This document shows, piece by piece, positions 1 to 64,000 of a DNA stretch of 64,000 nucleotides (position 1 is the first letter of the stretch; every line of letters starts with the position of its first letter). The notes beneath the pieces were generated by a model. The model worked only from the letters and a program-made list of their open reading frames with translations, was not told the DNA's origin and did not search any database. Position numbers and translations under genes: made by a program. This stretch comes from Microbacteriaceae bacterium. GTDB lineage: Bacteria; Actinomycetota; Actinomycetes; Actinomycetales; Microbacteriaceae. The stretch covers positions 3,185 through 67,184 of the forward strand of contig CANEXL010000001.1 in assembly GCA_947443745.1 (NCBI GenBank), in the 5' to 3' direction.

Positions 1-708
1 GCCATCTCCGAAGAGTTCGTCTCGGGGCTTGGCCTCACGTGGAACCCGCTGACCACTCAGATCGAGTCTCACGACTGGCAGGCCGAGCTGTACAACAAGG
101 TTTCTCACGCCAACCGCGTGCTGCATAACCTCGCCACGGATATCTGGACCTACATCTCGATGGGTTACTTCCGCCAGATTCCTCAGGTCGGGGCGACCGG
201 CTCCTCGACGATGCCCCACAAGATCAATCCGATTCGCTTTGAGAACGCCGAGGCGAACCTTGAGCTCTCCAGCGCTGTGCTCGACTCCCTCGCCGCGACC
301 TTGGTAACGAGCCGTCTGCAGCGCGACCTCACCGACTCGACGACGCAACGCAACATCGGCGTCGGCTTCGGTCACTCACTTCTGGCTTTGGATAACATTC
401 GCCGTGGTCTGGGCGAAATTGATCTGGATGCCGCAGCTCTCGCTGCGGACCTCGACGCCAACTGGGAGATCCTCGGCGAAGCAATCCAAACCGTTATTCG
501 CGCCGAAGTAAGCGCCGGGCGCTCCACCATTAGTGACCCCTACGCGCTTCTCAAGGAGCTCACTCGGGGCAAGCGCATCAACCGCGACGACCTCGTGGCC
601 TTCGTGGCGACCCTTGAAATCGGTGACGAGGCTAAGCAACGTCTCCTCAACCTCACGCCAGCTGGGTACGCCGGTATGGCATCAGAATTGGTTCGCTACC
701 TCAACTAG
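1..708 (+). CDS. purB: Adenylosuccinate lyase, 5' truncated by window edge
   Basis: Frame 1 is open from base 1; fumarase/ASL signature GSSTMPHKINPIRFEN and SRLQRDLTDST. Confidence 0.95.
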   Translation, partial: AISEEFVSGLGLTWNPLTTQIESHDWQAELYNKVSHANRVLHNLATDIWTYISMGYFRQIPQVGATGSSTMPHKINPIRFENAEANLELSSAVLDSLAATLVTSRLQRDLTDSTTQRNIGVGFGHSLLALDNIRRGLGEIDLDAAALAADLDANWEILGEAIQTVIRAEVSAGRSTISDPYALLKELTRGKRINRDDLVAFVATLEIGDEAKQRLLNLTPAGYAGMASELVRYLN

Positions 709-760
709 AACTGACGCTCCGCCGGCTCGGCTACCTTGACCCGCGCGACAGCCTCAGGGA

Positions 761-1054
761 TTAGTGGCCGGAGCGCCGGCCCTCGGGGGAATCGGCGGAA
801 TCGCCAGCGCCATCCAGCACGGCCTTGTTCTGCTCTTCGATATCGAGCAGCTCTGCCTTGTTGGGTTTCGCACCCAGAACGAGCATCGCAATGACGATGA
901 GGCTGACGATGAAAGAGATGCCGAAGCTGATGAGCGACAGCATGAGTTCACGCGTAGACATCAAGACGATGAGCCCGCCAAAGACGCCGACGATGAGCGA
1001 AATGACAACGAGCTCGAGGGGCTTCATACGGTCGCGGCGGGTAGGCGTGGTCAT
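761..1054 (-). CDS. Small two-TM membrane protein, unknown function
   Basis: 97 aa with two hydrophobic helices; overlaps the upstream gene by 4 nt (1051-1054). Confidence 0.7.
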   Translation of the reverse strand: MTTPTRRDRMKPLELVVISLIVGVFGGLIVLMSTRELMLSLISFGISFIVSLIVIAMLVLGAKPNKAELLDIEEQNKAVLDGAGDSADSPEGRRSGH

Positions 1055-1632
1055 GACGATGTCTCTCGTTCTTCTGTGGTGGTGCGGGCGGATGCTCCAT
1101 CATCACTTCTCAGCGACAATCCTGCAATGACTAAATAGACGGCGAGAATTGCACCGTAGGCGCCGAAAAGGCCAACGGCGTAGACGTCGTTAACCGGAAA
1201 CAGCGAGATGCTGATGGCCAATATTGCGGTGAAAACTCCAACGGTCAACCACTCGCGTGCCAGCGCTCGATTGTTTTGGCGGTACCCGGCATACAACTCC
1301 AGTGCCGCCGTCACCGCGGCCCAGACGCTCAAAACCAGAACCAGAGCCGACAGCCCGCCGCCGAGTGTACACAAGGCGATGACTCCAGAGATCGCGGTGA
1401 CGACCGCGTGAATTCCGAAAAAGATTCGCTCGGGGCCGGTCAGAGGAACTCGGGCGATCATGACGAAGACGACGACGCACGAGACAAGGGCGAAACCGGC
1501 AAAGACACTCAATCCCACCAGGGAGGAGTGATTACGCGAAAAGGTGATGACGAGAGCCGCAATGGCAGCAGGGCCGGCGCGCCACAGAAAGGCGGTACCC
1601 AATCGGGACTGAAGGGTCGTTACGCGAGCCAC
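1051..1632 (-). CDS. HdeD/DUF308-like integral membrane protein
   Basis: About 6 TM helices with a repeated-hairpin pattern typical of DUF308; family call is by resemblance. Confidence 0.6.
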   Translation of the reverse strand: MARVTTLQSRLGTAFLWRAGPAAIAALVITFSRNHSSLVGLSVFAGFALVSCVVVFVMIARVPLTGPERIFFGIHAVVTAISGVIALCTLGGGLSALVLVLSVWAAVTAALELYAGYRQNNRALAREWLTVGVFTAILAISISLFPVNDVYAVGLFGAYGAILAVYLVIAGLSLRSDDGASARTTTEERETSS

Positions 1633-1745
1633 GGCATGCTTTCACGAGTAGGAGGAAGGATTCGCTTTGATTCTACGCCGTTGGTCTGATGGCGAACGGA
1701 GTGCCGGGCCTCCGTGAACGGCTAAAAGAACGGCTGGCCGAGTGG

Positions 1746-3113
1746 CTAGATCTTGGGCATATCCGCGAAGCGGGAGAAGTGCCCGTGAAAACCAACCGTG
1801 ATGGTTGCGGTGGGGCCGTTGCGGTGCTTGGCAACGATGAAGTCGGCCTCGCCCGCACGGGGATTGTCTTTCTCATACGCGCTTTCGCGGTGGAGAAGAA
1901 TCACCATGTCAGCGTCTTGCTCCAGCGAACCCGACTCACGCAGGTCGCTGATGGCAGGCTTTTTGTCAGCGCGCTGTTCGGGACCACGGTTGAGCTGGGA
2001 CAAGGCAATCACGGGAACTTGCAGTTCTTTGGCCATGAGCTTGAGGGCACGCGAGAACTCGCTTACCTCTTGCTGCCGGCTCTCAACGCGCTTCCCACTG
2101 GTCATGAGCTGCAGATAGTCGATGACGACCATCTTCAGGCCTACCCGCTGCTTGAGGCGACGACATTTGGCGCGAATCTCGACCAGGGTCATGTTGGGGC
2201 TGTCGTCAATGTACAGCGGCGCGTCATTGATGCGACCGCGGGTGGCCGCGATGGTTGTCCAGTCACGGTTATCGACGGTTCCCTTGCGCATGCTTTGCAG
2301 CGGAACGGACGCCTCAGCGGACAGAAGACGCATCGCAATCTCGCTTCGCCCCATCTCAAGGGAGAAGAAAATCGTGGGCATGTTGTGCTTGATCGCAGCG
2401 GCGCGGGCGAAGTCCAACGCCAGTGTCGATTTACCCAGTGCCGGCCGGGCCGCAACGATGATGAGTTGTCCAGCGTGCAATCCGTTGGTCAGCTCGTCGA
2501 GCTCCGCGAACCCGGTTGGGACACCGGTCATCGAGCCGTCACGGTGTTTGGCGGACTCGATCTCGTCAATGGCGGTGGCGACGGCTTCGGTGAGGGGAAC
2601 ATAGTCTTCGACGTCGACCGAGCCGGACACCTGATAAATCTCAGCCTGGGCATTGTTGACGAGATCAATGGCTTCGCCTTCCCCGGCGTAGCCCATCTGC
2701 ACGATGCGCGTTCCCGCTTCGACGAGACGACGCAAGAGGGCCCGCTCGGCAACGATGTTGGCGTAGTAGCCGGCATTGGCCGCCGTGGGAACGATCGCCG
2801 TGAGAGTGTGCAGGTACTCGACGCCACCCGCGCGCGTCAGTTCACCGGTTTTCGTCAGCTCGTCGGTGACGGTAATGACGTCGGTTGGTTCGCCGTGCGA
2901 GTACAGCGACAGGATGGCGTCATAGACGACCTCGTGCTTGGGAATGTAGAAGTCCACGCCGCGAACAATTTCGACGACATCGGCAACAGCATCTTTGCTG
3001 AGCAGCATGCCGCCGAGGGTGCTCTGCTCCGCCAACAAATCGTGGGGAGGCGTGCGCTCGCCCTGCCATGTCTCGCGGGTTTCCCCGGCGAGGCCTAAGC
3101 GTGCAATCGACAC
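1746..3113 (-). CDS. dnaB: Replicative DNA helicase DnaB
   Basis: AEQSTLGGMLL, Walker A AARPALGKST, IDYLQLM, LSQLNR, DLRESGSLEQDAD, KHRNGP; no intein. Confidence 0.98.
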   Translation of the reverse strand: MSIARLGLAGETRETWQGERTPPHDLLAEQSTLGGMLLSKDAVADVVEIVRGVDFYIPKHEVVYDAILSLYSHGEPTDVITVTDELTKTGELTRAGGVEYLHTLTAIVPTAANAGYYANIVAERALLRRLVEAGTRIVQMGYAGEGEAIDLVNNAQAEIYQVSGSVDVEDYVPLTEAVATAIDEIESAKHRDGSMTGVPTGFAELDELTNGLHAGQLIIVAARPALGKSTLALDFARAAAIKHNMPTIFFSLEMGRSEIAMRLLSAEASVPLQSMRKGTVDNRDWTTIAATRGRINDAPLYIDDSPNMTLVEIRAKCRRLKQRVGLKMVVIDYLQLMTSGKRVESRQQEVSEFSRALKLMAKELQVPVIALSQLNRGPEQRADKKPAISDLRESGSLEQDADMVILLHRESAYEKDNPRAGEADFIVAKHRNGPTATITVGFHGHFSRFADMPKI

Positions 3114-3248
3114 GAGCGTTCCTTTCTTGCGTCTCTCTCATTCAACCAACGACAATGTCGCACGAGCCACTGACACGCAGGAGTGCACGTTAGGAGAGGG
3201 AGTCGTATGCCGAGCTTAGAAACGACACCGATCTCGCTCAACTGCCCC

Positions 3249-3445
3249 TGTGGATAACTCTGTGCATGGATTTCTCGAAACGCCGTTGTTGCTGTTCATA
3301 AGATGTGGGAAAGTCTGTGAGTAAGTTATTTTTACTGGGCTTTATTTGTACTCAGAACAGGGCTTTTGCCCGTCAACAGGTGTGGATAACAAGTTCCTTC
3401 AAGTGTGTGTTTAAGCTTGGCCACTTAAGTCGTGTCTGTGTACAA
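3249..3445. promoter_or_regulatory. DnaA-box cluster upstream of dnaB
   Basis: Perfect TGTGGATAA at 3249 and 3381; degenerate co-oriented copies at 3261, 3293, 3304, 3316 and 3437. Confidence 0.75.
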
Positions 3446-3477
3446 CATTTAGGTGCAGCAGACAGATAAAAGGGGAC

Positions 3478-3514
3478 AAAAAAGGGCGACGAGCCGAAGC
3501 CCGTCGCCCTTTTT
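3478..3514 (-). terminator. Intrinsic terminator of the rpsF-ssb-rpsR-rplI operon
   Basis: AAAAAAGGGCGACG-loop-CGTCGCCCTTTTT hairpin just past the rplI stop. Confidence 0.85.
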
Positions 3515-3526
3515 ACGTTCTACGAA

Positions 3527-3979
3527 CTACTTTGCAGAAACAACCTGCAGCGTGATCGTGGCAATGATGTCGTCACGGAGGCGAATCGTCGCCTCGTGCT
3601 CACCCGTCAACTTGATGGGGGCGACGATTTCAATCTTGCGCTTGTCGAGCTCACCGAGTCCGGCGGCAGCAACAGCGGCAACAATGTGGTCGGTCTTAAC
3701 CGAACCGAAGAGGCGGCCATCTTGGCCCGTCTTGACGGAAAGCTTGACCTTGGTGCTCTCGAGCTTGGCTTTGAGGGCCTGAGCTTCTTCGAGTGTGGCG
3801 AGTTCACGAGCGATACGAGCGTTGCGGATCTGTTCGACCTGCTTCTCGCCACCACGTGACCATGACACTGCGAGTCCCTGAGGAATAAGGAAGTTACGGG
3901 CGTACCCGTTCTTCACCTCAATGACATCACCAGCGGAACCGAGTCCGGAGACCTCGTTAGTAAGAATCAATTTTGACAT
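3527..3979 (-). CDS. rplI: 50S ribosomal protein L9
   Basis: [26 protein letters not shown]; GRLFGSV. Confidence 0.98.
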
Positions 3980-3990
3980 GTGCGTTCTCC

Positions 3991-4254
3991 CTAACGGCCC
4001 GAGCCGGCGTAAGGAAGCAATGCCATCTCGCGTGCGTTCTTAACTGCACGGGCGATGAGGCGCTGCTCCTGAACCGAAACACCGGTGATACGACGGGCGC
4101 GGATCTTTCCACGCTCCGAAATGAACTTGCGAAGGGTTGCGACGTCTTTGTAGTCGATAACACCAACGCGGATGGACTTCGCGGGAGCAAGGGCTTTAGC
4201 GCCCTTTCCTCCGCGGAGAGGCTTGCGGCGATCGCCGCTCGACTTTCCAGCCAT
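3991..4254 (-). CDS. rpsR: 30S ribosomal protein S18 (no Zn-binding cysteines)
   Basis: [26 protein letters not shown]...[13 protein letters not shown]. Confidence 0.98.
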
Positions 4255-4341
4255 GATGACCTAACTTTCGTTAAATTTGGATGAGATCCGACCAGCGGTC
4301 GAACCAGAGGGGACGTCCTTCGCGAGAAGGGCGAGACAGAC

Positions 4342-4827
4342 CTAGAAGGGCGTGTCGTCTGCGCTGACACCGGGGGTGTTCCACGGGTCTGCTGCGGGTG
4401 CAGCCGGTGAGCCCCAGGGCTCATCAGATGCGGCAGAAACTCCGGGGCGACCCGAGGATGATGCGGCGGCGCGGGTGACGGTTGCCGTGGCGTACCGAAG
4501 CGAGGGACCAATCTCGTCCACTTCGAGTTCCATCGAAGTTCGCTTCTCGCCTTCCTTGGTTTCGTACGAGCGCTGCTTGAGTCGACCGGTAACGATGACG
4601 CGGGAGCCCTTGGTCAGGCTTCCGGCAACGTGCTCGGCAAATTCACGCCAGACACTGGCACGGAGGAAGAGAGCCTCACCGTCTTTCCACTCGTTAGCTG
4701 CGCGATCGAAATTGCGCGGCGTCGAAGCGATAGTGAAGTTCGCGACAGCGAGCCCATTCTGCGTGTACCGCAGTTCGGGATCGCTCGTCAGGTTTCCCAC
4801 AACGGTGATGACAGTTTCGCCAGCCAT
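4342..4827 (-). CDS. ssb: Single-stranded DNA-binding protein
   Basis: [16 protein letters not shown] fold; acidic DDTPF C-terminus. Confidence 0.98.
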
Positions 4828-4832
4828 AAGAC

Positions 4833-5210
4833 TTAGGCTTCCTTCGCAACCTTGGCAGGAGCAGCAGCCTTGCGGGCGGCCTTCTCTGCGGCAAGCTGTG
4901 CAGCGGCGGCAACCTGAGCGATTGCTTCTTCTGCGCGAAGAACCTTGGTACGCATGACGGCTTCGCTGAGGCTCAGCTGGCGGTCAAGCTCCACAGTGGC
5001 AGCGGAGTTCGACGTGAAGTTGACGACGGCGTAAATGCCCTCGTTCTTCTTGTTGATCTCGTAGGCCATACGACGCTTTCCCCAGATGTCGACCTTTTCG
5101 ATGGTTCCACCATCGTTGCGGATGACATTAAGGAACTTGTCGAGGCTGGGAGCTACTGTGCGCTCATCGATCTCTGGATCGAGGATCACCATTAACTCGT
5201 ACTGATGCAT
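4833..5210 (-). CDS. rpsF: 30S ribosomal protein S6
   Basis: [19 protein letters not shown]; operon position. Confidence 0.98.
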
Positions 5211-5275
5211 GACTAACCCACCTCCTTCGGACTAAACGGCTGCAGACGATCTGCAGCAGGAGGGTCTTGTGCATG
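5211..5275 (-). ncRNA. rpsF leader (S6:S18 autoregulatory RNA element)
   Basis: mRNA CCCUCCU-GCUGCAG-loop-CUGCAGC-...UCCG-AAGGAGG: an anti-SD stem enclosing a hairpin, with a CCG motif next to the SD. Confidence 0.7.
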
Positions 5276-5325
5276 TGCCGCTCGCGGAGGCCGAATAGTT
5301 TCGGCGCACGGGCAACTTTCCTAGA

Positions 5326-6759
5326 CTACACGCTTTGGCGTTGTTCCCACCACGTGAGCAGCCGAACTGTGGCGTCTTCTCGGGCAAGCGGGCCTTCATC
5401 CAGGCGCACATTGAGGAGATAATCGTAGGCCTCCCCGATGACGCGGCTCGGGCCAATCCCCAAAATTGCCATGATTTCTTCGCCATTGAGGTCGGGCCGC
5501 ACGGCCGCCATTTCTTCGGCTTCGGCCAGTACGGCAATCCGAGCTTCAAGATCGTCATAGGCAAAGGACAACCGGTCAGCTTTGCGCTTGTTGCGAGTCG
5601 TCACGTCGGCCCGGGTCAAGATGTGGAGACGTTCCAGCTGGTCGCCGGCGTCGCGCACATAACGGCGAACCGCCGAATCCGTCCAGGCCCCCTCGGTGTA
5701 ACCGAAGAACCTCAGGTGCAGCTCCACCAGTCGCGCGACGTTGACCGTCGTGTCCTTATCGAACCGCAAGGCCTTCAACCGCTTGGCAACGAGCTTGGAA
5801 CCCACGAGATCGTGGTGATGGAAACTCACCACACCGCCAGGTTCGAGTTTGCGCGTCGCGGGCTTTCCGATGTCGTGCATGAGGGCGGCGATGCGCAGGG
5901 TTAAGTCCGGTTCCGCATCCGGATGCCGCGATTTTTCCAGCTCGATAGCTTGGTCCAACACGGTCAACGAGTGCTCAAAGACATCTTTGTGGTGGTGGTG
6001 TTCGTCGACTTCCAGCTTCAGTGCGGGAATCTCGGGAAGAACGAGTTCGGCAACCCCGGTGCGACATAACAGTTGGATGCCCGCCCGCGGCGCGTCCGTC
6101 TTCAACAACTTGCACAGCTCGTCATTGACGCGCTCGGCCGAAATTTTGGAAATGGAGGTGGCCCGTTCCGCCATCGCCCACTCCGTTTCTTCGGTGAGCT
6201 CAAATCCCAGTTGCGAGACGAACCGCGCCGCACGCATCATGCGCAGCGGATCCTCGTCAAACGAAATAGCGGGACTCGACGGCGCTTGCAGGCGCTTGGC
6301 CACCAAGTCCTCGATTCCCCCGAAGGGGTCAACGAGAAGGAGCTCTGGCAGGCGCACCGCCATCGCGTTGACCGTGAAGTCCCGACGAGCCAAGTCGTCC
6401 TCGAGGTTCAAGCCAAACGCCACCTCGGGTTTGCGGGTTTCGCCGTCGTACTGATCGACGCGGTACGTCGTTATTTCAACGGTTTCCCCGGCAATGCGCG
6501 CCCCGATGGTTCCAAATTGGCGCCCAATATCCCAATGGGTATCGGAGATCGGCACCACAATTGCGAGGATCTCGTCGGGAGTGGCATTGGTGGTGAAGTC
6601 CAGATCGTTGACCGTGCGGCCCAAAAAAGCATCTCGAACGGGGCCGCCGACAAGCGCGAGTTCGAATCCGGCGCTGGCGAAGGCTGCCGCGAGTTGTAAG
6701 ACGCTCGGGGTCTCACTCAGACGGCGAAGAGAGTCGAGGGCATCGGCGGCGCTGTGCAT
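5326..6759 (-). CDS. cca: CCA tRNA nucleotidyltransferase with HD domain
   Basis: LVGGPVRD, DLDFTT, DLARRDFTVNAMA, EDPLRMMRAARF, HDIGK; start reassigned to ATG 6759, 7 nt after TAGAAT. Confidence 0.93.
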   Translation of the reverse strand: MHSAADALDSLRRLSETPSVLQLAAAFASAGFELALVGGPVRDAFLGRTVNDLDFTTNATPDEILAIVVPISDTHWDIGRQFGTIGARIAGETVEITTYRVDQYDGETRKPEVAFGLNLEDDLARRDFTVNAMAVRLPELLLVDPFGGIEDLVAKRLQAPSSPAISFDEDPLRMMRAARFVSQLGFELTEETEWAMAERATSISKISAERVNDELCKLLKTDAPRAGIQLLCRTGVAELVLPEIPALKLEVDEHHHHKDVFEHSLTVLDQAIELEKSRHPDAEPDLTLRIAALMHDIGKPATRKLEPGGVVSFHHHDLVGSKLVAKRLKALRFDKDTTVNVARLVELHLRFFGYTEGAWTDSAVRRYVRDAGDQLERLHILTRADVTTRNKRKADRLSFAYDDLEARIAVLAEAEEMAAVRPDLNGEEIMAILGIGPSRVIGEAYDYLLNVRLDEGPLAREDATVRLLTWWEQRQSV

Positions 6760-6819
6760 TCCTGAGATTCTACGCGGAGCCTCAGTCTTGACCGAGGCTA
6801 AACGCCTAGAATTGCACTC

Positions 6820-8973
6820 ATGTTGGCCGCTCTTACAAGACGTGCCGGGCGCATGTTCTTGGGGCTCACCGTGGTCACAGCTCTCAGCGCTGGCCTCTTC
6901 CTTCCTGCCCCGTGGGCCATTGGTAGCTCCGCCGCGGCCGTGACGCCCGCATCCGATGCCGTCACCGTCAGCATTTTTCCGACCACGGGCGCCAGCGTCA
7001 GCGAAGGCCAAGACCTCGCGGTCACAATTTCGTTGAAAAATATCTCGAGCGACGTTACCCCCGCCGGCCAGATTGTGGTGACAACGGAGTCATCCGTTCT
7101 CGCAGACGCCACTCAGGTCGACGAGTGGCTGGCAAAAACAGCTGAAGAACAACAGCCCGGCCGCTGGCTCGGGGTCGTCGAGGCGCCCGCGCTTCCGCCC
7201 GGAGCGAGCATTGATCTCACCGCCACCCTTCCCCTGAGTAACGCTTATTACGGAACGTCGTGGGGTCCCCGTGGGCTCGCTGCTGATCTTGAAATTGGCA
7301 CACAGAGTGCGGGCTCGGGGCGTGGCGTTTTCGTCTGGACGACCCCCGAGGCCACCCAGCGAACTCGCTTAGTGACACTTCTTCCCATTGTCTCGACCGC
7401 CTCAGCTTCCGGGCTCCTGACGGCCGATGAGCTCACCATGCTGACGTCTCCCCAGGGCGTTCTCACCCTGCAGTTATCCGTTGCCGCCAATAGAAATGTC
7501 ACGCTTGCCGTAGACCCTCGCGTGCTGGCCTCGATTGGGGCTCTCGGTTCACAGGCTCCGGCGAGCGCGCTTTCGTGGCTGGATCGGCTCTTGGCCTTGC
7601 CCAATGAGAGTTTCACCCTGGCCTACGCCGATGCCGACCTCGCTCTTCAGGCGCAAGCCGGGGCGACCGGGCTCGTGAGCGCCGCCTATAGCGACCAAAC
7701 ACTTCTCACCCCACAAGCCGTTTCCTCGGCCACTCCCTCTGCCACCCCATCGGCCACCCCCACCGCGCCATCCTCTGTGGGAACCCCGTCGACATCGTCT
7801 CTCCCCGACCACGCGACGGTGGCCGCAACACCCCTTCCGGCCGTGGTGAATGTTCCGTGGATCCCCTCCCTGACGAACCTGACCTGGCCGGCAGAGAACA
7901 CGGTTATGGGCACTGACATGGGCGTTTTGGCACCCACCCCTGCGACGGTCAGCATCTTGTCCTCTCGCAACATCGCGTCGGGAGCCACTTCGCCGTCGGT
8001 CGTGACGGTGGGCTCGCATCGGGCGCTTGTCACAAACGCTGGTCTGTCGCAGGCCCTCCAAGACGCCAGTGCTGCGGTATCCGACGCTCAGTGGTCCCAC
8101 AGCTTTTCTCTCGCATCGGCTTACCTTGCCGCAGCCGCACTCAGCCCGGCCGCCGATGGCGGGGCAATCGCCGCTTTCGGTCGGCAAAGCGGAAGCGACT
8201 CGTCGCTGACACGGGCGGGGCAAACGCTGGATCGACTTTCTGGCCTGGCGTGGGTGGAGGCTGGCTCACTTGGTGAACTATCTGCCGTCGCCAGTGACAC
8301 CACTGCGGTCCCTGTTGCGACGAGCATTGTTGACATGCCCGAAAGTGAAGAACGCGTGCAACTCGCGAAGGCCGTCCTCGGCCGTCACAGTGCTGTCGCA
8401 GATTTTTCGACGGTTCTGGATACTCCGGCACGGCTGACCGATGCGACAACCCGCCAGGAATTGGCGCTGTTCTCGGTGGCCTGGATCGCCGATGAGGCTT
8501 GGCCCGCTGCGGTTAGCCGTTATCAGCAGAGCACGTCAAGCATCCTGAATTCCATCCGCATAGTTCCCAGCAGTGAAATTCAAATGGTCGGTGGGCAGGT
8601 CAACATCCCTGTCACCATTGAAAACACCTTGACCCTGGCGGCAACCGTTCTCGTTCGCGCGACCCCCTCTAACGCTCGCCTCCGCGTCGACTCTGACGCC
8701 ACCACCAAAATTCAAGGCGAAGCTCAGGCGAAGGCATTGATTCCCGTTGTTGCGAGAGTGGGAAATGGAAGCGTCCTGCTGACCGTCTCCTTGTATTCCA
8801 GCAGCGGTGTTCTCATCGGTAGCGCCGTCCCTCTGCCCGTGACCGTTCGGGCGGATTGGGAAAGCTGGGGTCTCGGCGGTCTCGGAGCAATTTTTGCCGC
8901 GCTTGTGATTACCGGCGTTATTCGCACCGTGCGCAAGCGTCGCGACGAAAATACGGGTGTTTCTGGTGAGTGA
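6820..8973 (+). CDS. Secreted/membrane-anchored protein (DUF6049-like)
   Basis: N-terminal signal, C-terminal TM plus basic tail; conserved position between cca and murJ. Confidence 0.7.
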   Translation: MLAALTRRAGRMFLGLTVVTALSAGLFLPAPWAIGSSAAAVTPASDAVTVSIFPTTGASVSEGQDLAVTISLKNISSDVTPAGQIVVTTESSVLADATQVDEWLAKTAEEQQPGRWLGVVEAPALPPGASIDLTATLPLSNAYYGTSWGPRGLAADLEIGTQSAGSGRGVFVWTTPEATQRTRLVTLLPIVSTASASGLLTADELTMLTSPQGVLTLQLSVAANRNVTLAVDPRVLASIGALGSQAPASALSWLDRLLALPNESFTLAYADADLALQAQAGATGLVSAAYSDQTLLTPQAVSSATPSATPSATPTAPSSVGTPSTSSLPDHATVAATPLPAVVNVPWIPSLTNLTWPAENTVMGTDMGVLAPTPATVSILSSRNIASGATSPSVVTVGSHRALVTNAGLSQALQDASAAVSDAQWSHSFSLASAYLAAAALSPAADGGAIAAFGRQSGSDSSLTRAGQTLDRLSGLAWVEAGSLGELSAVASDTTAVPVATSIVDMPESEERVQLAKAVLGRHSAVADFSTVLDTPARLTDATTRQELALFSVAWIADEAWPAAVSRYQQSTSSILNSIRIVPSSEIQMVGGQVNIPVTIENTLTLAATVLVRATPSNARLRVDSDATTKIQGEAQAKALIPVVARVGNGSVLLTVSLYSSSGVLIGSAVPLPVTVRADWESWGLGGLGAIFAALVITGVIRTVRKRRDENTGVSGE

Positions 8974-10597
8974 TGACGCCAAGAAATCCTCACTGAGCCG
9001 TTCCAGTTTTATTCTGGGGTCGGGCACACTCGTCTCGCGCGCGTTGGGCTTCGTGAAGACCATTATTTTGGCGCAGACTCTGGGTGTCGTCGGTGGTGCT
9101 GGAGCCGACTCCTTCGCCGTCGCCAATCAGCTGCCCAGCAGTATTTACGTCATCATTGCCGGCGGCGTGCTTACCGCCACGCTCGTGCCCGCCATTGTGA
9201 AATCGGCGCTGCACACGGATGGCGGCGTCGCTTATATCAACAAGCTAATGACGATCGCGTTGGTCGTTCTCCTGGCCGTGACCCTGGCGGCAACGCTGGC
9301 GGCTCCGTGGCTTGTCGCCCTCTTTGCGGCGACGTGGTCCTCGCAACAGCTTGCCCTTGCGAGCGCTTTTGCCTACTGGTGTCTTCCCCAGATCTTCTTC
9401 TATGGCCTGTACACCGTGCTGGGCGAAGTGCTCAACGCTCGCGGCTCCTTTGGACCCTTCACGTGGGCTCCCGTTCTGAACAACGTGGTCGCCCTTCTCG
9501 GAGTGATTGCCTTCATGATTGTGTTCGGTGTGGACACGGGCGGCGAACGCGCGGTCGTCGACTGGACCCCGGGCATGGTCACCCTTCTCGCCGGTACAGC
9601 GACGCTGGGGGTTGCCGCTCAGGCCTTCATCCTCATTTTCTTTTGGCGTCGGCTGGGCCTCGGTTTTCGCCCCGATTTTCTGTGGCGCGGGGTCGGTCTG
9701 CGTGAAACCGGTCGGGTGGCCGGCTGGACGTTCGGCATTGTTCTCGTCACCCAACTCGGCGGAATCATCGAGACCAACGTCGTGGCACTGGCCTCGGGCG
9801 TCGGCGCCTCCGTCTTTACCCTGGCAACGGCGTGGCTCATTTTCATGCTCCCGCACTCCATCATCGCCGTCTCCATGGGCACGGTTTATTTCACCCGGAT
9901 GAGCGAGCACGCCGCGCAAAAGAAGATGGCCGAGGTAGAAGCCGATACCTCGGAGGCCCTGCGCAACATTGGCCTCCTGATCGTGTGGGCGGCAGTCGGC
10001 ATGGTCTGTGTGGCGTACCCCCTGTCAACGTTGTTCGCCGGCCAAGAATTCTCTGATGTTTCGAGTCTGGGAAGCCTCATCCAGATTCTGATTATTGGGC
10101 TCCCTGCTTTCTGCGCCCTTTACGTGATCTTCCGGGTCTTCTTAGCCCTCGGTCAGGCTCGCGTCTTGTTCAATTTGACCCTCCTGCAAGTCGGCCTCTT
10201 TTGTCTGCTCGCGCTGGGGTCCTCGCAATTGCCCCTCGACGTGGTGACGCAGGGCGTTGCCGGGAGTCTTGTCGTGTCAATTCTGTGCCAGGCCATCGTC
10301 GCTTATGTCCTGTTGCGTCGACGTTTGCCCGGTTTGGACACTCGCCGTCTGCGGGCGACGGGCATTCGTTCCTACGTGGCCGGAGGCGTCGCCGCTCTGG
10401 CCGGTCTGCTGGCCGGAGCCGTTTTGGGAGCGTACTCGGAGGATGGTTTTGCTTTGGCCTCTGTCATCGGAGCCCTCGTTGCCATGGTCTGCATTGGCCT
10501 TGTGGTGACCATCATCTACGTGCTCGTGCTGGGGCTCTTCCGAACCCCTGAGTTGGGGGCGGTCGTGCGCCTGGTTCGCATGAGAGTTGGCCGATAG
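8966..10597 (+). CDS. murJ: Lipid II flippase MurJ (MviN)
   Basis: GTLVSRALGFVK, ADSFAVANQLP, FMLPHS; about 14 TM; start is 8957 or 8966. Confidence 0.93.
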   Translation: MSDDAKKSSLSRSSFILGSGTLVSRALGFVKTIILAQTLGVVGGAGADSFAVANQLPSSIYVIIAGGVLTATLVPAIVKSALHTDGGVAYINKLMTIALVVLLAVTLAATLAAPWLVALFAATWSSQQLALASAFAYWCLPQIFFYGLYTVLGEVLNARGSFGPFTWAPVLNNVVALLGVIAFMIVFGVDTGGERAVVDWTPGMVTLLAGTATLGVAAQAFILIFFWRRLGLGFRPDFLWRGVGLRETGRVAGWTFGIVLVTQLGGIIETNVVALASGVGASVFTLATAWLIFMLPHSIIAVSMGTVYFTRMSEHAAQKKMAEVEADTSEALRNIGLLIVWAAVGMVCVAYPLSTLFAGQEFSDVSSLGSLIQILIIGLPAFCALYVIFRVFLALGQARVLFNLTLLQVGLFCLLALGSSQLPLDVVTQGVAGSLVVSILCQAIVAYVLLRRRLPGLDTRRLRATGIRSYVAGGVAALAGLLAGAVLGAYSEDGFALASVIGALVAMVCIGLVVTIIYVLVLGLFRTPELGAVVRLVRMRVGR

Positions 10598-10620
10598 TTC
10601 ACCCAGCCCTCGGTAGTCAA

Positions 10621-10646
10621 GGAATACCTCGCCCATAGAATGTGTT
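10621..10646 (+). promoter_or_regulatory. SigH/SigR-type promoter of trxBA
   Basis: GGAAT-N18-GTT (10621-25, 10644-46), the established actinobacterial thiol-stress sigma consensus; TAGAAT also embedded. Confidence 0.75.
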
Positions 10647-10700
10647 TATCAACTATGAGTCCGCATTCTTGTGATTATGCGGCCAGGTAAGGGAGTAATT

Positions 10701-11654
10701 GTGCGTCAGGTCATCATCATTGGTTCGGGTCCTGCGGGGTACACCGCAGCGATTTATGCCGCCCGCGCAAACTTCAAGCCCCTCGTCATCGCCAGCTCAG
10801 TTGAGGCCGGCGGGGAACTCATGAACACCACCGACGTTGAGAATTTTCCCGGGTTTCCCGATGGCATCATGGGGCCCGACCTTATGATCAAAATGCAGGA
10901 GCAGGCCGAGAAGTTTGGTGCTGAGATTTTGCTCGATGACGTCATCAGCCTTGATCTCTCCGGCGACATCAAAAAGGTCACCACCGGTAACGGTGAATCC
11001 TTCGAGGCGTTGTCGATTATTTTTGCGACCGGATCGGCGTACCGCAAGCTGGGTCTTCCGAACGAAGACCGTTTGTCCGGCCACGGAGTCTCCTGGTGTG
11101 CCACGTGCGATGGGTTCTTCTTCCGCCAAAAGACAGTTGCAATCGTTGGCGGTGGTGACTCCGCAATGGAGGAGGCGAACTTCCTCACCCGCTTCGCTGA
11201 CAAGGTCTATGTCGTGCACCGCAAGGACAGCCTTCGCGCCTCCAAGATCATGCAGGACCGCGCTTTCGCTAACCCCAAGATTGAGTTTGTCTGGAATTCG
11301 GCCATCGACACCCTCCTCGGTGATGAAGCCCTTACCGGCATCACCATCGAAGACACCGTGACCGGCGCCAAGCGTGATCTTCCCCTCGATGGCCTCTTCA
11401 TTGCCATCGGAAACGATCCCCGTACCCACCTCATTCACGGGCAGCTCGACCTCACCCCCGAGGGAACCATTGCCGTGAAGGGTCGTTCCTCAAAGACCAA
11501 CATCAGCGGTGTTTTTGCCGCCGGCGACGTCATTGACCCCACCTACCGTCAGGCCGTCACGGCTGCCGGCAGTGGAACCGTCGCTGCCCTTGACGCCGAG
11601 CACTTCCTCTCAGCCCTCCCTGTCGCGGTTCTCGCGCAGGCCGAAGTCCAGTAA
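10701..11654 (+). CDS. trxB: Thioredoxin reductase
   Basis: GSGPAG, CATCDG, GGGDSA, FAAGDV. Confidence 0.97.
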   Translation: MRQVIIIGSGPAGYTAAIYAARANFKPLVIASSVEAGGELMNTTDVENFPGFPDGIMGPDLMIKMQEQAEKFGAEILLDDVISLDLSGDIKKVTTGNGESFEALSIIFATGSAYRKLGLPNEDRLSGHGVSWCATCDGFFFRQKTVAIVGGGDSAMEEANFLTRFADKVYVVHRKDSLRASKIMQDRAFANPKIEFVWNSAIDTLLGDEALTGITIEDTVTGAKRDLPLDGLFIAIGNDPRTHLIHGQLDLTPEGTIAVKGRSSKTNISGVFAAGDVIDPTYRQAVTAAGSGTVAALDAEHFLSALPVAVLAQAEVQ

Positions 11655-11676
11655 CACAACCAAGAAGGAGATCCCC

Positions 11677-12006
11677 ATGTCAGCTGCACCCGCAGTGACC
11701 GATGCGACTTTCGCAGCCCAGGTCCTCGCTAGTTCCAAGCCCGTTCTCGTCGACTTTTGGGCAGAGTGGTGTGGCCCCTGCCGCGCCGTTGGGCCCATCC
11801 TCGATCAGATCCTGTTGGAGAATGGCGACAAGATCGACATCGTCAAGCTCAACGTCGATGAGAACCCCCAGACAGCCGCTTTGTACCAGATCACCTCCAT
11901 CCCCGCGATGAAGGTCTTCCAAAACGGTGAGGTCGTCAAGACCATCATCGGCGCTAAGCCCAAGCCAGCCATCGAGGCTGACCTCGCTGCATTCATCGGC
12001 TCATAA
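11677..12006 (+). CDS. trxA: Thioredoxin
   Basis: WCGPC; AAGGAG SD before ATG 11677. Confidence 0.97.
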   Translation: MSAAPAVTDATFAAQVLASSKPVLVDFWAEWCGPCRAVGPILDQILLENGDKIDIVKLNVDENPQTAALYQITSIPAMKVFQNGEVVKTIIGAKPKPAIEADLAAFIGS

Positions 12007-12026
12007 CCGCTCTCCACGCACATCTT

Positions 12027-12064
12027 CGAAACCGCTTGGCCTTCTGGTCAGGCGGTTTCGTTTT
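12027..12064 (+). terminator. trxBA terminator
   Basis: CGAAACCGC...GCGGTTTCG hairpin followed by TTTT. Confidence 0.8.
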
Positions 12065-12109
12065 GAACAGTGAATTCATGCCCCGGATGACGGCAACTAA
12101 TATTGGGAT

Positions 12110-13429
12110 GTGAGCGAATCTACTGAAACCGGACAGGCGATCAATCTCGATCCTTGGTTCGGTCACTACGCCGAACGGGCATCCGGACTCAGCGCCTCAG
12201 AAGTCCGTGCCCTCTTCGCCGTTGCCTCGCGCCCCGAAGTCGTCTCACTTGCGGGGGGCATGCCCTTCGTTCGTGCCCTGCCAGAGAACTTGATTAATGG
12301 CGCCCTCGAGCGCGTCATGAAGGAACAGGGGCCCACCGCGCTCCAATACGGTTCGGGCCAAGGCGTTCCCGCCCTGCGTGAACAAATTCTGGAGATCATG
12401 GCCCTCGAGGGCATCTCCGCCAGTGTCGACGACATCGTTGTCACCACGGGGAGCCAGCAGGCACTTGACCTGGTGACCAAGCTGTTCATTAATCCCGGTG
12501 ACGTGATTTTGGCCGAAGCTCCCAGCTATGTCGGTGCAATCGGTGTTTTTCGCTCGTACCAGGCGCAAATTGAGCACGTCGACATGGATAACGACGGTCT
12601 GATTCCGGATGCCTTGCGCGCCGCCATCACGCGCCTTCGGGCCGAGGGTCGCCCCATCAAGTTTTTGTACACCATCCCGAACTTCCACAACCCCGCCGGG
12701 GTCACCCTCAGTGCCGAACGCCGCCCCGAGATTCTCAAGATTTGTCAGGATGCTGGAATTTTGGTGCTGGAGGACAACCCCTATGGGCTGCTTTCCTTCG
12801 ACGAAGACGTGCCGCCGGCCATCCGCTCACTGGATGACGAGGGTGTTATTTACCTCGGGTCGTTCTCTAAGACGCTCGCGCCCGGGTTTCGCGTCGGCTG
12901 GGCATTAGCCCCTCATGCCATCCGCGAGAAGCTCGTTCTCGCTGCCGAATCTGCCATTTTGTGTCCGAGCTCGTTCAGCCAACTTGTGATCAGCGAGTAC
13001 TTGGCTTCGGCCGACTGGATGGGGCAGATCCGAAGCTTCCGTGATGTGTATCGGGAGCGCCGCGACACCATGCTCGTCTCGCTGGCCGAACATCTCCCCG
13101 AGCTGTCGTGGACGGTTCCCAGCGGTGGTTTCTACGTGTGGGTCACGCTCCCCGATGCCCTGGACTCCAAGGCCATGTTGCCCCGTGCTGTCACCGAGCT
13201 TGTCGCCTACACTCCCGGAACGGCGTTCTACGCCGACGGTGGTGGTCGCCAGAATCTACGACTGTCGTTCTGCTATCCGACACCGGAGAATATCCGCATC
13301 GGAATTCGCCGTCTCGCCACCGTCATCAACGGCGAACTTGATCTGCTCTCTACCTTCGCTGGCACGGGGTCTCTCACGGCATCCGTTGGTGAAGACAATG
13401 TGATTTCTCCCCCGCCCGACATGAGTTAG
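12110..13429 (+). CDS. PLP-dependent aminotransferase class I/II (LysN-like)
   Basis: SLAGGMP, PNFHNPAG, EDNPY, GSFSKTLAPGFRVGW. Confidence 0.9.
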   Translation: MSESTETGQAINLDPWFGHYAERASGLSASEVRALFAVASRPEVVSLAGGMPFVRALPENLINGALERVMKEQGPTALQYGSGQGVPALREQILEIMALEGISASVDDIVVTTGSQQALDLVTKLFINPGDVILAEAPSYVGAIGVFRSYQAQIEHVDMDNDGLIPDALRAAITRLRAEGRPIKFLYTIPNFHNPAGVTLSAERRPEILKICQDAGILVLEDNPYGLLSFDEDVPPAIRSLDDEGVIYLGSFSKTLAPGFRVGWALAPHAIREKLVLAAESAILCPSSFSQLVISEYLASADWMGQIRSFRDVYRERRDTMLVSLAEHLPELSWTVPSGGFYVWVTLPDALDSKAMLPRAVTELVAYTPGTAFYADGGGRQNLRLSFCYPTPENIRIGIRRLATVINGELDLLSTFAGTGSLTASVGEDNVISPPPDMS

Positions 13430-13451
13430 CCCACGAAAGGCACCGTTCTTT

Positions 13452-14417
13452 ATGAGCACTTCACAGCCCCTTAATGTCACCGTGCTTGCCGGGGGCATCT
13501 CCCACGAACGCGAAGTTTCGCTGCGTTCCGGTCGCCGCGTTTCCGACGCCTTGCAGGGCCGAGGCCACCAGGTCGCTCTTGCTGACCCCGACGCCGCTCT
13601 GTTCGCCAATCTTGCAACCACCGCACCAGATGTTGTCTGGCCGGCACTGCACGGCTTCAGTGGCGAAGACGGGGCCCTCTTGGGCCTGCTCGAGGTCTCG
13701 GGCTACGCCTACGTTGGGCCCACCGCTGCGGCGGCGCGATTGGCGTGGTCCAAGCCCGTCGCCAAGACGCTCGTTGCTCGTGCTGGCATCGACACCCCCG
13801 AGTCAATCACCCTGGCACGCGAAGCCTTTCGGGAACTCGGCGCCGCAACCGTTCTCGACCTCATCTCTGCAGCGCTGGGAGAAAGCCTCGTTGTGAAGCC
13901 CGCCTCGGGGGGATCAGCGCAGGGTGTGACGATTGTCACCCGCGCCGATCAACTTCCTCGCGCCATGGTCGATGCCTACACGTACTCCGACGTTGCCTTG
14001 ATCGAAAAGCACATTGCCGGAGTGGAAGTTTCTGTGACCGTCATCGACACCGGTGATGGCCCCCGCGCCCTTCCGGCCGTAGAAATCGTTCCCCTCGATG
14101 GCGTCTACAGCTTTGAGGCCCGCTACAACGCCGGTGAGACCAACTTCTTCGTGCCGGCTCGTGTTTCCGATGCTGTGTCGAGCCGTATCGCCGAGGTCGC
14201 CGTCACCGTGCACGAGACCCTGGGTCTGGACTACCTCTCGCGCATCGATCTCATTATCGACGCGCTCGGGACGCCCTGGTTCTTGGAAGCCAACGCGCTC
14301 CCCGGCCTCACCGAAACGTCCTCGGCGCCCATCGCCATTGAGGCCGCAGGGTTTGAGACTGGCGAGCTCTACGAAGCTCTCGCTCGGCGTGCGTTTGAGG
14401 CACGCATCCGCCCGTAA
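13452..14417 (+). CDS. D-Ala-D-Ala ligase family ATP-grasp protein
   Basis: GGISHEREVSLRSG, LHGFSGEDG, VVKP..GGS, LEANALPG. Confidence 0.88.
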   Translation: MSTSQPLNVTVLAGGISHEREVSLRSGRRVSDALQGRGHQVALADPDAALFANLATTAPDVVWPALHGFSGEDGALLGLLEVSGYAYVGPTAAAARLAWSKPVAKTLVARAGIDTPESITLAREAFRELGAATVLDLISAALGESLVVKPASGGSAQGVTIVTRADQLPRAMVDAYTYSDVALIEKHIAGVEVSVTVIDTGDGPRALPAVEIVPLDGVYSFEARYNAGETNFFVPARVSDAVSSRIAEVAVTVHETLGLDYLSRIDLIIDALGTPWFLEANALPGLTETSSAPIAIEAAGFETGELYEALARRAFEARIRP

Positions 14418-14463
14418 ATTCTCGCTTTCGAACGAGGTTTGCTGGAGAGCTTGCCGGATTGCC

Positions 14464-15492
14464 CTACGCGCCGAAGGGCTTCTCGCCGAGTTCCGTCAGG
14501 ATGCGGTTCAGGTCAGCAATGGTGGCAAATTCTATGCTGATCAGGCCTTTTTTGGCACCCAAGGAAACTTTCACGCGAGTATCGAGACGATCACCCAAGT
14601 GTTCGGCGATCTCGTTGAGTTGCCCCATTCGACCACCCGCGACTGCCTTGGGCTTCGCTTTGGTTGGCGCCTGCTGGGCGATCGCCTCCGCCGCACGAAC
14701 GGAGAGCTCCTCGTTGACGATGCGGTCCGCAAGGCGCTGCATTGCCTCGGGGTCAACCGTGGCCAAGATTGCGCGAGCATGGCCGGCGCTGAGCACACCA
14801 GCGGCAACGCGCAGCTGCACGGCGGGGGGAAGCTTCAGCAGGCGAAGCGTGTTGCTGATCTGCGGACGCGAGCGTCCGATGCGTGCCGCCAGTTGTTCCT
14901 GCGTGATTCCAAAGTCAGCCAGCAGCTGCTGGTAGGCAGAGGCCTCTTCAAGCGGGTTCAGCTGCGAGCGGTGCAGGTTCTCCAGCAGCGCATCACGCAA
15001 CATGTCTTCATCAGCGGTGTCACGAATGATGACCGGGATGCTCTCCAGGCCGACCTCTTTCGAGGCACGCAAACGACGCTCACCCATGATGAGTTCGTAG
15101 GTGTCTTGACCGGGAATCTCGCGCACCACGATGGGTTGCAAGATCCCAATTTCACGGATGCTGTGGACCAGCTCCGCGAGGTCCTCGGCGTCGAAGTCCT
15201 TGCGTGGCTGCTGGGGATTGGGAACAATCTTGTGCGGCGACAGGAACGCCAGACGTGCTCCGGGAACGGGAACAAGCTCGGGGCCATCAGAAGAGGCTCC
15301 GCGGTTCGAGGCGTTCTGACCGCGTGAGCCAGCCACGCCGCCCGAACTCTTGCCGGAACCGGTCGCTATTGCTCCTGACTGATCGGGGAAGAAGACGTCA
15401 GCCGGTCGTGCCTTCGAGTCGTCGCCCGAAGGTTGCGAAGGAATGAGGGCGCCAATTCCGCGGCCGAGGCCAGTTCTCTTGGGGGCGGCCAT
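14464..15492 (-). CDS. parB: Chromosome partitioning protein ParB
   Basis: GLGRGIGALI, NPQQPRK, GERRLRAS, ENLHRSQL, HTH. Confidence 0.97.
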   Translation of the reverse strand: MAAPKRTGLGRGIGALIPSQPSGDDSKARPADVFFPDQSGAIATGSGKSSGGVAGSRGQNASNRGASSDGPELVPVPGARLAFLSPHKIVPNPQQPRKDFDAEDLAELVHSIREIGILQPIVVREIPGQDTYELIMGERRLRASKEVGLESIPVIIRDTADEDMLRDALLENLHRSQLNPLEEASAYQQLLADFGITQEQLAARIGRSRPQISNTLRLLKLPPAVQLRVAAGVLSAGHARAILATVDPEAMQRLADRIVNEELSVRAAEAIAQQAPTKAKPKAVAGGRMGQLNEIAEHLGDRLDTRVKVSLGAKKGLISIEFATIADLNRILTELGEKPFGA

Positions 15493-16421
15493 TATTGAGC
15501 TCCTTGCTGCACGTTGACGGCACCGCGTTGAGCAATTTCAACGGCGGCTTCAATGTAGGAAATGGCTCCGACGGAGGTGGCGTCGTAACTCACAACGCTC
15601 TGCCCATAGCTTGGCGCCTCAGAGACGCGAACGGCGCGGGGAATGACGGCCGAGAGAACAAGCTCGGGGAAGTGCGTGCGCACGTCATCGGCAACCTCGT
15701 TGGCCAGTCGGGTTCGAGCGTCAAACATCGTCAACAGAATCGTCGAGACCCGAAGATTCGGGTTCATGTTCTCGCCAATGCGCTCGATGGTTTTCAATAA
15801 GGCGCTGAGACCTTCAAGCGCATAGTACTCGCACTGAATAGGAATGAGAACTTCGCGGGCCGCCACAAACGCGTTGACGGTGAGCAGTCCCAACGACGGT
15901 GGGCAGTCGATAAACACGTAGTGGAAAGGCGTCGGCGATTCTGTGAGAAAGTTATGGATCGCGCTGCGCAAGACATACTCGCGGCGTTCAACATCCATGA
16001 GTTCAATTTCGGCGCCGGCAAGGTCGATGTTGCTCGGGGCGCAGTAGATGTCGCCGTCCTCTGGGCTTGCCTGGATGACGTCGCTCAGCTTGGCGCCTTC
16101 GATGAGAACGTCGTAGATTCCCGGGACACCCTCGTGGTGGTCGATACCCATAGCCGTAGAGGCGTTGCCCTGAGGATCGAGGTCAATGACCAAAACCCGA
16201 GCTCCGAGCCGCGCGAGGGCAGCGGCAAGGTTTACCGTCGAGGTCGTCTTGCCGACACCGCCCTTTTGGTTCGAGACTGTCAGGATGCGTGTGAAAGCGG
16301 GCAGTGGGGGTGCTTCGGCCGTCAAAATCTTGCGACGGCTCGTGAGATCTGTGAGCTCGCGCGCCAGTGGAGAGTCAAAGACCCCTGACACTCCCGTGAG
16401 GGAATCATCGGAATGTTTCAC
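15492..16421 (-). CDS. parA: Chromosome partitioning ATPase ParA
   Basis: NQKGGVGKTT, DLDPQGNAS, IDCPPSLG, QCEYYALEG. Confidence 0.97.
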   Translation of the reverse strand: MKHSDDSLTGVSGVFDSPLARELTDLTSRRKILTAEAPPLPAFTRILTVSNQKGGVGKTTSTVNLAAALARLGARVLVIDLDPQGNASTAMGIDHHEGVPGIYDVLIEGAKLSDVIQASPEDGDIYCAPSNIDLAGAEIELMDVERREYVLRSAIHNFLTESPTPFHYVFIDCPPSLGLLTVNAFVAAREVLIPIQCEYYALEGLSALLKTIERIGENMNPNLRVSTILLTMFDARTRLANEVADDVRTHFPELVLSAVIPRAVRVSEAPSYGQSVVSYDATSVGAISYIEAAVEIAQRGAVNVQQGAQ

Positions 16422-16429
16422 GTGAAACC
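16414..16429. promoter_or_regulatory. parS site 1
   Basis: TGTTTCACGTGAAACC, 15/16 match to the parS consensus; overlaps the predicted parA start. Confidence 0.9.
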
Positions 16430-16455
16430 TTTACTAATGTCTGGCGGAGTGTGGG

Positions 16456-17088
16456 CTAGTTAACTGTAGCCCTCACGACGCGTGTTACTTCAGTCAGAAT
16501 TCCCTCACCAAGGGTAAGCACTTCAACATTCTGAAGTCGGTAGGTTCGTATTTGCTTTGCAGCGGCCTCGACTTCAGCCTCTGCCGACTTTCCCTTCATC
16601 ACCACAATCTCGCCGCCGGAACGAACGAGGGGGACCGTCAGAGGAATGAGGGTTTTCAGTGCGCTGACCGCCCGCGCGGTGACTTGATCGAAGCCTTCAC
16701 CGATTCGAACATCCTCGGCACGCTCGCGAAGCACCGTGACGTTATCGAGGCCCAACTCTGCAACCTGGCTGTTCAACCAGGCTGTTCGGCGTTCCATAGG
16801 TTCAATGAGAACCAGTTGCACGTCGGGCCGGGCGATGGCCAGCACAAGACCGGGAAGTCCCGCGCCACTCCCCACGTCTCCCACCACACCATCGGCAGTC
16901 AATAGCGGTGCCATGATGGCGCAGTTCAGAACGTGGCGCGTCCACAAACGCGGAAGCTCGAGTGGCCCAATGAGACCCAGCTCTTCACCGAGTTCCGCCA
17001 GGTTGCGCGTAAATTGGCGGGCAACCTCTATCGATTCCCCAAAGATCTGCTCGGCGCTCTCTGGCTCCGCCTCATAAACCGTCGTCAA
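16456..17088 (-). CDS. rsmG: 16S rRNA m7G527 methyltransferase
   Basis: LWTRHVLN, DVGSGAGLPG, ARAV. Confidence 0.95.
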   Translation of the reverse strand: MTTVYEAEPESAEQIFGESIEVARQFTRNLAELGEELGLIGPLELPRLWTRHVLNCAIMAPLLTADGVVGDVGSGAGLPGLVLAIARPDVQLVLIEPMERRTAWLNSQVAELGLDNVTVLRERAEDVRIGEGFDQVTARAVSALKTLIPLTVPLVRSGGEIVVMKGKSAEAEVEAAAKQIRTYRLQNVEVLTLGEGILTEVTRVVRATVN

Positions 17089-17104
17089 TGTTTCACGTGA
17101 AACT
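17089..17104. promoter_or_regulatory. parS site 2
   Basis: TGTTTCACGTGAAACT fills the jag-rsmG gap. Confidence 0.9.
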
Positions 17105-17651
17105 ATTTGCCGGCAGTGATGACGGTGTGACGATCCTTGCCTTCACCATTGGAGTTCGATACGAAGCCGCGCTCCGAAACGAGGTCGTGAACAAGCTTGC
17201 GCTCGTAGGAACTCATCGCCGGAAGTGCGGCAGAAGCGGATCCGCCATCAATCCGAGCAATTGCAGCGTCGACGAGGGTGGACAACTCCTGCTCACGAGC
17301 TTGGCGTGACCCGCCGACATCGAGAATCAGGCGAGAAAAATCACCTGTCTTGTTCTGCACTGCGAGTCGCGTCAGTTCCTGCAGTGCAGCAACCGCCTCG
17401 GGCCGCGACAATCCACGAAGCTTGCCTTCGTCGGAGGCGGTCACGGAAACGTACGCACGCCCATTGCGCGCGTCGATGTCGAGGTCACCGTCGAGGTCGC
17501 AAATGTCGAGGAGCTCTTCGATGTAGTCAGCCGCGACGTCACCCTCGTGCTCGAGCTGGTTAACAGTTGGCGCATCTCCATCGATGGCGTCTGTCTCGAC
17601 CGCGTCGACGGCGGGAGTTTCTTGTGTTTGAGTGTCAGTTACGTCAGTCAT
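17103..17651 (-). CDS. jag: Jag/EloR R3H RNA-binding protein
   Basis: EGDVAADYIEELLDI; R3H motif SYERKLVHD; position after yidC. Confidence 0.9.
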   Translation of the reverse strand: MTDVTDTQTQETPAVDAVETDAIDGDAPTVNQLEHEGDVAADYIEELLDICDLDGDLDIDARNGRAYVSVTASDEGKLRGLSRPEAVAALQELTRLAVQNKTGDFSRLILDVGGSRQAREQELSTLVDAAIARIDGGSASAALPAMSSYERKLVHDLVSERGFVSNSNGEGKDRHTVITAGK

Positions 17652-18616
17652 TATGAGTTCTTCTTTCCAGGCTTTTTCTTGGATCTATTCTTCCCCATGG
17701 GCTGCTGACGCTGCACGGGTTTGGGTTCGGCTTCGATGACCCCTGTGGTGCCATCGGTAAGTTCAATTTTTCCCTTGCGAGCGAGGCGTTCCTCGCGGGC
17801 CTTTGCGGCCTGACTCCCTGGCGTTGGCATGTTGCGGATAACAATGAATTGCTGTCCCATGGTCCAGAAGTTGGAGACCAACCAGTAGAACATGACGCCG
17901 AGGGGGAAGGTGAAGCCCGAGAAGGCGAAAACGAGGGGGAGGAGGTACAACAAGATGCGTTGCTGGCGGAACGTCGGACTGGCCTTCGTTTCCTCCGACA
18001 TGTTCTTGGACACGATCTGCAGTTGCGTAATGAACTGCGACCCCGTCATCAAAATGACCATCACAACAGCGATAACCATGACGATGACCTGTTGGGGATC
18101 TGCACTGGCGGCACTGGAGAAACTGCTGTGCAGGGGGGCCACACCAAAAAGGGATGCCCCACCAAACTGTTCTGCTAGCTGAGCGTTAAGGGGACCGACG
18201 CCAGCCTTACTGCTCTGCGCGCCGTTTAGCACCGAAAAGAGGCCAAAGAAGATCGGCATTTGCAAGAGCAACGGAAGACAGCTACTCAGGGGATTGCTGC
18301 CCGTGCGCTTGTACAACTCCATTGTTTCGCGCGACATTGCCTCGCGTGAGAACTGGTCACGCTTGCCTTTGTACTTGTCTTGGATTTTTTTGAGCTGGGG
18401 AGCAATCTCCAACATCTTGCGTTGGCTCTTGATCTGCTTCACAAATACGGGAATCAGGGCAGCGCGAACCACGATGACAAGGCCGACGATTGCCAGGACC
18501 CACGTTGCGCCCGCGGAAGGATCCATCCCAATGGCAGTGAAGAGTCCGTGGAAAATAACAAGAAGAAGCTCAATAACCCACTTGATGGGCCACAGAATTG
18601 TGCCGATGATGTCCAT
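17651..18616 (-). CDS. yidC: Membrane protein insertase YidC
   Basis: NPLSSCLPLLLQMPIF, YWLVSNFWT. Confidence 0.96.
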   Translation of the reverse strand: MDIIGTILWPIKWVIELLLVIFHGLFTAIGMDPSAGATWVLAIVGLVIVVRAALIPVFVKQIKSQRKMLEIAPQLKKIQDKYKGKRDQFSREAMSRETMELYKRTGSNPLSSCLPLLLQMPIFFGLFSVLNGAQSSKAGVGPLNAQLAEQFGGASLFGVAPLHSSFSSAASADPQQVIVMVIAVVMVILMTGSQFITQLQIVSKNMSEETKASPTFRQQRILLYLLPLVFAFSGFTFPLGVMFYWLVSNFWTMGQQFIVIRNMPTPGSQAAKAREERLARKGKIELTDGTTGVIEAEPKPVQRQQPMGKNRSKKKPGKKNS

Positions 18617-18627
18617 TGTTGTGAGCC

Positions 18628-18939
18628 TTAAGCCCTTCCCTCAGTATTCATCACGACAAAACCAAACGTCGTGATGCGAAATCTTTGATGCCGAACGGGT
18701 GAAACATCGTCAACCCCGCCGCGTGCCCACGGGTGGCATCGTCCTAGCCTACGCAATCCCAGGAGTGTGCCGAGAACGAGGCCTCTCTGCTGGATTGCCT
18801 GGAGGGCGTAGTGCGAGCATGACGGGTAGTACCGACACACATCGCCATACAAAGGCGAAATGACCGCGCGGTAGGCCCGAAGGACAATAATCGCCAGGTT
18901 GCGAGGGAGAAGGAAAACGAAGCCCGCTGCGTTCTTCAC
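18628..18939 (-). CDS. yidD: Membrane protein insertion efficiency factor
   Basis: ISP..GDVCRYYPSCS.Y, RCHPWARGGVD. Confidence 0.95.
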   Translation of the reverse strand: MKNAAGFVFLLPRNLAIIVLRAYRAVISPLYGDVCRYYPSCSHYALQAIQQRGLVLGTLLGLRRLGRCHPWARGGVDDVSPVRHQRFRITTFGFVVMNTEGRA

Positions 18940-19295
18940 GAGGAGGAAACCCCCAGAAGGCGACGGACCTCTGAACGAAGCTCACCCCAACTCGCATCGG
19001 CGGAACCAGGCAGGGCGCGAATAACCACGTCCCCTACTGGTTCAGTCATGATTTCCCTTGCGATTTCTCTGAGCTGTCGACGCACGCGATTTCTCTTCGG
19101 TGCGTTTCCTACAGCCTTCGAGGCCACAATTCCGAAGCGGGCTGTTACGCCACGTCCCTTGGATGCAGAAGTGGCCACAACAATTTCCTGAGAAATGCTG
19201 TGGCACACAACGAAAGTTCCTGCTTTTCTTCTTCCACGACGAGACACCCGAGTGAAGTCACGGGGATGTGTCAGGCGGTGTGCCCGATCGAGCAC
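18936..19295 (-). CDS. rnpA: Ribonuclease P protein component
   Basis: RFGIVASKAVGNAPKRNRVRRQLRE; GTG start at 19295. Confidence 0.93.
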   Translation of the reverse strand: MLDRAHRLTHPRDFTRVSRRGRRKAGTFVVCHSISQEIVVATSASKGRGVTARFGIVASKAVGNAPKRNRVRRQLREIAREIMTEPVGDVVIRALPGSADASWGELRSEVRRLLGVSSS

Positions 19296-19303
19296 GTGCG
19301 GAA

Positions 19304-19441
19304 CTAAGCCGAGAGTTCGATGCGGCCCTTGCGACGGCGAGCACCCAAGATGGCGCGGCCTGCGCGGGTACGCATGCGAAGACGGAAGCCGTGCACCTTG
19401 GCGCGACGACGGTTGTTGGGTTGGAACGTTCGCTTGCTCAT
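19304..19441 (-). CDS. rpmH: 50S ribosomal protein L34 (absent from the ORF track)
   Basis: Hand translation [45 protein letters not shown]. Confidence 0.97.
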
Positions 19442-19642
19442 AAGTCAATCTCCAGGAAAACTGATGTCGCGCGTCACTTTAGTGGCGCAAAACAAAGGGA
19501 TGCACACATGGCATCAACCGATTAAATCTAAGGGGTACGAGGGCTTCCGTCAAACCGAGCGAGGTTGGTGAGTGGAATTATCACCAAGGGAACGCTGATG
19601 ACGTTGAACGACACACGGGGAATGAAGAAATTTGAGTTGCTG

Positions 19643-19754
19643 ATATCCACAGCTTTCGCTAACGTCTATAAAAGTTATCCCCAGCTGGTGAACCCGTGAA
19701 TACAGGGATTTTTCCTTATCGGGGGATTATTTCGGTGGATAACTTTCACCCACA
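19643..19754. promoter_or_regulatory. DnaA boxes in the dnaA promoter region
   Basis: ATATCCACA 19643, TTATCCCCA 19675, GGTGGATAA 19734, TCACCCACA 19746. Confidence 0.7.
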
Positions 19755-19773
19755 GTTGAGGCAGGAAAAAATC

Positions 19774-21192
19774 ATGGACGACGATGAACTACGTTTTGCG
19801 TGGTCCAAGATTTTGACGACGCTCACGGAGGACCCCGGGGTAACTCCGCCACTGTACGGGTTTGCCAGCCTGATTGAACCCAAAGGCATCATGGCGGGAA
19901 CGATCTATCTTGAGGTTCCCAACGACTTCACGCGCAGCATGATCGAGCAACGCCTACGCGCCCCTCTCCTTGGTGCGATTGGTTCCCTCGGCGTCGACAC
20001 ACAAATTACAACGTTCGCTATTGTCGTCAATCCTGACCTTGGCGCGCCATCATCGCCGGACGAGCTCGCCGTAGAAAAAGTTACGGAAGCCCGCAACCCA
20101 CCAACGGCACCAACCATCATGTCGGCTCCCGAAGAAACCGAATCTCGGCTGAATCCGAAGTACAACTTTGACAGTTTCGTCATTGGCTCCTCCAACCGCT
20201 TTGCACATGCCGCCGCGGTTGCGGTGGCCGAGGCGCCCGCCAAGGCCTACAACCCACTCTTCATATACGGAGACTCTGGACTTGGCAAGACGCATCTTCT
20301 GCACGCCATCGGTCACTACGCGCAGAGCCTGTACCCCACAATTCGTGTGCGCTATGTGAGTTCCGAAGAATTCACCAACGATTTCATTAACTCCATTGCG
20401 AACAACCGCGGGGCGGCTTTCCAATCCCGGTATCGCAACATTGACATCCTGCTGATTGACGACATCCAGTTTCTTCAAGGAAAAGCGGAAACCCAGGAAG
20501 CCTTCTTTCACACCTTCAATACCCTCCACGATCACAACAAACAGGTCGTTATCACGAGTGATTTGCCCCCCAAACATCTCACCGGTTTTGAAGACAGAAT
20601 GAGAACGCGTTTTGAATGGGGCCTCATTACGGATGTCCAGACTCCCGACCTCGAAACCCGGATTGCCATCCTTCGTAAAAAAGCCGAGCGAGAAAAGCTG
20701 ACCGCCCCAGACGACATCCTGGAATTCATCGCCTCAAAGGTCACAACAAATATCAGGGAGCTTGAAGGCACCCTTATTCGCGTCACGGCATTTGCCACCC
20801 TCAACCGCGAGCCCATCAATCTTCCCCTGGTGCAGACGGTCCTCAAAGATCTCATCACACTCGACGAAGACAACATCATTGCTCCGGTTGACATCATTAA
20901 TACGACGGCGGATTATTTTCGCTTAGGAATTGACGAACTCACAGGGACCTCGCGCGCGCAAGCCATTGCGACGGCTCGCCAAATTGCCATGTATCTATGT
21001 AGGGAAATGACAAACCTCTCCCTTCCCAAAATTGGGCAGCTCTTTGGTGGCCGCGATCACACGACCGTCATGCACGCGTGTAAAAAAATTGCGGAATTGA
21101 TGAAGGAACGGCGATCGATTTACAACCAGGTGACTGAGTTGACCACAAAGATAAAACAGGGGACGGCTTACACGCACAACGGCATGAATTAG
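19774..21192 (+). CDS. dnaA: Chromosomal replication initiator DnaA
   Basis: YNPLFIYGDSGLGKTHL, LLIDDIQF, NIRELEG, GGRDHTTVMHA; start set at ATG 19774. Confidence 0.98.
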   Translation: MDDDELRFAWSKILTTLTEDPGVTPPLYGFASLIEPKGIMAGTIYLEVPNDFTRSMIEQRLRAPLLGAIGSLGVDTQITTFAIVVNPDLGAPSSPDELAVEKVTEARNPPTAPTIMSAPEETESRLNPKYNFDSFVIGSSNRFAHAAAVAVAEAPAKAYNPLFIYGDSGLGKTHLLHAIGHYAQSLYPTIRVRYVSSEEFTNDFINSIANNRGAAFQSRYRNIDILLIDDIQFLQGKAETQEAFFHTFNTLHDHNKQVVITSDLPPKHLTGFEDRMRTRFEWGLITDVQTPDLETRIAILRKKAEREKLTAPDDILEFIASKVTTNIRELEGTLIRVTAFATLNREPINLPLVQTVLKDLITLDEDNIIAPVDIINTTADYFRLGIDELTGTSRAQAIATARQIAMYLCREMTNLSLPKIGQLFGGRDHTTVMHACKKIAELMKERRSIYNQVTELTTKIKQGTAYTHNGMN

Positions 21193-21562
21193 GGGTTAAC
21201 CCTTGTTTTATGCACCTGTGGACAACGTTGTGGATAAAAAAGAAACACGCCGGATAAACCTGTGAACAAGATCGGCTTAGCGGTGGAAAAGGCGCCGGAT
21301 GAACAACAGCCACGACGAAGCCTTCGCGTAGTTGTTGTACCTCTGCCCACAACTTACAAAGATGTAGTTCCTATTTATTCAGCCGGATCACAAGAGTTAT
21401 CCACAGTATCCACAGGCGTTAATAAGATTAAAAAGTTAATTAACTAAGAGAAGACAGGAGGATGACATTTGGTGGAGGGCCCCAAGGACTCACCGCGCAT
21501 GTCATTCAACACCGATAACATAAAGCTCACCCCCCAGTGGGTTCTAACAGGAGGTCAAGCAG
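21193..21562. other. oriC (dnaA-dnaN intergenic region)
   Basis: DnaA boxes TGTGGACAA 21217, TGTGGATAA 21229, TGTGAACAA 21261, TTATCCACA 21397, GTATCCACA 21406, then an AT-rich tract at 21419-21450. Confidence 0.92.
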
Positions 21563-22708
21563 GTGAAGTTCCAGGTCAACAGAGACGTCCTCAGTGAGGC
21601 TGTCTCGTTTGCGGTAAAGCTGCTTCCTGCCCGCACAACATTGCCGATCCTCAGTGGAGTCCTTATTGAGGCCGGCACCGATGGGCTCGTGTTGTCGTCC
21701 TTCGACTACGAGGTCTCGACGCAGACAAAAATTGCTGCCGCTGTTGAAAGCGAGGGTCGGGCCCTTGTTTCGGGACGCTTGCTCTCAGAAATTGCCAACC
21801 GCCTCCCAAATGCGCCCGTCACATTTGAGACCATTGACTCGCGAATTCACGTCACCTGCGGTCAAGCGAACTTCACCTTGTTGTCAATGCCCGTTGATGA
21901 GTATCCAACGATTCCCCAGGTTGAAGGCGAGACGGGCATTATTCCCGCCGAGGACTTTGCTGCCGCTGTTGCCCAGGTCGCCGTTGCTGCGTCGCGCGAC
22001 GATGTCACACCCGTGATCACTGGCGTTCAGTTAGAAATTTCTGGAACGAACCTGTCCATGATTGCCACAGACCGTTACCGGGTCGCCATCCGTGATATTC
22101 CTTGGGAATCACGAAGCAGCCAAGGGGACATCGCAGCACTGGTTCCTGCTCGCACCATCCAAGAAATTGGCAAGACATTTGGTCACGGCGGAAATATTTC
22201 CATCTCCATCACAAATAAAGATGATCGAGAACTAATTGCCTTCACCGCTGATAACAAGACGGTCACCTCATTACTAATTAAGGGAAATTTTCCTCCCGTC
22301 AAACGGCTCTTTCCCGAGACTGTTGAAAATTATGCCGTAGTGAGCACGAGCGATCTTATTGAAGCGACGCGACGTGTAAAGCTTGTGGTGGAGCGTGAGG
22401 CCGCCTTGAGATTTACCTTCGAAAACAACTCCCTGACGTTGGAAGCCATCGGTGGTGAGCAGGCTCAAGCATCAGAAACAATTGATGCGGCAATCACTGC
22501 GCCGGCACAGGTCGTCGTTTCGCTGAAGCCCGACTTTCTTCTTGATGGGCTCGGTGCTGTGCACTCAGAGTTCACTCGCATTGCGTTTACATCCGTTGAC
22601 AACCCCGGCAAGCCAGGACCGGTACTCATTACGAGCCAGACGTCTAAAGAGAGCAACTCAGAGAACCCCTACCGTTATCTCTTGCAGCCCAACTTGCTCC
22701 TGCGCTAA
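21563..22708 (+). CDS. dnaN: DNA polymerase III beta clamp
   Basis: LSSFDYEVS, ATDRYR, YLLQP; follows dnaA. Confidence 0.97.
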   Translation: MKFQVNRDVLSEAVSFAVKLLPARTTLPILSGVLIEAGTDGLVLSSFDYEVSTQTKIAAAVESEGRALVSGRLLSEIANRLPNAPVTFETIDSRIHVTCGQANFTLLSMPVDEYPTIPQVEGETGIIPAEDFAAAVAQVAVAASRDDVTPVITGVQLEISGTNLSMIATDRYRVAIRDIPWESRSSQGDIAALVPARTIQEIGKTFGHGGNISISITNKDDRELIAFTADNKTVTSLLIKGNFPPVKRLFPETVENYAVVSTSDLIEATRRVKLVVEREAALRFTFENNSLTLEAIGGEQAQASETIDAAITAPAQVVVSLKPDFLLDGLGAVHSEFTRIAFTSVDNPGKPGPVLITSQTSKESNSENPYRYLLQPNLLLR

Positions 22709-22739
22709 ATAAGCTGACAACAACGCTGAGAGTTTTTCC

Positions 22740-23927
22740 ATGCGAGTGAGTTCGATTAGTCTTCGGGATTTTCGCAACTACGCCGAAGCTGACATTACGG
22801 TCGAAGACGGATGCGTTGTTCTCGTGGGTTCCAACGGCCAGGGAAAAACAAATCTGGTCGAGGCACTTAATTTCCTATCAACTCTCGGGTCCCACCGGAC
22901 CTCTGTTGAAAGCGCGATGATTCGCAGCGGACAAAACGCCGCGATTATTCGAGTTCACCTGGCGCATCAGGATCGACAAATCTTGCTCGAGGCTCAACTC
23001 AATCGTGACGGTGCCAACAAGGCCCAGTTCAATAGAGGTGCTGCCAAGCTCCGGGATTTTCCCCGTTACATCGCGACGGTTCTCTTCGCGCCAGAAGACC
23101 TGATGTTGATTCGCGGCGACCCAGCTAATCGCCGCAAGTTTCTGGACGATCTCATCGTTGCGCGAGTGCCGCGTCTTTACTCGGTCTTGAGTGATTACGA
23201 TCGCGCACTTAAACAGCGAAACACGCTACTGAAGACGGCCAGGCTTGCGGCAGGTGGCATCGACAAACTGACGACGCTAGACATCTGGGATGATCGGCTC
23301 GTCACCCTCGGCTCGGAAATTATGGTCGAGCGGCAACGTCTGATTCGAGACCTATCTACTCCGGTTATGATGGCCTATCGATCCATCGCCGGGGACTCCC
23401 ACTCTCCGCAGTTGATGATGAAAGAAAGCATCTCGGTTGTTGGGCCAGACGGTCATCGAGACGATGAGCGCGCCGGTCATTCCGATTCCGCGGCTGGTAA
23501 TTCGGCAATCCACAGCGTCGCCGCGACGGCGCGAGCTTTTTCGAGGGTCCTAGCGGCGGAACGCTCGGCCGAAGTTGATCGGGGGGTGACGCTTTTTGGG
23601 CCTCACCGGGACGACGTCGAATTTTCTCTCAACGGGTTACCCACGAAGGGATACGCGAGCCACGGCGAGACGTGGTCTTACGCCTTGTCTCTTCGGTTGG
23701 GGGCGGCTCGGCTACTACGCGAGGAATCCGTTCTCGGGGACCCCATTCTTATCCTCGACGACGTGTTCGCTGAGCTGGATACGTCACGGAGAGAGCGCCT
23801 CGCGACGGCGGTTAGTGACTTCGAGCAGGTGTTCATAACGGCCGCTGTTCGACACGATGTTCCCGAGTCTCTGCTCCAGCAAGTCTTCTCCGTCGATCGG
23901 GGAACAATTGCGAGGACGCAGGAATGA
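22740..23927 (+). CDS. recF: DNA replication/repair protein RecF
   Basis: DFRNY, GSNGQGKTNLVEA, GPHRDD, ASHGE, LILDDVFAELD. Confidence 0.97.
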   Translation: MRVSSISLRDFRNYAEADITVEDGCVVLVGSNGQGKTNLVEALNFLSTLGSHRTSVESAMIRSGQNAAIIRVHLAHQDRQILLEAQLNRDGANKAQFNRGAAKLRDFPRYIATVLFAPEDLMLIRGDPANRRKFLDDLIVARVPRLYSVLSDYDRALKQRNTLLKTARLAAGGIDKLTTLDIWDDRLVTLGSEIMVERQRLIRDLSTPVMMAYRSIAGDSHSPQLMMKESISVVGPDGHRDDERAGHSDSAAGNSAIHSVAATARAFSRVLAAERSAEVDRGVTLFGPHRDDVEFSLNGLPTKGYASHGETWSYALSLRLGAARLLREESVLGDPILILDDVFAELDTSRRERLATAVSDFEQVFITAAVRHDVPESLLQQVFSVDRGTIARTQE

Positions 23928-24625
23928 CAAACAACGAGAACCCGGGCGGACAGAATTCACCGAAGGCAAATAGTCTCGCTGGAGACCACAATTCATCCGA
24001 AATGTTTCACGTGAAACAAACAGAGCGCGAAGAAAATTCTGTCCTGGAGCCTGTCCCGGAGCCTTCCCTGGAACCCGGGCCAGCCGCGGAGCCCGTGGAG
24101 CTGGTGCCGCCAGCCGGCTCAGTGGAGACAGCGGAGACAACGGAGTCGTCAACAATGTATGGGCGGCTCAAGTCCAAGGCGACGGGGGTCCCCTTTAACT
24201 CGCGGCGCAAGGGCGGCCCGCGCCAACGCCGCGACCTGGATACCCCCGGGGAGGCCCCCTTCACGCCCGGCCGGGACCCGCGCGGGCTTGGATCTGTATT
24301 GGATAATCTCACCGCGGATCTCGGGTGGACGTCGACACTGGCCAAGTCCGAGCTTTTGGTCTCTTGGGCGGACGTCGTCGGTGCCGATATCGCCGCCCGC
24401 ACTCAACCCGTCGCGATTGAAGAGCACACCCTTACGGTCTCGTGTGAATCAACGGCGTGGGCGACTCAGCTGCGCTTGATGAGTTCGGACATCTTGACAA
24501 AAATTATTCAGCGCTACCCTGGGGCCGACGTGACGAGCATCCGCTTTCAGGGGCCTAACGCGCCCTCCTGGAAAAGGGGTCCCAGATCAATTCCAGGGCG
24601 CGGCCCTCGCGATACTTACGGCTAG
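23924..24625 (+). CDS. dciA: DUF721/DciA helicase-operating protein
   Basis: W.DVVG..IA, STAWATQLR, GRGPRDTYG C-terminus; between recF and gyrB. Confidence 0.85.
   Translation: MTNNENPGGQNSPKANSLAGDHNSSEMFHVKQTEREENSVLEPVPEPSLEPGPAAEPVELVPPAGSVETAETTESSTMYGRLKSKATGVPFNSRRKGGPRQRRDLDTPGEAPFTPGRDPRGLGSVLDNLTADLGWTSTLAKSELLVSWADVVGADIAARTQPVAIEEHTLTVSCESTAWATQLRLMSSDILTKIIQRYPGADVTSIRFQGPNAPSWKRGPRSIPGRGPRDTYG
24003..24018. promoter_or_regulatory. parS site 3 (perfect)
   Basis: TGTTTCACGTGAAACA within the 5' part of the DUF721 gene. Confidence 0.92.
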
Positions 24626-29331
<4,706 letters not shown>

Positions 29332-29339
<8 letters not shown>

Positions 29340-29748
29340 CACCATGAAGAGAATCTCCAGCAAGATTCCCAAACCCAGTAGGGGCCCAGAGCTCAAGCAA
29401 GTAAGACTGAAACTCGTCTACATCGACTTCTTCTCTGCTTTGAAGCTCTCGTTTCTGCTCGGGGTTGCTCAGGCCGTTGTCGTCATCGTTGCATCGTTCC
29501 TGTTGTACATGGTCTTCGTTCAGACGGGAATCTTTGACCGCGCCAACACGGTGGCAGGTCAGGTCTTAGGTGGCCAACAATTCAACATTAAAGATGTCAT
29601 TTCTGTGGGTAATGTCCTGGGTTTCTCTGCGCTGGTAGCGGGAATCAACTTGGTCATCATCACGGTTTTGGGCGCTGTGTGTGCCGTGATTTACAACGCG
29701 GCAGCAAAAATCGTCGGTGGTTTGTCCGTAGGATTCACCAACCAATAG
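29332..29748 (+). CDS. DUF3566 membrane protein
   Basis: [13 protein letters not shown]...GGL; conserved position after gyrA. Confidence 0.85.
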
Positions 29749-29803
29749 TGACTCGATTTAGACAAACGGCAGAACTCCGGTAGTCTCATCCTTGGTCAAA
29801 AAA

Positions 29804-29877
29804 GGGGCTATAGCTCAGGTGGTTAGAGCGCTTCACTGATAATGAAGAGGTCCCAGGTTCAAGTCCTGGTAGCCCCA
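29804..29877 (+). tRNA. tRNA-Ile(GAT)
   Basis: Cloverleaf GGGGCTA...TAGCCCCA; anticodon loop CTGATAA. Confidence 0.97.
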
Positions 29878-29911
29878 CAAGTTTCTCGTCTGAGATACTT
29901 AACTGCAGTAC

Positions 29912-29984
29912 GGGGCCTTAGCTCAATTGGTAGAGCGCCTGCTTTGCAAGCAGGAGGTCAGGAGTTCGATTCTCCTAGGCTCCA
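29912..29984 (+). tRNA. tRNA-Ala(TGC)
   Basis: GGGGCCT...AGGCTCCA with G3:U70; anticodon loop TTTGCAA. Confidence 0.97.
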
Positions 29985-29990
29985 CAAACG

Positions 29991-30023
29991 AAAAAGAACC
30001 TCCCTTATAGGGGAGGTTCTTTT
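29991..30023 (+). terminator. tRNA operon terminator
   Basis: AAAAGAACCTCCC-loop-GGGAGGTTCTTTT. Confidence 0.85.
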
Positions 30024-30170
30024 CGTTTGCGGCACTTACACGGTGAATCGAACCCGAAGGGGGAGATGGGCCCCCGTTAGCGGCGTCGCGAACGCAAAGC
30101 GTTCGCAGCCTGGCTAGTAGGGGACTCCGTAGGCTCGACGCAACAGAGCCCTGGAGATTACGCTGGACGT

Positions 30171-30437
30171 ATGGCCTCCACAGATCCGCGCGATAAGCAT
30201 GGCCGCTTGAAGCGCAAACCGGTCGAGATGACCCCGGACATCAAGCAGGCCCTGGAGTCCGCGGGACTGCGTGCTGACTTTGACCACCGCCCGCCCTATC
30301 AGCGCAATGAATATCTTGCGTGGGTGACCCGGGCCGAGCATCCTGATATTCGGGCAAAACGCCTGAAGCAGATGCTCGATGAGCTCGGCAAGGGCGGCCT
30401 CTACATGCGGGCGGATGACCCCGCGTCGCGCAAGTAA
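30171..30437 (+). CDS. YdeI/OmpD-associated family protein
   Basis: F..RPPYQRNEYLAWV..A.....R.KRL.QMLDEL. Confidence 0.8.
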   Translation: MASTDPRDKHGRLKRKPVEMTPDIKQALESAGLRADFDHRPPYQRNEYLAWVTRAEHPDIRAKRLKQMLDELGKGGLYMRADDPASRK

Positions 30438-30467
30438 CAAAATCTTGCTTTGCGTCAGAATGGTCGC

Positions 30468-30788
30468 ATGTATTCGGCAGCGTTCATCTTTCAGCCCGGC
30501 ACGTACGACGCGGAGTTTCATCGACTCGACGCTCTCATCGACGAGGTCGCACATTCTCTCCCGGGGTTCCTCGGTTCAGAAACGTGGGTCTCGCAAGACG
30601 GTCTCACGAGGAACGCCACGTATTACTGGACAGACCTCGAGACCCTGCGGGTCTTTTCGCAGCATCCAGATCACCTAGAAGCAAAGCGCAACTACGCGAA
30701 ATGGTATGACGGGTACCACGTCATCATTAGCAAGGTTGAGCGCGTGTACGGCGACGGGAACCTGCAGCACCCCACGTCTCAGGCGTGA
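30468..30788 (+). CDS. ABM (antibiotic biosynthesis monooxygenase) family protein
   Basis: PGFLG.E, YYW.D, HPDHLEAK...KWY. Confidence 0.8.
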   Translation: MYSAAFIFQPGTYDAEFHRLDALIDEVAHSLPGFLGSETWVSQDGLTRNATYYWTDLETLRVFSQHPDHLEAKRNYAKWYDGYHVIISKVERVYGDGNLQHPTSQA

Positions 30789-30988
30789 GGTGCTTTGTGC
30801 CGAGACGCACGCAAACCGAAGGCCAAGCCTCCGGACGGCAGGACGACTAGTCCAAAGGCACAGAGAATGGCAATCCATTCGCCAGTTGCCAGGCTGACCC
30901 AGAAACCGAGCGAGATCATGACCACGCTGTAAAAAATTGCCGCAAACCATATGCGGCGCGAGAACACAGATGTTCTTCCTGTTGTCAT
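30779..30988 (-). CDS. Small two-TM hypothetical protein
   Basis: 69 aa with two hydrophobic helices; TAGCGT 6 nt before ATG. Confidence 0.55.
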   Translation of the reverse strand: MTTGRTSVFSRRIWFAAIFYSVVMISLGFWVSLATGEWIAILCAFGLVVLPSGGLAFGLRASRHKAPHA

Positions 30989-31181
30989 GCTTCGACGCTA
31001 CGGCGGAGTTTGGCGTGCAGCAACCTCGTTTAGGGAAGAGTAAGCGGGTCCTCAGGTGGTGCCGCGAGCATCCGACCTCAGCGTTCAGCCATCAACGAAT
31101 TGGCGGTTGCCGTCGACGAGGGTGTGAGTGGTAGCTTCCAAGGAGGCGCTTGTATTCGAGCGACTTTATTGGGGGGCCATC

Positions 31182-31664
31182 ATGACGGGTAATGCTGAAC
31201 AGAACGAATCGAAAGTTGAACCAGTAAATACGGTCTCTTCGGGGGCAGTATTTTGCAGCGGTTGCGGCAAGGCACTAGTCGCGTCGTCGGCGTTCTGCCC
31301 CGGCTGTGGCACTCCCCGGGCAAACTCACTTCCGACGGCAGTCGCGATGGCGCCGATTATCGGCACGGCCTATTACGGTGCTCCCATTGGAAGGCCGCTG
31401 GTGAAATCCAAAACTACAGCCGTTGTCTTGGCGGTTTTCCTAGCCTTTTGGACCTGGCTCTACTCGTATAAAACGGACGCGTGGAAGTTCTGGGTGGGAC
31501 TACCCGTATATGTTCTTGGTTTCATCCTCACGCCGATTGGCGTGGGATTCTTCTTGACATTCGGAATTCACATTTGGGCGATCATCGATGCTGCCGTGAA
31601 GCCAGCAATTTACTATGACCGTTACTGGGAACCCAAGGTTCCAATCGCAATCTATGGAAATTGA
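31182..31664 (+). CDS. Zinc-ribbon plus TM2-like membrane protein
   Basis: FCSGCG...FCPGCG, KSKTTAVVLAVFL, IWAIIDA. Confidence 0.75.
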   Translation: MTGNAEQNESKVEPVNTVSSGAVFCSGCGKALVASSAFCPGCGTPRANSLPTAVAMAPIIGTAYYGAPIGRPLVKSKTTAVVLAVFLAFWTWLYSYKTDAWKFWVGLPVYVLGFILTPIGVGFFLTFGIHIWAIIDAAVKPAIYYDRYWEPKVPIAIYGN

Positions 31665-31738
31665 TCAGGCCACTTAGAGGTGCGCGGGAGTATCCCGATT
31701 GAGCGGGTCCTCCGGTGCATGCCGCGAGTGCAGAGACG

Positions 31739-32398
31739 TTATTGCTCGTCGTCGCGAAGGTCGTCGTGCTCGTCGTCCTCCGCTTGGTTCAGCAGAGAGT
31801 TGCGCAGCGTCTGGTCGGCCTCGAGGGTGAGGGCGAGAGTCGCGGTCAGGAGCTCGTGCACTGTTTCGGACTTCAGCAGATCCATTTGGTCGAGCTGGCC
31901 GACAGGGAGGATGCCGGCGATCTGCCAGGACGAGGCAACCGGGTCATCGGAGAGTTCGATGCTGGGGTCCCAGGGGAGGTCACCGAACTCGCTGGCAAAG
32001 GCCAGGAGGCGGCGTACCTGTGTTTCGACCTCGACGCGGAGGGGTTCGTCTTCGATGTTCCACTCCAGCTCGGGGAGAAACTCGACGCTGGCCTGAGGGT
32101 AGGGAAACTCCGCCATCCACTCTGTTACGCGAAAGCGCTGGCCTCCGGCCGCTACGAGGCCCATGAAGTCCTCTGAGGAGCCAATTTGAGCGACGCGTGC
32201 CGTGGTTCCCAAGGCGAAGCGCTTTTCGCCGCCACCGACCTCTTGACCACGCTCAATGAGCACAATTCCGAACTCGGGGTCTTCGGCTTCCATCATGTCG
32301 CCGAGAAGCTTTAGGTATCGCTCTTCGAAAATGCGCAAAGTGATGGGCATGTGCGGAAACAGCACGGACCCCAGGGGGAACATCGGCATCATGACCAC
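31739..32398 (-). CDS. LON peptidase substrate-binding domain protein
   Basis: PMFPLGSVLFP...LRIFEERY, FGIVLIERGQEVGG. Confidence 0.85.
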   Translation of the reverse strand: MVMMPMFPLGSVLFPHMPITLRIFEERYLKLLGDMMEAEDPEFGIVLIERGQEVGGGEKRFALGTTARVAQIGSSEDFMGLVAAGGQRFRVTEWMAEFPYPQASVEFLPELEWNIEDEPLRVEVETQVRRLLAFASEFGDLPWDPSIELSDDPVASSWQIAGILPVGQLDQMDLLKSETVHELLTATLALTLEADQTLRNSLLNQAEDDEHDDLRDDEQ

Positions 32399-32410
32399 AG
32401 TGACAGCAAA

Positions 32411-32893
32411 CTACTCGTCTTCAGAAACCCAGAGTTCGTCATCAGCGCGGAAGGTCTGCCATGCGACATACCCGATTCCGATGACGGCGGCGGCGAGGAT
32501 GCCCAGACCGATGTACTTTCCGGCACCCGCAGACTTGGCAACGGGAACCACGAGCGGACGGGCCTTGGACGCGAGGGACGTTACTCGAGAGGCAACCTGG
32601 CCCAATCGCTGATCGCGAGCGGCGTCGATGACCGACAGGGTCGAGCCAATAACGGCAGCGACGGAAGGCAAGACGTCATCGACAAGCTTGTCGCGCGTGT
32701 TGCGGGCAGTTGACCGGGCACCACGGGCGACCCGCGGGATGACCTCTTCAGAGGTGACGCGCCCTAGTTCGCGGCTGGCCTCGCGCACAACGGTGGCGGC
32801 ATGAGCGAGAACGCGCTGCTGCTCGTGTAAAAGTTCTTCCGCGTGAAGCTTCAGTACTTCTGCTTCACTCATGTTCTTTCGTGACGAACCCAT
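32411..32893 (-). CDS. Conserved helical protein with C-terminal TM
   Basis: Helical N-terminus; TM followed by AWQTFRADDELWV; divergent from ppiA. Confidence 0.7.
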   Translation of the reverse strand: MGSSRKNMSEAEVLKLHAEELLHEQQRVLAHAATVVREASRELGRVTSEEVIPRVARGARSTARNTRDKLVDDVLPSVAAVIGSTLSVIDAARDQRLGQVASRVTSLASKARPLVVPVAKSAGAGKYIGLGILAAAVIGIGYVAWQTFRADDELWVSEDE

Positions 32894-33005
32894 GTGACCC
32901 CTCCAATGGCGGCAATCTGATGGTTCCATCCTCCCACTGTTCTCCCTGAAAGTGACCTGAGTAAATGGTGCGAGTGCTGAGGAGGCGGTGTGAAAGAATT
33001 AGCAC

Positions 33006-33545
33006 ATGCCTATTCACACTGCAGTAGCAACCATGAACACCACGCTTGGCCCCATCAAGGTGAACCTTTACGGTCACCAGGCGCCTAAGACGGTCAAAAA
33101 CTTCGTTGGCCTTGCCACGGGGGAGATCGAGTGGACCAACCCTAAGACCGGTAAGAAGAGCAACGACCCGCTGTACAACGGCGTTATCTTTCACCGCATC
33201 ATCCCCGAGTTCATGATTCAGGGTGGCGACCCCCTCGGCACCGGTACCGGCGGCCCCGGCTACCAGTTCGATGACGAAATCAACTCAGAGCTCAACTTTG
33301 TCGAGCCTTACATCTTGGCTATGGCTAACGCCGGTACCCAAGGTGGCAAGGGCACCAACGGTTCACAGTTCTTCATCACGATTGCTCCCACCACGTGGTT
33401 ACAGGGCAAGCACACGATCTTCGGTGCCGTTGTTGACGAGGAGAGCCGCAAGATTGTCGACCAGTTGGGCGTCGTTGCTACGGATGGTCGCGACCGCCCC
33501 CTCACCGACGTCATCATTGAGTCGATCACCGTCGAAGCTGTTTAG
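33006..33545 (+). CDS. ppiA: Cyclophilin-type peptidyl-prolyl isomerase
   Basis: FHRIIPEFMIQGGDP, LAMANAG, NGSQFFIT, WLQGKHTIFG. Confidence 0.95.
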   Translation: MPIHTAVATMNTTLGPIKVNLYGHQAPKTVKNFVGLATGEIEWTNPKTGKKSNDPLYNGVIFHRIIPEFMIQGGDPLGTGTGGPGYQFDDEINSELNFVEPYILAMANAGTQGGKGTNGSQFFITIAPTTWLQGKHTIFGAVVDEESRKIVDQLGVVATDGRDRPLTDVIIESITVEAV

Positions 33546-33589
33546 CTTCTTCGCGATCAGCTAACGACGACTTTTTACGACAGCACCTC

Positions 33590-34471
33590 GTGACTCTTCC
33601 CTCATCGTCTTCTGGCGTGGAACCTGCTCCTCGTGGGTGCTACCGCCACAGTGACCGACCCACGTACATCGTGTGTCAACGCTGCTCAAGGCCGATTTGT
33701 GTGGACTGCCAGACGCAGGCTGCTGTCGGTGTGATTTGCCCGGAGTGCCGGGGTGCCCAACGCGCCGCGGCTCCCCGGCGCTCTTTTCGCTCCTACTTTC
33801 GCGTAGCGGGAACGAACACCCCTGTCGTGACGCTGTCGATTATTGCGCTCACCGTCTTCGTCTTCTTATTGCAACTGATTCCCTGGCTTGGGGTCACGGA
33901 TGCGTTGGCCTACGCCCCCGCATACTCTGGCATGGCAATCCCGGGTTATGCCCCCGTGCCGTTTGAGCCGTGGCGCATGATGACGTCGGTCTTCACGCAT
34001 TCAACGGGATTCATCTTCCACGTTCTGCTCAATATGTACACCCTGTGGATCTTCGGCCAAATCCTGGAGTCCATGCTGGGTCGCGCGCGATTCCTCACGT
34101 TGTACTTGGCTGCCGGCCTCGCGGGTTCTGTCGGCGTGATGTTCTTGGCTACTCCAGAGACGTTTGTCGTGGGGGCATCCGGCGCCATCTTTGGGCTCCT
34201 CGGCGCATTCCTCGTTATTCAGCGCAAGCTCGGCGGCAATACGACATCACTGCTGATTCTGGTGGGCATCAACCTGTTGATGGGTTTCTTGCCGGGCTTG
34301 AATGTGGCGTGGCAAGCACACCTAGGTGGGCTTATTGGCGGAGTGCTTCTCGGCCTCGTCTTTGTGCAGACGCGGCGAATTAATCAGCAACGCGCTCAGG
34401 TGGGGTGGACGATCGCTATCATCGCGGGACTCTTGGTGCTGAGCTTCTCGCACGCCCCGCTCTTCGCGTAA
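33590..34471 (+). CDS. Rhomboid intramembrane protease with N-terminal zinc finger
   Basis: CYRH..C.RC..IC.DC; WR, GASG, AHLGG. Confidence 0.93.
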   Translation: MTLPSSSSGVEPAPRGCYRHSDRPTYIVCQRCSRPICVDCQTQAAVGVICPECRGAQRAAAPRRSFRSYFRVAGTNTPVVTLSIIALTVFVFLLQLIPWLGVTDALAYAPAYSGMAIPGYAPVPFEPWRMMTSVFTHSTGFIFHVLLNMYTLWIFGQILESMLGRARFLTLYLAAGLAGSVGVMFLATPETFVVGASGAIFGLLGAFLVIQRKLGGNTTSLLILVGINLLMGFLPGLNVAWQAHLGGLIGGVLLGLVFVQTRRINQQRAQVGWTIAIIAGLLVLSFSHAPLFA

Positions 34472-34481
34472 AGCGGAGAAC

Positions 34482-34524
34482 TTATCCACAGGTTATCCAC
34501 ATGGGGAGAATTACACCGGTGTAA
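34482..34524. promoter_or_regulatory. Tandem DnaA boxes plus a 14-bp palindrome between rhomboid and crgA
   Basis: TTATCCACA at 34482 and 34493; TTACACCGGTGTAA at 34511-34524. Confidence 0.8.
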
Positions 34525-34587
34525 CTCAGGCCCGCGAGAGCTTCTCGCCGAGGAATGGCCCCGGGTTTGGGGGGCCGTTTTTGCGGA

Positions 34588-34830
34588 CTAGCGCCAGCGC
34601 GTCGTCATCAGGAAGCCGATGAAGGCAATCCCGAATCCGACCAAAATGTTCCAGGCGCCCAAGGTGGGAACGGGCAATGCGCCTTGGCTGATGTAGAAAA
34701 CGATGATCCAAACCAAGCCCAGCAGCATGAAGCCGAACATGACGGGTTTGAACCACACGGGATTGGGGGTGTCGCTCGCGCTGCCCTCGATTGAACGGGG
34801 AGCCTTTGAGCGTGTCTTTGATCCAGCCAT
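34588..34830 (-). CDS. crgA: Cell division protein CrgA
   Basis: PNPVWFKPVMFGFMLLGLVWIIVFYI...WNILVGFG...MTTRWR; start set at ATG 34830. Confidence 0.93.
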   Translation of the reverse strand: MAGSKTRSKAPRSIEGSASDTPNPVWFKPVMFGFMLLGLVWIIVFYISQGALPVPTLGAWNILVGFGIAFIGFLMTTRWR

Positions 34831-34917
34831 AGTGTGTGAAAGTCTAGCGGATGGCCCGGTCCTGACGCTCAGCGAAGGCTCAAGAACGATGTAAGGACTG
34901 CGTCTAAACTTATTCAC

Positions 34918-35841
34918 GTGAGTGATGAAAACGAAGAAACCACAGCGGATGCCTCTGCGGTAGCGACGCCCCCTCAGGGCAGGCGCGCGGCCAAGCGTGC
35001 CAGTAAAGATGCTGGTAAAGCTGCTGGTAAAGATACCGGCAAGGATGCTGGCAAAGATGCTGGCAAAGATGCGGGTAACACGTCGTCGAGCAAGGCCTCG
35101 TCTCGTTCCTCGGCTCGTTTCTCGGCAGTTCTCGGCGTCGTCGGAGAATCGCTCATTACAATCGGCGCCATTGTGCTGCTCTTCTTGGTGTGGCAGCTCT
35201 ACATCAATAACGCCGTTCTCGCCGGCCAGCAGGCGAACATCACGAAAGATCAGGCTCTGGCGTGGGCAACGGTGACCCCCAGTCCTGCTGCGTCGAACGC
35301 TCCCGAACAAACAGACTTTGGCCCTCCTCCGGTGATGGCGCCCGTGGGCGAAGGCGCACAATTTGGCATTCTTTACATTCCCCGCCTGGGGCCCGACTCG
35401 CAGCGCGCGGTTCGAAATAGTGTCAATCCGATCTCCGTCTTGAACCACGGATACTTTGGTCACTACCCAAATACTCAGTGGCCAGGGGAACCTGGCAACT
35501 TTGCGATGGCGATTCACCGCACGGGATGGGGAAGCAGCTTTGCCGATTCCCCGAAGCTTGAGGCGGGCGACAAGATTTACCTGGAGACGGCGGACGGGTA
35601 CTACATTTACACGTTCCGGAACAATGAGTTTGTTCTTCCGACGGCGGTAGATGTCGTGTTACCGGTGCCTGGGTCACACGCGCCATCCGCGGGTCAAATG
35701 CTCATTACGATCACAACCTGTAACCCGCTTCTGGGTGATGCGGAACGCATGATTAGCTATGGCGTCTTTGAGTCCTGGCGTCCCCGTTCGGCCGGCCCAC
35801 CCCCGGCAATTGCCGCCATTGTTGCCAAGGAGGCTAACTAA
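34918..35841 (+). CDS. Class E sortase
   Basis: TM anchor, GHYPNT..PG..GNFAMAIHR, ITTCNP...ER. Confidence 0.88.
   Translation: MSDENEETTADASAVATPPQGRRAAKRASKDAGKAAGKDTGKDAGKDAGKDAGNTSSSKASSRSSARFSAVLGVVGESLITIGAIVLLFLVWQLYINNAVLAGQQANITKDQALAWATVTPSPAASNAPEQTDFGPPPVMAPVGEGAQFGILYIPRLGPDSQRAVRNSVNPISVLNHGYFGHYPNTQWPGEPGNFAMAIHRTGWGSSFADSPKLEAGDKIYLETADGYYIYTFRNNEFVLPTAVDVVLPVPGSHAPSAGQMLITITTCNPLLGDAERMISYGVFESWRPRSAGPPPAIAAIVAKEAN
35005..35076 (+). repeat. 12-bp tandem repeat x6 (KDAG)
   Basis: AAAGATGCTGGY-like units in the sortase N-terminal tail. Confidence 0.9.
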
Positions 35842-35996
35842 TGTACGCCGCTCTGTGGAAGATTATTCCGGGCCCCCTCTGGGTTCGCATCCTGATCGCC
35901 GTCGTGGCGGCAGCGGCCGTGGTCGCGGCACTCATGATGTACGTTTTTCCGTGGGTCGACGCGTATATCAGCCCGAAAGATGTCACGGTTAAGTAA
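35841..35996 (+). CDS. 51-aa single-TM protein (absent from the ORF track)
   Basis: MYAALWKIIPGPLWVRILIAVVAAAAVVAALMMYVFPWVDAYISPKDVTVK; AAGGAGG SD; TAATG coupling at both ends. Confidence 0.85.
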   Translation: MYAALWKIIPGPLWVRILIAVVAAAAVVAALMMYVFPWVDAYISPKDVTVK

Positions 35997-36634
35997 TGAC
36001 TCGAATTCTTGTTATCGATAACTACGACAGCTTTGTCTACACGCTCAATGGATACCTCCAGGAGTTGGGTGCCCAGACAGACGTTGTGCGAAATGACCAG
36101 ATTGCACCTGCCGAACTCGATGCCACCATTGCGCGTTACGACGGTGTGCTCGTCTCGCCCGGCCCGGGCAAGCCCGCGGACGCTGGCGTTTCTGTCGCGG
36201 CCGTTCTCTCCGCGGCGAAGCAGGGTATTCCATTGTTGGGGGTCTGCCTCGGGCATCAGGCCATCGCCGAAGCATTCGGTGCAACAGTGACCAACGCCGA
36301 CGAATTGATGCACGGCAAAACCTCTGTGATTACGCATGATGGCGGCGATTTTTACACGGATGTTCCCCAACCCTTCACGGCAACGCGGTACCACTCGTTG
36401 GCTGTCGTTGCCGAAACGGTTCCGGATGTTTTGACGGTAACCAGCCGCACCGCCGGCGGGGTCATCATGGGACTACAGCACGAGAGCGCCCCCATTTACG
36501 GCGTTCAGTTCCACCCCGAATCCGTTCTCACGGAAGGCGGCTATTCAATGCTGGGCAACTGGCTCGAGACGACGGGGCTTGCCGGTGCCGCCGAGGCCGC
36601 AAAAACCAAGAACCCCCTGATTACGCGTTCTTAA
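35996..36634 (+). CDS. pabA: Aminodeoxychorismate/anthranilate synthase component II
   Basis: IDNYDSF, SPGPG, GVCLGHQ, RYHSL, QFHPES. Confidence 0.92.
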   Translation: MTRILVIDNYDSFVYTLNGYLQELGAQTDVVRNDQIAPAELDATIARYDGVLVSPGPGKPADAGVSVAAVLSAAKQGIPLLGVCLGHQAIAEAFGATVTNADELMHGKTSVITHDGGDFYTDVPQPFTATRYHSLAVVAETVPDVLTVTSRTAGGVIMGLQHESAPIYGVQFHPESVLTEGGYSMLGNWLETTGLAGAAEAAKTKNPLITRS

Positions 36635-38373
36635 CCGTTGCAGTAGGTCAACGTCACAGCAATCCCCTGGGTGACCTGACCCGCGGGAACGGATTGCCGG
36701 TTGACGACGAGCTCTGCGGTTTTGGGGCAGGCAGGATCAGCGGTCACGGTCGGTGACAGCATGAGCGAAGGCCCACGCAGCAGGTCGGTCGCGGCTTTCA
36801 ATGCCATACCGCTCACACTCGGAAGTTCAATGTGACCGTTGGAGACCAGAAGGGTCACGAGGCTACCTTCCTCCGCCTCGGTCCCCGCTGCCGGAGTGGT
36901 GCCAATCGTCACATTCTCTTTGACGTTCGGGGAATTCTGAGGAGTCAGCGATCCCTGTTTTAGCTTTGCGGCGATGAGGGCAGCCGTCGCATCCGCGGTT
37001 GTCATACCGGCCGTCACGGGAACGGTTACCTTTGCCAGCCCTGCCGAAACATAAACAACGACGGAAAGGCCAGAGTCAACAATGGAACCGCTTGCCGGTT
37101 CGCTGCGAGTGATGAGATCCTTCTTGATGGTGGAGCTTGTTTCTGAACCCTCCACAGCCACAAGATTGACCTGTTGGAGGGCCGCTGCGGCCTCGAAGTA
37201 GTTCATGCCCTTGACATCAGGCACGGTTCGACTGGAACTCGGGAAGAAGTCACCCGGGGCGATATTCACAACCCACACGCTCATTCCCACAATGGCCACC
37301 ATGGCAACCAGCGTTGCCAGAATGCCGAAGACAACCCGATTTCTTTGTGGCTGGCGACGCTTCGTTATTTCAAAGCGGGGTTGAGTGTTCAATCCCGTGC
37401 CGAAGAGATCCTTGAAATCTTGGGGAAGGACAGGTTTCGAGGCGACGGGGCGGCCACCGTTGGCGAGAGGGCCCAGAAGAAGATCAACGTCATCGGGACC
37501 GACTGCGGGGGCGGGGATATGCCCGGCGGCGGCGAGACCCAGCTCGCGGGCAAAGGCTGCCGCAGAGGGATAACGGTCGTCACGGTTTTTCGCGAGGGCC
37601 TTCAGAACGACATAGTCGAGAGCCGGAGAAACGCGGGAGTTCAGGGTGCTCGGCGCATCGGGAATCTCGTGAATGTGACGATGGGCGACAATGAGCGCGG
37701 TGTCGCCAGAAAACGGCGCAGCGCCGGTCAACATTTCGAAGAGCACGACACCGATGGCATAGACGTCGGTTCGCGCATCGACGCTTTCGCCGCGGGCCTG
37801 CTCAGGAGAGAAATAGGCCGCTGTTCCCAAGATGGCGGTTGTCTGGGTGATGTCGGTAAAGGCATCGGTGATGGCTCGGGCAATGCCGAAGTCCAGTACC
37901 TTCACCTGGCCGCTGCGCGCGATCATGATGTTGCGAGGCTTCACATCTCGGTGAACGACGCCGGCCTGGTGGGCATACTCGATGGCAGCCAAAATTTCGG
38001 CCGTGACGCGGGTAGCTTCTGAAACCTTCAGCGGACCTCGAGCGATAATGCTGGAGAGCTCGAGCCCTTCCACAAACTCCATGACGATGAAGGGGATCTT
38101 TGTTTGCGTGCCGTCATCCGCTATCTGCACATCATCACCCGCGTCAAAGACCCGCACGATGTTGGGGTGCGACATTTTTGATGCGGAGTGGGCCTCTTGC
38201 TTGAAACGGGTGCAAATCTTGCTGTCTTTGGCGAGCTCGGGGCGCAGGAGTTTGACGGCAACGCGACGACCGAGGGTGATGTCGCGGGCGACAAAAACCT
38301 CACCCATGCCGCCACTGCCGATGTTCTTGCCTAGCTCGTAGCGCCCACCAATAACGCGTTCACCGTTTGTCAT
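36631..38373 (-). CDS. pknB: Ser/Thr kinase with PASTA domains
   Basis: GSGGMG, VAVK, HRDVKP.N, DFGIAR, TM, about 3 PASTA repeats. Confidence 0.93.
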   Translation of the reverse strand: MTNGERVIGGRYELGKNIGSGGMGEVFVARDITLGRRVAVKLLRPELAKDSKICTRFKQEAHSASKMSHPNIVRVFDAGDDVQIADDGTQTKIPFIVMEFVEGLELSSIIARGPLKVSEATRVTAEILAAIEYAHQAGVVHRDVKPRNIMIARSGQVKVLDFGIARAITDAFTDITQTTAILGTAAYFSPEQARGESVDARTDVYAIGVVLFEMLTGAAPFSGDTALIVAHRHIHEIPDAPSTLNSRVSPALDYVVLKALAKNRDDRYPSAAAFARELGLAAAGHIPAPAVGPDDVDLLLGPLANGGRPVASKPVLPQDFKDLFGTGLNTQPRFEITKRRQPQRNRVVFGILATLVAMVAIVGMSVWVVNIAPGDFFPSSSRTVPDVKGMNYFEAAAALQQVNLVAVEGSETSSTIKKDLITRSEPASGSIVDSGLSVVVYVSAGLAKVTVPVTAGMTTADATAALIAAKLKQGSLTPQNSPNVKENVTIGTTPAAGTEAEEGSLVTLLVSNGHIELPSVSGMALKAATDLLRGPSLMLSPTVTADPACPKTAELVVNRQSVPAGQVTQGIAVTLTYCNG

Positions 38374-38436
38374 GCCATGCCCCCCAAAAACGCTCCATAT
38401 GCCTTAAGTGCCACCTCATCGTCGCTGCTGTTCGGG

Positions 38437-40122
38437 CTAGAGGCCCGTCAACGTGACCGTGAGCGTAGCGGCGGGGGAAAGACCGGACTGCAAGGGACCA
38501 CAGCCAACCTGGTAGGTAACAGGGTGATCCATACCGATGGGCCCCGGTACCGTGAGGTTGAAGGTGGTGACGCCTCCGGCAACGGTTCCTGCGCTCGCAC
38601 CATCAAAGAAGATGGAGTAGCCAGAAACGGCGGAACCTGAGGGGCAATCAGCGTATGCCGGCCACGTCACGACAACCACGTCGCCCGGCTTTGCTGTTGT
38701 CGTCGTCGTGCCGTCCAACAGCGGAGCGGAACCCGGGGCGGCAACAACGGGAACGGGGCCATAGACCTTGACAGCAATGGTGGTTCCCTTTGCCACAGTG
38801 GGTCCGGATGGTGTGATGCCGTAGACGAAGCCCACGGTCGCTGGATCGAGCGCGGCGGTGCCATCAACCCGGTTGACGTTCATCCCCAAGGTCGTCAGTG
38901 ATGCCGAGACTTGATCGAACGGCTTGCCGATGTAGTCACCCTCGACGATGGCGGCCGTGGTCGGCGTCGGCGTTGTGCTCGGCGTGCGGGCCGGGGTCGT
39001 GTTCGGCGTGTTCGCTGGAGTGGAATTCGACGAGGAGGATGCGGGGGCGGGGGCGGGCGTTCCGCCGGAAACAAGGGCGTAGACGGCACCGGCAAGAACG
39101 AGCACCAGCACACCGATGAGAGCGATGAGAGGCCAGGTCCAGGGACTGCGCTTCTTGGCTTCGAGTTCTACCGCGCCGGTTGGTGCGGGCAGGTTGAGCA
39201 CCGTGGTCGCCCCGGTCTCGAGGGTGCGGTCCATGACCATCGTGGCGTCAGAGACGGGAACTCCACCGAGAACGGCAGGAACGGCAAGAGCCGCACCCTG
39301 GAGGTCGCCGCGGCGCAGAGCCTGAGCGGCACGTGCCAAGTTTGCGGCTGACGCAGGGCGCTCCGAGGGCTTCTTCGAAATGCACGAGAAGACTAGGTTG
39401 CGAACGGGCTCGGCGATGGTGTCCGAGAGAGGAGGCGCCGTGTCGTTGATCTGCGCCATGGCGATGGCGACCTGCGATTCACCCGTGAAGGGGCGACGGC
39501 CGGCAAGGCATTCGTAGGCGACGATACCGAGCGAATAGATGTCGGTCGAGGGCGATGCGGGGTGACCGCTTGCCTGCTCGGGGGAGAGGTACTGGACCGT
39601 TCCCATGACTTGACCGGTTGCCGTGAGGGGCACCTGGTCGGCGATGCGCGCAATACCGAAGTCGGTGATCTTGACGCGACCCTCGGGCGTGATCAACATG
39701 TTGCCGGGCTTGATGTCGCGGTGAACGAGACCTGCGGCGTGGGCAGCCTGCAACGCTGCAGACGTTTGCGCAATGATGTCGAGAACCTTGTCGATCGAGA
39801 GGGTGTGCTCGCGCTCGATGACGGCCGAAAGGGGCTCGCCCGGAACGAGTTCCATGACGAGGTACGCGCTGCCTTCTTCTTCGCCATAGTCGTAGACGTT
39901 GGCGATACCCTCGTGGTTGACGAGAGCGGCATGACGAGCTTCGGCGCGAAAGCGCTCGAGGAAGCCTGGGTCACCCAGGTACTCATCCTTCAAAATTTTG
40001 ATGGCGACGGATCGCCCGATGACGAGGTCAGTTGCCTGCCACACTTCACCCATGCCACCAATGGCAATGCGCGACTGTAATTCGTAACGACCACCAAAGG
40101 TGATCCCTGCTGTGGGCCTCAT
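38437..40122 (-). CDS. pknA: Ser/Thr protein kinase
   Basis: IAIGGMGEVW, HRDIKPGN, DFGIAR, TM, Pro/Thr-rich linker. Confidence 0.92.
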   Translation of the reverse strand: MRPTAGITFGGRYELQSRIAIGGMGEVWQATDLVIGRSVAIKILKDEYLGDPGFLERFRAEARHAALVNHEGIANVYDYGEEEGSAYLVMELVPGEPLSAVIEREHTLSIDKVLDIIAQTSAALQAAHAAGLVHRDIKPGNMLITPEGRVKITDFGIARIADQVPLTATGQVMGTVQYLSPEQASGHPASPSTDIYSLGIVAYECLAGRRPFTGESQVAIAMAQINDTAPPLSDTIAEPVRNLVFSCISKKPSERPASAANLARAAQALRRGDLQGAALAVPAVLGGVPVSDATMVMDRTLETGATTVLNLPAPTGAVELEAKKRSPWTWPLIALIGVLVLVLAGAVYALVSGGTPAPAPASSSSNSTPANTPNTTPARTPSTTPTPTTAAIVEGDYIGKPFDQVSASLTTLGMNVNRVDGTAALDPATVGFVYGITPSGPTVAKGTTIAVKVYGPVPVVAAPGSAPLLDGTTTTTAKPGDVVVVTWPAYADCPSGSAVSGYSIFFDGASAGTVAGGVTTFNLTVPGPIGMDHPVTYQVGCGPLQSGLSPAATLTVTLTGL

Positions 40123-41576
40123 TTACCTAGCTCCGCCTCTAACACTTGTTTCGCGATGGATCCAGCAATCGGGCCACTAAGGCCTTCTTGACCGAGTCCT
40201 CCACCATTCTCGACGAGAACGGTGATGGCATATCGCGGATCGTTCGCTGGGGCGAAGCCGGTAAACCAGAAGGTATAGGGCTCGCCTACACCATTTTCTG
40301 CTGTTCCCGTCTTGCCCGCAACTTGGATACCGCTAATTCTTGCATTACCAGCCAGGCCGTTGTCCACTCCGTCAACCATCATTGCGTTCAATGAGGCGGC
40401 TGTCTCGGCCGATATGGCTTGGCTGTATTGCGTCGCCTGGAAGTCAAACAGCGACTTCAAGGTGGGATCTTGGACGCTCTGAATGAGCGTGGGGGACATT
40501 ACTTTGCCACCGTTGGCGATGGCAGCGGAGACCATGGCGATCTGCAACGGCGTCGCTCTCACGTCGAACTGGCCAAAGGAGGACAGCATGGTCTGCGCAT
40601 CATCCATCACGGTGGGGAAGTTGCTGGCCGCAGTTCGCATGGGAACATCGAACGTGGAATTGAACCCAAACTTCTTGGCCTGCTCGAGCAAGGCTTGGCG
40701 GCCCAACGCTAATCCCAATTCGGCGAAGGGGATGTTGCAGCTCTCGCGGAGGGCTTGCTTAATGGTGACGGTCGCGCCCGCGCCGGGGCAACGGCCACGG
40801 TTCCAGTTGGTGACAATGGAATCGGAGCCAGGAAGCTGCAAGCTGGGCGGATTGTCGAGTTCAGAATCGGCGGTGTACTGTCCGGATTCCAACGCTGCCG
40901 CAGCCACGACCAACTTGAACACCGAGCCGGGAGGGTTGAGGTTTCCGGAGATGGAGCGGTCAATCAGGGGCTGAGTCGGGTCGGCAATGAGGGCGTCATA
41001 GGTGGCGATAACGGAGTTTGTGTCATGCGAGGCCAGCAGGTTCGGATCAAAGCTGGGCTTGGACACCATGGCCAAGATCTTGCCCGTCGACGGCTCGGTC
41101 ACGACCACCGATCCGGCGTAATCGCCCAAGGCATCCCACGCGGCCTGCTGCATGAGTGGATCGAGCGTCAGGTTGACGCTGGCACCTTGAGGGTCTTGCC
41201 CGGTGAGAATGCTGTTGAGGCGATTGAGGAACTGCGAGCCCGACGTGCCGCTCAGCTCGGTATTCATCGCCCCTTCGATACCGGTGAGGCCCTGGGTCAG
41301 GGTGAAGTATCCGGTGACATTGGAGTAAATGAGGGGCGCCGCGTAGGTGCGCTGAAAACGGTATTCATCGCCAACCGGAACGGAGGAGGCAATAGGTTGA
41401 CCGGCCACCAGAATCGCGCCGCGTTGCGAACGGTAGCTGTCGTACAGGGTTCGCGTGTTGCGAGCGTCTGCCGAGAGGTTCGCGTCTTGCCCGACCTGAA
41501 TGACGCTGGCCGAGACGAACAGGGTGATGAAGAAGGCCATCACCAAGATGCTCACGCGCTTGAGTTCGCGGTTCAT
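40119..41576 (-). CDS. pbpA: Class B penicillin-binding protein
   Basis: GSVFK, SCN, KTGTAE. Confidence 0.93.
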   Translation of the reverse strand: MNRELKRVSILVMAFFITLFVSASVIQVGQDANLSADARNTRTLYDSYRSQRGAILVAGQPIASSVPVGDEYRFQRTYAAPLIYSNVTGYFTLTQGLTGIEGAMNTELSGTSGSQFLNRLNSILTGQDPQGASVNLTLDPLMQQAAWDALGDYAGSVVVTEPSTGKILAMVSKPSFDPNLLASHDTNSVIATYDALIADPTQPLIDRSISGNLNPPGSVFKLVVAAAALESGQYTADSELDNPPSLQLPGSDSIVTNWNRGRCPGAGATVTIKQALRESCNIPFAELGLALGRQALLEQAKKFGFNSTFDVPMRTAASNFPTVMDDAQTMLSSFGQFDVRATPLQIAMVSAAIANGGKVMSPTLIQSVQDPTLKSLFDFQATQYSQAISAETAASLNAMMVDGVDNGLAGNARISGIQVAGKTGTAENGVGEPYTFWFTGFAPANDPRYAITVLVENGGGLGQEGLSGPIAGSIAKQVLEAELGK

Positions 41577-42949
41577 GCGCCCACCACCAACCGCGGTTCA
41601 TTACGGATGCTGTCCGAGAGTCGCAGGAGCAAGGCGGCGATCATCCAGTTAGCGACGAGGGAGGAACCACCGGCAGCGAGGAACGGCGTCGTCAGCCCGG
41701 TGAGAGGGATGACCCGCGTGACACCGCCGACGACGATGAACACCTGCAGCGCGATGACGAAGGCGAGGCCCACCGCGAGGAGCTTGCTGAAGTCGTCATG
41801 GCCGGCAAAGCCGATGCGCAGGCCACGACCCACCAGAAGCAGGTACAGGCAGAGAATGGCGAAGACGCCGATCAGCCCGAGTTCTTCGCCGAGGCTCGCG
41901 ATGATGTAGTCGCTTTGCGAAACGGGGGTGATGTAGGGCATGCCTTCACCGAGGCCCGTGCCGATGAGCCCGCCGTGGCCGAGGCCAAAAATTCCTTGAA
42001 CGAGCTGGTAACTGCCGCCGCTCCCGTTGTAGATTTCGGGGTTGAACGCGTTCAACCAGTTGAGGAACCGGTCGTGAACGTAGGGCAAGAACTGATTGGC
42101 CAAGACGGCTCCGACGGCAACCAGACCGAGACCCAACAGCACCCAGCTCAGGCGACCGGTCGCGACATACAGCATGACCAAGAAGAGACCGAAGAACAGA
42201 AGGCCGGTACCGAGGTCACGCTCGAAGACGATGACGGCCATCGACAGAGCCCAGATAACGAGGATGGGCCCCAAGTCGCGCCCACGTGGAAACCTCATAC
42301 CGAGGAACGTGCGCCCCACCATCGAGAGGGAATCGCGCGCCTGAACGAGGTAACCGGCAAAGAAGATGGCCAAGGCAACCTTGGCAATCTCGCCGGGCTG
42401 AAACGTGAGGCTCCCAATCTGGATCCAGACGCGGGCACCGTTCAGCTCAATTCCGAGCCCCGGCACCATGGGAAGGAGAAGGAGAATCACACCGACGAGG
42501 CAAGCCACGTACGTGTAGCGCTGCAAAATACGGTGCTGACGAATCAACATAATGACTGCGAACGCGCCACCGATGGCGAGAGCGCTCCAGGCGATTTGTT
42601 TGAAGGCCAGCGAATCCCATCCGGTGTTACCCAGAGCAATATCGATGCGATAAATTTCGGCAATGCCAATGCCATTCAGCAGAGTCGCAATGGGCAAGAT
42701 GAGCGCATCGGCCTGGGGGGCAACAAAGCGCATCGCGACGTGAATGGCCAACACGAGAATTCCGAGCAACGCACAGAGCGTGAGCGGGCCCGCGTCGATT
42801 GTGCCCAGAGCTCCGAGTTGCACGAGCACGAGGGCCGCGAGGTTGATGGCGCTCGCGGCAATGAGCAACGCGAGTTCAACGTTGCGCATGCGCTGGGAGG
42901 GCCGGGCGCGCTTGAGCCGGGGAATGCTGGCCGTCAGGAGGGAGCTCAT
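41573..42949 (-). CDS. rodA: SEDS family glycosyltransferase
   Basis: FQPGEIAK, RDLGT, EELG, IPLTG, GGSSL. Confidence 0.94.
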   Translation of the reverse strand: MSSLLTASIPRLKRARPSQRMRNVELALLIAASAINLAALVLVQLGALGTIDAGPLTLCALLGILVLAIHVAMRFVAPQADALILPIATLLNGIGIAEIYRIDIALGNTGWDSLAFKQIAWSALAIGGAFAVIMLIRQHRILQRYTYVACLVGVILLLLPMVPGLGIELNGARVWIQIGSLTFQPGEIAKVALAIFFAGYLVQARDSLSMVGRTFLGMRFPRGRDLGPILVIWALSMAVIVFERDLGTGLLFFGLFLVMLYVATGRLSWVLLGLGLVAVGAVLANQFLPYVHDRFLNWLNAFNPEIYNGSGGSYQLVQGIFGLGHGGLIGTGLGEGMPYITPVSQSDYIIASLGEELGLIGVFAILCLYLLLVGRGLRIGFAGHDDFSKLLAVGLAFVIALQVFIVVGGVTRVIPLTGLTTPFLAAGGSSLVANWMIAALLLRLSDSIRNEPRLVVGA

Positions 42950-44173
42950 TTATTTGGCTGCCGCGGGAGTGAGGCGGGCAACGACAGCTTCGGCTTCTTC
43001 GAGGGAAGCGGTGGACACGGTGGCGATGACTTGGGCGCGTTGGAACGTGTTGAGAGCGTCGAGGCGGATTCCCGTGTCGTTATAAAGGTGTGAGAGTTTC
43101 CATGGTCCGAGGTCTTGCGGAATGCCCTGGAAGATAACGACTGTGCCGGCCGACGAGCCGACAAAGAAGCGGCTCTGCGTGTAGCGATACCCCTCAACTC
43201 CGGCGGCGAAAAGAGCCCCCAAGAGCACAATGATCGTGCCAATCAGCCAGGCGCGGCGGCGGAAGCGCCTCTTGCGGGCGATCTCACTTTCGGCAGTTGG
43301 GGGGTGCTTGTGAATGGGAACATCGCTGGTCGAAACCGGCAGAGAGCGGGAGGCCTGTCGCGAGGCGCGCACGACGTCGGCACGGGGCGACGGTTCAGCG
43401 ATGGAGATCGGTTCTGCTGCGGACCCCACGAGAGAGGAGACCTGCGCGGGTTGACCGTCGGTGACGTTGGCCACAACAACGGTGACGTTATCGGGAGCCC
43501 CACCATCGAGGCTGCCATTCATGAGGGCGAGGGCAATGTCTTCGGCGTCAGCATCCGCCGTCATCATGTCGTGAATTTCGTCACGGGTCAGCACGCCGGT
43601 CAAACCGTCGGAGCACAGCATCCAGCGATCGCCGGGTTCGGTGCCCACAATCATGGTGTCGATTTCGGGGTTCGCGTCTACGTCGCCCAGAACGCGCATG
43701 AGAACAGAACGGCGCGGGTGCACTTTGGCCTCCGCCTCGGTGATGCGGCCGCTGTCGATCAGGCGCTGCACGAACGTGTGATCGATTGTGACCTGCGAGA
43801 GTTCGCCGCCGCGCAGAAGATAGATGCGGGAGTCGCCGATGTGGGCGATGGCCACCTTGTCGCCGACCCGGATGATGGCGCTGACGGTGGTGCCCAAGCC
43901 AGCGAGCTCCGGGTGGTCGTAGACAGTATCGCCGAGCAGGTCATTGGTGGCGAGCAGGGTCTTCAGCAGAGCGCCGCGCGCCTCCTCGGGGGAATCGAAG
44001 GGGCGATCAAGTTCAAGGAGTTGGCGGATGGCCATGTGGGAGGCAACGTCACCACCGGCGTGACCACCCATTCCATCGGCGACGGCCAGAAGGTGCGTTC
44101 CGGCGTAGCCCGAGTCCTGGTTGGAGGAGCGGACCTTGCCTACATCGGAGACAGCCGCATTGTCAGCACTCAT
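42950..44173 (-). CDS. pstP: PP2C Ser/Thr phosphatase
   Basis: NQDS, VADGMGGH, GDSR, CSDGL, DNVT; TM. Confidence 0.94.
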   Translation of the reverse strand: MSADNAAVSDVGKVRSSNQDSGYAGTHLLAVADGMGGHAGGDVASHMAIRQLLELDRPFDSPEEARGALLKTLLATNDLLGDTVYDHPELAGLGTTVSAIIRVGDKVAIAHIGDSRIYLLRGGELSQVTIDHTFVQRLIDSGRITEAEAKVHPRRSVLMRVLGDVDANPEIDTMIVGTEPGDRWMLCSDGLTGVLTRDEIHDMMTADADAEDIALALMNGSLDGGAPDNVTVVVANVTDGQPAQVSSLVGSAAEPISIAEPSPRADVVRASRQASRSLPVSTSDVPIHKHPPTAESEIARKRRFRRRAWLIGTIIVLLGALFAAGVEGYRYTQSRFFVGSSAGTVVIFQGIPQDLGPWKLSHLYNDTGIRLDALNTFQRAQVIATVSTASLEEAEAVVARLTPAAAK

Positions 44174-44181
44174 GGGCCCGC

Positions 44182-44718
44182 CTACCGGCGAACCTCAAAG
44201 CTGGTTGCCCCGATCGTAATGGTGGTGTTCAGGGGAACGGGAGTGGGAGAGGTGACGCGAACGCCGGCCAGGAGCGTGCCGTTCGTGGAGTCGAGGTCGC
44301 GCAGAACCCAGGTTCCGCCGCGGGCTTCGAGCCGCGCGTGATGGGTGGAGGTGTAATCGTCTTTGATGACCAGGCTGGAGTCGGAGGACCGGCCGATGGT
44401 AATCGTGTCGCCCGAAAGCGGCAGTTCTTGCCCCGCCTTGTCGCCCGAGGTGATGACAAGTCTCAGCGGCGCAGAACCGATGGTGGCGGGAGCCGAGATC
44501 ACGTCGGTTGCGGCCGCCGGAATGCGCGGGGTTGCTGAGGTGAGGAAAGCATTCGCGGCATCGCTCCGAGTGCCCTGGGCTGCGGCGCCCTGCGGGGGAA
44601 GACGGCGAACGCGTTGGCCGAAAAGGTCGCTTCTCACGGCGTACACAATAAAGAAGACAAAGACCCACAGGGCAATCAAAAAACTGATGCGCAGGATCAG
44701 GAGGGTGAGCTCACTCAC
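44182..44718 (-). CDS. fhaB: FHA domain protein FhaB
   Basis: N-terminal TM; IGRS, S.HHARL, DLDSTNGT. Confidence 0.92.
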   Translation of the reverse strand: MSELTLLILRISFLIALWVFVFFIVYAVRSDLFGQRVRRLPPQGAAAQGTRSDAANAFLTSATPRIPAAATDVISAPATIGSAPLRLVITSGDKAGQELPLSGDTITIGRSSDSSLVIKDDYTSTHHARLEARGGTWVLRDLDSTNGTLLAGVRVTSPTPVPLNTTITIGATSFEVRR

Positions 44719-45439
44719 GCGGCCCCCAGAATCCGCCGGCATCGGGGGTGGGCGACGACGGACTCGCGTCGGCCTGCGCCTCAGGAATCATGCGGAACGT
44801 GATGCGGGTATGACCCATTTCGATGACCCCGTCTGACTCCAAGGGGGCGGAGACGAGCCGTTGCCCGTTGAGGGTTGAGCCGTTAGTGGAGCCGAGATCG
44901 TTTGCCTGGGCTCGAGTGCCATCCCACAGAACCTCGACGTGACGGCGGGAGATTCCGGAGTCGTCGACCGTGATGTCGGCCTCGGTACCGCGGCCAATAA
45001 CCGTTCGCGATTTTGTTAACGGATACCGCTTGCCAGCGATTTCAAGAACGGCCACCCACGCGATTGCTCCTCCAGCATTGGTGGAGTCAACCTGAACGAC
45101 ACCCAGGGAGAGAGAGGAGTCTGCCTGCAGTGTGATGCGGATGCCGCCGGCGAACTGAAACTTTTGAGACTGGGCGTGCTTGGTCACCAGACGCGTTAGC
45201 TCATCGATCAGGGTTGGCCCCATGGCGGACATCCGCGCGTAATCGGCGCTCGCCATGCGTACGGTGAAGATGTTGGGAACCAGAATGCGGTCACGCGAAA
45301 CCACGGCAGCCTTGGTGTCGAGCTCACGTTTCAGGGCCGACGTGATTTCAACGGGCTGGAGTCCCGAGCGAAAAGTCTTGGCAAAGGCGCCATTGACGGC
45401 GCGCTCAAGACCTTTCTCAAGATTGTCCAGAATGCCCAA
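44711..45439 (-). CDS. fhaA: DUF3662-FHA protein FhaA
   Basis: EKGLERAVNGAFAK..QPVEI; IGRG, SRRH, GSTNG; TTG start after AAAGGAGA. Confidence 0.92.
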   Translation of the reverse strand: MGILDNLEKGLERAVNGAFAKTFRSGLQPVEITSALKRELDTKAAVVSRDRILVPNIFTVRMASADYARMSAMGPTLIDELTRLVTKHAQSQKFQFAGGIRITLQADSSLSLGVVQVDSTNAGGAIAWVAVLEIAGKRYPLTKSRTVIGRGTEADITVDDSGISRRHVEVLWDGTRAQANDLGSTNGSTLNGQRLVSAPLESDGVIEMGHTRITFRMIPEAQADASPSSPTPDAGGFWGPRE

Positions 45440-45522
45440 TTGGTCTCCTTTGGGGGTGAAGCGCGGCCGTTTCCATGATACTTGCCCGATTGGGAGCATG
45501 CTGGATGCCCTCTCAGGCCACC

Positions 45523-46947
45523 CTAGCGAGCCGTTTCGAAACGAACCGAGGCATCCAGGCCGCCTTCGGAGCGCGGAGACAGCCGTGCGGTGCCTCTACT
45601 GGCGCGAGCAAGTTGGGCGACAATAGCGAGCCCCAGGCCGCTGCCGCCGATATTGGAAGAGGCACGCCAGAAGCGGTCGAAGGCTCGCGTGCACTCGTCG
45701 GGGCTCAGGCCGGGGCCCTCATCGAGAACATGCAGGGTGGTGTGGCTGCCGGCACTCACAACGCGCACCGTAATTTTGGAATGTGCTGGGCTCACCGTGA
45801 GGGCGTTGTCGACGTAGTTGTCCACGATCTGCTCGATGGCCGAGGGAGAGGCCGTAACGAACGCATCAACCGGTCCTTCATAACGGATGCGCACCGACGA
45901 CTCGGCACCGAGGGCCTGCCACTGCTCGACGCGTTCCCGCGCAATCGCCGCGACATTGAAGGTTTCCAGCGGCGCCGACGACGCTTCGGTGCGGCTCAAG
46001 AGCAGTAAGCCTTCGATGAGATTGCCGAGGCGATCGACCTCCACCTGGGCGGCAGCGAGGCGCTCGCCGGCGGCGCGCGGATCTGTTGCGAGGAGTTCGT
46101 GGGCGCGTTCCAGTCGCAATCGCAATGCCGTGAGGGGGGTACGCAACTGGTGGGAGGCGTCCGCGGCAAACATGCGTTGCTGGGTGACCAGCTCTTCAAG
46201 GCGTTCGGCCATTGTATTAAAGGAGCGCGAGAGCGATGTCAGTTCGGCCGCGCCTCGCTTCTCGTCGGCACGGGCCGTCAGGTCGCCTTCGGCGAGGAGC
46301 TCGGTTGTCGCTCGAAGACGCGTGAGCCTCTTGGCAACACTTCCGGACACCAACAAGCCCACGATGCCGGCCAGGACCACGGAGCTGAGGGCCACGACGC
46401 CGAGCCGCCAGAGTTGGCTGTTGACGGCATCGGTCACTGCTTGGTCGGGATAGGTAAGGCGAACCGCGCCCAAGACACTTTCGCCACTGAGAACGGGAAC
46501 GGTGACATACAAAAGCTCTTGGTTCAGCGTTGTCGAATAACGGTGGCCACTGCTGATGTTGCCGGCTAAGGCATCGGCAATTTCTGGCCGGCTGAGGTAG
46601 GAGGCGCCCACCACCGACTGGTCATCGTCGCTGGTGACAATGGCGGTGCCTGCCTTGTCGACAATAACGACGCGAGCCCCTCCCGCATCGCGGTACTGGC
46701 GAGCAAGGTCGCTGAGGGCCTTCGAGTCGGCAGGTGTGACCGTTGCGGTTCCTCCGACGGAAGCGGAGGCCGCTGCTGCGGCGAGCGACTCGCTACCGTG
46801 ACCGGCCAGAACGAAGGCGTCGCGTTCGAGGCCAGTGACGATGTGATCGTGCTCCGCTTGGTGCAAATAAAAGGCAAGGGGAATGTCTTGCGTGAGCAGA
46901 ACGAGAAACGTGACCGCCATCAAGGCGCCCATGAACCGCCACTTCAC
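45523..46947 (-). CDS. Sensor histidine kinase (2 TM, extracytoplasmic sensor, HAMP)
   Basis: ASHQLRTPLT H-box, NYVDNAL, DEGPG, FDRF, GSGLGL. Confidence 0.95.
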   Translation of the reverse strand: MKWRFMGALMAVTFLVLLTQDIPLAFYLHQAEHDHIVTGLERDAFVLAGHGSESLAAAAASASVGGTATVTPADSKALSDLARQYRDAGGARVVIVDKAGTAIVTSDDDQSVVGASYLSRPEIADALAGNISSGHRYSTTLNQELLYVTVPVLSGESVLGAVRLTYPDQAVTDAVNSQLWRLGVVALSSVVLAGIVGLLVSGSVAKRLTRLRATTELLAEGDLTARADEKRGAAELTSLSRSFNTMAERLEELVTQQRMFAADASHQLRTPLTALRLRLERAHELLATDPRAAGERLAAAQVEVDRLGNLIEGLLLLSRTEASSAPLETFNVAAIARERVEQWQALGAESSVRIRYEGPVDAFVTASPSAIEQIVDNYVDNALTVSPAHSKITVRVVSAGSHTTLHVLDEGPGLSPDECTRAFDRFWRASSNIGGSGLGLAIVAQLARASRGTARLSPRSEGGLDASVRFETAR

Positions 46948-47621
46948 GCAGGTTCTCCGAACCGAAAACCGACACCGCGAACCGATTCAATCCACAGCGG
47001 ATTTCCGAGCTTCTTGCGAATGGCCGCTATGTGCGCATCCAGTGTCTTGGTGGTGCCATACCAGTTGGTATCCCAGACGTCGTGGAGGATGTCGCCGCGC
47101 CGAAACACCGCCCCGGGATCGTCGCTGAGGTAAACCAGTAGTTCGAATTCTTTGGGGGTGAGGTGAACATCCGTGCCATTTAAGGAGACCCGTTGTGCCC
47201 GAACATCGAGAGTCAAGGCTCCGAAGACGCGTTGGGCAGCCGGGGCAGGTTCCACGACGGTGGAGCCCGTTCGGCGAGCGACCGCACGAATGCGGGCCAC
47301 AAGTTCGCGCATGCCGAAAGGTTTGACGACGTAATCATCCGCCCCCATCTCTAAGGCGATGACACGATCAATTTCTTCGCCCCGGGCGCTGACCACAATG
47401 ATGGGCGTTTGAGACGTGACCCGGATGGCCCGACAGACATCGGTGCCTTCCATGTCGGGCAAGCCAAGGTCGAGCAAAATCAAGTCGGGAGCCCAGGATG
47501 CGGCGGCCTCGAGTGCAGCCGTTCCCGTGGCCACTCGGTGGGCTTCGAAGCTTGCATTCTCCAGCCCGTCCACAATGCCGTCGGCAACGGAGTCATCGTC
47601 TTCCACTACCAGAACGCGCAT
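46944..47621 (-). CDS. OmpR/PhoB family response regulator
   Basis: VVEDD, LLDLGLPD, GADDYVVKPF, LTPKEFELL, VRGVGF. Confidence 0.96.
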   Translation of the reverse strand: MRVLVVEDDDSVADGIVDGLENASFEAHRVATGTAALEAAASWAPDLILLDLGLPDMEGTDVCRAIRVTSQTPIIVVSARGEEIDRVIALEMGADDYVVKPFGMRELVARIRAVARRTGSTVVEPAPAAQRVFGALTLDVRAQRVSLNGTDVHLTPKEFELLVYLSDDPGAVFRRGDILHDVWDTNWYGTTKTLDAHIAAIRKKLGNPLWIESVRGVGFRFGEPA

Positions 47622-47679
47622 GGCTCAATTCTGGTGGGAACGCGAGCTAAAACCTATGAGGTGGGCGTGCTGGTTGCAA

Positions 47680-47720
47680 TCTTGGATAAGTCTTGGATAA
47701 GTCGCGGGCGACTCTTGGAC
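47680..47720 (+). promoter_or_regulatory. 11-bp-periodic direct-repeat operator, copy 1
   Basis: TCTTGGA at 47680, 47691 and 47713, all in 11-bp phase. Confidence 0.85.
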
Positions 47721-47765
47721 GGGTGGCGGGAACCTCTTTACCGTGTGTTTCGTAGCGTTGGAGAC

Positions 47766-48194
47766 ATGAAAATACAACTGATCACCGCCTTAGTCGTTGC
47801 TGGAGTTCTGGGAACTGCAGCGACCGCCATGGCCGTAAACGCCGATACTTTCGTCGCCCCAACCGGATTGCCTGTCGTTTCGACAGACGCACCGACCGCT
47901 GATCCTCTGGTCACGTCTGACCCTTCAGAGACATCAACTCCAGACCCATCGAGCACCCCTGACCCTTCGGTCACGCCAGTTCCCGACCCCACCGGCACAC
48001 CCAAGGTGGATGACGACGATGCGCTAGAGAACGGTGCGAGTGAGAGCTCGGACGACGCGTCAGATGATGTGTCAGAAGGCCTTGAAGTGCACGATGGTTC
48101 CACTCCCTCGACAAGCACGCCTGCTCCCAGCCAGGGAACGAGCGCACACCACACCGACTCCGATAGCGCCTCCGATAGCGACCGCTATATCTAG
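47766..48194 (+). CDS. Secreted low-complexity acidic protein, paralog 1
   Basis: MKIQLITALVVAGVLGTAATAMA-VNADT signal; P/T/S/D-rich body. Confidence 0.8.
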   Translation: MKIQLITALVVAGVLGTAATAMAVNADTFVAPTGLPVVSTDAPTADPLVTSDPSETSTPDPSSTPDPSVTPVPDPTGTPKVDDDDALENGASESSDDASDDVSEGLEVHDGSTPSTSTPAPSQGTSAHHTDSDSASDSDRYI

Positions 48195-48240
48195 AAAACT
48201 GCTCTCAGGGGGAGAGTAGGGGGAGAGAGCCCCTCGGAAA

Positions 48241-48260
48241 TCTTGGACAAGTCTTGGATT
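48241..48260 (+). promoter_or_regulatory. Direct-repeat operator, copy 2
   Basis: TCTTGGACAAG-TCTTGGATT. Confidence 0.85.
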
Positions 48261-48303
48261 TTCGGGGGGTTCTTTTGTGTCCCACATTTCGTACTCTTAG
48301 GGA

Positions 48304-48726
48304 ATGAAGTCTTCGTTAGTGACAGCCCTCATCATTGTGGGCGTGCTCGGAACCGCGACCGCGGCCATGGCCATTAATACCGACACCCTCTCCAAGATTG
48401 ATACGGGTGTCATCGGTAAGGCCAGCGAGGTGCTGGTTCCTGTTGTCACGGATGCCCAACAGCCAGGGCCATTTTCGACGACCCAGCCCGCTCCCGGAGC
48501 GAGCACAGCGCCGTCGTATTCTCCGGAATCCTCAGGCGGCAGCGGTTCTCCGACGAAAGACGTAGGAACGGCGCCCGCTCCGAGCGTTTCTGATCCCGTC
48601 GCCCCGGCCGCACCAGTTGTGGGTGGGTCTGAGGCGACAACGCACTCTAGCTCTAGCCCCTCGTCAACGCCTTCTCACAGCGGTGAATCGGAGCCGTCTT
48701 CTGGCGAGACAGGTCACGACGACTAG
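48304..48726 (+). CDS. Secreted low-complexity protein, paralog 2
   Basis: MKSSLVTALIIVGVLGTATAAMA-INTDT; S/P-rich; ends GHDD. Confidence 0.82.
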   Translation: MKSSLVTALIIVGVLGTATAAMAINTDTLSKIDTGVIGKASEVLVPVVTDAQQPGPFSTTQPAPGASTAPSYSPESSGGSGSPTKDVGTAPAPSVSDPVAPAAPVVGGSEATTHSSSSPSSTPSHSGESEPSSGETGHDD

Positions 48727-48762
48727 AGCCAAGCGTCTCTAACCTCACATGACTTTCGTAAA

Positions 48763-48783
48763 CCTTGGACAAGTCTTGGATAT
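48763..48783 (+). promoter_or_regulatory. Direct-repeat operator, copy 3
   Basis: CCTTGGACAAG-TCTTGGATAT. Confidence 0.85.
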
Positions 48784-48825
48784 TCAAGGGATTCTTCTTT
48801 ACTCGCCATTTTGTACATTTAAATC

Positions 48826-49317
48826 ATGAAAACACAACTCCTCTCAGTCCTCACGGTTGTGGGTGTTCTTGGAACCGCCACCGCCGCGTTGGCCGTCAAC
48901 ACAGATACGTTGACCAACCGCGAAGCCGGGGCGACAGATTCGTCGGCCCAGGCTAATGTGCTCTCGACACCTTCTGGTTCATCGTCAGCCCCGACCCCTG
49001 AGGCCATCCCGGCCGCACCCGTCACCCCGGGTTCACCTTCTTCGGAAGGCACCCCCGCCCAAAGCGCCGTTCAACAGCGCACAGACCTTACTCCTCCTTC
49101 GGCTTCGTTGGCCGTGACGGTAGACACTCCATCCCGCCCCACGACGCCACCCGTTGCGCCGGCGGTAACGCCACCCACAACCGCTCCCGTTGACGGAACA
49201 ACCGGCGGTTCGGGAGCAGCGCCGTCAACCCCTGGAACCTCCTATGGTGACGATGGCGATTCTTCGGATGGCTCTTACGAGAGCCACGACAACGAGGATG
49301 GTGGAAGCGATGACTAA
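48826..49317 (+). CDS. Secreted low-complexity protein, paralog 3, with VDGTTGGS motif
   Basis: MKTQLLSVLTVVGVLGTATAALA-VNTDT; acidic tail. Confidence 0.82.
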   Translation: MKTQLLSVLTVVGVLGTATAALAVNTDTLTNREAGATDSSAQANVLSTPSGSSSAPTPEAIPAAPVTPGSPSSEGTPAQSAVQQRTDLTPPSASLAVTVDTPSRPTTPPVAPAVTPPTTAPVDGTTGGSGAAPSTPGTSYGDDGDSSDGSYESHDNEDGGSDD

Positions 49318-49765
49318 GGGCATCCACCCCGCCGCGCGGGCACGGACTTTTGTTGGTGCCACATCGCTCTTGGCTCTTGTGGGAATTGTCACAGGCTTCC
49401 AGTTCGCGGCTAACGCCCAAGAAGCCGGCGTTGCGAGCGGTGCGGCTACGGCCAAGGGCACAGCGACAACGCAAGCCATTGATCCCGCGACGGGGAAGCC
49501 TGTCGCTCCCGTCGACGCGACCGCTCCTGTTTCTGAAGCGGTTCCCGCTCCCGCCGTTGACCCCGCAGCCCCACCCGCCGTGGCACCCGCTCCAGTTGCG
49601 GCACCTGCAGCACAACCGGCCGCGGCACAACCAGCGGCACAACCCGCTGCGGCTCCTGCCGCGGCGCCTGCTCCAGCACCCGCTCCTGCCCCGGCTCCTG
49701 TTGTCGCTCCGGCACCTGCGCCGGTAAATGGAACGACGGGTGGGTCGGGCGCCGTCAAGCCCTAA
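49310..49765 (+). CDS. Exported Pro/Ala-rich protein ending in VNGTTGGSGAVKP
   Basis: ATG overlaps the end of the upstream gene; hydrophobic N-terminal segment ending ANA; (AP)n linker. Confidence 0.8.
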   Translation: MTKGIHPAARARTFVGATSLLALVGIVTGFQFAANAQEAGVASGAATAKGTATTQAIDPATGKPVAPVDATAPVSEAVPAPAVDPAAPPAVAPAPVAAPAAQPAAAQPAAQPAAAPAAAPAPAPAPAPAPVVAPAPAPVNGTTGGSGAVKP

Positions 49766-49831
49766 CGGCACTTCGGCCCGCCCGCCTGCCCGAGCGCAAC
49801 CACTCACTCCACGACTGAAGCGAGCCTCGCC

Positions 49832-50857
49832 GTGACTTCTGCTCCGCACTCTGCCACGAATCCCGCCACGAACCCTGCCACGAACCCCGCCGTTACCGGG
49901 GACAATATTTCGCGAGACGCCCTTCGCGCCGTCTTTTCTCTCACGGGAACGCAGCCGCGGGTAATTTCGTCGCGCCAGGAAATAATGGGCGGCCACGGCA
50001 CGATTACGTTAGTCGGTGCCTCCGACGCCCTGATGACGCGGGCGTGGGACGTTGTGCGCACGTGCGAAAAACGCTGGACGCGGTTCTCGCCCGACAGTGA
50101 TATTTCTCGACTCAACCTCGCCGAAGGGGCGCCCGTTGAGGTTGATCCACTCACCTTCCGCCTGATCTCCGCAATGAGGGTGGGCCACGAAATATCCTTG
50201 GGTGCTTTCGATCCCACTCTCTTAGTCGACGAGCTCAAGGCGGGTTACGGCGCCTCCGTTCTCGACCCGTCCCGTGCGACGACCCTGCCGGCCTCGGCGG
50301 TGAGCCCGGGGAACATGGCGGGCATCCGCCTGGCTGACACCACCGTCACCCTGCCGCTGGGCACCGTGCTGGACGCCGGGGGAATTGGCAAGGGACTTGC
50401 CGCCGACCTCGTGTGTGCATTCGCGCTCGCCGAGGGGGCGTGGGGCGTAATGGCGGAGATCGGGGGCGACATTGCGGTTGCGGGGAACGCTCCGGACGGA
50501 GTGGCCTGGCGACTCGGCATTGAGAACCCTTTTGACACGCAGGCGCATGCGGCGATCATCCGGTTATCTGAAGGCGCCATTGTGACGTCGAGCCAACGCA
50601 AACGTCGATTTGGCCCGGAAGGCAACGAGACCCATCACCTGATTGACCCGGCGACCCATGCCAGCGCGAAAACGAACGTGCAAACGGTGACGGTGATTGC
50701 GGCAACCGCGGCGCGAGCCGAAGCCCTCACGAAACCCGGTTTTCTTCAAGAAACGACTCGCTACCTGGAATGGTTGCCGACCGTCGGTGCGGCGGGCATG
50801 GTTATAGATGACGCGGGGGCCGAACTGGTTTCCGAGAACTGGATTCGATATCAATGA
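49832..50857 (+). CDS. apbE: FAD:protein FMN transferase (ApbE family)
   Basis: RFSPDSDISRLN, GAFDPT, LDAGGIGKGLAAD, IGGDI, WRLGIENP, TSS, HHLIDP. Confidence 0.93.
   Translation: MTSAPHSATNPATNPATNPAVTGDNISRDALRAVFSLTGTQPRVISSRQEIMGGHGTITLVGASDALMTRAWDVVRTCEKRWTRFSPDSDISRLNLAEGAPVEVDPLTFRLISAMRVGHEISLGAFDPTLLVDELKAGYGASVLDPSRATTLPASAVSPGNMAGIRLADTTVTLPLGTVLDAGGIGKGLAADLVCAFALAEGAWGVMAEIGGDIAVAGNAPDGVAWRLGIENPFDTQAHAAIIRLSEGAIVTSSQRKRRFGPEGNETHHLIDPATHASAKTNVQTVTVIAATAARAEALTKPGFLQETTRYLEWLPTVGAAGMVIDDAGAELVSENWIRYQ
49853..49891 (+). repeat. 12-bp tandem repeat x3 (ATNP)
   Basis: GCCACGAAYCCY units. Confidence 0.85.
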
Positions 50858-52434
50858 ATGATCCGCACATCTGGTGGTACATCACCCGTGCCAGCGCGCT
50901 GATTGCGTGGGCGTTGATGACGCTCTCTGCCATCTGGGGCATTCTGCTCTCCACCCGCATCATGCGCCGCATCGATAACCCCGGTTGGCTGCGCGACTTG
51001 CACTCCTACCTGGGCGGAATGACGCTCGTCATGGTGGGCCTGCACATGGGCAGCCTCATGCTCGACGGCTATCTTCGTTATACGCTCGGCGACCTTCTCG
51101 TTCCTTTCAGCAAGGACTACCGACCGTTTGCCGTGGCCCTCGGAATTCTGGCCTTTTATATATTGCTGGCCGTTCAGGGGTCCTCCCTTCTCATTGCGCG
51201 CTTGCCGCGAAAGGTGTGGAAGGTCATTCATTACGCCAGCTACGCGACGCTGATCTTGGTGTCGTTGCATGCCGGATGGACGGGCACGGATGTTGGAGCC
51301 CTCTGGTACAAAATTCTGGCGATTACCCTCATTGGCGCCGCGACGATTGCGGTCGTCGTTCGAGTGGTGACGCGCGGCCGCACGGGACGAGCTCCCACGG
51401 CGAAAGCATGGACGCACAAATCGGGCACCATTCCCAGCGTTGCTCCTGTTGCTGCTGGTGCTCCCCTTCTTCCGGCGACGCGCACGATGGTGGTTGCTTC
51501 CACATCCATGGCAGCGGATGCCGTGATGGCCATTCGGCTCGTGTCCCTCGGCGGATCGGCTGGTGGCGGGACTGGTGCTGTGGGCTCTGGGGCCTTGCCC
51601 GTCTGGTATCCCGGCGCGCACATCACGCTGTCACTGCCTAACGGGTTGCAGCGCCAGTACTCGCTGTGCGGCGACCCCGCCGAGCGCGACCACTTCGACA
51701 TCGCGGTACTGAAGACCCGTCACTCCGAGGGGGGCAGCGAGTTCATTCACGCGAACCTCACCCCGGGCATGACGCTCGAGGTCTCTGGGCCGCTCAACCA
51801 CTTCGAGCTGGAGCCCGCCTCCGACTACCTCTTTATTGCCGGCGGTATCGGCATCACGCCGATTAAGGCCATGATCGAGTCGTTGCCCGAGCGTCGCCAT
51901 TGGCGCCTCATCTATGCCGGGCGTTCGCGCACGACGATGGCGTTCTTGCCCGAGTTGCTTCAGCGCTACCCCGATCGCATTTCGGTGCATGCCGCCGATG
52001 AACAGGATGCCGAACTCGACATCGCCTCCCTCGTGGTCGACACCGATGCGCAGGTCTACTGCTGTGGCCCCGAGTCGCTGATGAGCACCACGGCGGCGCT
52101 GGTACCGGCCGCCCAAATGCATTCCGAGCGCTTCGTCGCCGTCGAGCGCACCTCCGACGTTGCCGCCCAAGCGATTGACGTCACCTGCCGCAAGAGTAAG
52201 AAGGAGTTCGTGGTCGGTGCCGACCAGAGCATTCTTGAGGCGATGGAAGCCAACGGTATTCCCGTGCTGGGCTCGTGTCGCAAGGGGGTGTGCGGAACCT
52301 GCGAGGTGCGCATCGTGGAGGGCGAGCCCGTGCACCTTGACTCGGTGATGCCCGATGACGAAAAGGATTCTTTGCGCGTGATGTACCCGTGCGTCTCGCG
52401 GGCCGTGGGCAAGGAGCTCGTGCTCGACATCTAG
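50854..52434 (+). CDS. Ferric reductase-like (heme b) TM domain fused to a PDR/VanB-type flavin/NAD(P)H/2Fe-2S reductase
   Basis: TM histidines in LHSYLG, LHMG, WKVIHYASY, LHA; RQYSLC, GGSE, AGGIGITP, YCCGP, CRKGVCGTC...C. Confidence 0.9.
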   Translation: MNDPHIWWYITRASALIAWALMTLSAIWGILLSTRIMRRIDNPGWLRDLHSYLGGMTLVMVGLHMGSLMLDGYLRYTLGDLLVPFSKDYRPFAVALGILAFYILLAVQGSSLLIARLPRKVWKVIHYASYATLILVSLHAGWTGTDVGALWYKILAITLIGAATIAVVVRVVTRGRTGRAPTAKAWTHKSGTIPSVAPVAAGAPLLPATRTMVVASTSMAADAVMAIRLVSLGGSAGGGTGAVGSGALPVWYPGAHITLSLPNGLQRQYSLCGDPAERDHFDIAVLKTRHSEGGSEFIHANLTPGMTLEVSGPLNHFELEPASDYLFIAGGIGITPIKAMIESLPERRHWRLIYAGRSRTTMAFLPELLQRYPDRISVHAADEQDAELDIASLVVDTDAQVYCCGPESLMSTTAALVPAAQMHSERFVAVERTSDVAAQAIDVTCRKSKKEFVVGADQSILEAMEANGIPVLGSCRKGVCGTCEVRIVEGEPVHLDSVMPDDEKDSLRVMYPCVSRAVGKELVLDI

Positions 52435-52490
52435 TGCCTCCGCCTCAAATGGCGGCGGCCTCCATTGCCATGATAGATTGACCCAGTTAC

Positions 52491-52573
52491 GCGCGAGTGG
52501 CGAAATGGCAGACGCGCCGGCTTCAGGTGCCGGTGCCCGCAAGGGCGTGGGGGTTCAAGTCCCCCCTCGCGCA
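52491..52573 (+). tRNA. tRNA-Leu(CAG)
   Basis: GCGCGAG...CTCGCGCA; anticodon loop TTCAGGT; long variable arm. Confidence 0.96.
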
Positions 52574-52581
52574 CGTATCGA

Positions 52582-52629
52582 AACCCGCTCCGACCAGGGC
52601 TTCACTGGGAGGGGCGGGTTCTCTTTTTT
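52582..52629 (+). terminator. Terminator after tRNA-Leu
   Basis: AACCCGCTCC...GGGGCGGGTT followed by CTCTTTTTT. Confidence 0.7.
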
Positions 52630-52645
52630 GCCGTCTTGATTCCAG

Positions 52646-52672
52646 TTATTGCGCTTATTGCGCTTATTGCGT
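52646..52672 (+). repeat. 9-bp tandem repeat x3 (TTATTGCGY) in a promoter
   Basis: TTATTGCGC TTATTGCGC TTATTGCGT upstream of the TACAAT -10 element. Confidence 0.85.
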
Positions 52673-52703
52673 TTACACACGCACTTGTGCTTACAATGGG
52701 GAC

Positions 52704-53159
52704 ATGTCTCTCACTGTGAACGAACATCGCCCTAACGACGATTCAGAATTGGCCGGTCGTGCTTTGGTTTCCGTACGCCGTGCTCTTGCCGAACATCACG
52801 GAGAGGATGGCCCCGTCTCCTTAATTGTGGAAGGCGAGAAGGCTCCTCTCGCTGTTCCCCGCCAGGCTATTGACTTGCTGGTGAAAATTTTGGCGAACAT
52901 TGCCGCAGGCCAGAGCGTTAGCATCGTCCCTCAGCACGCAGAGCTCACGACGCAACAAGCAGCCGAAATTTTAAACGTCTCTCGCCCATTCCTAGTCAAA
53001 CTCCTCGACGAGGGAAAGATTGAGTTCAAGCGTGTCGGCACTCATCGCCGCATTCGAGCGGATTCATTGCTTCAATACAAACACGACGATGACGCGAGGG
53101 GCCGGACAGAAGTAGCCGAGTTGATACAACTAGGCCAGGAAATGGGCCTCGCGCGGTGA
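52704..53159 (+). CDS. Excisionase-like HTH_17 DNA-binding protein (putative antitoxin)
   Basis: ELTTQQAAEILNVSRPFLVKLLDEGKI....GTHRRI. Confidence 0.88.
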   Translation: MSLTVNEHRPNDDSELAGRALVSVRRALAEHHGEDGPVSLIVEGEKAPLAVPRQAIDLLVKILANIAAGQSVSIVPQHAELTTQQAAEILNVSRPFLVKLLDEGKIEFKRVGTHRRIRADSLLQYKHDDDARGRTEVAELIQLGQEMGLAR

Positions 53160-53474
53160 CGTTTGGACCGTGACCGTGACCGTGACCGTGACGACCGGCA
53201 CGTGGTCGCTGCTGCGATCAAGGCCCGAGCTCAGGTAATCGTCACCTTCAACCTGGCGGACTTTCCAAACGCTGAGCTTTCGAAGTGGGACATCGAGGCG
53301 AAACATCCCGACGACTTTTTGGTTGATCAGTTCTATCTTGACGGGCCGGCAATGCACCGAACGATTCAAAAAATCGCGGACAGCTGGAAGAACCCAACAG
53401 GAACCGCCGAGGACGTGCTTAACAGTATGGAACGCGAGAAGCTACCTCTTATCTCCGCTTTGCTTCGCCGCTGA
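53156..53474 (+). pseudogene. PIN-domain toxin remnant, N-terminal half deleted
   Basis: Only the C-terminal DDRHVVAAAI..A.VIVTFNL.DFP...HPDDFL remains; the overlapping GTG start reads MTFGP-stop; (GACCGT)4 at the junction. Confidence 0.75.
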
Positions 53475-53533
53475 CTCATCGTTTTAAGTTCGGGGAACCG
53501 CGGGGTGCACCACGCTTCACACGCGTCTTAGCG

Positions 53534-54610
53534 CTAGTAAATGCCGGGGATAATCCTGTACTTGACCTTCGCGGTGTACTGGCCCCACAGCGCTCCGTAC
53601 TTTGCCTCGCAGACCTTCTCGTCATCGCGTTCGCGGGTGACAAAAAGCGCAACGTAATAGAACGGGTACAACCACACCATCCAGATACCAAAGTAGCCAG
53701 ATGCCAGCGCGATGGCCACGGCTTGCGTGATCTCACCGAGGTAGTTAATGTGCCGGCTGCCGCCCCAAAATCCGTTGACGAGCAAGCTGTTCTTTCCGTC
53801 GCTGATGGCCTGGGGCGCGATGCCTAAGAATGTGCGCTTGGGAGCAGTCCTGAAGCGGAACTTTTGCATGTTTGCGCCGCGGGTGAGAACCCAGCCACCG
53901 AGGAAAAGGGCGGCAAAAAGAATTGTGGCCCACGCGGGGATGCCGGGGTTGGGAAGGTCGGCCGTGAACCAAATGGCAACGGAGTAAAAATATGGATAGA
54001 AGGCGAGACACCCGAAGCCGAGCTTGAAGCCCACGCGCTCCGCAATGAAATCGTACGTCCACAGGTGTACACGCTCGAAAAATAAGTATTCGAAGCAAAA
54101 CCAGGTGAGCATGGCGCAGGCAAGCAGAAATCCAGGGTTAATTTCTTCAACATTGGTGAGGTGAAACGCCGCGAACGAGAGAACGTTCAGTTGCAGCATC
54201 ACGGCGCCCACAAGGTAAAGCCAGACCTTGGCATCGATGAAACCGTCTTTGAATTGCGTGTTTTTCGACCGACCGAACCAGAAATCAGCAAGAAATGATG
54301 CGTGCACGGAAGGGAACTTCAGCACGATGAAAAACGAGTAGGCCAGACCGATGATGACGGCTCCGATGAGGCCCCACCCACGTGTCTCGTAGAGCCAGGT
54401 GTAGGGAACGATGTTGGTAGAGCCGAGGAGAAACCACAGAAAGATGCTGGCCACCAACACGTAGCGTCCGTTGATGCGGTATCGCAACACCTCACCGGTG
54501 GCGTCATTGGTTACATAGCCCGTGACCCGGCGGGTGGGAATGACAACGTGTAGCAAGGTGATCACGGCATACGCGATGAGCGGGGTGATGAGACCCAAAA
54601 AAATTGTCAC
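53534..54610 (-). CDS. ERG4/ERG24 family sterol reductase-like membrane protein
   Basis: D...E..GF.L.FG, LLVNGFWGGSRHINYLGE, R...D...C..KYG..W..Y...V.YRIIPGIY. Confidence 0.88.
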   Translation of the reverse strand: MTIFLGLITPLIAYAVITLLHVVIPTRRVTGYVTNDATGEVLRYRINGRYVLVASIFLWFLLGSTNIVPYTWLYETRGWGLIGAVIIGLAYSFFIVLKFPSVHASFLADFWFGRSKNTQFKDGFIDAKVWLYLVGAVMLQLNVLSFAAFHLTNVEEINPGFLLACAMLTWFCFEYLFFERVHLWTYDFIAERVGFKLGFGCLAFYPYFYSVAIWFTADLPNPGIPAWATILFAALFLGGWVLTRGANMQKFRFRTAPKRTFLGIAPQAISDGKNSLLVNGFWGGSRHINYLGEITQAVAIALASGYFGIWMVWLYPFYYVALFVTRERDDEKVCEAKYGALWGQYTAKVKYRIIPGIY

Positions 54611-55404
54611 GACAAGCCTCCTGTGTTTTTCGCCATAATACCGATGGCGGCGCGCCGGCTCAGTAGCCGGGTCATCATGAATCGCCCCATTTTGTTCACG
54701 ACGCCAGGAACCACAACGGGGCCGTTGCCAAGAGCCTCCAACGCCTGTTCCGCGACCGCGGCAGCCGACAGCGTCCCGGGCGCACGTCGGGCGCTTTCCG
54801 CTTGCTCATATCCGGGGGTGAGAATTGCCCCTGGGGTGCACACCAGCACGTCGAGCCCCAGGGGTGCGAGTTCTTTCCAGAGCCCCTCAGCCAAGATGGT
54901 GTTGAATGCTTTCGTTGCCGCATAGGTGGCCAGATTGGGGCTACCTTGGCCACCGGCAAGCGAAGACATGAGAATAATCCCGCCACTTCCTCGTTGGATC
55001 ATGGGGGTGGAGAACAGTTTCGTCAACAACAGCGGTGCCACCACGTTGACAGCCGCCGCGGTCGCGAGCTGAGCTTCGGTTGTTTCGGCAAACGGACCAA
55101 TGGGAGCGGAAGCAGCGTCATAAACGAACAGGCCGATGTGAACATCGAGTGCGGCCACACGCTTCTTCACGTCGTCGACGTCGGCCAGGTCGGCGGCGAC
55201 GGTGATCACGTCAACGCCGTACGCATCACGAATCCGGGCGGCCGTGGAGTTAAGAGCATCTTCGTTGCGGGCAAGGATGACGAGGTTTACACCGCGTCGT
55301 GCAATTCCCTCTGCGAACGCCGCGCCGAGGCCGTACGACCCTCCGGCAACCAGTGCGTAAGGTCCGTACTTCTGCGTAAACGGAAATGGATTTATAGTTT
55401 CAAT
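54607..55404 (-). CDS. Short-chain dehydrogenase/reductase; start codon non-canonical or mutated
   Basis: The frame extends upstream of the ORF track call to KYGPYALVAGGSYGLG; catalytic YAATK; no ATG/GTG/TTG before the Rossmann motif. Confidence 0.85.
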   Translation of the reverse strand: METINPFPFTQKYGPYALVAGGSYGLGAAFAEGIARRGVNLVILARNEDALNSTAARIRDAYGVDVITVAADLADVDDVKKRVAALDVHIGLFVYDAASAPIGPFAETTEAQLATAAAVNVVAPLLLTKLFSTPMIQRGSGGIILMSSLAGGQGSPNLATYAATKAFNTILAEGLWKELAPLGLDVLVCTPGAILTPGYEQAESARRAPGTLSAAAVAEQALEALGNGPVVVPGVVNKMGRFMMTRLLSRRAAIGIMAKNTGGLS

Positions 55405-55522
55405 GGAAAAATCCTAGCGCGAGACTTCTCAGATCCACGGTTGATTTATGTGGTGTGGTCCTAGTCGCACGAGCTGAGAATAATATAGAGAAACGATTTC
55501 TCTGACAGAACCCGAGGGCATT

Positions 55523-57676
55523 GTGAAGTTCATCGCACGCGTCGTCACCGCGCGCCCCCTCGTGGCGCTCCTGGTGTTTCTGGGCCTTGTCGGTTTCTCT
55601 GCCATCTGGGGCATGCAGGCGTTTGGCAACTTGCAGGCCGCCGGATACAACGACCCCAGCAGTGAGTCGACGCAGGTCTACAACGAACTGCAATCTACGT
55701 TCGGTGTCGATAACCCCGAGATGGTCATCATTGCCGACTTCGCCGAGCCGGTAGACACTGCCGCGACGAAGGCGGATGCTGCGTCTCTGACTGAAAACAT
55801 CCGTAACATTCCGGGCGTCAACAAGGTCACGAGCTACTTCAGCTTGGGCGAGCCCGCTTCGTTGAAGAGCACCGATTCCACCGCCGCGTATTTCTTCGTG
55901 AACTATGACTCCGGCGTTAAGGCGTCGGGGGAGACCACCCTTATCGAAAACACCCTCGGCAGCGAGCACGACGGCGCGAAGGTTTACTACACGGGAATTT
56001 CTGCCATGGCCAACGCCCTCACGGGCACGATCACGACAGACATTGGGCTGGCCGAGAGCATCGCCATCCCCCTGAGCTTGGTGCTGTTGGTGTTTGTTTT
56101 TGGTTCGATCGTGGCAGCCGGCCTTCCGCTGATGGTGGGCGGACTCGGCATGCTCGGCGCCTTCTTCTTTATCTGGGTCGCGACGCAGGCTACGGACGTC
56201 TCAATTTTTGCTCTCAACTTGGTGACGGGAATGGGCTTGGGCCTGGGCATTGACTATGCCCTGCTCATGGTCAACCGTTTTCGTGAGGAACGAGCGCGGG
56301 GCTTGATGGTCAAGGATGCGGTGACCCGCACCGTCGAGACAGCCGGGCGAACAGTTCTCTTCTCCGGACTGACGGTCGCGGTCATCATCGCCTCCATGGT
56401 GATTTTTCCGCAGTACTTCTTGCGCTCCTTCGCCTACGCGGGAGTTGCCGTTGTTTTCGTGGCCCTGCTGGGGGCACTCATTGCCCTTCCCGCCACCCTC
56501 ACTCTGCTCGGCGATCGCGTGAACAAGGTGCGCGTGCTTCGGGGCGACCTTGCGCCGAAAGATACCGGCGTCTGGGCGAGCGTTTCGCGATTCGTCATGA
56601 AACGTGCGATTCCCGTGCTCATCATCACCCTGCTCGGCCTCGGCGGACTCATCGCCCTGGGCACCAATGTAAAGTTCGGCCTGGTCGATGAACGCATTCT
56701 GCCGAAGGATGCCCCGATCGCCGTCGCGAGTGAGATTCAACGCACGCGATTCGACGGCCAAGAGGGAAAGCCTGTCGAGATCATCATTGCTGGCGCGACT
56801 CAGCGCGAACTTCAGGACTACGTTGACACCCTGAGTTCGACCGAGCACATTGTTCGGGTGCAGAGTCAGCTCGGCATCACTGTAGGCGGTGCGACCAATG
56901 CCCAGGCGGCACCAGCTTTTGCGAACTACGTCGTGGGCGACGAGCAACGGGTCGTCGTGATTGACAACGTCGAGGCTCGCAGTAACGCTGGAACCGACCT
57001 TGTGGCGAGCATCCGTCATATTGATCCACCGTTCTCGGTAAAGATCGGTGGCATTGCCGCCGACTACTCCGACTCGATCAAAGGCATTACCGACAAGCTC
57101 CCTGCCTTGTTGATCTGGGTCTTCGCCTCGACGCTGATTTTGCTGTTCCTCTTTACGGGCAGCATCCTTCTACCTATCAAGGCCTTCTTGCTGAACGTCA
57201 TCACGCTGAGTGCAACACTCGGATTCCTGTGCTGGGTGTTCCTGGACGGCAACATGAAATGGCTCTTCGGTGACTTCGCGCTCACCGGCTCGATTGATGC
57301 TTCCAACTTCATCCTCATCGCTGTCGTCGCCTTCGGTCTCTCGATGGACTATGAGCTGTTCCTGCTGAGCCGCATCAAAGAGCTGCACGACCAGGGCTTC
57401 AGCACCGAAGAATCTGTCGCCCTTGGCCTTCAGCGCAGTGGCCGCATCATCACGGCGGCGGCCCTTGTTCTCGCTGTCAACTTCTTGCCGTTCGTGACCT
57501 CGGGTGTGACGAGCATCAAGATGCTGGGGCTGGGCCTGGCCTTCGCTATTTTGTTGGATGCCACTGTGGTGCGGGCGTTCCTTGTGCCGGCGCTGATGAA
57601 GCTTTTCGGCGCGGCAAACTGGTGGGCTCCGCGATGGATGAAGTGGGTCTTCACCAAGGTGGGCCTCGATCACTAG
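55523..57676 (+). CDS. MMPL/RND family lipid transporter
   Basis: GLGIDYALLMVNRFREE, AGRTVLFSG, FGLSMDYELFLLSRIKE, LDATVVR..LVPA. Confidence 0.94.
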   Translation: MKFIARVVTARPLVALLVFLGLVGFSAIWGMQAFGNLQAAGYNDPSSESTQVYNELQSTFGVDNPEMVIIADFAEPVDTAATKADAASLTENIRNIPGVNKVTSYFSLGEPASLKSTDSTAAYFFVNYDSGVKASGETTLIENTLGSEHDGAKVYYTGISAMANALTGTITTDIGLAESIAIPLSLVLLVFVFGSIVAAGLPLMVGGLGMLGAFFFIWVATQATDVSIFALNLVTGMGLGLGIDYALLMVNRFREERARGLMVKDAVTRTVETAGRTVLFSGLTVAVIIASMVIFPQYFLRSFAYAGVAVVFVALLGALIALPATLTLLGDRVNKVRVLRGDLAPKDTGVWASVSRFVMKRAIPVLIITLLGLGGLIALGTNVKFGLVDERILPKDAPIAVASEIQRTRFDGQEGKPVEIIIAGATQRELQDYVDTLSSTEHIVRVQSQLGITVGGATNAQAAPAFANYVVGDEQRVVVIDNVEARSNAGTDLVASIRHIDPPFSVKIGGIAADYSDSIKGITDKLPALLIWVFASTLILLFLFTGSILLPIKAFLLNVITLSATLGFLCWVFLDGNMKWLFGDFALTGSIDASNFILIAVVAFGLSMDYELFLLSRIKELHDQGFSTEESVALGLQRSGRIITAAALVLAVNFLPFVTSGVTSIKMLGLGLAFAILLDATVVRAFLVPALMKLFGAANWWAPRWMKWVFTKVGLDH

Positions 57677-57780
57677 GACGCGAACACTGGGACGCGTCCA
57701 ATATGCGTCAGCCCCTTCCGCCTTCCCCTGAAACTGATGTAGTCTAGCGACATTGTTCGGGGGTAAGTGAAGGTACGCGT

Positions 57781-59670
57781 ATGAAAAATCCTCGGAGAAA
57801 AGTATTTCGCGCCATCGCCGTTGCCGCCGCCGCCTCCATGGCCCTTGCTCTCAGCGCGTGCGGTTCGCTCATCGTGGACAACCCGGGAGGAGTGGGCACA
57901 TGCGGTGGCAAAGTCGTGACGATCGCGGTCTCGCAAACAATCCCCGGGGCGCCTCTCAATGTTTCCTATACCGGGCCCGCCGACGTGTCACTATTTTTAA
58001 TGCTGGGAATATATTCTGATGGCGGCTTGGGCTCGCTCGGTTTGACCCCAGATGATCGAATCCTTGGCTTTGGCGACGCTGATGAAGATGTCCGAATCTA
58101 CAAACTCCCCTTCGCTGGCCCCGATTGGACCGCAGTGGGAAGTGGGGACTCAACGACATATTCCTACTCGGGAAGTGTCGCCGATTTTTATCGTTCTGCA
58201 ACAACTGATTTTTCCGTCATCGGCACACTCGCCGAAGTCATTCCGACCGTTGTCGGCGTCGACTGTAATCCGAACGATGGCTCCCAAAATTTGGTAGCGC
58301 CCACGACGTCGCTTTTTACCGCGGCTGCTGGCATAGCGCCCAACACGGCAAACATTGATCCCCTTGCGGTCATGAGCCAGACGGTCTCGCCTTCAGGAGA
58401 CCAGGTCACCGGGGTGCTGCGATTCCCGAGCGGCGCGGAGACCAACTTTGCCACCTTCGTGCCGACAACGGAAAGCATCATTGGAGTATCCCTTGAGGCC
58501 GCAGAGCCCACTTACTTGGGAATGGGCGGGATCGCCTGGTTGCTTCTCAACAGGGGCCCACAACCGGTTACCCTTTCCGTCACGGGCACCTTGGCATTTG
58601 GCAAAGATCTTCCCTTTACGCTCACAAAAACGGGAGGCGGGAGCATTCCAGAAGGTAATTACTTTGTTTATCTAGCCATGACCGATAACGCCGGAGACAT
58701 CGGCTTTGCCCGCTCGTCTATGACGTATAGCGCCGCCTCGGGGCTGACCCTGGCCGACACACGTACGGTCACCTATAACGGAAATACCGACGATAGTGGT
58801 GCGCCGCCACAGTCGCAGACCATCGTGGTCGGTGACTCGGGATTGACGTTGCCGGGATCGGGCACCTTACACAAGACCGGCTACACGTTTAAGGGGTGGG
58901 CGGAGTCTGCTGGCGACGCGAACGGCGTCGGGGCAACCCCGTTGACGGGTTCGTATGCTCCGACGGCGTCGGTCACGCTGAATGCCGTGTGGGAGGCGGA
59001 TGTTTACCGGGTCACCTACGACGCAAATATGACGGATGTTGTTGCGCCCGCGTCTGAAGACTTCACGTATGGTGATCCCGTATTGACGCTGGCTCCGGTG
59101 GGTTCGATGGCCAAGGACGGTTTTGCTTTCCGGGGTTGGTCCGAGTCTGCCGGCGTTGATGGTGCGGGGGGTGTGGCCGTTTCTGATTCCTATTCGCCGA
59201 CGGCGTCGATCACGTTGTATGCGATGTGGATTCCACAGTATGTGGTGACGTATGACGCGAACAATGGCGACGGCGCGGCATCCGAGGCAACCCAAGCCTT
59301 CGCGATAGGTGATGACGCGTTGACGTTCCCGACGGTGGGTTCGTTGGCGAAGACCGGATACTCGTTTATGGGGTGGGCGGAGTCTGCGGGTGACGCGAAT
59401 GGTGTCGGCGAAACCCCGTTGACGGGTTCATACACTCCAACCGCATCGACCACGTTGTACGCGGTGTGGGTCGCTGACCCGCCCGTCGTTGTTGCTGACC
59501 CGCCCGCGGTTGCCGCTGACCCGCACGCGGTTATTGCCGCGGCCCTGTCCCAGACCAATGGAGCTTACGGCCCGACACTCGCAATCGGTTTCATCGCTTT
59601 ACTCTTTGGGACCGTCGCCCTAGGCGTTGGTCGTCGCCGACGCTTTTCAGGAACTCGACAATCTCGGTGA
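57781..59670 (+). CDS. Cell-surface protein with three InlB B/Listeria-Bacteroides-type repeats
   Basis: Signal with LSAC; 3x VTY..N...K.GY.F.GW...TL.A.W; C-terminal LSQTN-TM-RRRR. Confidence 0.82.
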   Translation: MKNPRRKVFRAIAVAAAASMALALSACGSLIVDNPGGVGTCGGKVVTIAVSQTIPGAPLNVSYTGPADVSLFLMLGIYSDGGLGSLGLTPDDRILGFGDADEDVRIYKLPFAGPDWTAVGSGDSTTYSYSGSVADFYRSATTDFSVIGTLAEVIPTVVGVDCNPNDGSQNLVAPTTSLFTAAAGIAPNTANIDPLAVMSQTVSPSGDQVTGVLRFPSGAETNFATFVPTTESIIGVSLEAAEPTYLGMGGIAWLLLNRGPQPVTLSVTGTLAFGKDLPFTLTKTGGGSIPEGNYFVYLAMTDNAGDIGFARSSMTYSAASGLTLADTRTVTYNGNTDDSGAPPQSQTIVVGDSGLTLPGSGTLHKTGYTFKGWAESAGDANGVGATPLTGSYAPTASVTLNAVWEADVYRVTYDANMTDVVAPASEDFTYGDPVLTLAPVGSMAKDGFAFRGWSESAGVDGAGGVAVSDSYSPTASITLYAMWIPQYVVTYDANNGDGAASEATQAFAIGDDALTFPTVGSLAKTGYSFMGWAESAGDANGVGETPLTGSYTPTASTTLYAVWVADPPVVVADPPAVAADPHAVIAAALSQTNGAYGPTLAIGFIALLFGTVALGVGRRRRFSGTRQSR

Positions 59671-59681
59671 CCTTGGTCTTG

Positions 59682-60716
59682 CTAGGGCTTCACAATCTTG
59701 TTGTCAATCAGAAAGTTCGCCGTTTCAACGAGGGATTGGTCGACGGGAATAAAGTCAATTCCCAACACCGTGTGAGCCTTCGCGTTGTTCACACCGACGT
59801 GGTGGCCAAGGCTTGGCAAAACCGACCGAATTTCGCTGTCAAAGAGTGCCAAGAAGCGAATCAGGATGCTCGGAGCCTGTCTGGTCGTGATTTTACGTGT
59901 GGGGAAGGCAGCCGCGAGAGTCTTCGCCGCGTCAACGAAGGTTCTCAGGCCGGCACTCGCGATAAAGCGTTGACCTTTGGCGGCATCCGTTGAGATGGCT
60001 TTCACGTGCATCGCTGCGACATCTTTAACATCGACGACGTTGAAGGAGATGTCGGGCAGCACGGGGTCTTTGCCGTTCAAGATCCTCTCGACAACGGAGA
60101 CCGATGCCCCAAACTTCAGGTCAAGGGGCGCCCCAGCAACCAGCACGGGGTTCACCGTCGTGAGTTCTAGCTCCGGCGCTTCGGTCTCGATGTAATTCCA
60201 CGCCGCCCGCTCCGCAAGAGTCTTCGACTTCGTGTACGCAACACGGCCAACGATGTGAGTGGGGTCACTCCACATCGTTTCGTCAAACTCTGTTGCGCCC
60301 GCGGGAAGGTCGTTCCCATAGATAGCGGCAACGGAGGAGGTCAAAATGACGCGTTTTACACCGGCTCCATGGGCGGCTTTGAGCGCCCGCAGTGTTCCCT
60401 CAACGGCGGGACGGATCAGCTCGTTCTCATCTTTTGGCTGAGCGATGGGGAATGGGGACGCGCTGTGAATGAGCACGTCAACACCGTGGATCGCGGAATC
60501 CCAGCCCGCATCGCTCTCGAGGTCGAGCTCTACGAAACTCAATTTTTTCGCCAGGTCAAAGCCTGCCGGCAGGTGGGCGAGCATGGCGGCACGGACTTCG
60601 TCGGCCTTGGCGCTGTTACGAACGGAGGCCCTCACCTCGTAGCCATCCGTCAAGAGCCTCAACGTAATGTGCTTGCCGATATAGCCGCTTGAACCTGTGA
60701 GAAGAACCTTCGTCAT
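59682..60716 (-). CDS. NAD-dependent epimerase/dehydratase (aldehyde reductase-like)
   Basis: TGSSGYIG, HSASP, TSS.AA, YTKSKTLAE. Confidence 0.9.
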   Translation of the reverse strand: MTKVLLTGSSGYIGKHITLRLLTDGYEVRASVRNSAKADEVRAAMLAHLPAGFDLAKKLSFVELDLESDAGWDSAIHGVDVLIHSASPFPIAQPKDENELIRPAVEGTLRALKAAHGAGVKRVILTSSVAAIYGNDLPAGATEFDETMWSDPTHIVGRVAYTKSKTLAERAAWNYIETEAPELELTTVNPVLVAGAPLDLKFGASVSVVERILNGKDPVLPDISFNVVDVKDVAAMHVKAISTDAAKGQRFIASAGLRTFVDAAKTLAAAFPTRKITTRQAPSILIRFLALFDSEIRSVLPSLGHHVGVNNAKAHTVLGIDFIPVDQSLVETANFLIDNKIVKP

Positions 60717-60847
60717 CTGCTGACTCTCTGTCGGGGATGCGCCCTCAAGGGACGCCACAAAAATACTATAAGTGCTCGCCGTCTAGACTTTCGCGCTCAG
60801 TGATGTTGCTACTGGGTTATAGGCCCCAACCCCCATGGGCAATATTG

Positions 60848-61207
60848 CTATTGCGTGTGCGAGTGGCCAGCCTCTACTTCAGCGCCGAACTTGAAACCTA
60901 GGCGACCGTGCGTGTAGCCACCACCGGCGCGAATGGCTGTTGCTACCCAAGCTGCTTCTGCCAACTCGCCTTCGGAGGCTCCGGCCTTGACGGCGTTCTG
61001 GGAATGAGCTTCGATGCAGTACGGGCACTGTGTCGTGATGCCGACGGCTAGGGCAATAAGTTCGCGGTACTTCAGCGGAATCTCACGGCCCTCGGGTGCG
61101 AAAACCGCATTGTCGAAGGCGCTAAACGCGGCGAGGATGTCGGGGGTCTCCTTCTTGTAGACCCGGGTGTACTTCTGGTCTTCTGTGCGATCAAAAAATT
61201 CAGACAT
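60848..61207 (-). CDS. Carboxymuconolactone decarboxylase/AhpD-like protein
   Basis: ELIALAVGITTQCPYCIEAH. Confidence 0.9.
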   Translation of the reverse strand: MSEFFDRTEDQKYTRVYKKETPDILAAFSAFDNAVFAPEGREIPLKYRELIALAVGITTQCPYCIEAHSQNAVKAGASEGELAEAAWVATAIRAGGGYTHGRLGFKFGAEVEAGHSHTQ

Positions 61208-61266
61208 CTGATGCTCCAATCAAGGGGGATGTGAAGGCGCCGGTTCACAGCGCCTTAGGTCAAGAG

Positions 61267-61292
61267 AACGCGCACGGAGGCTCTGCTATTCC
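61267..61292 (-). promoter_or_regulatory. SigH/SigR-type promoter of the AhpD-like gene
   Basis: GGAAT-N18-GTT on the minus strand, about 60 nt before the ATG. Confidence 0.65.
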
Positions 61293-61300
61293 AACAAGCG

Positions 61301-61927
61301 TCACGGCCAGGAAAGAGGCGCACCGACGTGCTGGTCGCACCAGGCGATGAGCGGCTCGACCGCTTTCCAACCGGCCAACACGTCATCCCGTGTCGCGGTT
61401 ACAGGGAGGGGCTTGAGGGCGGCGAAGTGCTTGAGGCGTAGAAGGTTAATCTGGGGATGGTCGCGGTCAAATCCCCGAGGCGCCGTCGTGAGGGAGGGAC
61501 CCGCCATCTCGAAACCGGCACGGGTGAGAGTCTCGACGATAGCCGTTAGCTTCGTGGCGGCTTCGGGCTGAGAATCGATGGCGGCACGAGCGCGCGCCAG
61601 TTGATCGCGACTGGGTCCGTAGACGCCACCGCCCACATCCAGATGGGTGGAATGCAAGCTGAGATACACACCGCCAACTGCGCCAGCCCACATGCTCGCG
61701 GCCGTTTTGTAGGGAGCCTTGTCGTTGCTGAACCGCACGTCACGGTTGGGCCGCATCACTCTGCCCGGGCCGTAGACAGGTTCGGCCCACCCCAGAAGAT
61801 CTTCAAGCGGTTGGCGGATGCTGTCGCGATACACCGGACGGTTCGCCTCGAAGAAGGTGCGGGAGTTGTCCGCCGTCAGGTCTTCCAAGAATTTTGCCGC
61901 TTCGGGACCGAATCCGGTGAATGTCAT
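61301..61927 (-). CDS. DUF2461 family protein
   Basis: FL..L..DNSR.FFEANR, RPNRDVRFSNDKAPYK, PRGF..DHP. Confidence 0.88.
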   Translation of the reverse strand: MTFTGFGPEAAKFLEDLTADNSRTFFEANRPVYRDSIRQPLEDLLGWAEPVYGPGRVMRPNRDVRFSNDKAPYKTAASMWAGAVGGVYLSLHSTHLDVGGGVYGPSRDQLARARAAIDSQPEAATKLTAIVETLTRAGFEMAGPSLTTAPRGFDRDHPQINLLRLKHFAALKPLPVTATRDDVLAGWKAVEPLIAWCDQHVGAPLSWP

Positions 61928-61987
61928 GGTTCCATTTTGCTCTACTCATGTCCCCGAGCCCGTTTCGCTAATGAAGAGTCTTGAACG

Positions 61988-62060
61988 TATTACGAAATCG
62001 TAGTAACGTAGTTCTAATACGAAATCGTAATAGCAGTGTTCTATAACGAAATCATAATAA
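61988..62060. promoter_or_regulatory. Triple palindromic operator array upstream of hipBA
   Basis: TACGA-AA-TCGTA at 61991 and 62018, and degenerate AACGAAATCATA at 62045; 27-bp period. Confidence 0.8.
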
Positions 62061-62095
62061 TTAATCCGGGCACCATCGCCAATGTCAGGAAAACG

Positions 62096-62329
62096 ATGCG
62101 TCAGAAAATGAAAATCTCCGGCCCCCAATCCCTGGGGCGATTAGTGCAGCAATCCCGCTTGGCTGCAGGGCTCACTCAAGTAGAGCTCGCCCAAGAACTC
62201 GGGATTTCTCAGCGGGCAATCACCGACATTGAGACCGGTAAAGCAACGATTCAGGTTCGTCGACTGTTCGACCTGCTCAAGATGACCGGGGCCAGCCTCG
62301 GAGGAGAATGGGACACGGCCGATGAGTGA
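62096..62329 (+). CDS. hipB: HipB-like XRE antitoxin
   Basis: R...GLTQ.ELA..LGIS...I..IE.GK; overlaps the hipA start; start is 62096 or 62108. Confidence 0.85.
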   Translation: MRQKMKISGPQSLGRLVQQSRLAAGLTQVELAQELGISQRAITDIETGKATIQVRRLFDLLKMTGASLGGEWDTADE

Positions 62330-63557
62330 ACTCGCTGTCGAACTTTATGGCCAGCGGATTGGCGTTTTATCCGGAGACAATTTCCGCTCATTTGACATCA
62401 CGTTTGATCCCTCGGCCGTCGCGCACTTCGGCTCAAGCAGCCAAGTGATGTCGATGGCGGTGCCCCTAGACCCGACTCGAAATCGAGGCCACGCGAGCCG
62501 TCGACGCAACTTCTTCGCCGGGCTATTGCCCGAGGGAACCCAACTCGAGAGCATGGCACGAAACGCGCAGCTCAGTCAGTTCGACACCTTGGGCCTGTTG
62601 GCCCGCTACGGTCGCGACGTCGCGGGAGCAATTCAGATCTGGGACATCAACGACCCGAGTGAACCGCGCACTCCCCGACGCGAAGCCGTCACGGACGCAA
62701 TCGTTAGTGACATGCTCCGTGACCTATCGGGCCAACCGCTGGGAAACGCGAAGCGCGGCGGAAAAACGTCCCTGCCCGGAGTGCAACCAAAAATCGTTCT
62801 TGCGCGCAGCGTCAACGGTTGGGCACGCGTGGTCGACGGTTACCCATCCACTCACATTCTCAAACCCGTTGTCGAAAAGTATCCCACCATGATTTTCGAC
62901 GAAGAATACGGGTCACGATTCGCACGTGAACTTGGCCTCGCTCACTTCAGCACGCAACTCGAGAAGTTCGGATCGACCGACGCTCTTGTGATTGAGCGTT
63001 ACGACCGTGACGCCAATCACCCCAGCGGCCGCACCCACCAAGAGGATCTCGCACAGGCGCTCGGTGTTCCCACCATTGAAAAGTACGAGAAGTACGGCGC
63101 GGTCACGTTGAAGCGCATCAGTCGCCTTCTTGACGATACCGACGGGGTGAACGCCCGGCGCACTCTCGTCAAGATGCTTACTCTCAGTGTGGCGGTGGGT
63201 AATTTGGACATGCATGCCAAGAACATCTCGTTGCTTCACAACGAGGACGGAACCGTAGGAATCGCGCCAATGTATGACGTGGTGCCTCAAGCGCACTACG
63301 ACACCGACGGTGAGTTTGCCTTTAGCGTGAACGGAGTTCTCAGCCACGCTGGGTTCACCCGAGCGGACCTGGTGGCAGAAGTCGCGACGTGGGGTGTCGG
63401 TCGCGCTGAAGATCTGATTAATGAAACGTTGGAGATAATCCGAGCGCTGGCGTACGTGGAGACCCCGCACGCATTTGCTGAACCGAGACTTCAGGATGAC
63501 GTTTTACGATTCACCCAGAATCTTCTCGAGGGCCGCGCTGCTGGAGCGTCACAGTAA
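62322..63557 (+). CDS. hipA: HipA family Ser/Thr kinase toxin
   Basis: FFAGLLPEG, SLPGVQPK, HILKP, ERYDR, HQED, GNLDMHAKNIS, APMYDV. Confidence 0.92.
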   Translation: MSELAVELYGQRIGVLSGDNFRSFDITFDPSAVAHFGSSSQVMSMAVPLDPTRNRGHASRRRNFFAGLLPEGTQLESMARNAQLSQFDTLGLLARYGRDVAGAIQIWDINDPSEPRTPRREAVTDAIVSDMLRDLSGQPLGNAKRGGKTSLPGVQPKIVLARSVNGWARVVDGYPSTHILKPVVEKYPTMIFDEEYGSRFARELGLAHFSTQLEKFGSTDALVIERYDRDANHPSGRTHQEDLAQALGVPTIEKYEKYGAVTLKRISRLLDDTDGVNARRTLVKMLTLSVAVGNLDMHAKNISLLHNEDGTVGIAPMYDVVPQAHYDTDGEFAFSVNGVLSHAGFTRADLVAEVATWGVGRAEDLINETLEIIRALAYVETPHAFAEPRLQDDVLRFTQNLLEGRAAGASQ

Positions 63558-63663
63558 ATAAAAAACCTCTCATGGCCCCGAACGGAGGTCGGCGTGCGAG
63601 AGTGGAAGGGCCAGCGTTGCCCAGATAGGGCGTTGCACGTTCTACGGAAAGGCATCCGACCTC

Positions 63664-64000
63664 ATGACACACGCCCCCCGGCTTCGAGCCATCGTCGCCA
63701 TCGTTGCTCTGATTCTCCCCTTTGTCGCCATCCTGATGTCGTGGATGCTGTGGAGCCAGCAACTACCTCCCGAGCTTGCGTCGCACTGGTCGGGAACGGG
63801 CGCGGCCGACGGGTTTCTGCCCACCACCGGGGTGTTGATCGGGGCTCTCATTGCGACCGCCGTCACCGCCGTGGGGGGAATTCTTGCGTGCTTCGTGGGG
63901 AATCTCAGCGCCAACGCCCGGCGCAATACTGTCTTTCTGCTCGGCCTGATCGGTGGGGTGGGCATGGCCGCGTGGCTCATTCCTGTTCCGCTGACGATTC
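63664..64000 (+). CDS. DUF1648 membrane protein, 3' truncated by window edge
   Basis: Hand translation: TM then LPPELASHWSGTGAADGF; frame open to the window end. Confidence 0.75.
   Translation, partial: MTHAPRLRAIVAIVALILPFVAILMSWMLWSQQLPPELASHWSGTGAADGFLPTTGVLIGALIATAVTAVGGILACFVGNLSANARRNTVFLLGLIGGVGMAAWLIPVPLTI

Follow-up and report, generated by a model that had tools for sequence, protein, structure and literature searches.

A two-component-linked variant of the actinobacterial MsrQ-like electron-transfer clusters with a candidate flavin tether in place of an FMN_bind protein

MsrQ-like gene clusters that contain apbE are typical of Actinobacteria and "typically" include a substrate gene with an FMN-binding domain (or DUF2271/DUF3570); the inclusion rule of Méheust 2021 required that ApbE, FMN_bind, DUF2271, or DUF3570 carry a signal peptide or a lipidation site (PMC8238504). 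The locus described here resembles these clusters (PMC8238504, Fig. 4B) in that apbE lies beside the gene for a PF01794-type di-heme membrane protein whose C-terminal module binds NAD(P)H; like them, it is actinobacterial, with a proposed transfer of electrons from NAD(P)H to the outside via a flavinylated carrier. A preliminary description had presented the system as a candidate undescribed module, which does not hold, because MsrQ-like flavinylation-associated clusters were already reported by Méheust et al. 2021 (PMC8238504), and what we see here is a variant of them without FMN_bind. Our main reading, to which we give a probability of about one-half, is that the locus encodes a two-component-controlled form of the MsrQ-like, flavinylation-associated system by which Actinobacteria transfer electrons across the membrane, and that in this form a small protein, B, serves as the FMN tether.

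The window analyzed, i.e. the whole stretch of 64,000 nucleotides, comes from a MAG of Alpinimonas sp. (Microbacteriaceae), a freshwater actinobacterium. In it, the genes for a histidine kinase and an OmpR-type regulator are divergent from those for three small paralogues (A1, A2, and A3), a Pro/Ala-rich protein (B), ApbE, and RED, which fuses a heme-b membrane domain to a reductase module of the phthalate-dioxygenase-reductase type; all eight genes named in the preliminary description are present, each where it had been placed, as is the ATGA overlap of apbE and RED. The genes for A3 and B overlap by 8 nt and, because this overlap is followed by short gaps into apbE and RED, A3-B-apbE-RED look like a single operon. 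The A proteins and B each consist of an N-terminal hydrophobic segment followed by a low-complexity chain, and searches of Pfam and NCBIfam returned no family match for any of the four. As judged from its sequence, the gene set would be a sensor-controlled means of moving electrons from NAD(P)H across the membrane. We found no metal transporter or reductase partner linked to the locus, and metal reduction and envelope repair as roles are guesses.

The kinase, the regulator, A, B, ApbE, and the membrane cytochrome occur together in about 20 loci, and the recurrence of the same gene order in these independent loci indicates that the arrangement is far from chance. The order kinase-regulator-A-B-ApbE-RED is kept in Alpinimonas, Aurantimicrobium, Cryobacterium, Salinibacterium, Lysinimonas, Pseudolysinimonas, and several MAGs, and a RED-type membrane domain was detected in 34 of the 301 Microbacteriaceae genomes sampled. 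Co-occurrence in related genomes, which the preliminary description had set as its own test, thus extends across genera. Two departures from this order are informative: one locus, in a Rhodoglobus MAG, has B-ApbE-RED with neither A nor the two-component system, and loci in Thermoleophilia have A-like and B-like genes, ApbE, and a membrane-only cytochrome, from which the phthalate-dioxygenase-reductase (PDR) module is missing.

The membrane domain of RED (residues 1-177; 50854..51384, + strand) has a predicted five-helix ferric-reductase-domain (FRD) fold with two bis-His heme b sites and its N terminus outside. Four His residues (H50, H64, H126, and H139) are invariant and form pairs, spaced 14 and 13 residues, on two helices. 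The domain itself scores below the cut-off for Pfam Ferric_reduct; its orthologues carry PF01794 (L045, for example, scores 32.5 bits, above the cut-off of 28), and an AF2 model (pLDDT 85.8) with five long helices has its best fold matches in SpNOX, STEAP4, STEAP1, and CsNOX5 TM (TM 0.58-0.62 by query). We base the ferric-reductase-domain assignment on the passing orthologues, the four invariant His residues, and the NOX/STEAP fold match. The FRD superfamily has six transmembrane helices, with His pairs on helices 3 and 5. RED is one helix short, with no upstream extension of the ORF that could supply it; in the model, the five helices would correspond to h2-h6 in the numbering of PMC12525009, h1 being the one absent. 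The cytoplasmic module (residues 247-526; 51592..52434, +) is of the PDR type, combining flavin, NAD(P)H, and plant-type 2Fe-2S domains. It matches 2pia at 9e-44 and the CYP116B reductase domains 6kbh and 6laa at 6e-61 and 3e-55, respectively, and Fer2 (4e-14) and NAD_binding_1 (1e-06) pass the Pfam cut-offs. Conserved in it are RxYS, GGS, and four Cys residues, of which the 2Fe-2S ligands C475, C480, and C483 are invariant and C513 nearly so. The previously suggested path from NAD(P)H through flavin and 2Fe-2S to heme b, here two b hemes, follows from this domain content and these invariant ligands.

ApbE (341 aa; 49832..50857, +) is a FAD:protein FMN transferase of the ApbE family (PF02424, 4.9e-47, 161 bits). 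It aligns with ApbE chains in the PDB at 4e-21 to 3e-12, the FAD-binding and HH-x-x-DP motifs included; compared with 1vrm and 4xdt, the D-x-G-G-I-x-K-G, T-S-x, and H-H-x-x-D-P motifs are kept, and, in an alignment read by eye, Glu replaces Asp in the A-D-A-L motif. Inspection by eye revealed neither a signal peptide nor a lipobox at its polar N terminus, which lacks a hydrophobic stretch, as do the N termini of its orthologues; there is no in-frame extension upstream. ApbE thus appears to be cytoplasmic, and the tail of B is predicted to lie outside, which speaks against B as a substrate unless flavinylation precedes export or ApbE reaches the outside by another route. The same difficulty arises with the second ApbE of the genome, whose partner is an exported FMN_bind protein. 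This canonical protein, on contig C5, is the only FMN_bind protein in the genome and adjoins its own, very different ApbE (the two ApbEs have no BLAST similarity to each other) in what is a textbook MsrQ-like flavinylation-associated cluster. The preliminary description stated that no folded substrate is encoded, and this is correct for the locus, where, as in related loci, FMN_bind is missing (DUF2271 and DUF3570 genes are likewise absent from the locus), but not for the genome. Because the FMN_bind protein on contig C5 has its own neighboring ApbE, we still regard B as the likely target.

B (151 aa; 49310..49765, +), recognized from alignments and an N-terminal profile search, is a predicted single-pass membrane protein in which a cytoplasmic HPA-x-x-AR motif precedes a helix that ends in G-F-Q; a Pro/Ala linker of ~100 aa then leads to a motif at the C terminus. 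Its N terminus is rich in Lys and Arg before the helix, so that, by the positive-inside rule, the N terminus is predicted to be cytoplasmic and the tail outside. The linker is variable, whereas the HPA motif and the membrane helix are conserved, and P7, A8, A22, and S146 are invariant in the alignments. S146, which is invariant across 16 aligned B proteins, is the proposed FMN acceptor in the candidate flavinylation motif N-G-T-T-G-G-S (residues 140-146; 49727..49747, +). A point against such a role is that a free FMN on a disordered chain would have no protein pocket for tuning its potential.

The acceptor motif of ApbE is D-x-x-[ST]-G-A-[ST], seven-residue tags suffice and work best at protein termini, and single substitutions are tolerated in tested substrates, where D->A matters little and about half of the flavinylation remains after G->A or A->V (PMC12052999). 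Further, unstructured C-terminal extensions bearing the motif are known from FMN_red proteins (PMC11334425). In the B proteins, position -3 is always Ser or Thr, and Gly or Ala follows at position -2; position -1, Ala in the canonical motif, is usually taken by Gly but can also be Ala, Ser, or Gln, and the order of Ala and Gly is swapped in several sequences. Asp is found at position 1 in some sequences only, the residue often being Asn, Gln, Ala, or Ser. The pattern [ST][ST][GA][GASQ]S occurs exactly once, within the last 14 residues, in 18/18 B proteins, a count that is circular to the extent that the same 18 proteins served to define it. A profile made from the N terminus only found 44 proteins, 26 of which have the strict motif in the tail, and this removes the circularity only in part, because the matches are relatives; the other full-length proteins mostly have near variants of the motif. 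A divergent locus ends in D-A-H-T-G-G-S, and T-G-A-S is present in another. From these sequences, we infer that B is flavinylated.

It is also conceivable, if unlikely, that ApbE modifies another target, either the S-x-G-G-S flavin-phosphate loop of RED or a protein encoded elsewhere, and that A and B are proteins of the envelope with no connection to flavin, the Ser/Gly motif of B then serving, for example, glycosylation, processing, or docking. The lack of a signal peptide on ApbE and its translational coupling to RED through the ATGA overlap favor such a view, as do the conserved S-[RE]-G-G-S stretch near the flavin site of RED, the existence of cytosolic ApbEs that modify cytoplasmic reductases (PMC12052999), and the non-canonical motif of B. 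However, the GGS loop is the ordinary flavin-phosphate motif of PDR-type reductases, which do not depend on ApbE, it has no Ser/Thr at position -3, and the RED alignment contains no other conserved [ST]G[AGS][ST] site. Further, the Thermoleophilia loci keep ApbE and the A-like and B-like genes in the absence of any PDR module, so that this module is not the target of ApbE. As to a target elsewhere, each FMN_bind-type gene found elsewhere in these genomes adjoins its own second ApbE. B is always directly upstream of ApbE, the minimal Rhodoglobus locus included.

The kinase (474 aa; 45523..46947, - strand) has HATPase_c (9e-19), HisKA (2e-11), and HAMP (5e-11) matches in Pfam and, within the same coordinates, an extracytoplasmic Cache-like domain (sCache_3_2, 5e-06, below the Pfam cut-off); it is syntenic in about 17 loci. 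The OmpR/PhoB-type response regulator (225 aa; 46944..47621, -; Response_reg 5e-27 and Trans_reg_C 1.5e-21 in Pfam) matches no NCBIfam equivalog at cut-off and is 57-93% identical across syntenic loci. A putative direct-repeat operator, CTTGGAT AAGT CTTGGAT, with repeats at 11-bp spacing, precedes A1 (47681..47698, +), A2 (48242..48259, +), and A3 (48764..48781, +); these are the only exact matches in the window (0.02 expected), and the whole 2.0-Mb assembly has the same three sites and no others. In 11 other loci, a related box, TTGGAC-NNN-TCTTGGA, lies ~60 bp upstream of the A genes, and its conservation extends to other genera. A HisKA/HATPase kinase, a receiver plus winged-helix regulator, and direct repeats as putative sites are the features of an OmpR/PhoB-type system, and the conserved operator before the small genes lends substance to the control by the adjacent sensor claimed in the preliminary description. 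By this criterion, the A genes would be direct and apparently the sole operator-bearing targets of the regulator.

A1 (142 aa; 47766..48194, +) has a conserved N-terminal hydrophobic helix, a disordered acidic chain, and the atypical tail RYI, and A2 (140 aa; 48304..48726, +) and A3 (163 aa; 48826..49317, +) share its N-terminal module and end in HDD and SDD, respectively. A3 contains an internal D-G-T-T-G-G-S (residues 123-129; 49192..49212, +), a copy of the B-type motif that is called the same peptide, with several synonymous codon differences. The hallmarks of the A proteins are of another sort: their helix is conserved, one Asn is invariant, and the acidic tail nearly always ends in Asp-Asp. 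Only 7 of 23 have the B-type motif. The idea that FMN is carried on unstructured tethers therefore survives for B, with its invariant Ser and C-terminal ApbE-like motif in 18/18 loci, and is abandoned for the A proteins as general flavin carriers. We regard the A proteins as probable accessory proteins that are anchored in the membrane and carry acidic tails; they might bind cations or present the acceptor, and their role is the least certain step of the mechanism proposed below.

An improbable explanation for these features is that A and B are small membrane modulators of the kinase, feedback connectors like MgrB with PhoQ, whose Asp-Asp tails or conserved helices act on the Cache-like sensor or on the membrane helices of the kinase, and that ApbE-RED is a separate neighbor. 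This would account for the operators before the A genes, for N-terminal helices of A with an invariant Asn that are conserved far beyond the needs of a signal peptide, for the nearly universal Asp-Asp, and for the Cache-like domain, but the occurrence of B-ApbE-RED without the kinase, the regulator, and A implies that at least B goes with ApbE and RED, and the operon-like arrangement from A3 into apbE-RED also argues against a separate neighbor. Very improbable is a chemistry that is wholly cytoplasmic or internal to the membrane, with B inverted or unexported and its flavin an extra cytoplasmic-side cofactor for the inner heme, as is FMN in MsrQ and STEAP: ApbE does appear to be cytoplasmic and MsrQ does bind FMN on the cytosolic side (PMC12525009), but the positive-inside rule places the tail of B outside, RED by itself provides a complete flavin/2Fe-2S donor module along with two heme sites, and a cytoplasmic cofactor would hardly need a Pro/Ala spacer of 100 residues.

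Under our main reading, the kinase and regulator would switch on the A genes by binding the direct repeat and, through A3, the B-apbE-RED operon. By homology, electrons pass in the cytoplasm from NAD(P)H to the PDR-type flavin and 2Fe-2S center of RED, and the inner (H50/H126) and outer (H64/H139) hemes carry them to the outer face of the membrane. ApbE would attach FMN by a phosphoester bond to Ser146 in the motif at the extreme C terminus of B, which, having no folded domain, would be anchored by its N-terminal helix with the N terminus inside and would hold the flavin at the end of a linker long enough to span the cell wall, from where it would shuttle electrons between the outer heme and an external acceptor. 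The conserved helix of B may pack on RED and substitute for the first helix of the six-helix fold, which RED lacks. Complex prediction for the B helix and the RED membrane domain scored 0.44, against 0.00 for the best of 3 controls; contact agreement between runs was at least 98%, and partner pLDDT was at least 70. Of solved complexes, 58 of 80 attain this mark, as do 2 of 110 mismatched pairs; among those that attain it with scores of 0.60 or lower are only 7 of the 80 and both of these mismatched pairs. The prediction thus lends weak support. We tentatively propose that B is a natural flavin tag, representing a new class of ApbE substrate without a flavin-binding fold, and that its single, covalently bound FMN swings from the outer heme of a helix-1-less RED, bound by the B helix, to cell-wall or further acceptors. 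If true, this would be a new way of exporting reducing power for Gram-positive freshwater Actinobacteria.

Compared with the MsrQ-like clusters, a domain-less Pro/Ala tether with a C-terminal motif replaces the FMN_bind, DUF2271, or DUF3570 gene, the signal peptide or lipidation site of the inclusion rule is absent from ApbE (by eye), the dehydrogenase of RED is PDR-type with a 2Fe-2S domain instead of FAD_binding_8 plus an NAD-binding domain, its membrane domain has five helices rather than six, and the A proteins and a dedicated two-component system are added. RED shares the four-helix core and the heme-ligating His residues on two helices with the bacterial and eukaryotic FRD proteins NOX, STEAP, and MsrQ, but it lacks helix 1, its dehydrogenase is C-terminal, PDR-type, and ends in a ferredoxin domain, and, unlike MsrQ and STEAP, it keeps all four His residues and hence two hemes. 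Its flavin-NAD-[2Fe-2S] order and strong sequence similarity are those of phthalate dioxygenase reductase and the CYP116B reductase domain, and, as in CYP116B, the reductase is fused to the heme protein it reduces, which is a transmembrane di-heme cytochrome b here and an oxygenase there. In Listeria monocytogenes, also Gram-positive, the flavin-based EET system (Ndh2, EetA/B, FmnB, and PplA), as far as it is outlined in PMC8238504, has an ApbE-type enzyme that flavinylates a membrane-tethered surface protein passing electrons to outside acceptors; in that outline, the lipoprotein PplA has folded FMN_bind domains, electrons travel via the quinone pool, and FmnB is extracytosolic, whereas B has no folded domain, a fused NAD(P)H/2Fe-2S/di-heme protein supplies the electrons, and ApbE has no signal peptide. 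By folding back, the tail of the FMN_red proteins (Huang et al. 2024, PMC11334425) enters the flavin pocket of a folded domain, and B lacks such a domain. In the engineered Flavin-tag (Tong et al. 2021, as summarized in PMC12052999), a short ApbE motif on an unstructured terminus suffices for covalent FMN; the putative motif of B, with Gly, Ala, or Ser at the position of the canonical Ala, lies at the extreme C terminus, where, according to that summary, such tags work best, but the Flavin-tag is artificial, whereas B is natural.

The preliminary description of the locus had claimed an arrangement of eight genes, and all eight were found. On the minus strand lie the genes for a sensor kinase (45523-46947), with HAMP, HisKA, and HATPase_c domains and a Cache-like outer domain that falls under the Pfam cut-off, and for an OmpR-type regulator (46944-47621). 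On the plus strand follow three small paralogous genes, A1 (47766-48194), A2 (48304-48726), and A3 (48826-49317); the gene for the Pro/Ala-rich protein B (49310-49765), which overlaps A3 by 8 nt; apbE (49832-50857; PF02424, 161 bits); and RED (50854-52434), which encodes a 526-residue fusion of a haem-b membrane domain and a reductase module and starts on the apbE stop codon (ATGA overlap). No Pfam or NCBIfam family was matched by A1-A3 or B. The locus ends with a tRNA-Leu(CAG) gene (52491-52574) directly 3' of RED. We note that an open reading frame at 52497-53159, encoding a C-terminal excisionase-like helix-turn-helix, overlaps this tRNA gene and that the matching position in Aurantimicrobium (L025) holds helix-turn-helix, EcoRI-methylase, and GmrSD genes; because such genes occupy the equivalent site, the region 3' of RED may be an integration hot spot. 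The upstream genes (41573-45499) encode RodA/FtsW, a PP2C phosphatase, and two FHA-domain proteins and are conserved in actinobacteria. The module lies beside fhaA-pstP-rodA in the window and in Aurantimicrobium, whereas in Cryobacterium it adjoins menaquinone genes and in a Rhodoglobus metagenome-assembled genome (MAG) genes for cytochrome bc1/aa3; as the neighbors outside the module vary between genomes, they were dropped as a clue to function. Promoter and terminator consensus matches within 47500-52700 were no more numerous than in shuffled sequences.

The source of the window is an 88%-complete, 2.0-Mb MAG of the genus Alpinimonas, and the nearest genome, that of Alpinimonas psychrophila DSM 23737, has an identical gene order and a RED protein that is 88% identical. 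Kinase, regulator, small genes, ApbE, and RED occur in the same order in 17 further loci with sufficient flank, from Aurantimicrobium, Cryobacterium, Salinibacterium, Lysinimonas, Pseudolysinimonas, and MAGs labelled Arthrobacter, Aeromicrobium, Microbacteriaceae, and Actinomycetota, and the ApbE/RED overlap is nearly always present. Two loci from Thermoleophilia MAGs keep ApbE and a membrane-only cytochrome; in one, kinase, regulator, A-like, and B-like genes are also present, and the other, a contig of 2.3 kb, includes a B-like gene and the terminal part of an A-like one. The Rhodoglobus MAG (L054:4956-7899) has B-ApbE-RED only, with A and the two-component system absent nearby; this trio is flanked by glycerol kinase and argininosuccinate synthase genes. 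Among 301 sampled Microbacteriaceae genomes, 34 (14 of 101 genera) encode a RED-type membrane domain. Overall, the module is patchy yet recurrent, and its invariant core consists of B, ApbE, and the five-helix cytochrome. DNA of the locus was found again in lake-water metagenomes of three studies, plus one run that is possibly the source of the window DNA. One freshwater metatranscriptome contained contigs ~96% identical to parts of A1, B, and the start of apbE, which were not counted as a sign of expression, as RNA-library contigs are no proof of transcription; these contigs have a single "joint" at 49214/49795, one side of which is 34 letters long and which probably reflects a motif repeat in a related strain.

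An 18-bp direct repeat, CTTGGAY-N-AGT-CTTGGAT, has exactly three copies in the window, against an expectation of 0.02, and also exactly three in the whole assembly, all of them 62-85 bp 5' of an A start codon, and related boxes are found ~60 bp 5' of A genes in 11 other loci. This putative operator is consistent with a dedicated regulon under an OmpR-type regulator. A copy with two mismatches at 24287-24304 (CTTGGATCTGTATTGGAT), far from the locus, is probably due to chance. With a single kinase, regulator, and operator and few targets, the locus would be a compact, testable regulon suited to finding the redox or metal signal to which these bacteria respond.

The C-terminal 280 residues of RED are of the phthalate-dioxygenase-reductase type (2pia, 9e-44; CYP116B reductase domains, 6e-61 and 3e-55), and the alignment shows conservation of the flavin motifs RxYS and GGS and of four ferredoxin Cys residues. 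The N-terminal 180 residues are under the Pfam Ferric_reduct cut-off in the window copy. We assigned them to this family because RED orthologues exceed the cut-off, because His-50, His-64, His-126, and His-139 are invariant in 18 sequences, and because the AlphaFold2 model of the membrane domain (pLDDT 85.8) finds its best fold matches in SpNOX, STEAP4, STEAP1, and the NOX5 membrane domain (TM 0.58-0.62). The model has five long helices, with the His pairs on the second and fourth. Because the cofactor bundle of the ferric reductase domain (FRD) family is numbered as helices 2-5, with the His pairs on helices 3 and 5 (PMC12525009), the modeled RED begins at helix 2 and is without helix 1. No in-frame extension was found upstream of the RED start. 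By the positive-inside rule, the N terminus would be outside and the reductase module cytoplasmic. As is established for these families, electrons in RED would pass from NAD(P)H through flavin, 2Fe-2S, and the inner haem to the outer haem. Residues 1-12 of RED (50854-50890), on the outer face, contain an invariant P-x-x-W-W-Y-x-x-R stretch near the outer haem side, which we speculate could be an aromatic docking site for flavin. A literature search for FRD fusions with 2Fe-2S found none.

The 16 B proteins can be aligned at their two ends only. A Lys/Arg-rich N terminus, in which Pro-7 and Ala-8 are invariant (H-P-A-x-x-A-R), is followed by a hydrophobic helix with a nearly invariant terminal G-F-Q, a Pro/Ala-rich spacer that varies in length and sequence, and a tail whose final 7-14 residues have the consensus P-[VP]-x-[AG]-[ST]-[ST]-[GA]-x-S-(G-G or K-P); the Ser of this x-S is invariant (Ser-146 in the window). 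The pattern [ST][ST][GA][GASQ]S is present as a single copy in the tail of 18/18 B proteins and anywhere in shuffled B sequences in just 1-11% of trials, a count that is circular in that these proteins themselves supplied the pattern. To reduce this circularity, 1.8 billion representative proteins were searched with a profile restricted to B residues 1-48. The strict tail pattern was found in 26 of the 44 matches and one-residue variants in most of the other full-length ones, the remainder being contig-end fragments or two unrelated weak matches. Of three divergent matches whose context was checked, two lie directly upstream of apbE, and the third is on a 981-bp contig, too short for neighbors. 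Further, the G-T-T-G-G-S-G-A peptide of the B tail also occurs internally in A3 of the window, and because the codons of the two copies differ synonymously at several places, this points to selection on the peptide.

The B helix was considered for the missing helix 1 of RED because both orientations run from inside to outside. A complex prediction for RED(1-185) and B(1-50), run on alignments built for this analysis, gave a score of 0.44, compared with 0.00 for the best of three controls; at least 98% of contacts agree between runs, and the partner pLDDT is at least 70. Of 80 solved complexes, 58 attain the mark, as do 2 of 110 mismatched pairs; those passing with scores of 0.60 or below comprise only 7 of the 80 solved complexes, along with both of these mismatches. 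We take packing of the B helix on RED as a weakly supported lead only.

ApbE places FMN on the final residue of the acceptor motif D-x-x-[ST]-G-A-[ST]; these seven residues are enough for ApbE, engineered tags are best placed at a protein terminus, and flavinylation of a tested substrate was little affected by D→A and fell to about half with G→A or A→V (PMC12052999). Compared with this motif, the N/D-G-T-T-G-G-S of B fits at the acceptor and at -3, usually fits at -2, and mismatches at -1; one locus has an exact T-G-A-S, and another has D-A-H-T-G-G-S. A natural motif on an unstructured C-terminal extension is found in FMN_red proteins, with the flavin folding back into a pocket (PMC11334425). 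In every locus, B immediately precedes ApbE. Flavinylation is the best reading of the B tail, as judged from these sequences, with Ser-146 as the candidate FMN carrier. The preliminary description had named a canonical substrate elsewhere in the genome as the possible real target; an FMN_bind protein indeed exists but has its own neighboring ApbE, and B is probably not displaced as the likely target. The window ApbE is only distantly related to this second enzyme, and a BLAST comparison of the two revealed no significant similarity. Among the five complete genomes with the module, a Pfam FMN_bind gene adjoins a second ApbE in four, and a divergent FMN_bind-like lipoprotein does so in the fifth. 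The A proteins were rejected as general flavin carriers, as just 7 of 23 have a B-type motif, mostly in Alpinimonas and Aurantimicrobium, and several are within the shuffle level. RED as the target was dismissed, as its alignment has no conserved motif beyond the ordinary GGS flavin loop and the Thermoleophilia loci are without the reductase module.

Neither ApbE of the source genome has a signal peptide or lipobox (window 49832-49960; L005:8825-8900, on another contig), and the presumed substrates of both are exported; the ApbEs of related genomes (L025, L027, L051, and L054) are likewise without a signal peptide. Flavinylation of B may precede export, or the ApbEs may reach the outside in some unrecognized way. 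The N terminus of the window ApbE has three A-T-N-P repeats, which are not conserved. The ApbE substrates validated in the literature covered hold FMN in or against a folded domain (FMN_bind, DUF2271, DUF3570, NqrB/RnfD, Flavodoxin_4, and FMN_red), and a search for flavinylation of disordered proteins found none. If Ser-146 carries FMN, B would represent a new class of ApbE substrate. If B is flavinylated, a bare motif on a disordered tether, until now an engineering trick only, would be natural too, and the system would show that an FRD protein is able to function when its first helix is provided in trans.

The 22 A proteins have a common N-terminal helix, M-K-x-x-...-V-G-V-L-G-T-A-x-A-A-M-A-V-N-x-D-T-L, in which Asn is invariant; by its sequence, this helix is more conserved than a mere signal peptide would need. 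It is followed by ~20 weakly conserved residues and a disordered Ser/Thr/Pro/Asp chain. The tail is acidic with frequent His, ends in Asp-Asp in 21 of 23 proteins, and in some is a long poly-Asp of 20-50 residues (L052:3539-4927 and L055:2077-3329), which suggests cation binding. In the L055 locus, the gene order is A, B, A', ApbE, and A' has a G-T-S-G-G-S-G motif. In Thermoleophilia A-like relatives, the helix is almost invariant, a small beta domain without a known fold is present, and the terminal Asp-Asp is invariant; a Pfam search of these proteins gave no match. The A-like proteins of 183-196 residues (L045:4001-4552 and P0147-P0213), probably from Thermoleophilia, have an eight-strand beta domain (AF2 core pLDDT 83-91), with an S-S-G-G-S-like stretch just past it. 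As Foldseek against the PDB and ESM Atlas gave no convincing match for the beta domain (best, lmo2686; E 0.025, TM 0.28), this route to the function of A was abandoned. All 93 of 93 database relatives of A are "hypothetical" and have no Pfam domain. Our view is that A serves the membrane complex or the kinase as an accessory; this is the weakest part of the model.

Overall, we conclude that the module is real and conserved and that FMN on Ser-146 of B is a cheaply testable hypothesis. The "MsrQ-like" flavinylation clusters described by Méheust et al. (2021) are conserved across a broad range of Actinobacteria (PMC8238504). Another contig of the source genome, C5 (L005:6852-9661), has a canonical trio of this kind, made up of a six-helix Ferric_reduct/FAD_binding_8/NAD_binding_1 protein, the second ApbE, and an exported FMN_bind protein, which has a long Ser/Gly/Thr/Ala/Asn linker. 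The pipeline of Méheust et al. kept just clusters in which ApbE, FMN_bind, DUF2271, or DUF3570 carried a signal peptide or lipidation site and left 4% of apbE genomes "orphan" (PMC8238504); because of this filter, it would probably have discarded the arrangement in the window. If B is flavinylated, surveys that require an ApbE signal peptide or a known substrate domain would miss a whole class in abundant small-genome lake Actinobacteria. The window locus is a variant of the MsrQ-like flavinylation clusters, from which it differs in being without FMN_bind, DUF2271, and DUF3570 and in having an ApbE without a signal peptide.

Follow-up and report, generated by a model that had tools for sequence, protein, structure and literature searches.

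Here we describe a short conserved Thr-Thr-x-Gly-Ser tag that is shared by two small, exported and unstructured proteins encoded next to ApbE, a flavin-attaching enzyme, in a bacterium of the family Microbacteriaceae (genus Alpinimonas). The tag sits where other bacteria have a folded flavin-binding domain and is therefore probably a natural, domain-less flavin attachment site for exporting electrons, a reading inferred from comparative sequence evidence and unproven by experiment. The locus lies in the window analysed here, a stretch of 64,000 nucleotides from contig CANEXL010000001.1 (positions 3,185 to 67,184, assembly GCA_947443745.1).

The original prediction was that two otherwise dissimilar neighbouring proteins carry the same motif after long Pro/Ala/Thr linkers, with conservation at the protein level, and that the Ser of the motif is the FMN acceptor of a domain-free flavin tag. 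Our analysis confirms the observation. The interpretation is only partly supported: comparative evidence speaks strongly for a dedicated, domain-free tag linked to apbE, while flavin attachment itself and the role of Ser as acceptor remain inference.

Results

The tag is conserved at the protein level

Translation gives APVDGTTGGSGA at 49183-49218 (+) in the protein we call P3 and APVNGTTGGSGA at 49718-49753 (+) in its neighbour P4. A six-frame scan of the whole assembly (2,000,687 bases) finds GTTGGSGA only at these two places. Compared codon by codon, the two 12-residue motifs have 2 identical, 9 synonymous and 1 non-synonymous codon, so the conservation is at the protein level and does not reflect a recent DNA copy. 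The two carriers are otherwise dissimilar. P3 (48826-49317, +) has a signal peptide, a disordered P/S/T linker, the internal tag and then an Asp/Glu/His-rich tail. P4 (49310-49765, +) is a protein of 151 aa with a different conserved N-terminal membrane helix or signal (MTK.IHPA..AR...ALVGIVTGFQ..ANAQE), a Pro/Ala-rich coil and the motif 5 residues from its end, where it is followed by VKP and the stop. The likely start of P4 is the ATG at 49310, which overlaps the stop of P3 by 8 nt, rather than the TTG at 49190.

Two paralogous small exported proteins precede P3. P1 (47766-48194, +) has a conserved signal peptide, a P/T-rich body and an acidic tail but no tag. P2 (48304-48726, +) has an acidic tail and a weak internal SSGGS (48529-48543). 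Both points agree with the original prediction, but the P2 site is not kept in the congener. A direct repeat CTTGGA-N5-CTTGGA, a candidate regulator site, lies upstream of P1 (47681-47697, +), and the direct repeat CTTGGACAAGTCTTGGA lies upstream of P2 (48242-48258, +) and of P3 (48764-48780, +). A pattern count finds these three copies on the + strand of the window, all upstream of P1, P2 and P3, and none on the - strand.

The motif is far beyond chance. Among P4 homologues, 54 of 64 full-length members match [ST][ST]x[AG]S within 5 residues of the C-terminus, whereas the same pattern occurs in 0.40% of all six-frame frames of 100 aa or more in this genome. P4 homologues keep the N-terminal helix and the C-terminal tag, mostly NGTT[A/G]GSGG, while the linker varies freely. 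T142 is invariant, and T143 and S146 are found in at least 90% of members. Using tblastn-guided extraction, we found that P3-type proteins keep [D/N/H]G[T/I][T/S]GGS just before the acidic tail in 17 of 27 related loci (63%). In P3, T125, G127, G128 and S129 are invariant or nearly so in an alignment with 29% mean column identity, and the Ser is present in at least 90% of the P3-type proteins that carry the motif. The predicted acceptors are Ser129 of P3 (codon 49210-49212) and Ser146 of P4 (codon 49745-49747).

We considered whether the open reading frames arise by chance in GC-rich DNA. Several overlapping long open reading frames exist here on both strands, and GC3 of P3 and P4 is not elevated. 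However, the change is mostly synonymous, including in the first 44 codons of P4 against the congener (19 identical, 16 synonymous and 9 non-synonymous). Homologues occur in about 12 or more genera with conserved ends and a variable linker, and the synteny and the start/stop overlap are conserved. This explanation is effectively refuted.

Neither protein has a recognizable fold

P1 to P4 have no Pfam family at E <= 0.1 and no NCBIfam family. AlphaFold2 predicts for P4 only a helix at residues 7-44 and coil elsewhere. We looked for a degraded FMN_bind domain in P4 and rejected this possibility, as there is no Pfam hit and only 66 nt separate P4 from apbE. Searching the ESM Atlas gave only unannotated actinobacterial clusters. 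Metatranscriptome contigs (run X13) lie at 90-97% identity on parts of P1, P4 and the P4-apbE junction of a related strain, although contigs from an RNA library cannot prove transcription and uncovered parts mean nothing. A 580-base skip in this comparison is the P4 end of a relative matching the P3 tag of the window, not a deletion.

The tag gene is invariably linked to apbE

Downstream of P4, the gene at 49832-50857 (+) encodes an ApbE-family FAD:protein FMN transferase (PF02424; 4.9e-47, 161 bits against a cut-off of 25.6) that matches solved ApbE structures at 1e-21 to 1e-12. It overlaps by 4 nt the gene at 50854-52434 (+), which encodes a membrane haem-b (MsrQ-like/Ferric_reduct-like) domain fused to FAD_binding_6, NAD_binding_1 and 2Fe-2S. 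The membrane domain itself gives only a sub-threshold DUF4405 hit and is 40% identical (E 2e-46) to a PF01794-positive protein in the equivalent slot of another locus (L087). Upstream and transcribed away from the cluster are a sensor histidine kinase (45523-46947, -; HAMP, HisKA, HATPase_c and a Cache-like sensor) and an OmpR-type response regulator (46944-47621, -; Response_reg plus Trans_reg_C).

P4 belongs to a small family from Microbacteriaceae. Of 28 further Microbacteriaceae loci retrieved with the P4 profile, all 27 that reach past the gene have P4 directly upstream of apbE, followed by the haem-b/NAD(P)H reductase and with no FMN_bind gene. The order is kinase-regulator, transcribed divergently from P3-like, P4, apbE and the reductase; the kinase is syntenic with the cluster in all complete loci, and response regulator orthologues 57-76% identical lie next to the P3-like gene in the related loci that reach that far. 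The P4 profile, which is dominated by low-complexity sequence, found nothing outside Microbacteriaceae among 282 genomes from other families of the order. Analogous tag proteins in other families were found only through their ApbE neighbour.

Related ApbE genes across Actinomycetia are also preceded by Pfam-less proteins ending in such tags. In 27 ApbE loci from 40 relatives, the upstream gene is an FMN_bind or FMN_bind-like protein in 18 and a small Pfam-less protein ending in [T/S][T/S]xGS in 9. Ten analogous proteins examined have no significant Pfam family. The genome of the window has a second, canonical cluster (reductase, FMN_bind, apbE) on another contig, and PF04205 matches in this genome only on another contig. 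One genome (G105, 96% complete) has the ApbE of this cluster as its only ApbE and no FMN_bind match even at E <= 1.

The tag departs from the canonical ApbE motif

The canonical acceptor motif of ApbE substrates is D-x-x-[S/T]-G-A-[S/T]. DGTTGGS of P3 matches 6 of 7 positions and NGTTGGS of P4 matches 5 of 7, so strictly the canonical motif is not satisfied. The original prediction described the tag as one A-to-G change from the canon, but this is not the family rule. The commonest form is NGTTAGS, with A-G rather than G-A at positions 5-6, these positions are mostly A-G or G-G across the family, position 1 is N, S, D, A, K or H and rarely Asp in P4, and only [G/A] at position 2, [T/S][T/S] at positions 3-4 and Ser at position 7 are conserved. 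Nevertheless, a minority of homologous or analogous tags include the canonical [S/T]GA[S/T]: KASTGASGG, HATTGASGAKP, TSTGASGG, TTTGAS and TVTGAS. Conversely, a bona fide FMN_bind protein of the family has NISGGTYTT, with G-G at the same positions.

The linked ApbE enzymes form their own clade

On a tree of ApbE proteins, the 57 tag-linked enzymes lie on one side of a branch (SH-aLRT 91) from the 18 FMN_bind-linked ones. This is one change of state, against 16.4 in shuffles. The tag labels on the tree were assigned by us after seeing the sequences and some are weak (for example TRASR), the class-level loci were chosen as the best matches to this ApbE clade, and kin are not independent.

Ser241, His257 and Asp285 (V. 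cholerae numbering) are named as the only conserved residues of the catalytic centre (PMC12052999). In the enzyme of the window the equivalents of Ser241 (TSS) and His257 (HHLIDP) are kept, Asp285 is Glu and the Thr four residues on is Lys (AEALTK). All 39 P4-cluster enzymes have AExL[T/S/A]K where the FMN_bind-linked ApbEs mostly have ADxxAT, and across the tag-linked clade the Asp285 equivalent is Glu or Asn, so the chemistry may differ. It is therefore conceivable, though in our view unlikely, that the enzyme modifies the tag with something other than FMN, such as the AMP half of FAD or another nucleotide-linked group, or only hydrolyses FAD as the Treponema Ftp enzyme does; ApbE-family members with FAD pyrophosphatase activity are described (PMC4767422). 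However the Ser and His equivalents and the DxGGIGKG and HHLIDP motifs are kept, Glu is a conservative replacement, one FMN_bind-linked ApbE (L014) also has Glu, and the genomic context with a haem-b/NAD(P)H reductase needs a redox cofactor on the outside.

The ApbE has no hydrophobic N-terminal segment in the window or in related loci, and no signal peptide or lipobox in any locus, while the positive-inside rule puts the tags outside the cell. Flavinylation would therefore have to precede Sec export, or the enzyme would have to reach the outside unconventionally. Cytosolic ApbEs are known (PMC12052999), and the canonical FMN_bind-linked ApbE of this genome has the same problem. We considered a P4-ApbE read-through fusion that would export ApbE, since in the window the two genes are in the same frame and separated by a single TAA. 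The same holds in only about 5 of 29 loci, which is no more than chance, and this possibility was rejected. A flavinylation motif in the reductase itself was likewise rejected, as its Gly/Ser-rich insert (GGSAGGGTGAVGSGA) is not conserved in the congener. A complex prediction using the ApbE core alignment, the last 47 residues of P4, FAD and Mg scored 0.72, but one unrelated control scored 0.54, and the result counts neither for nor against binding.

Discussion

We favor, with moderate confidence, a model of a natural version of the synthetic Flavin-tag, in which P3 and P4 are exported or membrane-anchored, intrinsically disordered proteins whose short tag ([D/N/S]-[G/A]-[T/S]-[T/S]-[G/A]-G-S) is the substrate of the dedicated ApbE paralogue encoded just downstream. 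That enzyme would transfer FMN from FAD onto the last Ser (P3 S129, P4 S146), as ApbE does on the last residue of its canonical motif. The flavin would hang on a roughly 100-residue Pro/Ala spacer with no FMN_bind domain around it. It would act as a tethered carrier, taking electrons from the outer haem of the downstream protein along the path NAD(P)H, FAD, 2Fe-2S, two haems b, and passing them to an extracytoplasmic acceptor, most plausibly Fe(III) held by the Asp/Glu/His-rich tail of P3-type proteins. Our analysis establishes the motif and its conservation, the invariant synteny, the absence of a domain, the equivalent gene slot, the canonical TGAS variants and the separate ApbE clade. Covalent attachment of FMN, Ser as the acceptor, the electron path, iron as the acceptor and modification before export are inferred.

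The model is feasible in the light of the literature. A seven-residue tag at a protein terminus is enough for ApbE, D-to-A has a minor effect, G-to-A and A-to-V leave about 50% flavinylation, and Ser is accepted (PMC12052999). However, a flavin without a protein pocket would be exposed to O2, and Thr/Ser/Gly motifs in Pro/Ala-rich exported actinobacterial proteins could instead be glycosylation sites.

In this alternative the motif would serve a process unrelated to ApbE, such as O-glycosylation of the Thr-Thr pair, as is common in Pro/Ala/Thr-rich exported actinobacterial proteins, or act as a flexible hinge or processing signal, with ApbE serving a different substrate. In its favor, T142 and T143 are as conserved as S146, the motif lies in Pro/Ala/Ser/Thr-rich, low-complexity, exported sequence, the ApbE lacks a signal peptide, and most genomes with the cluster also have an FMN_bind protein elsewhere. 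We nevertheless consider it unlikely. Each FMN_bind gene has its own adjacent ApbE, G105 has no FMN_bind at all, the tag gene always abuts apbE and the ApbE clade tracks the tag. The spacing of the tag mirrors the ApbE motif position by position and includes canonical TGAS forms, and a glycosylation site would not need to sit at the extreme C-terminus with an invariant final Ser.

Also doubtful is that P3 and P4 are metal-binding or cell-wall proteins, with acidic/His tails and Pro/Ala spacers, that work with the reductase and use the shared motif to dock onto the membrane haem protein. Acidic/His-rich tails are conserved in P3-type proteins, and the N-termini are more conserved than ordinary signal peptides, which suggests protein-protein contacts. 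But this explains neither why apbE is always present with no other candidate substrate in the cluster nor the likeness to the ApbE motif. The tag also occurs on proteins of unrelated composition (S/T-rich, coiled-coil or lipoprotein-like) whose only common feature is the neighbouring ApbE.

Known ApbE substrates carry their motif in folded domains (FMN_bind of NqrC/RnfG/PplA, NqrB/RnfD, DUF2271, DUF3570, Flavodoxin_4, FMN_red). As with these, the gene described here lies next to apbE, the product is an exported partner of a membrane electron conduit, and the motif aligns position by position ([G/A] at 2, [S/T] at 4, small residues at 5-6, a hydroxyl residue at 7). What differs is the absence of a folded flavin-binding domain, the location of the tag at or within 5 residues of the C-terminus or before an acidic tail, and the deviations from the canonical residues described above. 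None of PMC8238504, PMC12052999 and bioRxiv 10.1101/2024.03.13.584918 lists such a substrate. Another close parallel is the synthetic Flavin-tag (Tong et al. 2021, as described in PMC12052999), in which a seven-residue ApbE motif outside any flavin-binding fold is enough for covalent FMN attachment and a terminal position works best, matching the C-terminal position of the natural tags. That tag is engineered from the canonical motif and used with Vibrio ApbE, whereas the tag here is natural, divergent and paired with its own ApbE clade.

The context appears to fit the MsrQ-like flavinylation-associated gene clusters of Actinobacteria, in which apbE is next to a Ferric_reduct/MsrQ-like haem-b membrane protein with a C-terminal NAD-binding module and which are suggested to reduce iron (Meheust et al. 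2021, PMC8238504). In relatives the reductase module is a separate NuoF-like protein. An FMN-binding-domain gene is typical of such clusters though not obligatory; here that gene is replaced by P4, P3-type proteins are added and the cluster is flanked by its own two-component system. A Bifidobacterium apbE mutant grows poorly under ferrous-iron chelation (PMC5449479). In the extracellular electron transfer of Listeria and Shewanella, through secreted free-flavin shuttles and flavinylated PplA (named in PMC8238504), a solvent-exposed flavin likewise carries electrons beyond the membrane, but here it would be covalently tethered to a long flexible spacer, neither free nor held in a domain.

A broader reading, which we offer only tentatively, is that a whole ApbE subfamily across Actinomycetia is dedicated to short C-terminal tags ([T/S][T/S]x[G/A]S) on intrinsically disordered, exported leash proteins. 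In this view the signal-less enzyme flavinylates the unfolded tail in the cytoplasm, and the tail then passes through Sec, which a folded flavoprotein domain could not do. The tethered flavin would carry electrons from a membrane haem-b reductase through the cell wall to Fe(III) held on acidic/His-rich partner tails, a minimal, domain-free extracytoplasmic redox relay and the natural counterpart of the engineered Flavin-tag.

ApbE flavinylation is known only on folded domains, and surveys that start from Pfam domains leave orphan apbE genes unexplained; Meheust et al. still report 4% of apbE genomes as orphan. The ApbE clade found here may have a different motif preference, which could make it a second, orthogonal enzyme/tag pair for protein labeling. 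A natural, domain-less tag would add a new substrate class and show that a covalently tethered but otherwise naked flavin can serve as an electron carrier. It would also explain a recurrent, unannotated gene next to apbE in many Actinomycetia.

The shared motif and its gene cluster

The two 12-residue stretches, at 49183-49218 in the small protein P3 and at 49718-49753 in its neighbor P4, lie where the original prediction placed them. A six-frame scan of the whole 2.0 Mb assembly finds GTTGGSGA nowhere else. Of their 12 codons, 2 are identical, 9 differ synonymously and 1 differs non-synonymously, and the likeness is therefore kept at the protein level. The observation is thus confirmed, and it generalizes well beyond the window. 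Public sequencing runs that hold this DNA are lake and freshwater metagenomes, and the congener used for comparison is Alpinimonas psychrophila DSM 23737, of the family Microbacteriaceae.

The cluster starts with a histidine kinase (45523-46947) and an OmpR-type regulator (46944-47621) on the minus strand. On the plus strand come three paralogous small exported proteins, P1 (47766-48194), P2 (48304-48726) and P3 (48826-49317), followed by P4 (49310-49765), whose ATG overlaps the stop of P3 by 8 nt, and by apbE (49832-50857). The last gene encodes a haem-b membrane domain fused to FAD/NAD(P)H/2Fe-2S modules (50854-52434) and overlaps apbE by 4 nt. P1-P4 have no Pfam or NCBIfam family. The cluster sits directly beside the conserved actinobacterial pstP (PP2C phosphatase) and fhaB/fhaA (FHA-domain) genes (42950-45499).

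Direct repeats of the form CTTGGA-N5-CTTGGA, with an 11-bp period, lie upstream of P1, P2 and P3 only (47681-47697, 48242-48258 and 48764-48780), with three on the plus strand of the window and none on the minus strand. They are a likely binding site for the divergent OmpR-type regulator, inferred from sequence alone, which suggests that each small gene has its own regulated promoter. Contigs from a freshwater metatranscriptome library (run X13) lie on parts of P1 (47805-48199), P4 (49498-49648) and the P4-apbE junction (49765-49914) at 90-97% identity and so come from a related strain, which is compatible with expression but does not prove it. P4 and apbE are in the same reading frame, separated by a single TAA and 22 sense codons (49763-49834). 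However, the same is true in only about 5 of 29 related loci, so this arrangement is probably due to chance rather than programmed read-through.

P4 is a small conserved family with a C-terminal tag

A word-indexed search found 31 homologues of P4 and a full HMMER scan of 1.84 billion representative proteins found 46 clusters, so the family is small. All members share a strikingly conserved N-terminus (MTK.IHPA..AR...ALVGIVTGFQ..ANAQE), a Pro/Ala-rich linker of variable length and sequence, and a C-terminal tag. The commonest tag is PVNGTTAGSGG followed by the stop, with variants that include NGTTGGS, SGTTAGS, SATTGGS, NGSTGGS, DGTTAGS, DATTAGS, AATSGGS, KASTGAS, DATSGQS and TGTTKPS. Only [G/A] at position 2, [T/S][T/S] at positions 3-4 and Ser at position 7 are kept, and zero to five residues follow the Ser. 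The pattern [ST][ST]x[AG]S within 5 residues of the end is carried by 54 of 64 full-length members, while it occurs in 0.40% of all six-frame frames of at least 100 aa in this genome. AlphaFold2, run with the family alignment, predicts a helix at residues 7-44 and coil for the rest. Between the window and its congener, the first 44 codons show 16 synonymous and 9 non-synonymous differences.

The P4 profile matched 38 of 400 other sampled Microbacteriaceae genomes (39 of 401 with the window's own), of which about 28 are full-length matches from about 12 or more genera. Twenty-eight further loci held a true P4, and in all 27 that extend far enough the order is kinase-regulator <> P3-like, P4, apbE, reductase. 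No FMN_bind gene is present in these clusters.

P3-type proteins share a conserved signal peptide and an 'A..VLVP' box. Before an Asp/Glu/His-rich tail, 17 of 27 related loci (63%) carry [D/N/H]-G-[T/I]-[T/S]-G-G-S, and in the alignment of these proteins T125, G127, G128 and S129 are invariant or nearly so, against a mean column identity of 29%. Within a genome the two tags tend to vary together, with SATSGGS accompanying SATTGGS in A. psychrophila and DATSGGS accompanying AASSGGS in one Cryobacterium.

The tag gene occupies the position of FMN_bind genes

The genome of the window has a second, canonical MsrQ-like cluster on another contig (contig C5; positions 56-2592 of the locus designated L001), consisting, in this order, of a Ferric_reduct/FNR reductase, an FMN_bind protein and apbE. 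The acceptor motif of this FMN_bind protein is itself non-canonical (NIGGATYTS), and a relative (locus L065) has NISGGTYTT. Four complete 1.6-1.7 Mb genomes of one genus each have two apbE genes and a single FMN_bind, which lies next to the other apbE. One genome (G105, 96% complete) has only the P4-cluster apbE and no FMN_bind match even at E <= 1.

We classified the gene upstream of 27 ApbE loci from 40 relatives. Of these, 18 encode an FMN_bind or FMN_bind-like protein and 9 encode a small, N-terminally anchored, Ser/Thr-rich or Pro/Ala-rich protein ending in ...DATSTGS, ...AATSGGS, ...HATTSGS, ...VSSTGS, ...TSTHGS, ...TTKASG and the like. These nine come from several families, and their clusters continue with a Ferric_reduct membrane protein and, in the two loci scanned with Pfam, a NuoF-like protein. 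In another family of the order, one locus (L007, genome G040) holds an analogous four-gene module that the P4 profile does not detect, with an acidic DDHGGD-tailed exported protein, a P4-like protein ending PPPVHVTTKASG, an ApbE with the Glu/Lys signature described below, and a haem-b membrane protein. Many Microbacteriaceae ApbE genes (loci L015-L025, L030 and L066-L068) are preceded by an FMN_bind-like protein that matches Pfam below threshold and whose acceptor region reads VAGSSLTSGGF, so that A-G-S-S stands in place of S-G-A-T, another unstudied motif variant.

At the level of the class, the 29 best ApbE matches from 400 Actinomycetia genomes are again mostly preceded by proteins with such ends, for example DATSGGSGG, NTSTGGS and NTTTAGS; the tallies of this search include one unpublished genome (G715), on which no claim rests. 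Several have the canonical [S/T]GA[S/T], namely TSTGASGG, HATTGASGAKP and TTTGAS, and HATTGASGAKP is a near-twin of the window's NGTTGGSGAVKP. Ten of these upstream proteins have no significant Pfam family, the only hit being a sub-threshold DUF4349 match at E 0.0056. A few, at loci L088, L093, L096 and L106 upstream of tag-clade ApbEs, look like small folded lipoprotein-like proteins of about 230 aa, with a conserved Cys-containing region (...TYFEVC...C...) and no Pfam family. They end in ...NSGTS, ...SHSHGS, ...SNSKGS and ...NSSQS, which may be the same tag on a folded, undescribed domain. The downstream genes identified are Ferric_reduct or NuoF-like.

The enzyme co-varies with the type of upstream protein

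The ApbE of the window keeps the DxGGIGKG motif as well as the Ser (TSS) and the His (HHLIDP) that align with Ser241 and His257 of the Vibrio enzyme. However, the Asp285 equivalent is Glu and the Thr four residues later is Lys, and all 39 P4-cluster enzymes show this signature (AExL[T/S/A]K). Most FMN_bind-linked ApbEs have ADxxAT, and the Ser/Thr-rich tag type has ANxxST. The Asp285 change leaves room for altered chemistry.

On a maximum-likelihood tree of 75 ApbEs, the 57 tag-linked enzymes lie on one side of a branch (SH-aLRT 91) from the 18 FMN_bind-linked ones. This distribution requires one change of state, against a mean of 16.4 in label shuffles (0 of 500 as low). The labels were nevertheless assigned after the sequences had been seen and some of the tags are weak, the class-level loci were picked as the best matches to this clade, and kin are not independent. 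The N-terminus of the window's ApbE (49832-49990) is polar, with ATNP repeated three times, and has no hydrophobic segment or lipobox. The same holds for all related loci and for the ApbE of the canonical cluster.

A possible domain-free substrate for ApbE

ApbE recognizes D-x-x-[S/T]-G-A-[S/T] and modifies the last residue, and seven residues at a protein terminus, the 'Flavin-tag', suffice. Within this motif D-to-A has little effect, G-to-A and A-to-V leave about 50% flavinylation, and Ser is accepted less well than Thr (PMC12052999). The known natural substrates are folded domains: FMN_bind, NqrB/RnfD, DUF2271, DUF3570, Flavodoxin_4 and FMN_red (PMC8238504; bioRxiv 10.1101/2024.03.13.584918). 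Meheust et al. (PMC8238504) note that orphan apbE genomes remain and that MsrQ-like clusters of Actinobacteria 'typically' contain an FMN-binding gene. A full-text search for flavinylation together with intrinsic disorder returned only an unrelated complex II paper, and within the literature searched we found no description of a natural domain-free ApbE substrate.

The original prediction took the motif for a non-canonical flavinylation site with its Ser as the FMN acceptor. This interpretation is the best available and is well supported by comparative genomics, yet it is supported only in part, as flavin attachment is not shown. The conservation of the tag, its synteny with apbE, the absence of a recognized domain in P1-P4 and the separation of the linked enzymes on the tree are results of the sequence comparison, whereas the attachment of FMN, the identity of the acceptor, modification before export, the path of the electrons and the role of iron are inferred. 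A glycosylation or docking role for the motif cannot be excluded on present evidence.

None of these ApbEs has a signal peptide, yet the tags are predicted to be outside the cell. As the ApbE of the canonical cluster in this genome also lacks a signal peptide, the problem is not specific to the tag hypothesis. Modification of an unfolded tail before Sec export would solve it and would give a reason for having a domain-free substrate. Sec can pass side-chain adducts of this size. A substrate Lys (NqrC K207) is stated to help activate the acceptor Thr (PMC12052999), and the invariant Lys gained by the tag-clade enzyme might, speculatively, take over that role for a substrate that has no domain.

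In the mechanism that we propose, the cluster's own ApbE would attach FMN to the tag Ser of P4 (S146) and P3 (S129). The link to iron in this proposal rests only on the composition of the tails, on the iron role proposed for MsrQ-like clusters and on the iron-chelator phenotype of a Bifidobacterium apbE mutant. Compared with the ApbE flavinylation already described in MsrQ-like systems, the new element would be a substrate without a folded domain. The flavin, on a roughly 100-residue Pro/Ala spacer anchored by (or released from) the conserved N-terminal helix, would accept electrons from the outer haem of the fused reductase and would deliver them outside the membrane, plausibly to Fe(III) bound by the acidic/His-rich tails.

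Follow-up and report, generated by a model that had tools for sequence, protein, structure and literature searches.

The gene at positions 50854–52434 (+) of the window, the 64,000-nucleotide stretch of Microbacteriaceae DNA analyzed here, encodes a single-chain protein in which, as read from its sequence, a membrane domain for two haems is followed by a full reductase with NAD(P)H, flavin and iron-sulfur parts. The gene closes a conserved actinobacterial gene module made up of a two-component system, exported proteins, a tail protein, ApbE and the haem protein, and the fusion falls into an already described class of actinobacterial gene clusters for flavin-linked electron export. The protein is probably self-sufficient in exporting electrons across the membrane and is assigned to the ferric reductase domain (FRD; NOX/FRE/MsrQ-like) superfamily; electrons would pass from NAD(P)H through a flavin, a 2Fe-2S cluster, an inner haem and an outer haem to an acceptor outside the cell.

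Domain architecture and predicted topology

The open reading frame is uninterrupted and specifies 526 amino acids followed by a stop codon, and the orthologues share its N-terminus, MNDPH. Residues 1–175 (50854–51378, +) form the membrane domain, which a sequence-only reading of this DNA had described as a transmembrane domain of about 170 residues with four putative haem-ligand histidines; that description held up. Hydropathy gives four clear segments (~12–34, 52–70, 88–118 and 147–175) and a fifth, less hydrophobic one (~119–142) that bears H126 and H139. Five helices are present in both AlphaFold models, at residues 4–34, 43–70, 91–112, 119–142 and 150–178, and the AF2 model of the domain has a pLDDT of 93.9. 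The putative ligands H50 (51001–51003), H64 (51043–51045), H126 (51229–51231) and H139 (51268–51270), all on the plus strand, lie on helices 2 and 4 with spacings of 14 (H50/H64) and 13 (H126/H139). Two histidine pairs so spaced, on transmembrane helices with one helix between them, are the pattern of the FRD bis-haem “long form”, and the corresponding residues of NOX2 are given as H101/H115 and H209/H222 in the available text of Zhang et al. 2013 (PMC3591440). All four histidines are invariant among 33 fused homologues with identities as low as 29%, and they are nearly invariant (149/149, 150/150, 142/142 and 131/135) among the 150 nearest 50%-identity cluster representatives; H5 is not conserved. 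By this pattern the membrane domain would bind two b-type haems.

A Pfam search of this protein’s own transmembrane domain gave no match at E ≤ 0.01, so that its FRD membership rests on the orthologues, the family profile and the fold. Domain PF01794 is present in orthologues of 60–88% identity, and relatives of the transmembrane domain score 28–39 bits against a cut-off of 28. In the family profile, both histidine pairs line up with those of SpNOX, the only PDB sequence that the profile touches. Comparison of the transmembrane model by VIA-align placed SpNOX first (Z 13.3; rmsd 2.7 over 144 residues, spanning SpNOX TM2–TM6), followed by STEAP4 (Z 13.2), STEAP1, csNOX5 (Z 12.9), NOX5, DUOX1 and NOX2. 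For helical bundles a Z of about 13 is borderline by itself, and other bis-haem helical proteins (Dcytb and cytochrome b561) score equally, meaning that the fold alone cannot discriminate families; the aligned histidine pattern gives added specificity. Foldseek searches with the transmembrane-only model returned the same families as top matches at E values of only 0.04–0.5, with nothing at E ≤ 0.001. By the positive-inside rule, the Lys/Arg-rich loops at 35–47, 116–123 and 170–189 are on the cytoplasmic side, which puts the N-terminus outside and the reductase inside. Topology had been named as a check by the sequence-only reading, and the prediction places the reductase in the cytoplasm and not outside the cell.

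The two halves are connected by a disordered linker of variable length (residues 176–206; 51379–51471, +), with pLDDT values below 50 at residues 176–205 and differing lengths between orthologues, in line with the flexible linker described earlier. The full-length AlphaFold model has a pTM of 0.57 and an uncertain placement of the reductase relative to the membrane domain, and therefore does not say which of the two, flavin or 2Fe-2S cluster, is turned towards the inner haem.

Following the linker are a flavin-binding beta-barrel (residues ~207–320; 51472–51813), an NAD(P)H-binding domain (residues ~321–435; 51814–52158) and a C-terminal plant-type [2Fe-2S] ferredoxin domain (residues 436–526; 52159–52431), all on the plus strand. 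Pfam assigns Fer2 to residues 446–517 (E 4e-14) and NAD_binding_1 to residues 327–413, with a weak match to FAD_binding_6 and a match to NAD_binding_6 that falls under the cut-off. Cofactor motifs include RQYS (267–270), SEGGS (291–295) and GGIGITP (330–336, with G331, G333 and T335 invariant), together with the cluster cysteines C475 (52276–52278), C480 (52291–52293), C483 (52300–52302) and C513 (52390–52392), which are invariant in the 33-sequence alignment. The domain order of flavin, NAD and C-terminal plant-type 2Fe-2S, along with the motifs RxYS, GGxGxxP and Cx4Cx2Cx29C, is that of reductases of the phthalate dioxygenase reductase type (PDR, also PFOR; class IA). An 11-residue Gly-rich insertion in the flavin barrel (~233–243) is peculiar to the protein in the window.

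Searches against PDB sequences matched the reductases of CYP116B self-sufficient P450s (CYP116B46, 6kbh, E 5.9e-61; 6laa, E 3.3e-55) and PDR itself (2pia, E 9.2e-44), and the sequence match to SpNOX had an E value of 1e-6 against 9e-44 for 2pia. Foldseek likewise matched the reductase to 6kbh (E 4e-34) and 2pia (E 3e-32, TM-score 0.79 on the target). With these matches and the full set of cofactor motifs, the claim of a complete PDR-like reductase with a C-terminal 2Fe-2S domain was confirmed. Identity to 2pia and the CYP116B reductases (6kbh, 6laa) is 32–39% over ~325 residues with the same domain order and cofactor motifs, and by analogy with these closest relatives the flavin would be FMN. 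The CYP116B enzymes are also a structurally solved precedent for a PDR-type module fused to the haem domain that it reduces; the partner here, however, is an N-terminal transmembrane bis-haem b domain and not a Rieske oxygenase or P450. The usual role of PDR as a soluble donor to such an oxygenase does not describe a module fused to a membrane domain, and no Rieske or P450 oxygenase was found among the open reading frames scanned over ~7 kb on each side, as the sequence-only reading had also noted. The same genome encodes a NOX-like paralogue (P0289) that aligns collinearly with the fusion protein from H50 to F427 and stops at HAERFEF, where the fusion protein runs on into Fer2.

The apbE-linked gene module

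The fusion gene is translationally coupled to apbE (49832–50857, +; Pfam ApbE, E 5e-47), which encodes an FAD:protein FMN transferase and whose stop codon overlaps the fusion start codon in the 4-nt sequence ATGA. In the Microbacteriaceae genomes that carry the fusion, apbE lies immediately 5′ of the fusion gene at 14 of 14 loci, and it is paired with the haem gene in seven of the eight haem-domain-only homologues fetched from other Actinomycetota families. The ApbE protein has no N-terminal signal peptide here or in any of the relatives inspected; its N-terminus is polar and free of hydrophobic stretches, as judged by reading the sequence and not by a signal-peptide predictor. For a model in which the modified protein is exported, the signal-less ApbE is a point against, since the presumed flavinylated tail should be outside the membrane.

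Divergent from the module is a gene for an OmpR-type response regulator (46944–47621, −; Pfam), next to one for a sensor histidine kinase with Cache, HAMP, HisKA and HATPase domains (45523–46947, −; domain searches). The two-component system is conserved alongside the module, with the response regulator adjacent in most Microbacteriaceae loci and in the seven distant loci where apbE accompanies the haem gene. NCBIfam holds no equivalog for this two-component system, and a promoter and terminator scan gave a result that was not above shuffles. No Pfam FMN_bind protein was found in the fusion-gene cluster, and the open reading frames scanned around the fusion gene include no metal transporter.

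Four small genes, all on the plus strand, precede apbE. Sequence and comparison of loci identify two paralogous exported proteins, one with an acidic tail (47766–48194) and one with an acidic/His tail (48304–48726). Sequence and the loci of relatives identify a third exported protein that is Pro/Ser/Thr-rich and has an internal PVDGTTGGSGA as well as an acidic/His tail (48826–49317), and a 151-residue protein that is a candidate natural carrier of a flavin tag (49310–49765). In the latter, an N-terminal HPAxxAR motif and a single hydrophobic helix are joined by a Pro/Ala-rich linker to a C-terminal tail ending in ...PVNGTTGGSGAVKP. A published Flavin-tag available for comparison with this tail is GVDGLSGATLTS, and short unstructured Flavin-tags function at C-termini (PMC9400968). 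Flavinylation of the tail would follow from this resemblance to a tag. Its motif, TGGS, deviates from the canonical S/T-G-A-T/S, which counts against the tail flavinylation model.

Two further ideas about this part of the module were rejected. The tail protein and ApbE could be one product of stop-codon read-through with the former serving as a membrane anchor for the latter, as their genes are in the same frame in the window; the frames differ in two related loci (L018 and L019). The SxGGS flavin-phosphate loop of the reductase resembles the TTGGS of the tail and could itself be flavinylated by ApbE; it was discarded as the conserved target because apbE stays with haem-domain-only homologues.

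Proposed electron path and alternative functions

In the proposed path, NAD(P)H would deliver a hydride to the flavin of the cytoplasmic PDR-type module, from which electrons would move one at a time to the C-terminal [2Fe-2S] cluster. The module, swinging on its linker of ~30 residues, would then hand these electrons to a cytoplasm-side haem b (His50 and His126), which would pass them to an outer haem b (His64 and His139) and from there to an acceptor at the outer face. Because the gene sits in a conserved module with ApbE and the tail protein, the electrons would most likely go first to a tail peptide flavinylated by ApbE; their most likely end point is a metal ion (Fe3+ or Cu2+) or some other oxidant outside the cell. 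The sequence-only reading had proposed a quinone-independent conduit from the cytosol to the cell surface. All of the computable evidence, namely the histidine pattern, fold, topology, PDR motifs and apbE coupling, agrees with this proposal, in which the binding of haem, flavin and iron-sulfur cofactors and the direction of electron flow are the inferred parts.

More tentatively, the module may represent an undescribed form of flavin-based extracellular electron transfer in which the fusion is the power supply. Here the signal-less ApbE would place FMN on a natural “flavin tag”, [D/N]GTTGGS, at the very C-terminal end of a disordered, Pro/Ala-rich tether anchored in the membrane, with no folded FMN_bind domain. 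The tethered flavin would take up electrons at the outer haem and ferry them across the actinobacterial cell wall to metal ions that the acidic/His-tailed exported proteins hold, under two-component control, and the PDR-type 2Fe-2S feeder would be an addition made in Microbacteriaceae that frees the chain from the quinone pool.

An unlikely alternative, and one of two that we consider about equally so, is that the fusion is a bacterial NADPH oxidase like SpNOX, whose outer haem makes superoxide from O2, with the ApbE and tail-peptide genes being functionally separate. In favor of this explanation, SpNOX is structurally the closest match to the membrane domain and the sole PDB contact of the family profile, the whole model aligns with SpNOX over ~460 columns, and electrons could leak to O2 from any low-potential outer haem b. 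The fusion indeed shares with SpNOX, NOX5 and NOX2 the membrane fold, the histidine spacing, the collinear order of membrane, flavin and NAD(P)H domains and the predicted cytoplasm-to-outside direction. It departs from them, however, in lacking NOX helix 1, which leaves five helices and an outside N-terminus in place of six helices, and in carrying a PDR-type, probably FMN-binding dehydrogenase with an extra C-terminal 2Fe-2S domain in place of the FAD_binding_8/NAD_binding_6 dehydrogenase and C-terminal aromatic end of NOX proper. Its linker is long and disordered and not a rigid dock. The strict coupling to apbE and tail-peptide genes, kept across distant families, argues for a dedicated partner protein, and O2 is probably not the intended acceptor.

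The second alternative, no more probable, is that ApbE acts on a cytoplasmic target, either the cytoplasmic face of the haem protein or the reductase, to produce a covalent flavocytochrome, with the tail peptides serving as acceptors or scaffolds and not as flavin carriers. Missing signal peptides on ApbE, both here and in the relatives inspected, would suit such a target, and a metagenomic protein (P0130) fuses an ApbE fragment to the same transmembrane domain. According to PMC12525009, E. coli MsrQ is a membrane-bound flavocytochrome that has a binding site for FMN, and ApbE substrates are reported to have evolved from non-covalent flavoproteins (Huang et al. 2024). The PDR module, however, cannot be the conserved target, because the apbE–haem pair persists without a fused reductase, and the cytoplasmic loops show no conserved canonical flavinylation motif. 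The same genome also has a canonical locus (Ferric_reduct+FAD_binding_8+NAD_binding_1, FMN_bind and ApbE) in which the FMN_bind protein is membrane-anchored and presumably exported while the ApbE is equally signal-less, so that in this organism a missing signal peptide is no argument for a cytoplasmic target.

Least probable is an MsrQ-type donor to a periplasmic or extracytoplasmic molybdoenzyme (an MsrP-like methionine sulfoxide reductase) with a built-in reductase replacing Fre or quinol: MsrQ (YedZ) is a characterized bacterial FRD protein after which databases name the fusion ([quoted passage not shown]), but Oxidored_molyb (PF00174) was not found in the 88%-complete genome by a search that found the family in nine of 14 reference genomes, none of the loci inspected has a molybdoenzyme gene, and the fusion family retains four haem histidines against the three of YedZ-type short forms in the available text of Zhang et al. 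2013 (PMC3591440). An MsrPQ-type function was rejected on the lack of an MsrP gene in the same 88%-complete genome.

Known relatives, distribution and significance

Electron export through the fusion, the reading preferred here, has close relatives among described systems. Méheust et al. 2021 (PMC8238504) reported 1,437 gene clusters, mainly actinobacterial, with ApbE-linked MsrQ-like proteins that carry a fused PF00175 NAD-binding domain, and proposed NAD(P)H as the cytosolic donor of such systems. As in those systems, an FRD-superfamily bis-haem membrane protein with a C-terminally fused PF00175 is encoded beside apbE, and the PF01794-type gene, being adjacent, is well within five genes of it. 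In contrast, the place of FMN_bind is taken here by an anchored Pro/Ala-rich protein with a short C-terminal TGGS tail, and the reductase, of PDR type, carries an additional 2Fe-2S domain, a term (“2Fe-2S”) with zero occurrences in PMC8238504. The inclusion filter of that study calls for a signal peptide or lipobox on ApbE or on a cluster protein of the FMN_bind, DUF2271 or DUF3570 kind; with its signal-less ApbE, and with no FMN_bind domain found, the cluster described here may fail it.

An architecture close to the fusion was also catalogued by Zhang et al. 2013 (PMC3591440), where the available text presents Fer2 as an extra electron-transfer component of a bacterial FRD form and lists, as model M8 (Fig. 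3), such a form with a Ferredoxin/Fer2 domain. Like the fusion, M8 combines a four-histidine ferric-reductase membrane domain with a ferredoxin-type 2Fe-2S domain, a likeness in domain content as distinct from domain order or FNR subtype; unlike it, M8 is in that text an architecture entry only, free of function or gene context. E. coli MsrQ (YedZ), also of the FRD superfamily, relays reducing power from the cytoplasm through the membrane to a partner on the far side, but is described in the available sources as a two-component system with a separate flavin reductase, Fre (Juillan-Binard et al. 2017; PMC12525009). The novelty implied by the sequence-only reading consequently fell away, as Zhang et al. 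2013, Méheust et al. 2021, the database names and CYP116B all precede it. The architecture is already catalogued, though no member of the clade is characterized, and it would not surprise specialists in the superfamily.

Orthologues of the fusion are present in Cryobacterium and Aurantimicrobium genomes. Blastococcus has the same transmembrane subfamily (44% identity) joined to another kind of reductase, a generic FNR+Fer2 module, which suggests that a flavin/NAD/2Fe-2S feeder was acquired on more than one occasion. That the PDR fusion arose only once is a lead and not a result, coming from a quick tree with its outgroup on a very long branch. A phylum-wide search that scored only three candidates per genome at E ≤ 1e-40 found no fused forms outside the family, which is weak evidence at that depth. 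An unpublished genome (G208) underlies none of the claims made here.

Bacterial FRD “long forms” are prokaryotic cousins of the NADPH oxidases and of plant and fungal ferric reductases, and almost none have been studied. A one-electron 2Fe-2S relay placed between flavin and haems would be a natural experiment bearing on the gating of a two-electron donor into a haem wire that takes one electron at a time. The surrounding module is of more interest than the fusion itself: with its signal-less ApbE, peptide-sized candidate flavin carriers and dedicated sensor system, it may show how extracellular reduction is carried out without multihaem cytochromes in small-genome Gram-positive Actinobacteria.

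Architecture of the fusion protein

The open reading frame at 50854-52434 (+) is uninterrupted and encodes a product of 526 amino acids. Its ATG lies within tcaATGAatg, in a 4-base overlap with the TGA that ends the ApbE gene upstream, and the start is judged sound because the N-terminus MNDPHIWWY is common to the aligned orthologues. Hydropathy places hydrophobic segments at residues ~12-34, 52-70, 88-118 and 147-175, together with a segment of weaker hydrophobicity (~119-142) that holds two of the four putative haem-ligand histidines. Five helices (4-34, 43-70, 91-112, 119-142 and 150-178) appear in two AlphaFold models, one of the membrane (TM) domain (85 sequences, pLDDT 93.9, pTM 0.87) and one of the full-length protein (pLDDT 84.5), in which the inter-domain geometry is unreliable (pTM 0.57). 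Linker residues 176-205 are disordered (pLDDT < 50), and the linker varies in length between aligned orthologues. In the C-terminal remainder, Pfam matches NAD_binding_1 and Fer2, with a weak match to FAD_binding_6, and the motifs RQYS, GGIGITP and C475-x4-C480-x2-C483...C513 are present. The sequence-only reading had proposed a TM domain with four histidines, a linker and a phthalate dioxygenase reductase (PDR)-type module ending in a 2Fe-2S domain; hydropathy, AlphaFold, Pfam and motifs bear out this anatomy, and the fusion is confirmed.

The PDR-type label proved right as well, as sequence and structure comparisons both favour the same proteins. In a PDB sequence search, residues ~198-526 matched the reductase part of CYP116B46 (6kbh, E 5.9e-61; 6laa, E 3.3e-55), phthalate dioxygenase reductase (2pia, E 9.2e-44) and 7ylr (E 2.3e-43), with the SpNOX dehydrogenase domain reaching only ~1e-6; Foldseek returned 6kbh (E 4e-34) and 2pia (E 3e-32, target TM-score 0.79). 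For a PDR module joined to the haem domain receiving its electrons, the self-sufficient P450 CYP116B offers a solved precedent. One loop of the flavin-binding barrel carries an 11-residue Gly-rich insertion, SAGGGTGAVGS (~233-243; window ~51550-51582), which is missing from all 20 aligned orthologues, including one at 90% identity.

A predicted bis-haem membrane domain of the NOX/STEAP type

H50, H64, H126, H139 and the four cysteines are invariant in 33 full-length homologues with identity down to 29%. When residues 1-190 were searched exhaustively on their own, 3,219 clusters (50% identity) matched at E <= 1e-3, and across the 150 nearest TM-domain clusters the four histidines are kept in 149/149, 150/150, 142/142 and 131/135 of the aligned sequences; H5 is variable among these representatives. 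Being near-universal in homologues, the four-histidine signature is, by sequence comparison, a family constant far beyond chance. The spacings of 14 and 13 equal those of H101/H115 and H209/H222 in NOX2, in the numbering of Zhang et al. 2013 (PMC3591440). Beside the outer haem, on what is predicted to be the outer face, the acidic residues D71 (51064-51066) and D146 (51289-51291) are near-invariant in the family (147/150 and 116/128 of nearest representatives) and could contact a cationic acceptor or the tail peptide.

The best PDB sequence for the TM-family profile was SpNOX, at a marginal E of 0.054 with both histidine pairs in register. In VIA-align, model residues 12-174 aligned with SpNOX chain residues 32-180, helices 2-6 (Z 13.3, rmsd 2.7 Å, 144 residues), followed by STEAP4 (Z 13.2), STEAP1, csNOX5 (Z 12.9), NOX5, DUOX1 and NOX2; Foldseek returned the same top families (SpNOX/STEAP/NOX) with weak E-values. 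Because the unrelated bis-haem proteins Dcytb and cytochrome b561 reach equal VIA-align scores, this model-based evidence for NOX/STEAP kinship is supportive and not decisive, and the aligned histidine register gives the specificity. Pfam PF01794 is matched by orthologues and TM-only (haem-domain-only) relatives, and the window's own TM domain has no match to it at E <= 0.01. Helix 1 of NOX is missing, so the short N-terminus is expected outside. From the Lys/Arg-rich loops at 35-47, 116-123 and 170-189, the predicted cytoplasmic face, H50 and H126 are predicted at the inner haem site and H64 and H139 at the outer; this in silico topology also puts the reductase in the cytoplasm, as the sequence-only reading needed, and not outside the cell.

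A conserved, putative flavinylation neighbourhood

Directly 5' of the fusion gene lie an ApbE gene (49832-50857 (+); Pfam E 5e-47) and genes for four small proteins. The apbE gene adjoins the fusion gene in 14/14 genomes carrying it, and adjoins a TM-only homologue in 7/8 loci fetched from other Actinomycetota families. The gene next to apbE on its 5' side, both in the 14 Microbacteriaceae loci and in the distant loci inspected, encodes a membrane-anchored protein of ~110-180 amino acids (49310-49765 (+) in the window, here the tail protein). Its N-terminus is short and basic (HPAxxAR), and a single hydrophobic helix and a low-complexity body rich in Pro and Ala follow. The chain ends in ...[D/N]G[T/S]TGGS(G) in most of the 14 Microbacteriaceae loci (homologous loci L018-L030 and the window); variants elsewhere are GTSSGSN, STGSSGH, SGTTAGS, TSGSR, TKSRAS and TTKAS, and the tails in distant families are looser and Ser/Thr-rich. 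Further 5' are between one and three paralogous exported proteins with tails rich in acidic residues and His, of which one in the window (48826-49317) also holds PVDGTTGGSGA. ApbE flavinylates the engineered Flavin-tag GVDGLSGATLTS, an unstructured peptide, at protein C-termini (PMC9400968). The window sequences PVDGTTGGSGA and PVNGTTGGSGA fit the tag core V-[D/N]-G-x-[S/T]-G-[A/G]-[T/S], and this fit makes it chemically plausible, by analogy, that flavin-tagged peptides serving as peptide-only ApbE substrates may occur naturally.

The fusion protein could possibly be a superoxide-producing NOX, SpNOX being its closest structure; this explanation leaves the conserved ApbE and peptide genes unaccounted for. 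It is also possible that the protein is a covalent flavocytochrome and the ApbE target cytoplasmic, as no signal peptide was found in the window ApbE or the relatives read and the tail should be extracytoplasmic. This explanation is weakened by another MsrQ-like locus, of canonical type, on a different contig of the source genome (G000:C5, locus L043:3852-6661). There, a 460-amino-acid NOX-like paralogue (P0289; Ferric_reduct, FAD_binding_8 and NAD_binding_1, six helices, no Fer2) accompanies a membrane-anchored FMN_bind protein with a GGAT site and a second ApbE (G000:C5 ~14824-15660; L043:5825-6661). Both ApbE genes of the genome, including the one paired with the FMN_bind protein, are without an N-terminal signal peptide or lipobox; signal-less ApbE is thus general to the organism's flavinylation loci and alone is no argument for a cytoplasmic target. 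An AraC regulator, a P-type ATPase and an MFS transporter flank this second locus. An MsrPQ-type function is unlikely, as a search of the 88%-complete genome for MsrP found none.

A divergent OmpR-type two-component system lies by the module in most loci, including seven distant apbE-haem gene loci, and reached no NCBIfam equivalog. In the window it comprises a response regulator and a Cache/HAMP histidine kinase (45523-47621 (-)); the adjacency is conserved among loci L018-L038, even in distant Actinomycetota families whose haem protein has no fused reductase. Directly upstream is a conserved actinobacterial FhaA/FHA-domain/PP2C phosphatase cluster (42950-45499 (-)), with FhaA in the same position in L018, L019 and L021. 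Just 3' of the fusion gene, an HTH_17/excisionase-family DNA-binding protein (52497-53159), short matches to which recur there in L018, L019, L021 and L024, may be part of the module.

Distribution, origin and proposed electron path

More than 100 database relatives (54-88% identity, full coverage) come from Microbacteriaceae such as Cryobacterium, Lacisediminihabitans, Aurantimicrobium, Salinibacterium and Rhodoglobus, under the JGI label 'ferredoxin-NADP reductase/DMSO/TMAO reductase YedYZ heme-binding membrane subunit'. Of 121 genomes sampled evenly from the family, 14 hold a full-length fused homologue, the remaining matches being soluble PDR-like proteins. Across 400 phylum-wide genomes, TM-only homologues (36-46% identity) occur in at least eight other families, and no further fused form was found at E <= 1e-40, a weak search in which few candidates were scored per genome. 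By BLASTP, 140/150 of the nearest cluster representatives are TM-only, some perhaps fragments, and 10/150 carry an FNR and/or Fer2 part. In Blastococcus WP_135130782.1, a TM domain of the same subfamily (44% identity) is joined to a different, generic FNR-type module (FAD_binding_6/NAD_binding_1/Fer2) that gives no BLASTP alignment with our reductase module and has GcoB and BenC, not PDR, as best PDB matches. In a quick TM-domain tree, from a short search with the outgroup on a very long branch, the PDR-fused forms group together, nested among TM-only forms, with Blastococcus-type fusions elsewhere. This is consistent with, though not proof of, attachment of a flavin/NAD/2Fe-2S feeder at least twice. 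In the metagenomic protein P0130 (524 amino acids), an ApbE fragment precedes the same TM domain, reflecting either a fused gene or erroneous gene calling where the coupled genes overlap.

The architecture has precedents. Zhang et al. 2013 (PMC3591440) separate short and long bacterial forms of the ferric reductase domain (FRD), the long ones keeping all four histidines. Among the models in their architecture figure is M8, to which a Ferredoxin/Fer2 domain contributes an extra electron-transfer agent. Méheust et al. 2021 (PMC8238504) described 1,797 clusters of MsrQ-like flavinylation systems, mostly in Actinobacteria, and reported a C-terminal PF00175 domain in 1,437. They proposed NAD(P)H as donor and, for some, iron reduction; 2Fe-2S is not mentioned. 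To pass their filter, a cluster needed a signal peptide on one of ApbE, FMN_bind, DUF2271 and DUF3570, which the window cluster apparently lacks. Huang et al. 2024, in the portion available, models MsrQ with an anchored flavinylated protein and describes no peptide-only substrates. A literature search found no biochemical studies of the PDR-fused clade, and the fusion itself belongs to an architecture that is catalogued already but uncharacterised.

In the best-supported model, electrons would pass from NAD(P)H through flavin (FMN, by analogy) and [2Fe-2S] to the inner haem (H50/H126), the outer haem (H64/H139) and an extracytoplasmic acceptor, the proximal one likely the flavinylated tail and the final one likely a metal ion or other oxidant. 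The electron conduit from cytosol to cell surface proposed from sequence is well supported computationally. The FAD domain of NOX is docked rigidly beneath the membrane domain, and its FAD passes electrons straight to the inner haem; a one-electron 2Fe-2S domain serves as docking and exit point towards oxygenases and, in CYP116B, the P450 haem. The canonical paralogue is collinear with the fusion protein from H50 to F427 and ends at HAERFEF, exactly where the fusion protein runs on into its ferredoxin domain. The long, disordered linker and the PDR-like module suggest, by analogy, that the fusion protein docks through this 2Fe-2S domain and that electrons leave from it to the inner haem. Finally, the greater interest lies around the fusion, in the peptide-sized putative flavin carriers, the signal-less ApbE and the dedicated two-component system, and in the apparently repeated acquisition of a 2Fe-2S feeder.

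What the first reader, a model, noticed from the sequence alone, without database searches (positions are those of the whole stretch)
53534..57676. Sterol-reductase-like gene plus SDR, divergent from an MMPL transporter: possible sterol scavenging or modification cassette
Seen: an SDR overlapping (4 nt) an ERG4/ERG24-family gene with the intact C-terminal signature; 118 bp away, a divergent MMPL. Established: ERG4/ERG24/DHCR7 are mainly eukaryotic sterol reductases and sporadic in bacteria; SDRs include hydroxysteroid dehydrogenases; MMPL/RND relatives move hopanoids and sterols. No cyclase is in the window. Inference: uptake and reduction of environmental sterols or a similar lipid.
Basis: partly seen in the sequence, partly recalled or inferred. 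Interest (0 to 1): 0.6.

Follow-up and report, generated by a model that had tools for sequence, protein, structure and literature searches.

The report
Portable SDR plus short sterol-reductase-like pair
The sterol-reductase-like gene and the dehydrogenase gene that overlaps it form a tightly conserved two-gene unit found in scattered bacteria from several phyla, including strict anaerobes; its substrate is unknown, and the neighbouring MMPL transporter is only a chance neighbour.

Summary
A 358-aa ERG4/ERG24-family membrane reductase (53534-54610, minus) overlaps by 4 nt a classical SDR (54607-55404, minus). An MMPL gene (55523-57676, plus) diverges from them.

Two corrections. The SDR has no ATG, GTG or TTG start, so it must begin at ATT 55404 or ATA 55395. 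The reductase is a short form that lacks the first ~67 residues (first membrane helix) of canonical sterol reductases.

SDR plus reductase is a real unit: 72 of 73 testable species-representative loci keep it, 64 with the same 4-nt overlap, and so do 52 of 63 more distant metagenome loci. It occurs in Microbacteriaceae, Demequinaceae, anaerobic Bacillota and termite-gut Treponema at 60-87% identity.

The MMPL is not linked (1 of 160 loci), and no third gene is conserved. The pair is sporadic: 7 of 200 other Microbacteriaceae genomes, and none in a 97%-complete genome of the same genus. Here it lies in a ~15 kb strain-specific block beside tRNA-Leu. No squalene or oxidosqualene cyclase was found.

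Best reading: a self-sufficient NADPH-dependent module that modifies a membrane lipid the host does not make through a cyclase, probably an acquired sterol-like lipid. The substrate is untested. First-stage readers of this scan noted the same pair in five other genomes.

The parts
53534..54610 (-). Short-form ERG4/ERG24-family NADPH-dependent membrane reductase, 358 aa, GTG start, about nine membrane helices
   Evidence: PF01222 at 146.6 bits. Sequence match to 4QUV at E 1.2e-29. AlphaFold model with pLDDT 93.9. Structural match to 4QUV at Z 37.4, rmsd 2.6 A, 343 residues, model 1-358 against chain 68-427.
54607..55404 (-). Classical SDR, about 265 aa, overlapping the reductase by 4 nt. Probable non-canonical ATT start at 55404 (or ATA at 55395).
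   Evidence: adh_short at 77 bits. The open frame lacks a canonical start. Across 114 partner SDRs the Gly motif, Arg46 after strand 2 (the NADP(H)-type position), Asn120, Ser147/148, Tyr161 and Lys165 are at least 95% conserved.
55480..55508 (-). Promoter-like site (CTGTCA-17-TATTAT) for the SDR-reductase operon, overlapped by a perfect palindrome AGAGAAA-TCG-TTTCTCT (55487-55503)
   Evidence: Consensus scan and inverted-repeat search. These are pattern matches only; function is not shown.
55523..57676 (+). MMPL (MmpL3-like) transporter. A neighbour, not part of the conserved module.
   Evidence: PF03176 at 230.9 bits. Below every NCBIfam equivalog cut-off. Not linked to the pair elsewhere.
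52491..52574 (+). tRNA-Leu(CAG), marking the left edge of a ~15.4 kb strain-specific block that holds the pair. The block runs from 52587 past the window end to about window-equivalent 67946.
   Evidence: ARAGORN. Synteny with same-genus genome G100 stops at the tRNA and resumes at G000:C1:71131.

Best explanation
The SDR and the short ERG4/ERG24-type reductase form an autonomous, translationally coupled two-enzyme module.

The membrane enzyme uses cytoplasmic NADPH to saturate a C=C bond of a lipid that reaches its pocket from within the bilayer. The NADP(H)-type SDR handles the neighbouring oxygen function. It either reduces a 3-keto-like carbonyl, or it cycles an alcohol through a ketone so that the double bond becomes reducible.

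The host has no cyclase and many carriers are strict anaerobes, so the substrate is not a self-made sterol. It is most likely a sterol-like lipid taken up passively from algal, plant, fungal or protist material. No dedicated transporter is required, and the MMPL next door is a chance neighbour within a strain-specific variable block.

Shown here: the family, fold and motifs of both enzymes; the conserved linkage; the sporadic distribution; the lack of MMPL linkage. Inferred: NADPH use, the order of steps, and the sterol-like identity of the substrate.
For: Linkage:
- 72 of 73 testable GTDB loci have the SDR directly upstream on the same strand, and 64 have exactly the 4-nt overlap. In a more distant clade (ERG 45-65% identical), 48 loci have it upstream and 4 have it convergent, out of 63.
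- No other gene family recurs near the pair.

Enzymes look active:
- The reductase keeps both NADPH-signature blocks and matches the MaSR1 fold at Z 37.4.
- The SDR keeps its catalytic tetrad and the Arg typical of NADP(H) binding.

Not sterol biosynthesis:
- No SQHop_cyclase N or C domain in the genome.
- Carriers include Christensenellaceae, other Clostridia and termite-gut Treponema.

Accessory and mobile:
- Found in 7 of 200 other Microbacteriaceae genomes and about 1% of sampled Actinomycetota, and not found in same-genus G100.
- It lies in a 15.4 kb block that G100 lacks.
- In the tree, Humimicrobiales (Actinomycetota) nest inside the Bacillota clade.

Precedents:
- Every characterised PF01222 enzyme I know of is a sterol C=C reductase (own knowledge).
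- Coxiella Stmp1/CBU1206 is a bacterial family member that modifies host sterol (PMC8787468).
- DHRSX plus SRD5A3 shows how an SDR can work together with a membrane reductase (PMC11250103).
Against: - No substrate evidence of any kind was obtained.
- The short form is a separate clade from canonical sterol reductases (about 30% identity; 100* branch), so substrate transfer by homology is weak.
- The SDR's best curated match is mycolate reductase (134 bits, cut-off 380), followed by generic ketoacyl reductases. That fits an acyl or isoprenoid chain as well as a steroid.
- Most free-living bacteria are not known to incorporate sterols (own knowledge).
- In this genome the SDR lacks a canonical start codon, so this copy may be poorly expressed.
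Confidence: 0.45

Rival explanations
1. The pair modifies an endogenous non-sterol lipid common to all hosts. One option is saturating an allylic isoprenoid alcohol such as a polyprenol or a phytol-like alcohol, through alcohol to enal to saturated aldehyde to alcohol, as DHRSX and SRD5A3 do. Another is acting as ketoacyl and enoyl reductases on a long acyl chain.
For: - The hosts lack sterol synthesis, and many are anaerobes.
- The SDR is nearest to mycolate reductase and 3-ketoacyl reductase models.
- The reductase fold is shared with steroid 5-alpha-reductase-type enzymes (7C83 at Z 13.0, 7BW1 at Z 12.5), the group that includes the polyprenal reductase SRD5A3.
- The three-step SDR plus membrane-reductase logic is documented for dolichol (PMC11250103).
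- One distant relative has a FA_hydroxylase neighbour in place of the SDR.
Against: - The protein scores as PF01222, not as the Steroid_dh or TECR families. Known PF01222 activities are all on sterols (own knowledge).
- A modification of a universal lipid would be expected in more than about 1-4% of related genomes.
- No condensing enzyme or dehydratase is co-located.
Confidence: 0.3
2. One reading: a three-gene cassette in which the MMPL imports or exports sterols that the SDR and the reductase then modify.
For: - The genes are divergent, 118 bp apart.
- RND/MMPL relatives such as HpnN and BstA move hopanoids and sterols (NCBIfam model names).
- All three genes lie in the same strain-specific block.
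Against: - An MMPL is present near the pair in 1 of 160 loci, and that hit is only 28% identical.
- In G142 and G053 the MMPL orthologues are on contigs other than the pair's.
- The MMPL scores 51 bits for HpnN and 28 bits for BstA, against 406 bits for MmpL3, and all are below their cut-offs.
Confidence: 0.05
3. In this genome the module is decaying. Loss of the SDR start codon has silenced or crippled the operon, leaving a remnant in a variable region.
For: - There is no ATG, GTG or TTG in the first 65 codons of the SDR, whereas every homologue examined has one.
- The adjacent PIN_3 gene is a 103-aa fragment.
- The setting is a mosaic variable block.
Against: - Both frames are intact, with no stops or frameshifts. 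The SDR is 83% and the reductase 87% identical to the nearest relative's, and the catalytic residues are kept.
- ATT 55404 lies at the position of L008's ATG, behind the same AGGA. AUU starts are used in a few bacterial genes (own knowledge).
- The reductase has its own GTG start.
Confidence: 0.12

Closest known systems
MaSR1, delta(14)-sterol reductase of Methylomicrobium alcaliphilum (PDB 4QUV), and the canonical ERG24/TM7SF2/LBR, ERG4 and DHCR7 enzymes
   Same: Same Pfam family and same fold (Z 37.4, rmsd 2.6 A over 343 residues). The same C-terminal NADPH-binding signature blocks are present.
   Different: - Only 28-33% identical, and a separate, well-supported clade.
- Lacks the first ~67 residues, i.e. 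the first helix.
- Always paired with an SDR.
- Found in hosts without sterol synthesis.
Coxiella burnetii Stmp1 (CBU1206), a delta-24 sterol reductase that modifies host sterols (PMC8787468)
   Same: A bacterial ERG4/ERG24-family enzyme in an organism that makes no sterol and acts on acquired sterol. This is the model for the 'scavenged sterol' reading.
   Different: Coxiella is an intracellular pathogen bathed in host cholesterol. The carriers here are free-living or gut bacteria. I did not compare sequences directly, because no Coxiella sequence was available through the tools.
DHRSX plus SRD5A3, the three-step polyprenol to dolichol route (PMC11250103)
   Same: A soluble or peripheral SDR works with a polytopic NADPH reductase of the same structural superfamily. 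The SDR makes the double bond reducible and then restores the alcohol.
   Different: SRD5A3 belongs to the steroid 5-alpha-reductase family, not PF01222. The system is eukaryotic, and the two genes are not linked.
Uncharacterised eukaryotic short-form ERG4/ERG24 proteins (Monosiga brevicollis A9VAA6, chytrids, Rigifila, Phalansterium)
   Same: Closest relatives outside the bacterial clade (40-49% identity), with a similar short length of 376-410 aa.
   Different: Their function is also unknown. No SDR fusion was seen among the extended forms scanned, apart from one 785-aa metagenome protein that carries an Epimerase/3Beta_HSD-type domain.
Mycolate reductase CmrA and 7-beta-hydroxysteroid dehydrogenase (the closest named matches to the SDR)
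   Same: Classical SDR fold. The best NCBIfam hits are mycolate_SDR at 134 bits and 7betaHSDH at 92 bits. PDB 5FYD aligns over residues 10-238.
   Different: Both scores are far below the equivalog cut-offs (380 and 300), so the SDR is a member of neither family.

Membership tests
ERG4/ERG24 (PF01222) | Profile match above Pfam's gathering score | tested here: met
   146.6 bits against a cut-off of 27, E 1.2e-42.
ERG4/ERG24 (PF01222) | C-terminal signature blocks (G-x-W-G-x-x-R-H-x-N-Y-x-G-[DE] and R-x-x-x-D-x-x-x-C-x-x-K-Y-G) | tested here: met
   GFWGGSRHINYLGE and RERDDEKVCEAKYG are present. These positions are invariant or at least 90% conserved across 45 sequences, including canonical members.
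ERG4/ERG24 (PF01222) | MaSR1-type polytopic fold | tested here: met
   AlphaFold model at pLDDT 93.9. 4QUV match at TM 0.87 and Z 37.4, rmsd 2.6 A, 343 aligned residues.
ERG4/ERG24 (PF01222) | Full ten-helix architecture, including the N-terminal helix | tested here: not met
   The profile match starts at position 78 of 432. The model aligns to 4QUV residues 68-427 only. All close homologues are 356-361 aa.
Characterised sterol reductase clades (ERG24/LBR, ERG4, DHCR7) | Falls inside a clade of canonical 420-480 aa sterol reductases | tested here: not met
   The short forms are separated from six canonical representatives by a 100* branch, with 26-30% identity. Caveat: the canonical rows carry only source names, and no experimentally characterised sequence could be included.
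Characterised sterol reductase clades (ERG24/LBR, ERG4, DHCR7) | NADPH-dependent reduction of a sterol C=C bond | not testable with these tools
   This needs an enzyme assay or yeast complementation.
Bacterial sterol or hopanoid biosynthesis pathway | A squalene-hopene or oxidosqualene cyclase in the genome | tested here: not met
   PF13243 and PF13249 give no match in G000, which is 87.9% complete. The only SQS_PSY gene found is on another contig.
Classical SDR (PF00106) | Profile match, Gly-rich dinucleotide motif and the Asn-Ser-Tyr-Lys tetrad | tested here: met
   adh_short at 77.3 bits against 26.6. The motif residues are at least 95% conserved among 114 partner SDRs and are present in the window copy.
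Mycolate reductase (NF040690) and 7-beta-HSDH (NF050024) | Score above the equivalog cut-off | tested here: not met
   134.3 bits against 380, and 92.4 bits against 300.
MmpL3, HpnN and BstA lipid transporters | Score above the equivalog cut-off | tested here: not met
   MmpL3 406.6 against 1400. HpnN 51.1 against 751.85 (TIGR03480) and 23 against 1100 (NF052374). BstA 28.5 against 1400. The general MMPL Pfam model is met at 230.9 bits.
   1 of 80 GTDB loci (a 28%-identical hit 4 kb away) and 0 of 80 metagenome loci. In G142 and G053 the MMPL orthologue and the pair are on separate contigs.

The most novel reading that the evidence does not exclude
The SDR plus short ERG4/ERG24 pair could be the so far unidentified enzyme system by which environmental and gut bacteria, many of them anaerobes, hydrogenate eukaryote-derived sterols to stanols or otherwise saturated sterols within their own membranes. 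That would give a genetic marker for the stenol-to-stanol conversion that geochemists use as a redox and faecal proxy. A less likely variant is a bacterial counterpart of the DHRSX/SRD5A3 route that saturates isoprenoid alcohols such as phytol.
Probability: 0.2. Interest if true: 0.8.

Novelty: new variant of a known kind. Interest (0 to 1): 0.5.

Why it matters
ERG4/ERG24 reductases are treated as hallmarks of sterol biosynthesis. Here a distinct short-form clade, always coupled to an SDR, is kept at 60-87% identity in bacteria that cannot make sterols, including strict anaerobes.

If the substrate is an acquired sterol, this would be a widespread bacterial sterol-remodelling system. That bears on membrane biology, on gut and termite symbioses, and on how sterol and stanol biomarkers are interpreted. 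If the substrate is not a sterol, it would be the first non-sterol activity in this family.

Either way the module is only two genes and should be simple to express and assay. For annotation, the practical lesson is that 'delta14-sterol reductase' labels on these genes are unsupported, and that the nearby MMPL should not be read as part of a sterol cassette.

Tried and rejected
I used my own ORF calling, clustering and Pfam tallies instead.
I therefore could not check at read level whether the ATT/ATA start is real, and I could not check expression.
- A search for a third conserved gene found none. All recurrent clusters beyond the pair are shadow ORFs over the two genes. Upstream neighbours are heterogeneous, the commonest being AraC-type regulators in 5 of 128.
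- Classical integrative island: rejected. No integrase and no tRNA-derived direct repeat were found.
- SDR-reductase fusion proteins among extended homologues: none with a classical SDR. There is one with an Epimerase/3Beta_HSD domain and one with FUN14.
- Brachyspira, whose membranes hold cholesterol and cholestanol (PMC4683989), as a possible carrier: no Brachyspira name appears among the 120 best hits to the Treponema homologue.
- Literature searches for a described function of this pair found nothing. The MaSR1 paper was not held.
- A profile of nine distant relatives was too divergent for the metagenome scan. A five-sequence profile worked.
Full report
WHAT IS THERE

The ORF map and Pfam scan confirm three genes:
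- a 358-aa ERG4/ERG24-family protein at 53534-54610 (minus strand; PF01222, 146.6 bits, profile positions 78-432 of 432);
- an SDR whose stop overlaps the reductase's GTG start by 4 nt;
- a divergent MMPL gene at 55523-57676 (PF03176, 230.9 bits).

The SDR needs a correction. Its frame is open from the TAG at 55416-55414, but the first canonical start is GTG 55209. A protein starting there would lose the Rossmann glycine motif: in that 200-aa ORF, the Pfam match begins at profile position 53. Aligning the upstream DNA of 19 homologous loci shows ATG or GTG where the window has ATA (55395), and in L008 an ATG where the window has ATT (55404). That ATT lies behind the same CTAGGATTTT context, with AGGA 7 nt upstream. 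This is plausible but non-canonical.

The organism is a ~2.0 Mb Microbacteriaceae metagenome-assembled genome (166 contigs, 87.9% complete).

THE REDUCTASE

It matches the bacterial delta(14)-sterol reductase MaSR1 (4QUV) by sequence at E 1.2e-29 over residues 27-358 against 94-427. Both C-terminal signature blocks are present. An AlphaFold model built from a 45-sequence alignment is confident (pLDDT 93.9, pTM 0.91). It superposes on 4QUV with TM 0.87 and Z 37.4, rmsd 2.6 A over 343 residues, model 1-358 against chain 68-427. The next best matches are steroid 5-alpha-reductases and ICMT, at Z 9-13.

The protein is therefore a genuine family member with the NADPH-binding half intact, but it lacks the first helix of the ten-helix enzymes. 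All close homologues share this short length of 356-361 aa.

An exhaustive HMMER search of 1.84 billion cluster representatives found only 1477 clusters at E <= 0.001. The nearest, at 40-49% identity, are other short forms. They come from Gammaproteobacteria and Treponema and from eukaryotes: Monosiga, three chytrids, Rigifila and Phalansterium. Canonical 420-480 aa forms are only about 30% identical. In a maximum-likelihood tree the short forms are separated from six canonical representatives by a 100* branch.

THE SDR

It is a classical SDR. Across 114 partner SDRs, the glycine motif, an Arg directly after strand 2 (the position typical of NADP(H) preference, by established SDR classification), Asn120, Ser147/148, Tyr161 and Lys165 are at least 95% conserved, and all are present in the window copy. 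Its best curated matches are mycolate reductase (134 bits against a cut-off of 380) and generic ketoacyl reductases. 7-beta-HSDH scores 92 bits against 300, and PDB 5FYD aligns over residues 10-238. It is a member of none of these named families.

THE PAIR IS THE UNIT; THE MMPL IS NOT PART OF IT

In 80 loci from species-representative genomes (reductase 60-87% identical), 72 of the 73 with upstream sequence carry the orthologous SDR (57-84% identical) directly upstream on the same strand. In 64 of those the overlap is exactly 4 nt.

In 80 metagenome loci of a more distant clade (reductase 45-65% identical to the window's), 48 have the SDR upstream and 4 have it convergent downstream, out of 63 testable.

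Clustering all flanking ORFs found no third conserved family in either set; the other recurrent clusters are shadow ORFs over the two genes. A Pfam tally of 128 upstream neighbours is heterogeneous, with AraC-type regulators commonest at 5 of 128.

An MMPL occurs near the pair in 1 of 160 loci, and that hit is 28% identical. In the two nearest relatives that carry both, the MMPL orthologue and the pair are on different contigs. The MMPL scores as MmpL3-like (406 bits, cut-off 1400) rather than HpnN (51) or BstA (28).

DISTRIBUTION AND SETTING

The pair is sporadic:
- 7 of 200 other sampled Microbacteriaceae genomes carry it (6 of 101 genera, counting the window's own genome);
- a 97%-complete genome of the same genus (G100) has none;
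- only 4 of 400 other sampled Actinomycetota genomes have a full-length PF01222 match.

Carriers include freshwater and soil Microbacteriaceae, Demequinaceae, Humimicrobiales, Christensenellaceae and other Clostridia, and termite-gut Treponema. In the tree the rows group largely by phylum, but Humimicrobiales nest inside the Bacillota clade. Single Verrucomicrobiota and Acidobacteriota rows sit among the Actinomycetota, which points to transfer or to binning error.

Synteny between the window and G100 runs up to tRNA-Leu(CAG) at 52491-52574 and resumes 15.4 kb later, beyond the window end. The intervening block is a mosaic: an HTH_17 gene, a PIN fragment, the pair, the MMPL, a Listeria-Bacteroides-repeat protein, an HpnA/3-beta-HSD-like epimerase, CMD, DUF2461, HipA, DUF1648 and PntAB. 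No integrase or att repeat was found.

No squalene-hopene or oxidosqualene cyclase domain was found in the genome. One phytoene/squalene-synthase-family gene lies on another contig.

HOW IT MOST LIKELY WORKS

- Shown: two intact, co-translated oxidoreductases. One is membrane-embedded with the MaSR1 fold and cofactor motifs. The other is an NADP(H)-type classical SDR. They are inherited and transferred together without any other partner.
- Inferred: the membrane enzyme saturates a C=C bond of a bilayer-resident lipid with NADPH. The SDR reduces an adjacent carbonyl, or transiently oxidises an alcohol so that the double bond becomes reducible and then restores it. The second scheme is the one established for DHRSX plus SRD5A3 in dolichol synthesis (PMC11250103).
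- Substrate: the carriers have no cyclase and many are anaerobes, so the lipid is not a self-made sterol. Every characterised PF01222 enzyme I know of acts on sterols (own knowledge), and Coxiella's Stmp1 shows that a bacterium can use such an enzyme on acquired sterol (PMC8787468). I therefore rank an acquired sterol-like lipid first (about 0.45 for the whole statement). An endogenous isoprenoid or acyl lipid comes second (about 0.3).
- Not excluded: that this copy is impaired by its non-canonical SDR start (about 0.12). This does not conflict with either substrate reading.

NOVELTY

I found no paper that describes this pair. First-stage readers of this scan independently noted the same SDR plus 358/359-aa reductase arrangement in five other genomes. 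Those are unchecked notes, and my locus surveys now confirm the recurrence.

It is a new variant of a known enzyme family: a short-form, SDR-coupled clade in bacteria that make no sterols, with an unknown substrate. It is not a new kind of system. As a family it is a tractable target of moderate to good interest.

- No experimentally characterised reductase sequence could be brought into the tree.

Noticed in passing
window 52491-64000, continuing to G000:C1:71130 (L089 about 772-16131): A ~15.4 kb strain-specific mosaic block begins right after tRNA-Leu(CAG) and is absent from same-genus genome G100. No integrase or att repeat was found, so it is a variable region rather than a classical integrative element.
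   Followed up: partly
window 55395-55404: The SDR has no ATG, GTG or TTG start. ATT 55404 (AGGA 7 nt upstream, at the same position as L008's ATG) or ATA 55395 (at the same position as L002's ATG) must serve as the start, unless the copy is impaired or the base is an assembly error.
   Followed up: partly
window 55487-55503: A perfect palindrome AGAGAAA-TCG-TTTCTCT lies in the divergent SDR/MMPL spacer and overlaps a sigma-70-like promoter match on the minus strand (55508-55480). It could be an operator, but no regulator gene is adjacent.
   Followed up: no
window 62322-63557 (with small ORF 62036-62329): A HipA-type kinase toxin gene (HipA_C and Couple_hipA domains) with a short upstream ORF that could be its HipB-like partner.
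   Followed up: no
L089 13046-16069 (just beyond the window end): PntA and PntB, the NAD(P) transhydrogenase that generates NADPH, lie in the same strain-specific block as the two putatively NADPH-dependent reductases. One other locus also has a PNTB gene among its upstream neighbours. This may be coincidence.
   Followed up: no
window 59682-60758 (minus): An extended-SDR gene of the Epimerase/3Beta_HSD family (HpnA model 127 bits against 367; SdmB model 58 against 600) lies 5 kb from the pair. Its linkage is not conserved: it is 7.4 kb away in L004 and on a different contig in G053.
   Followed up: partly
window 57781-59670: A 629-aa protein with Listeria-Bacteroides (Flg_new) repeats and ~240-nt internal DNA repeats, probably a surface protein.
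   Followed up: no
window 49832-52434: An ApbE flavin transferase gene is followed, with a 4-nt overlap, by a 526-aa protein with FAD_binding_6, NAD_binding_1 and 2Fe-2S ferredoxin domains. Its ~250 N-terminal residues are unassigned. This part is syntenic with G100.
   Followed up: no
window 29804-29985: Adjacent tRNA-Ile(GAT) and tRNA-Ala(TGC), the usual 16S-23S spacer pair, so an rRNA operon probably lies here.
   Followed up: no
P0192 (metagenome protein, 785 aa): A short ERG4/ERG24 domain is followed by an Epimerase/3Beta_HSD-type extended-SDR domain in one predicted protein. This is either a natural fusion or a gene-calling artefact.
   Followed up: no
L165 1801-4000 and L157 2754-4859: Two distant relatives, called as 449-452 aa ORFs (~97 residues longer at the N-terminus than the 358-aa form), have no adjacent SDR. 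L165 instead has a divergent FA_hydroxylase (sterol desaturase superfamily) gene.
   Followed up: no
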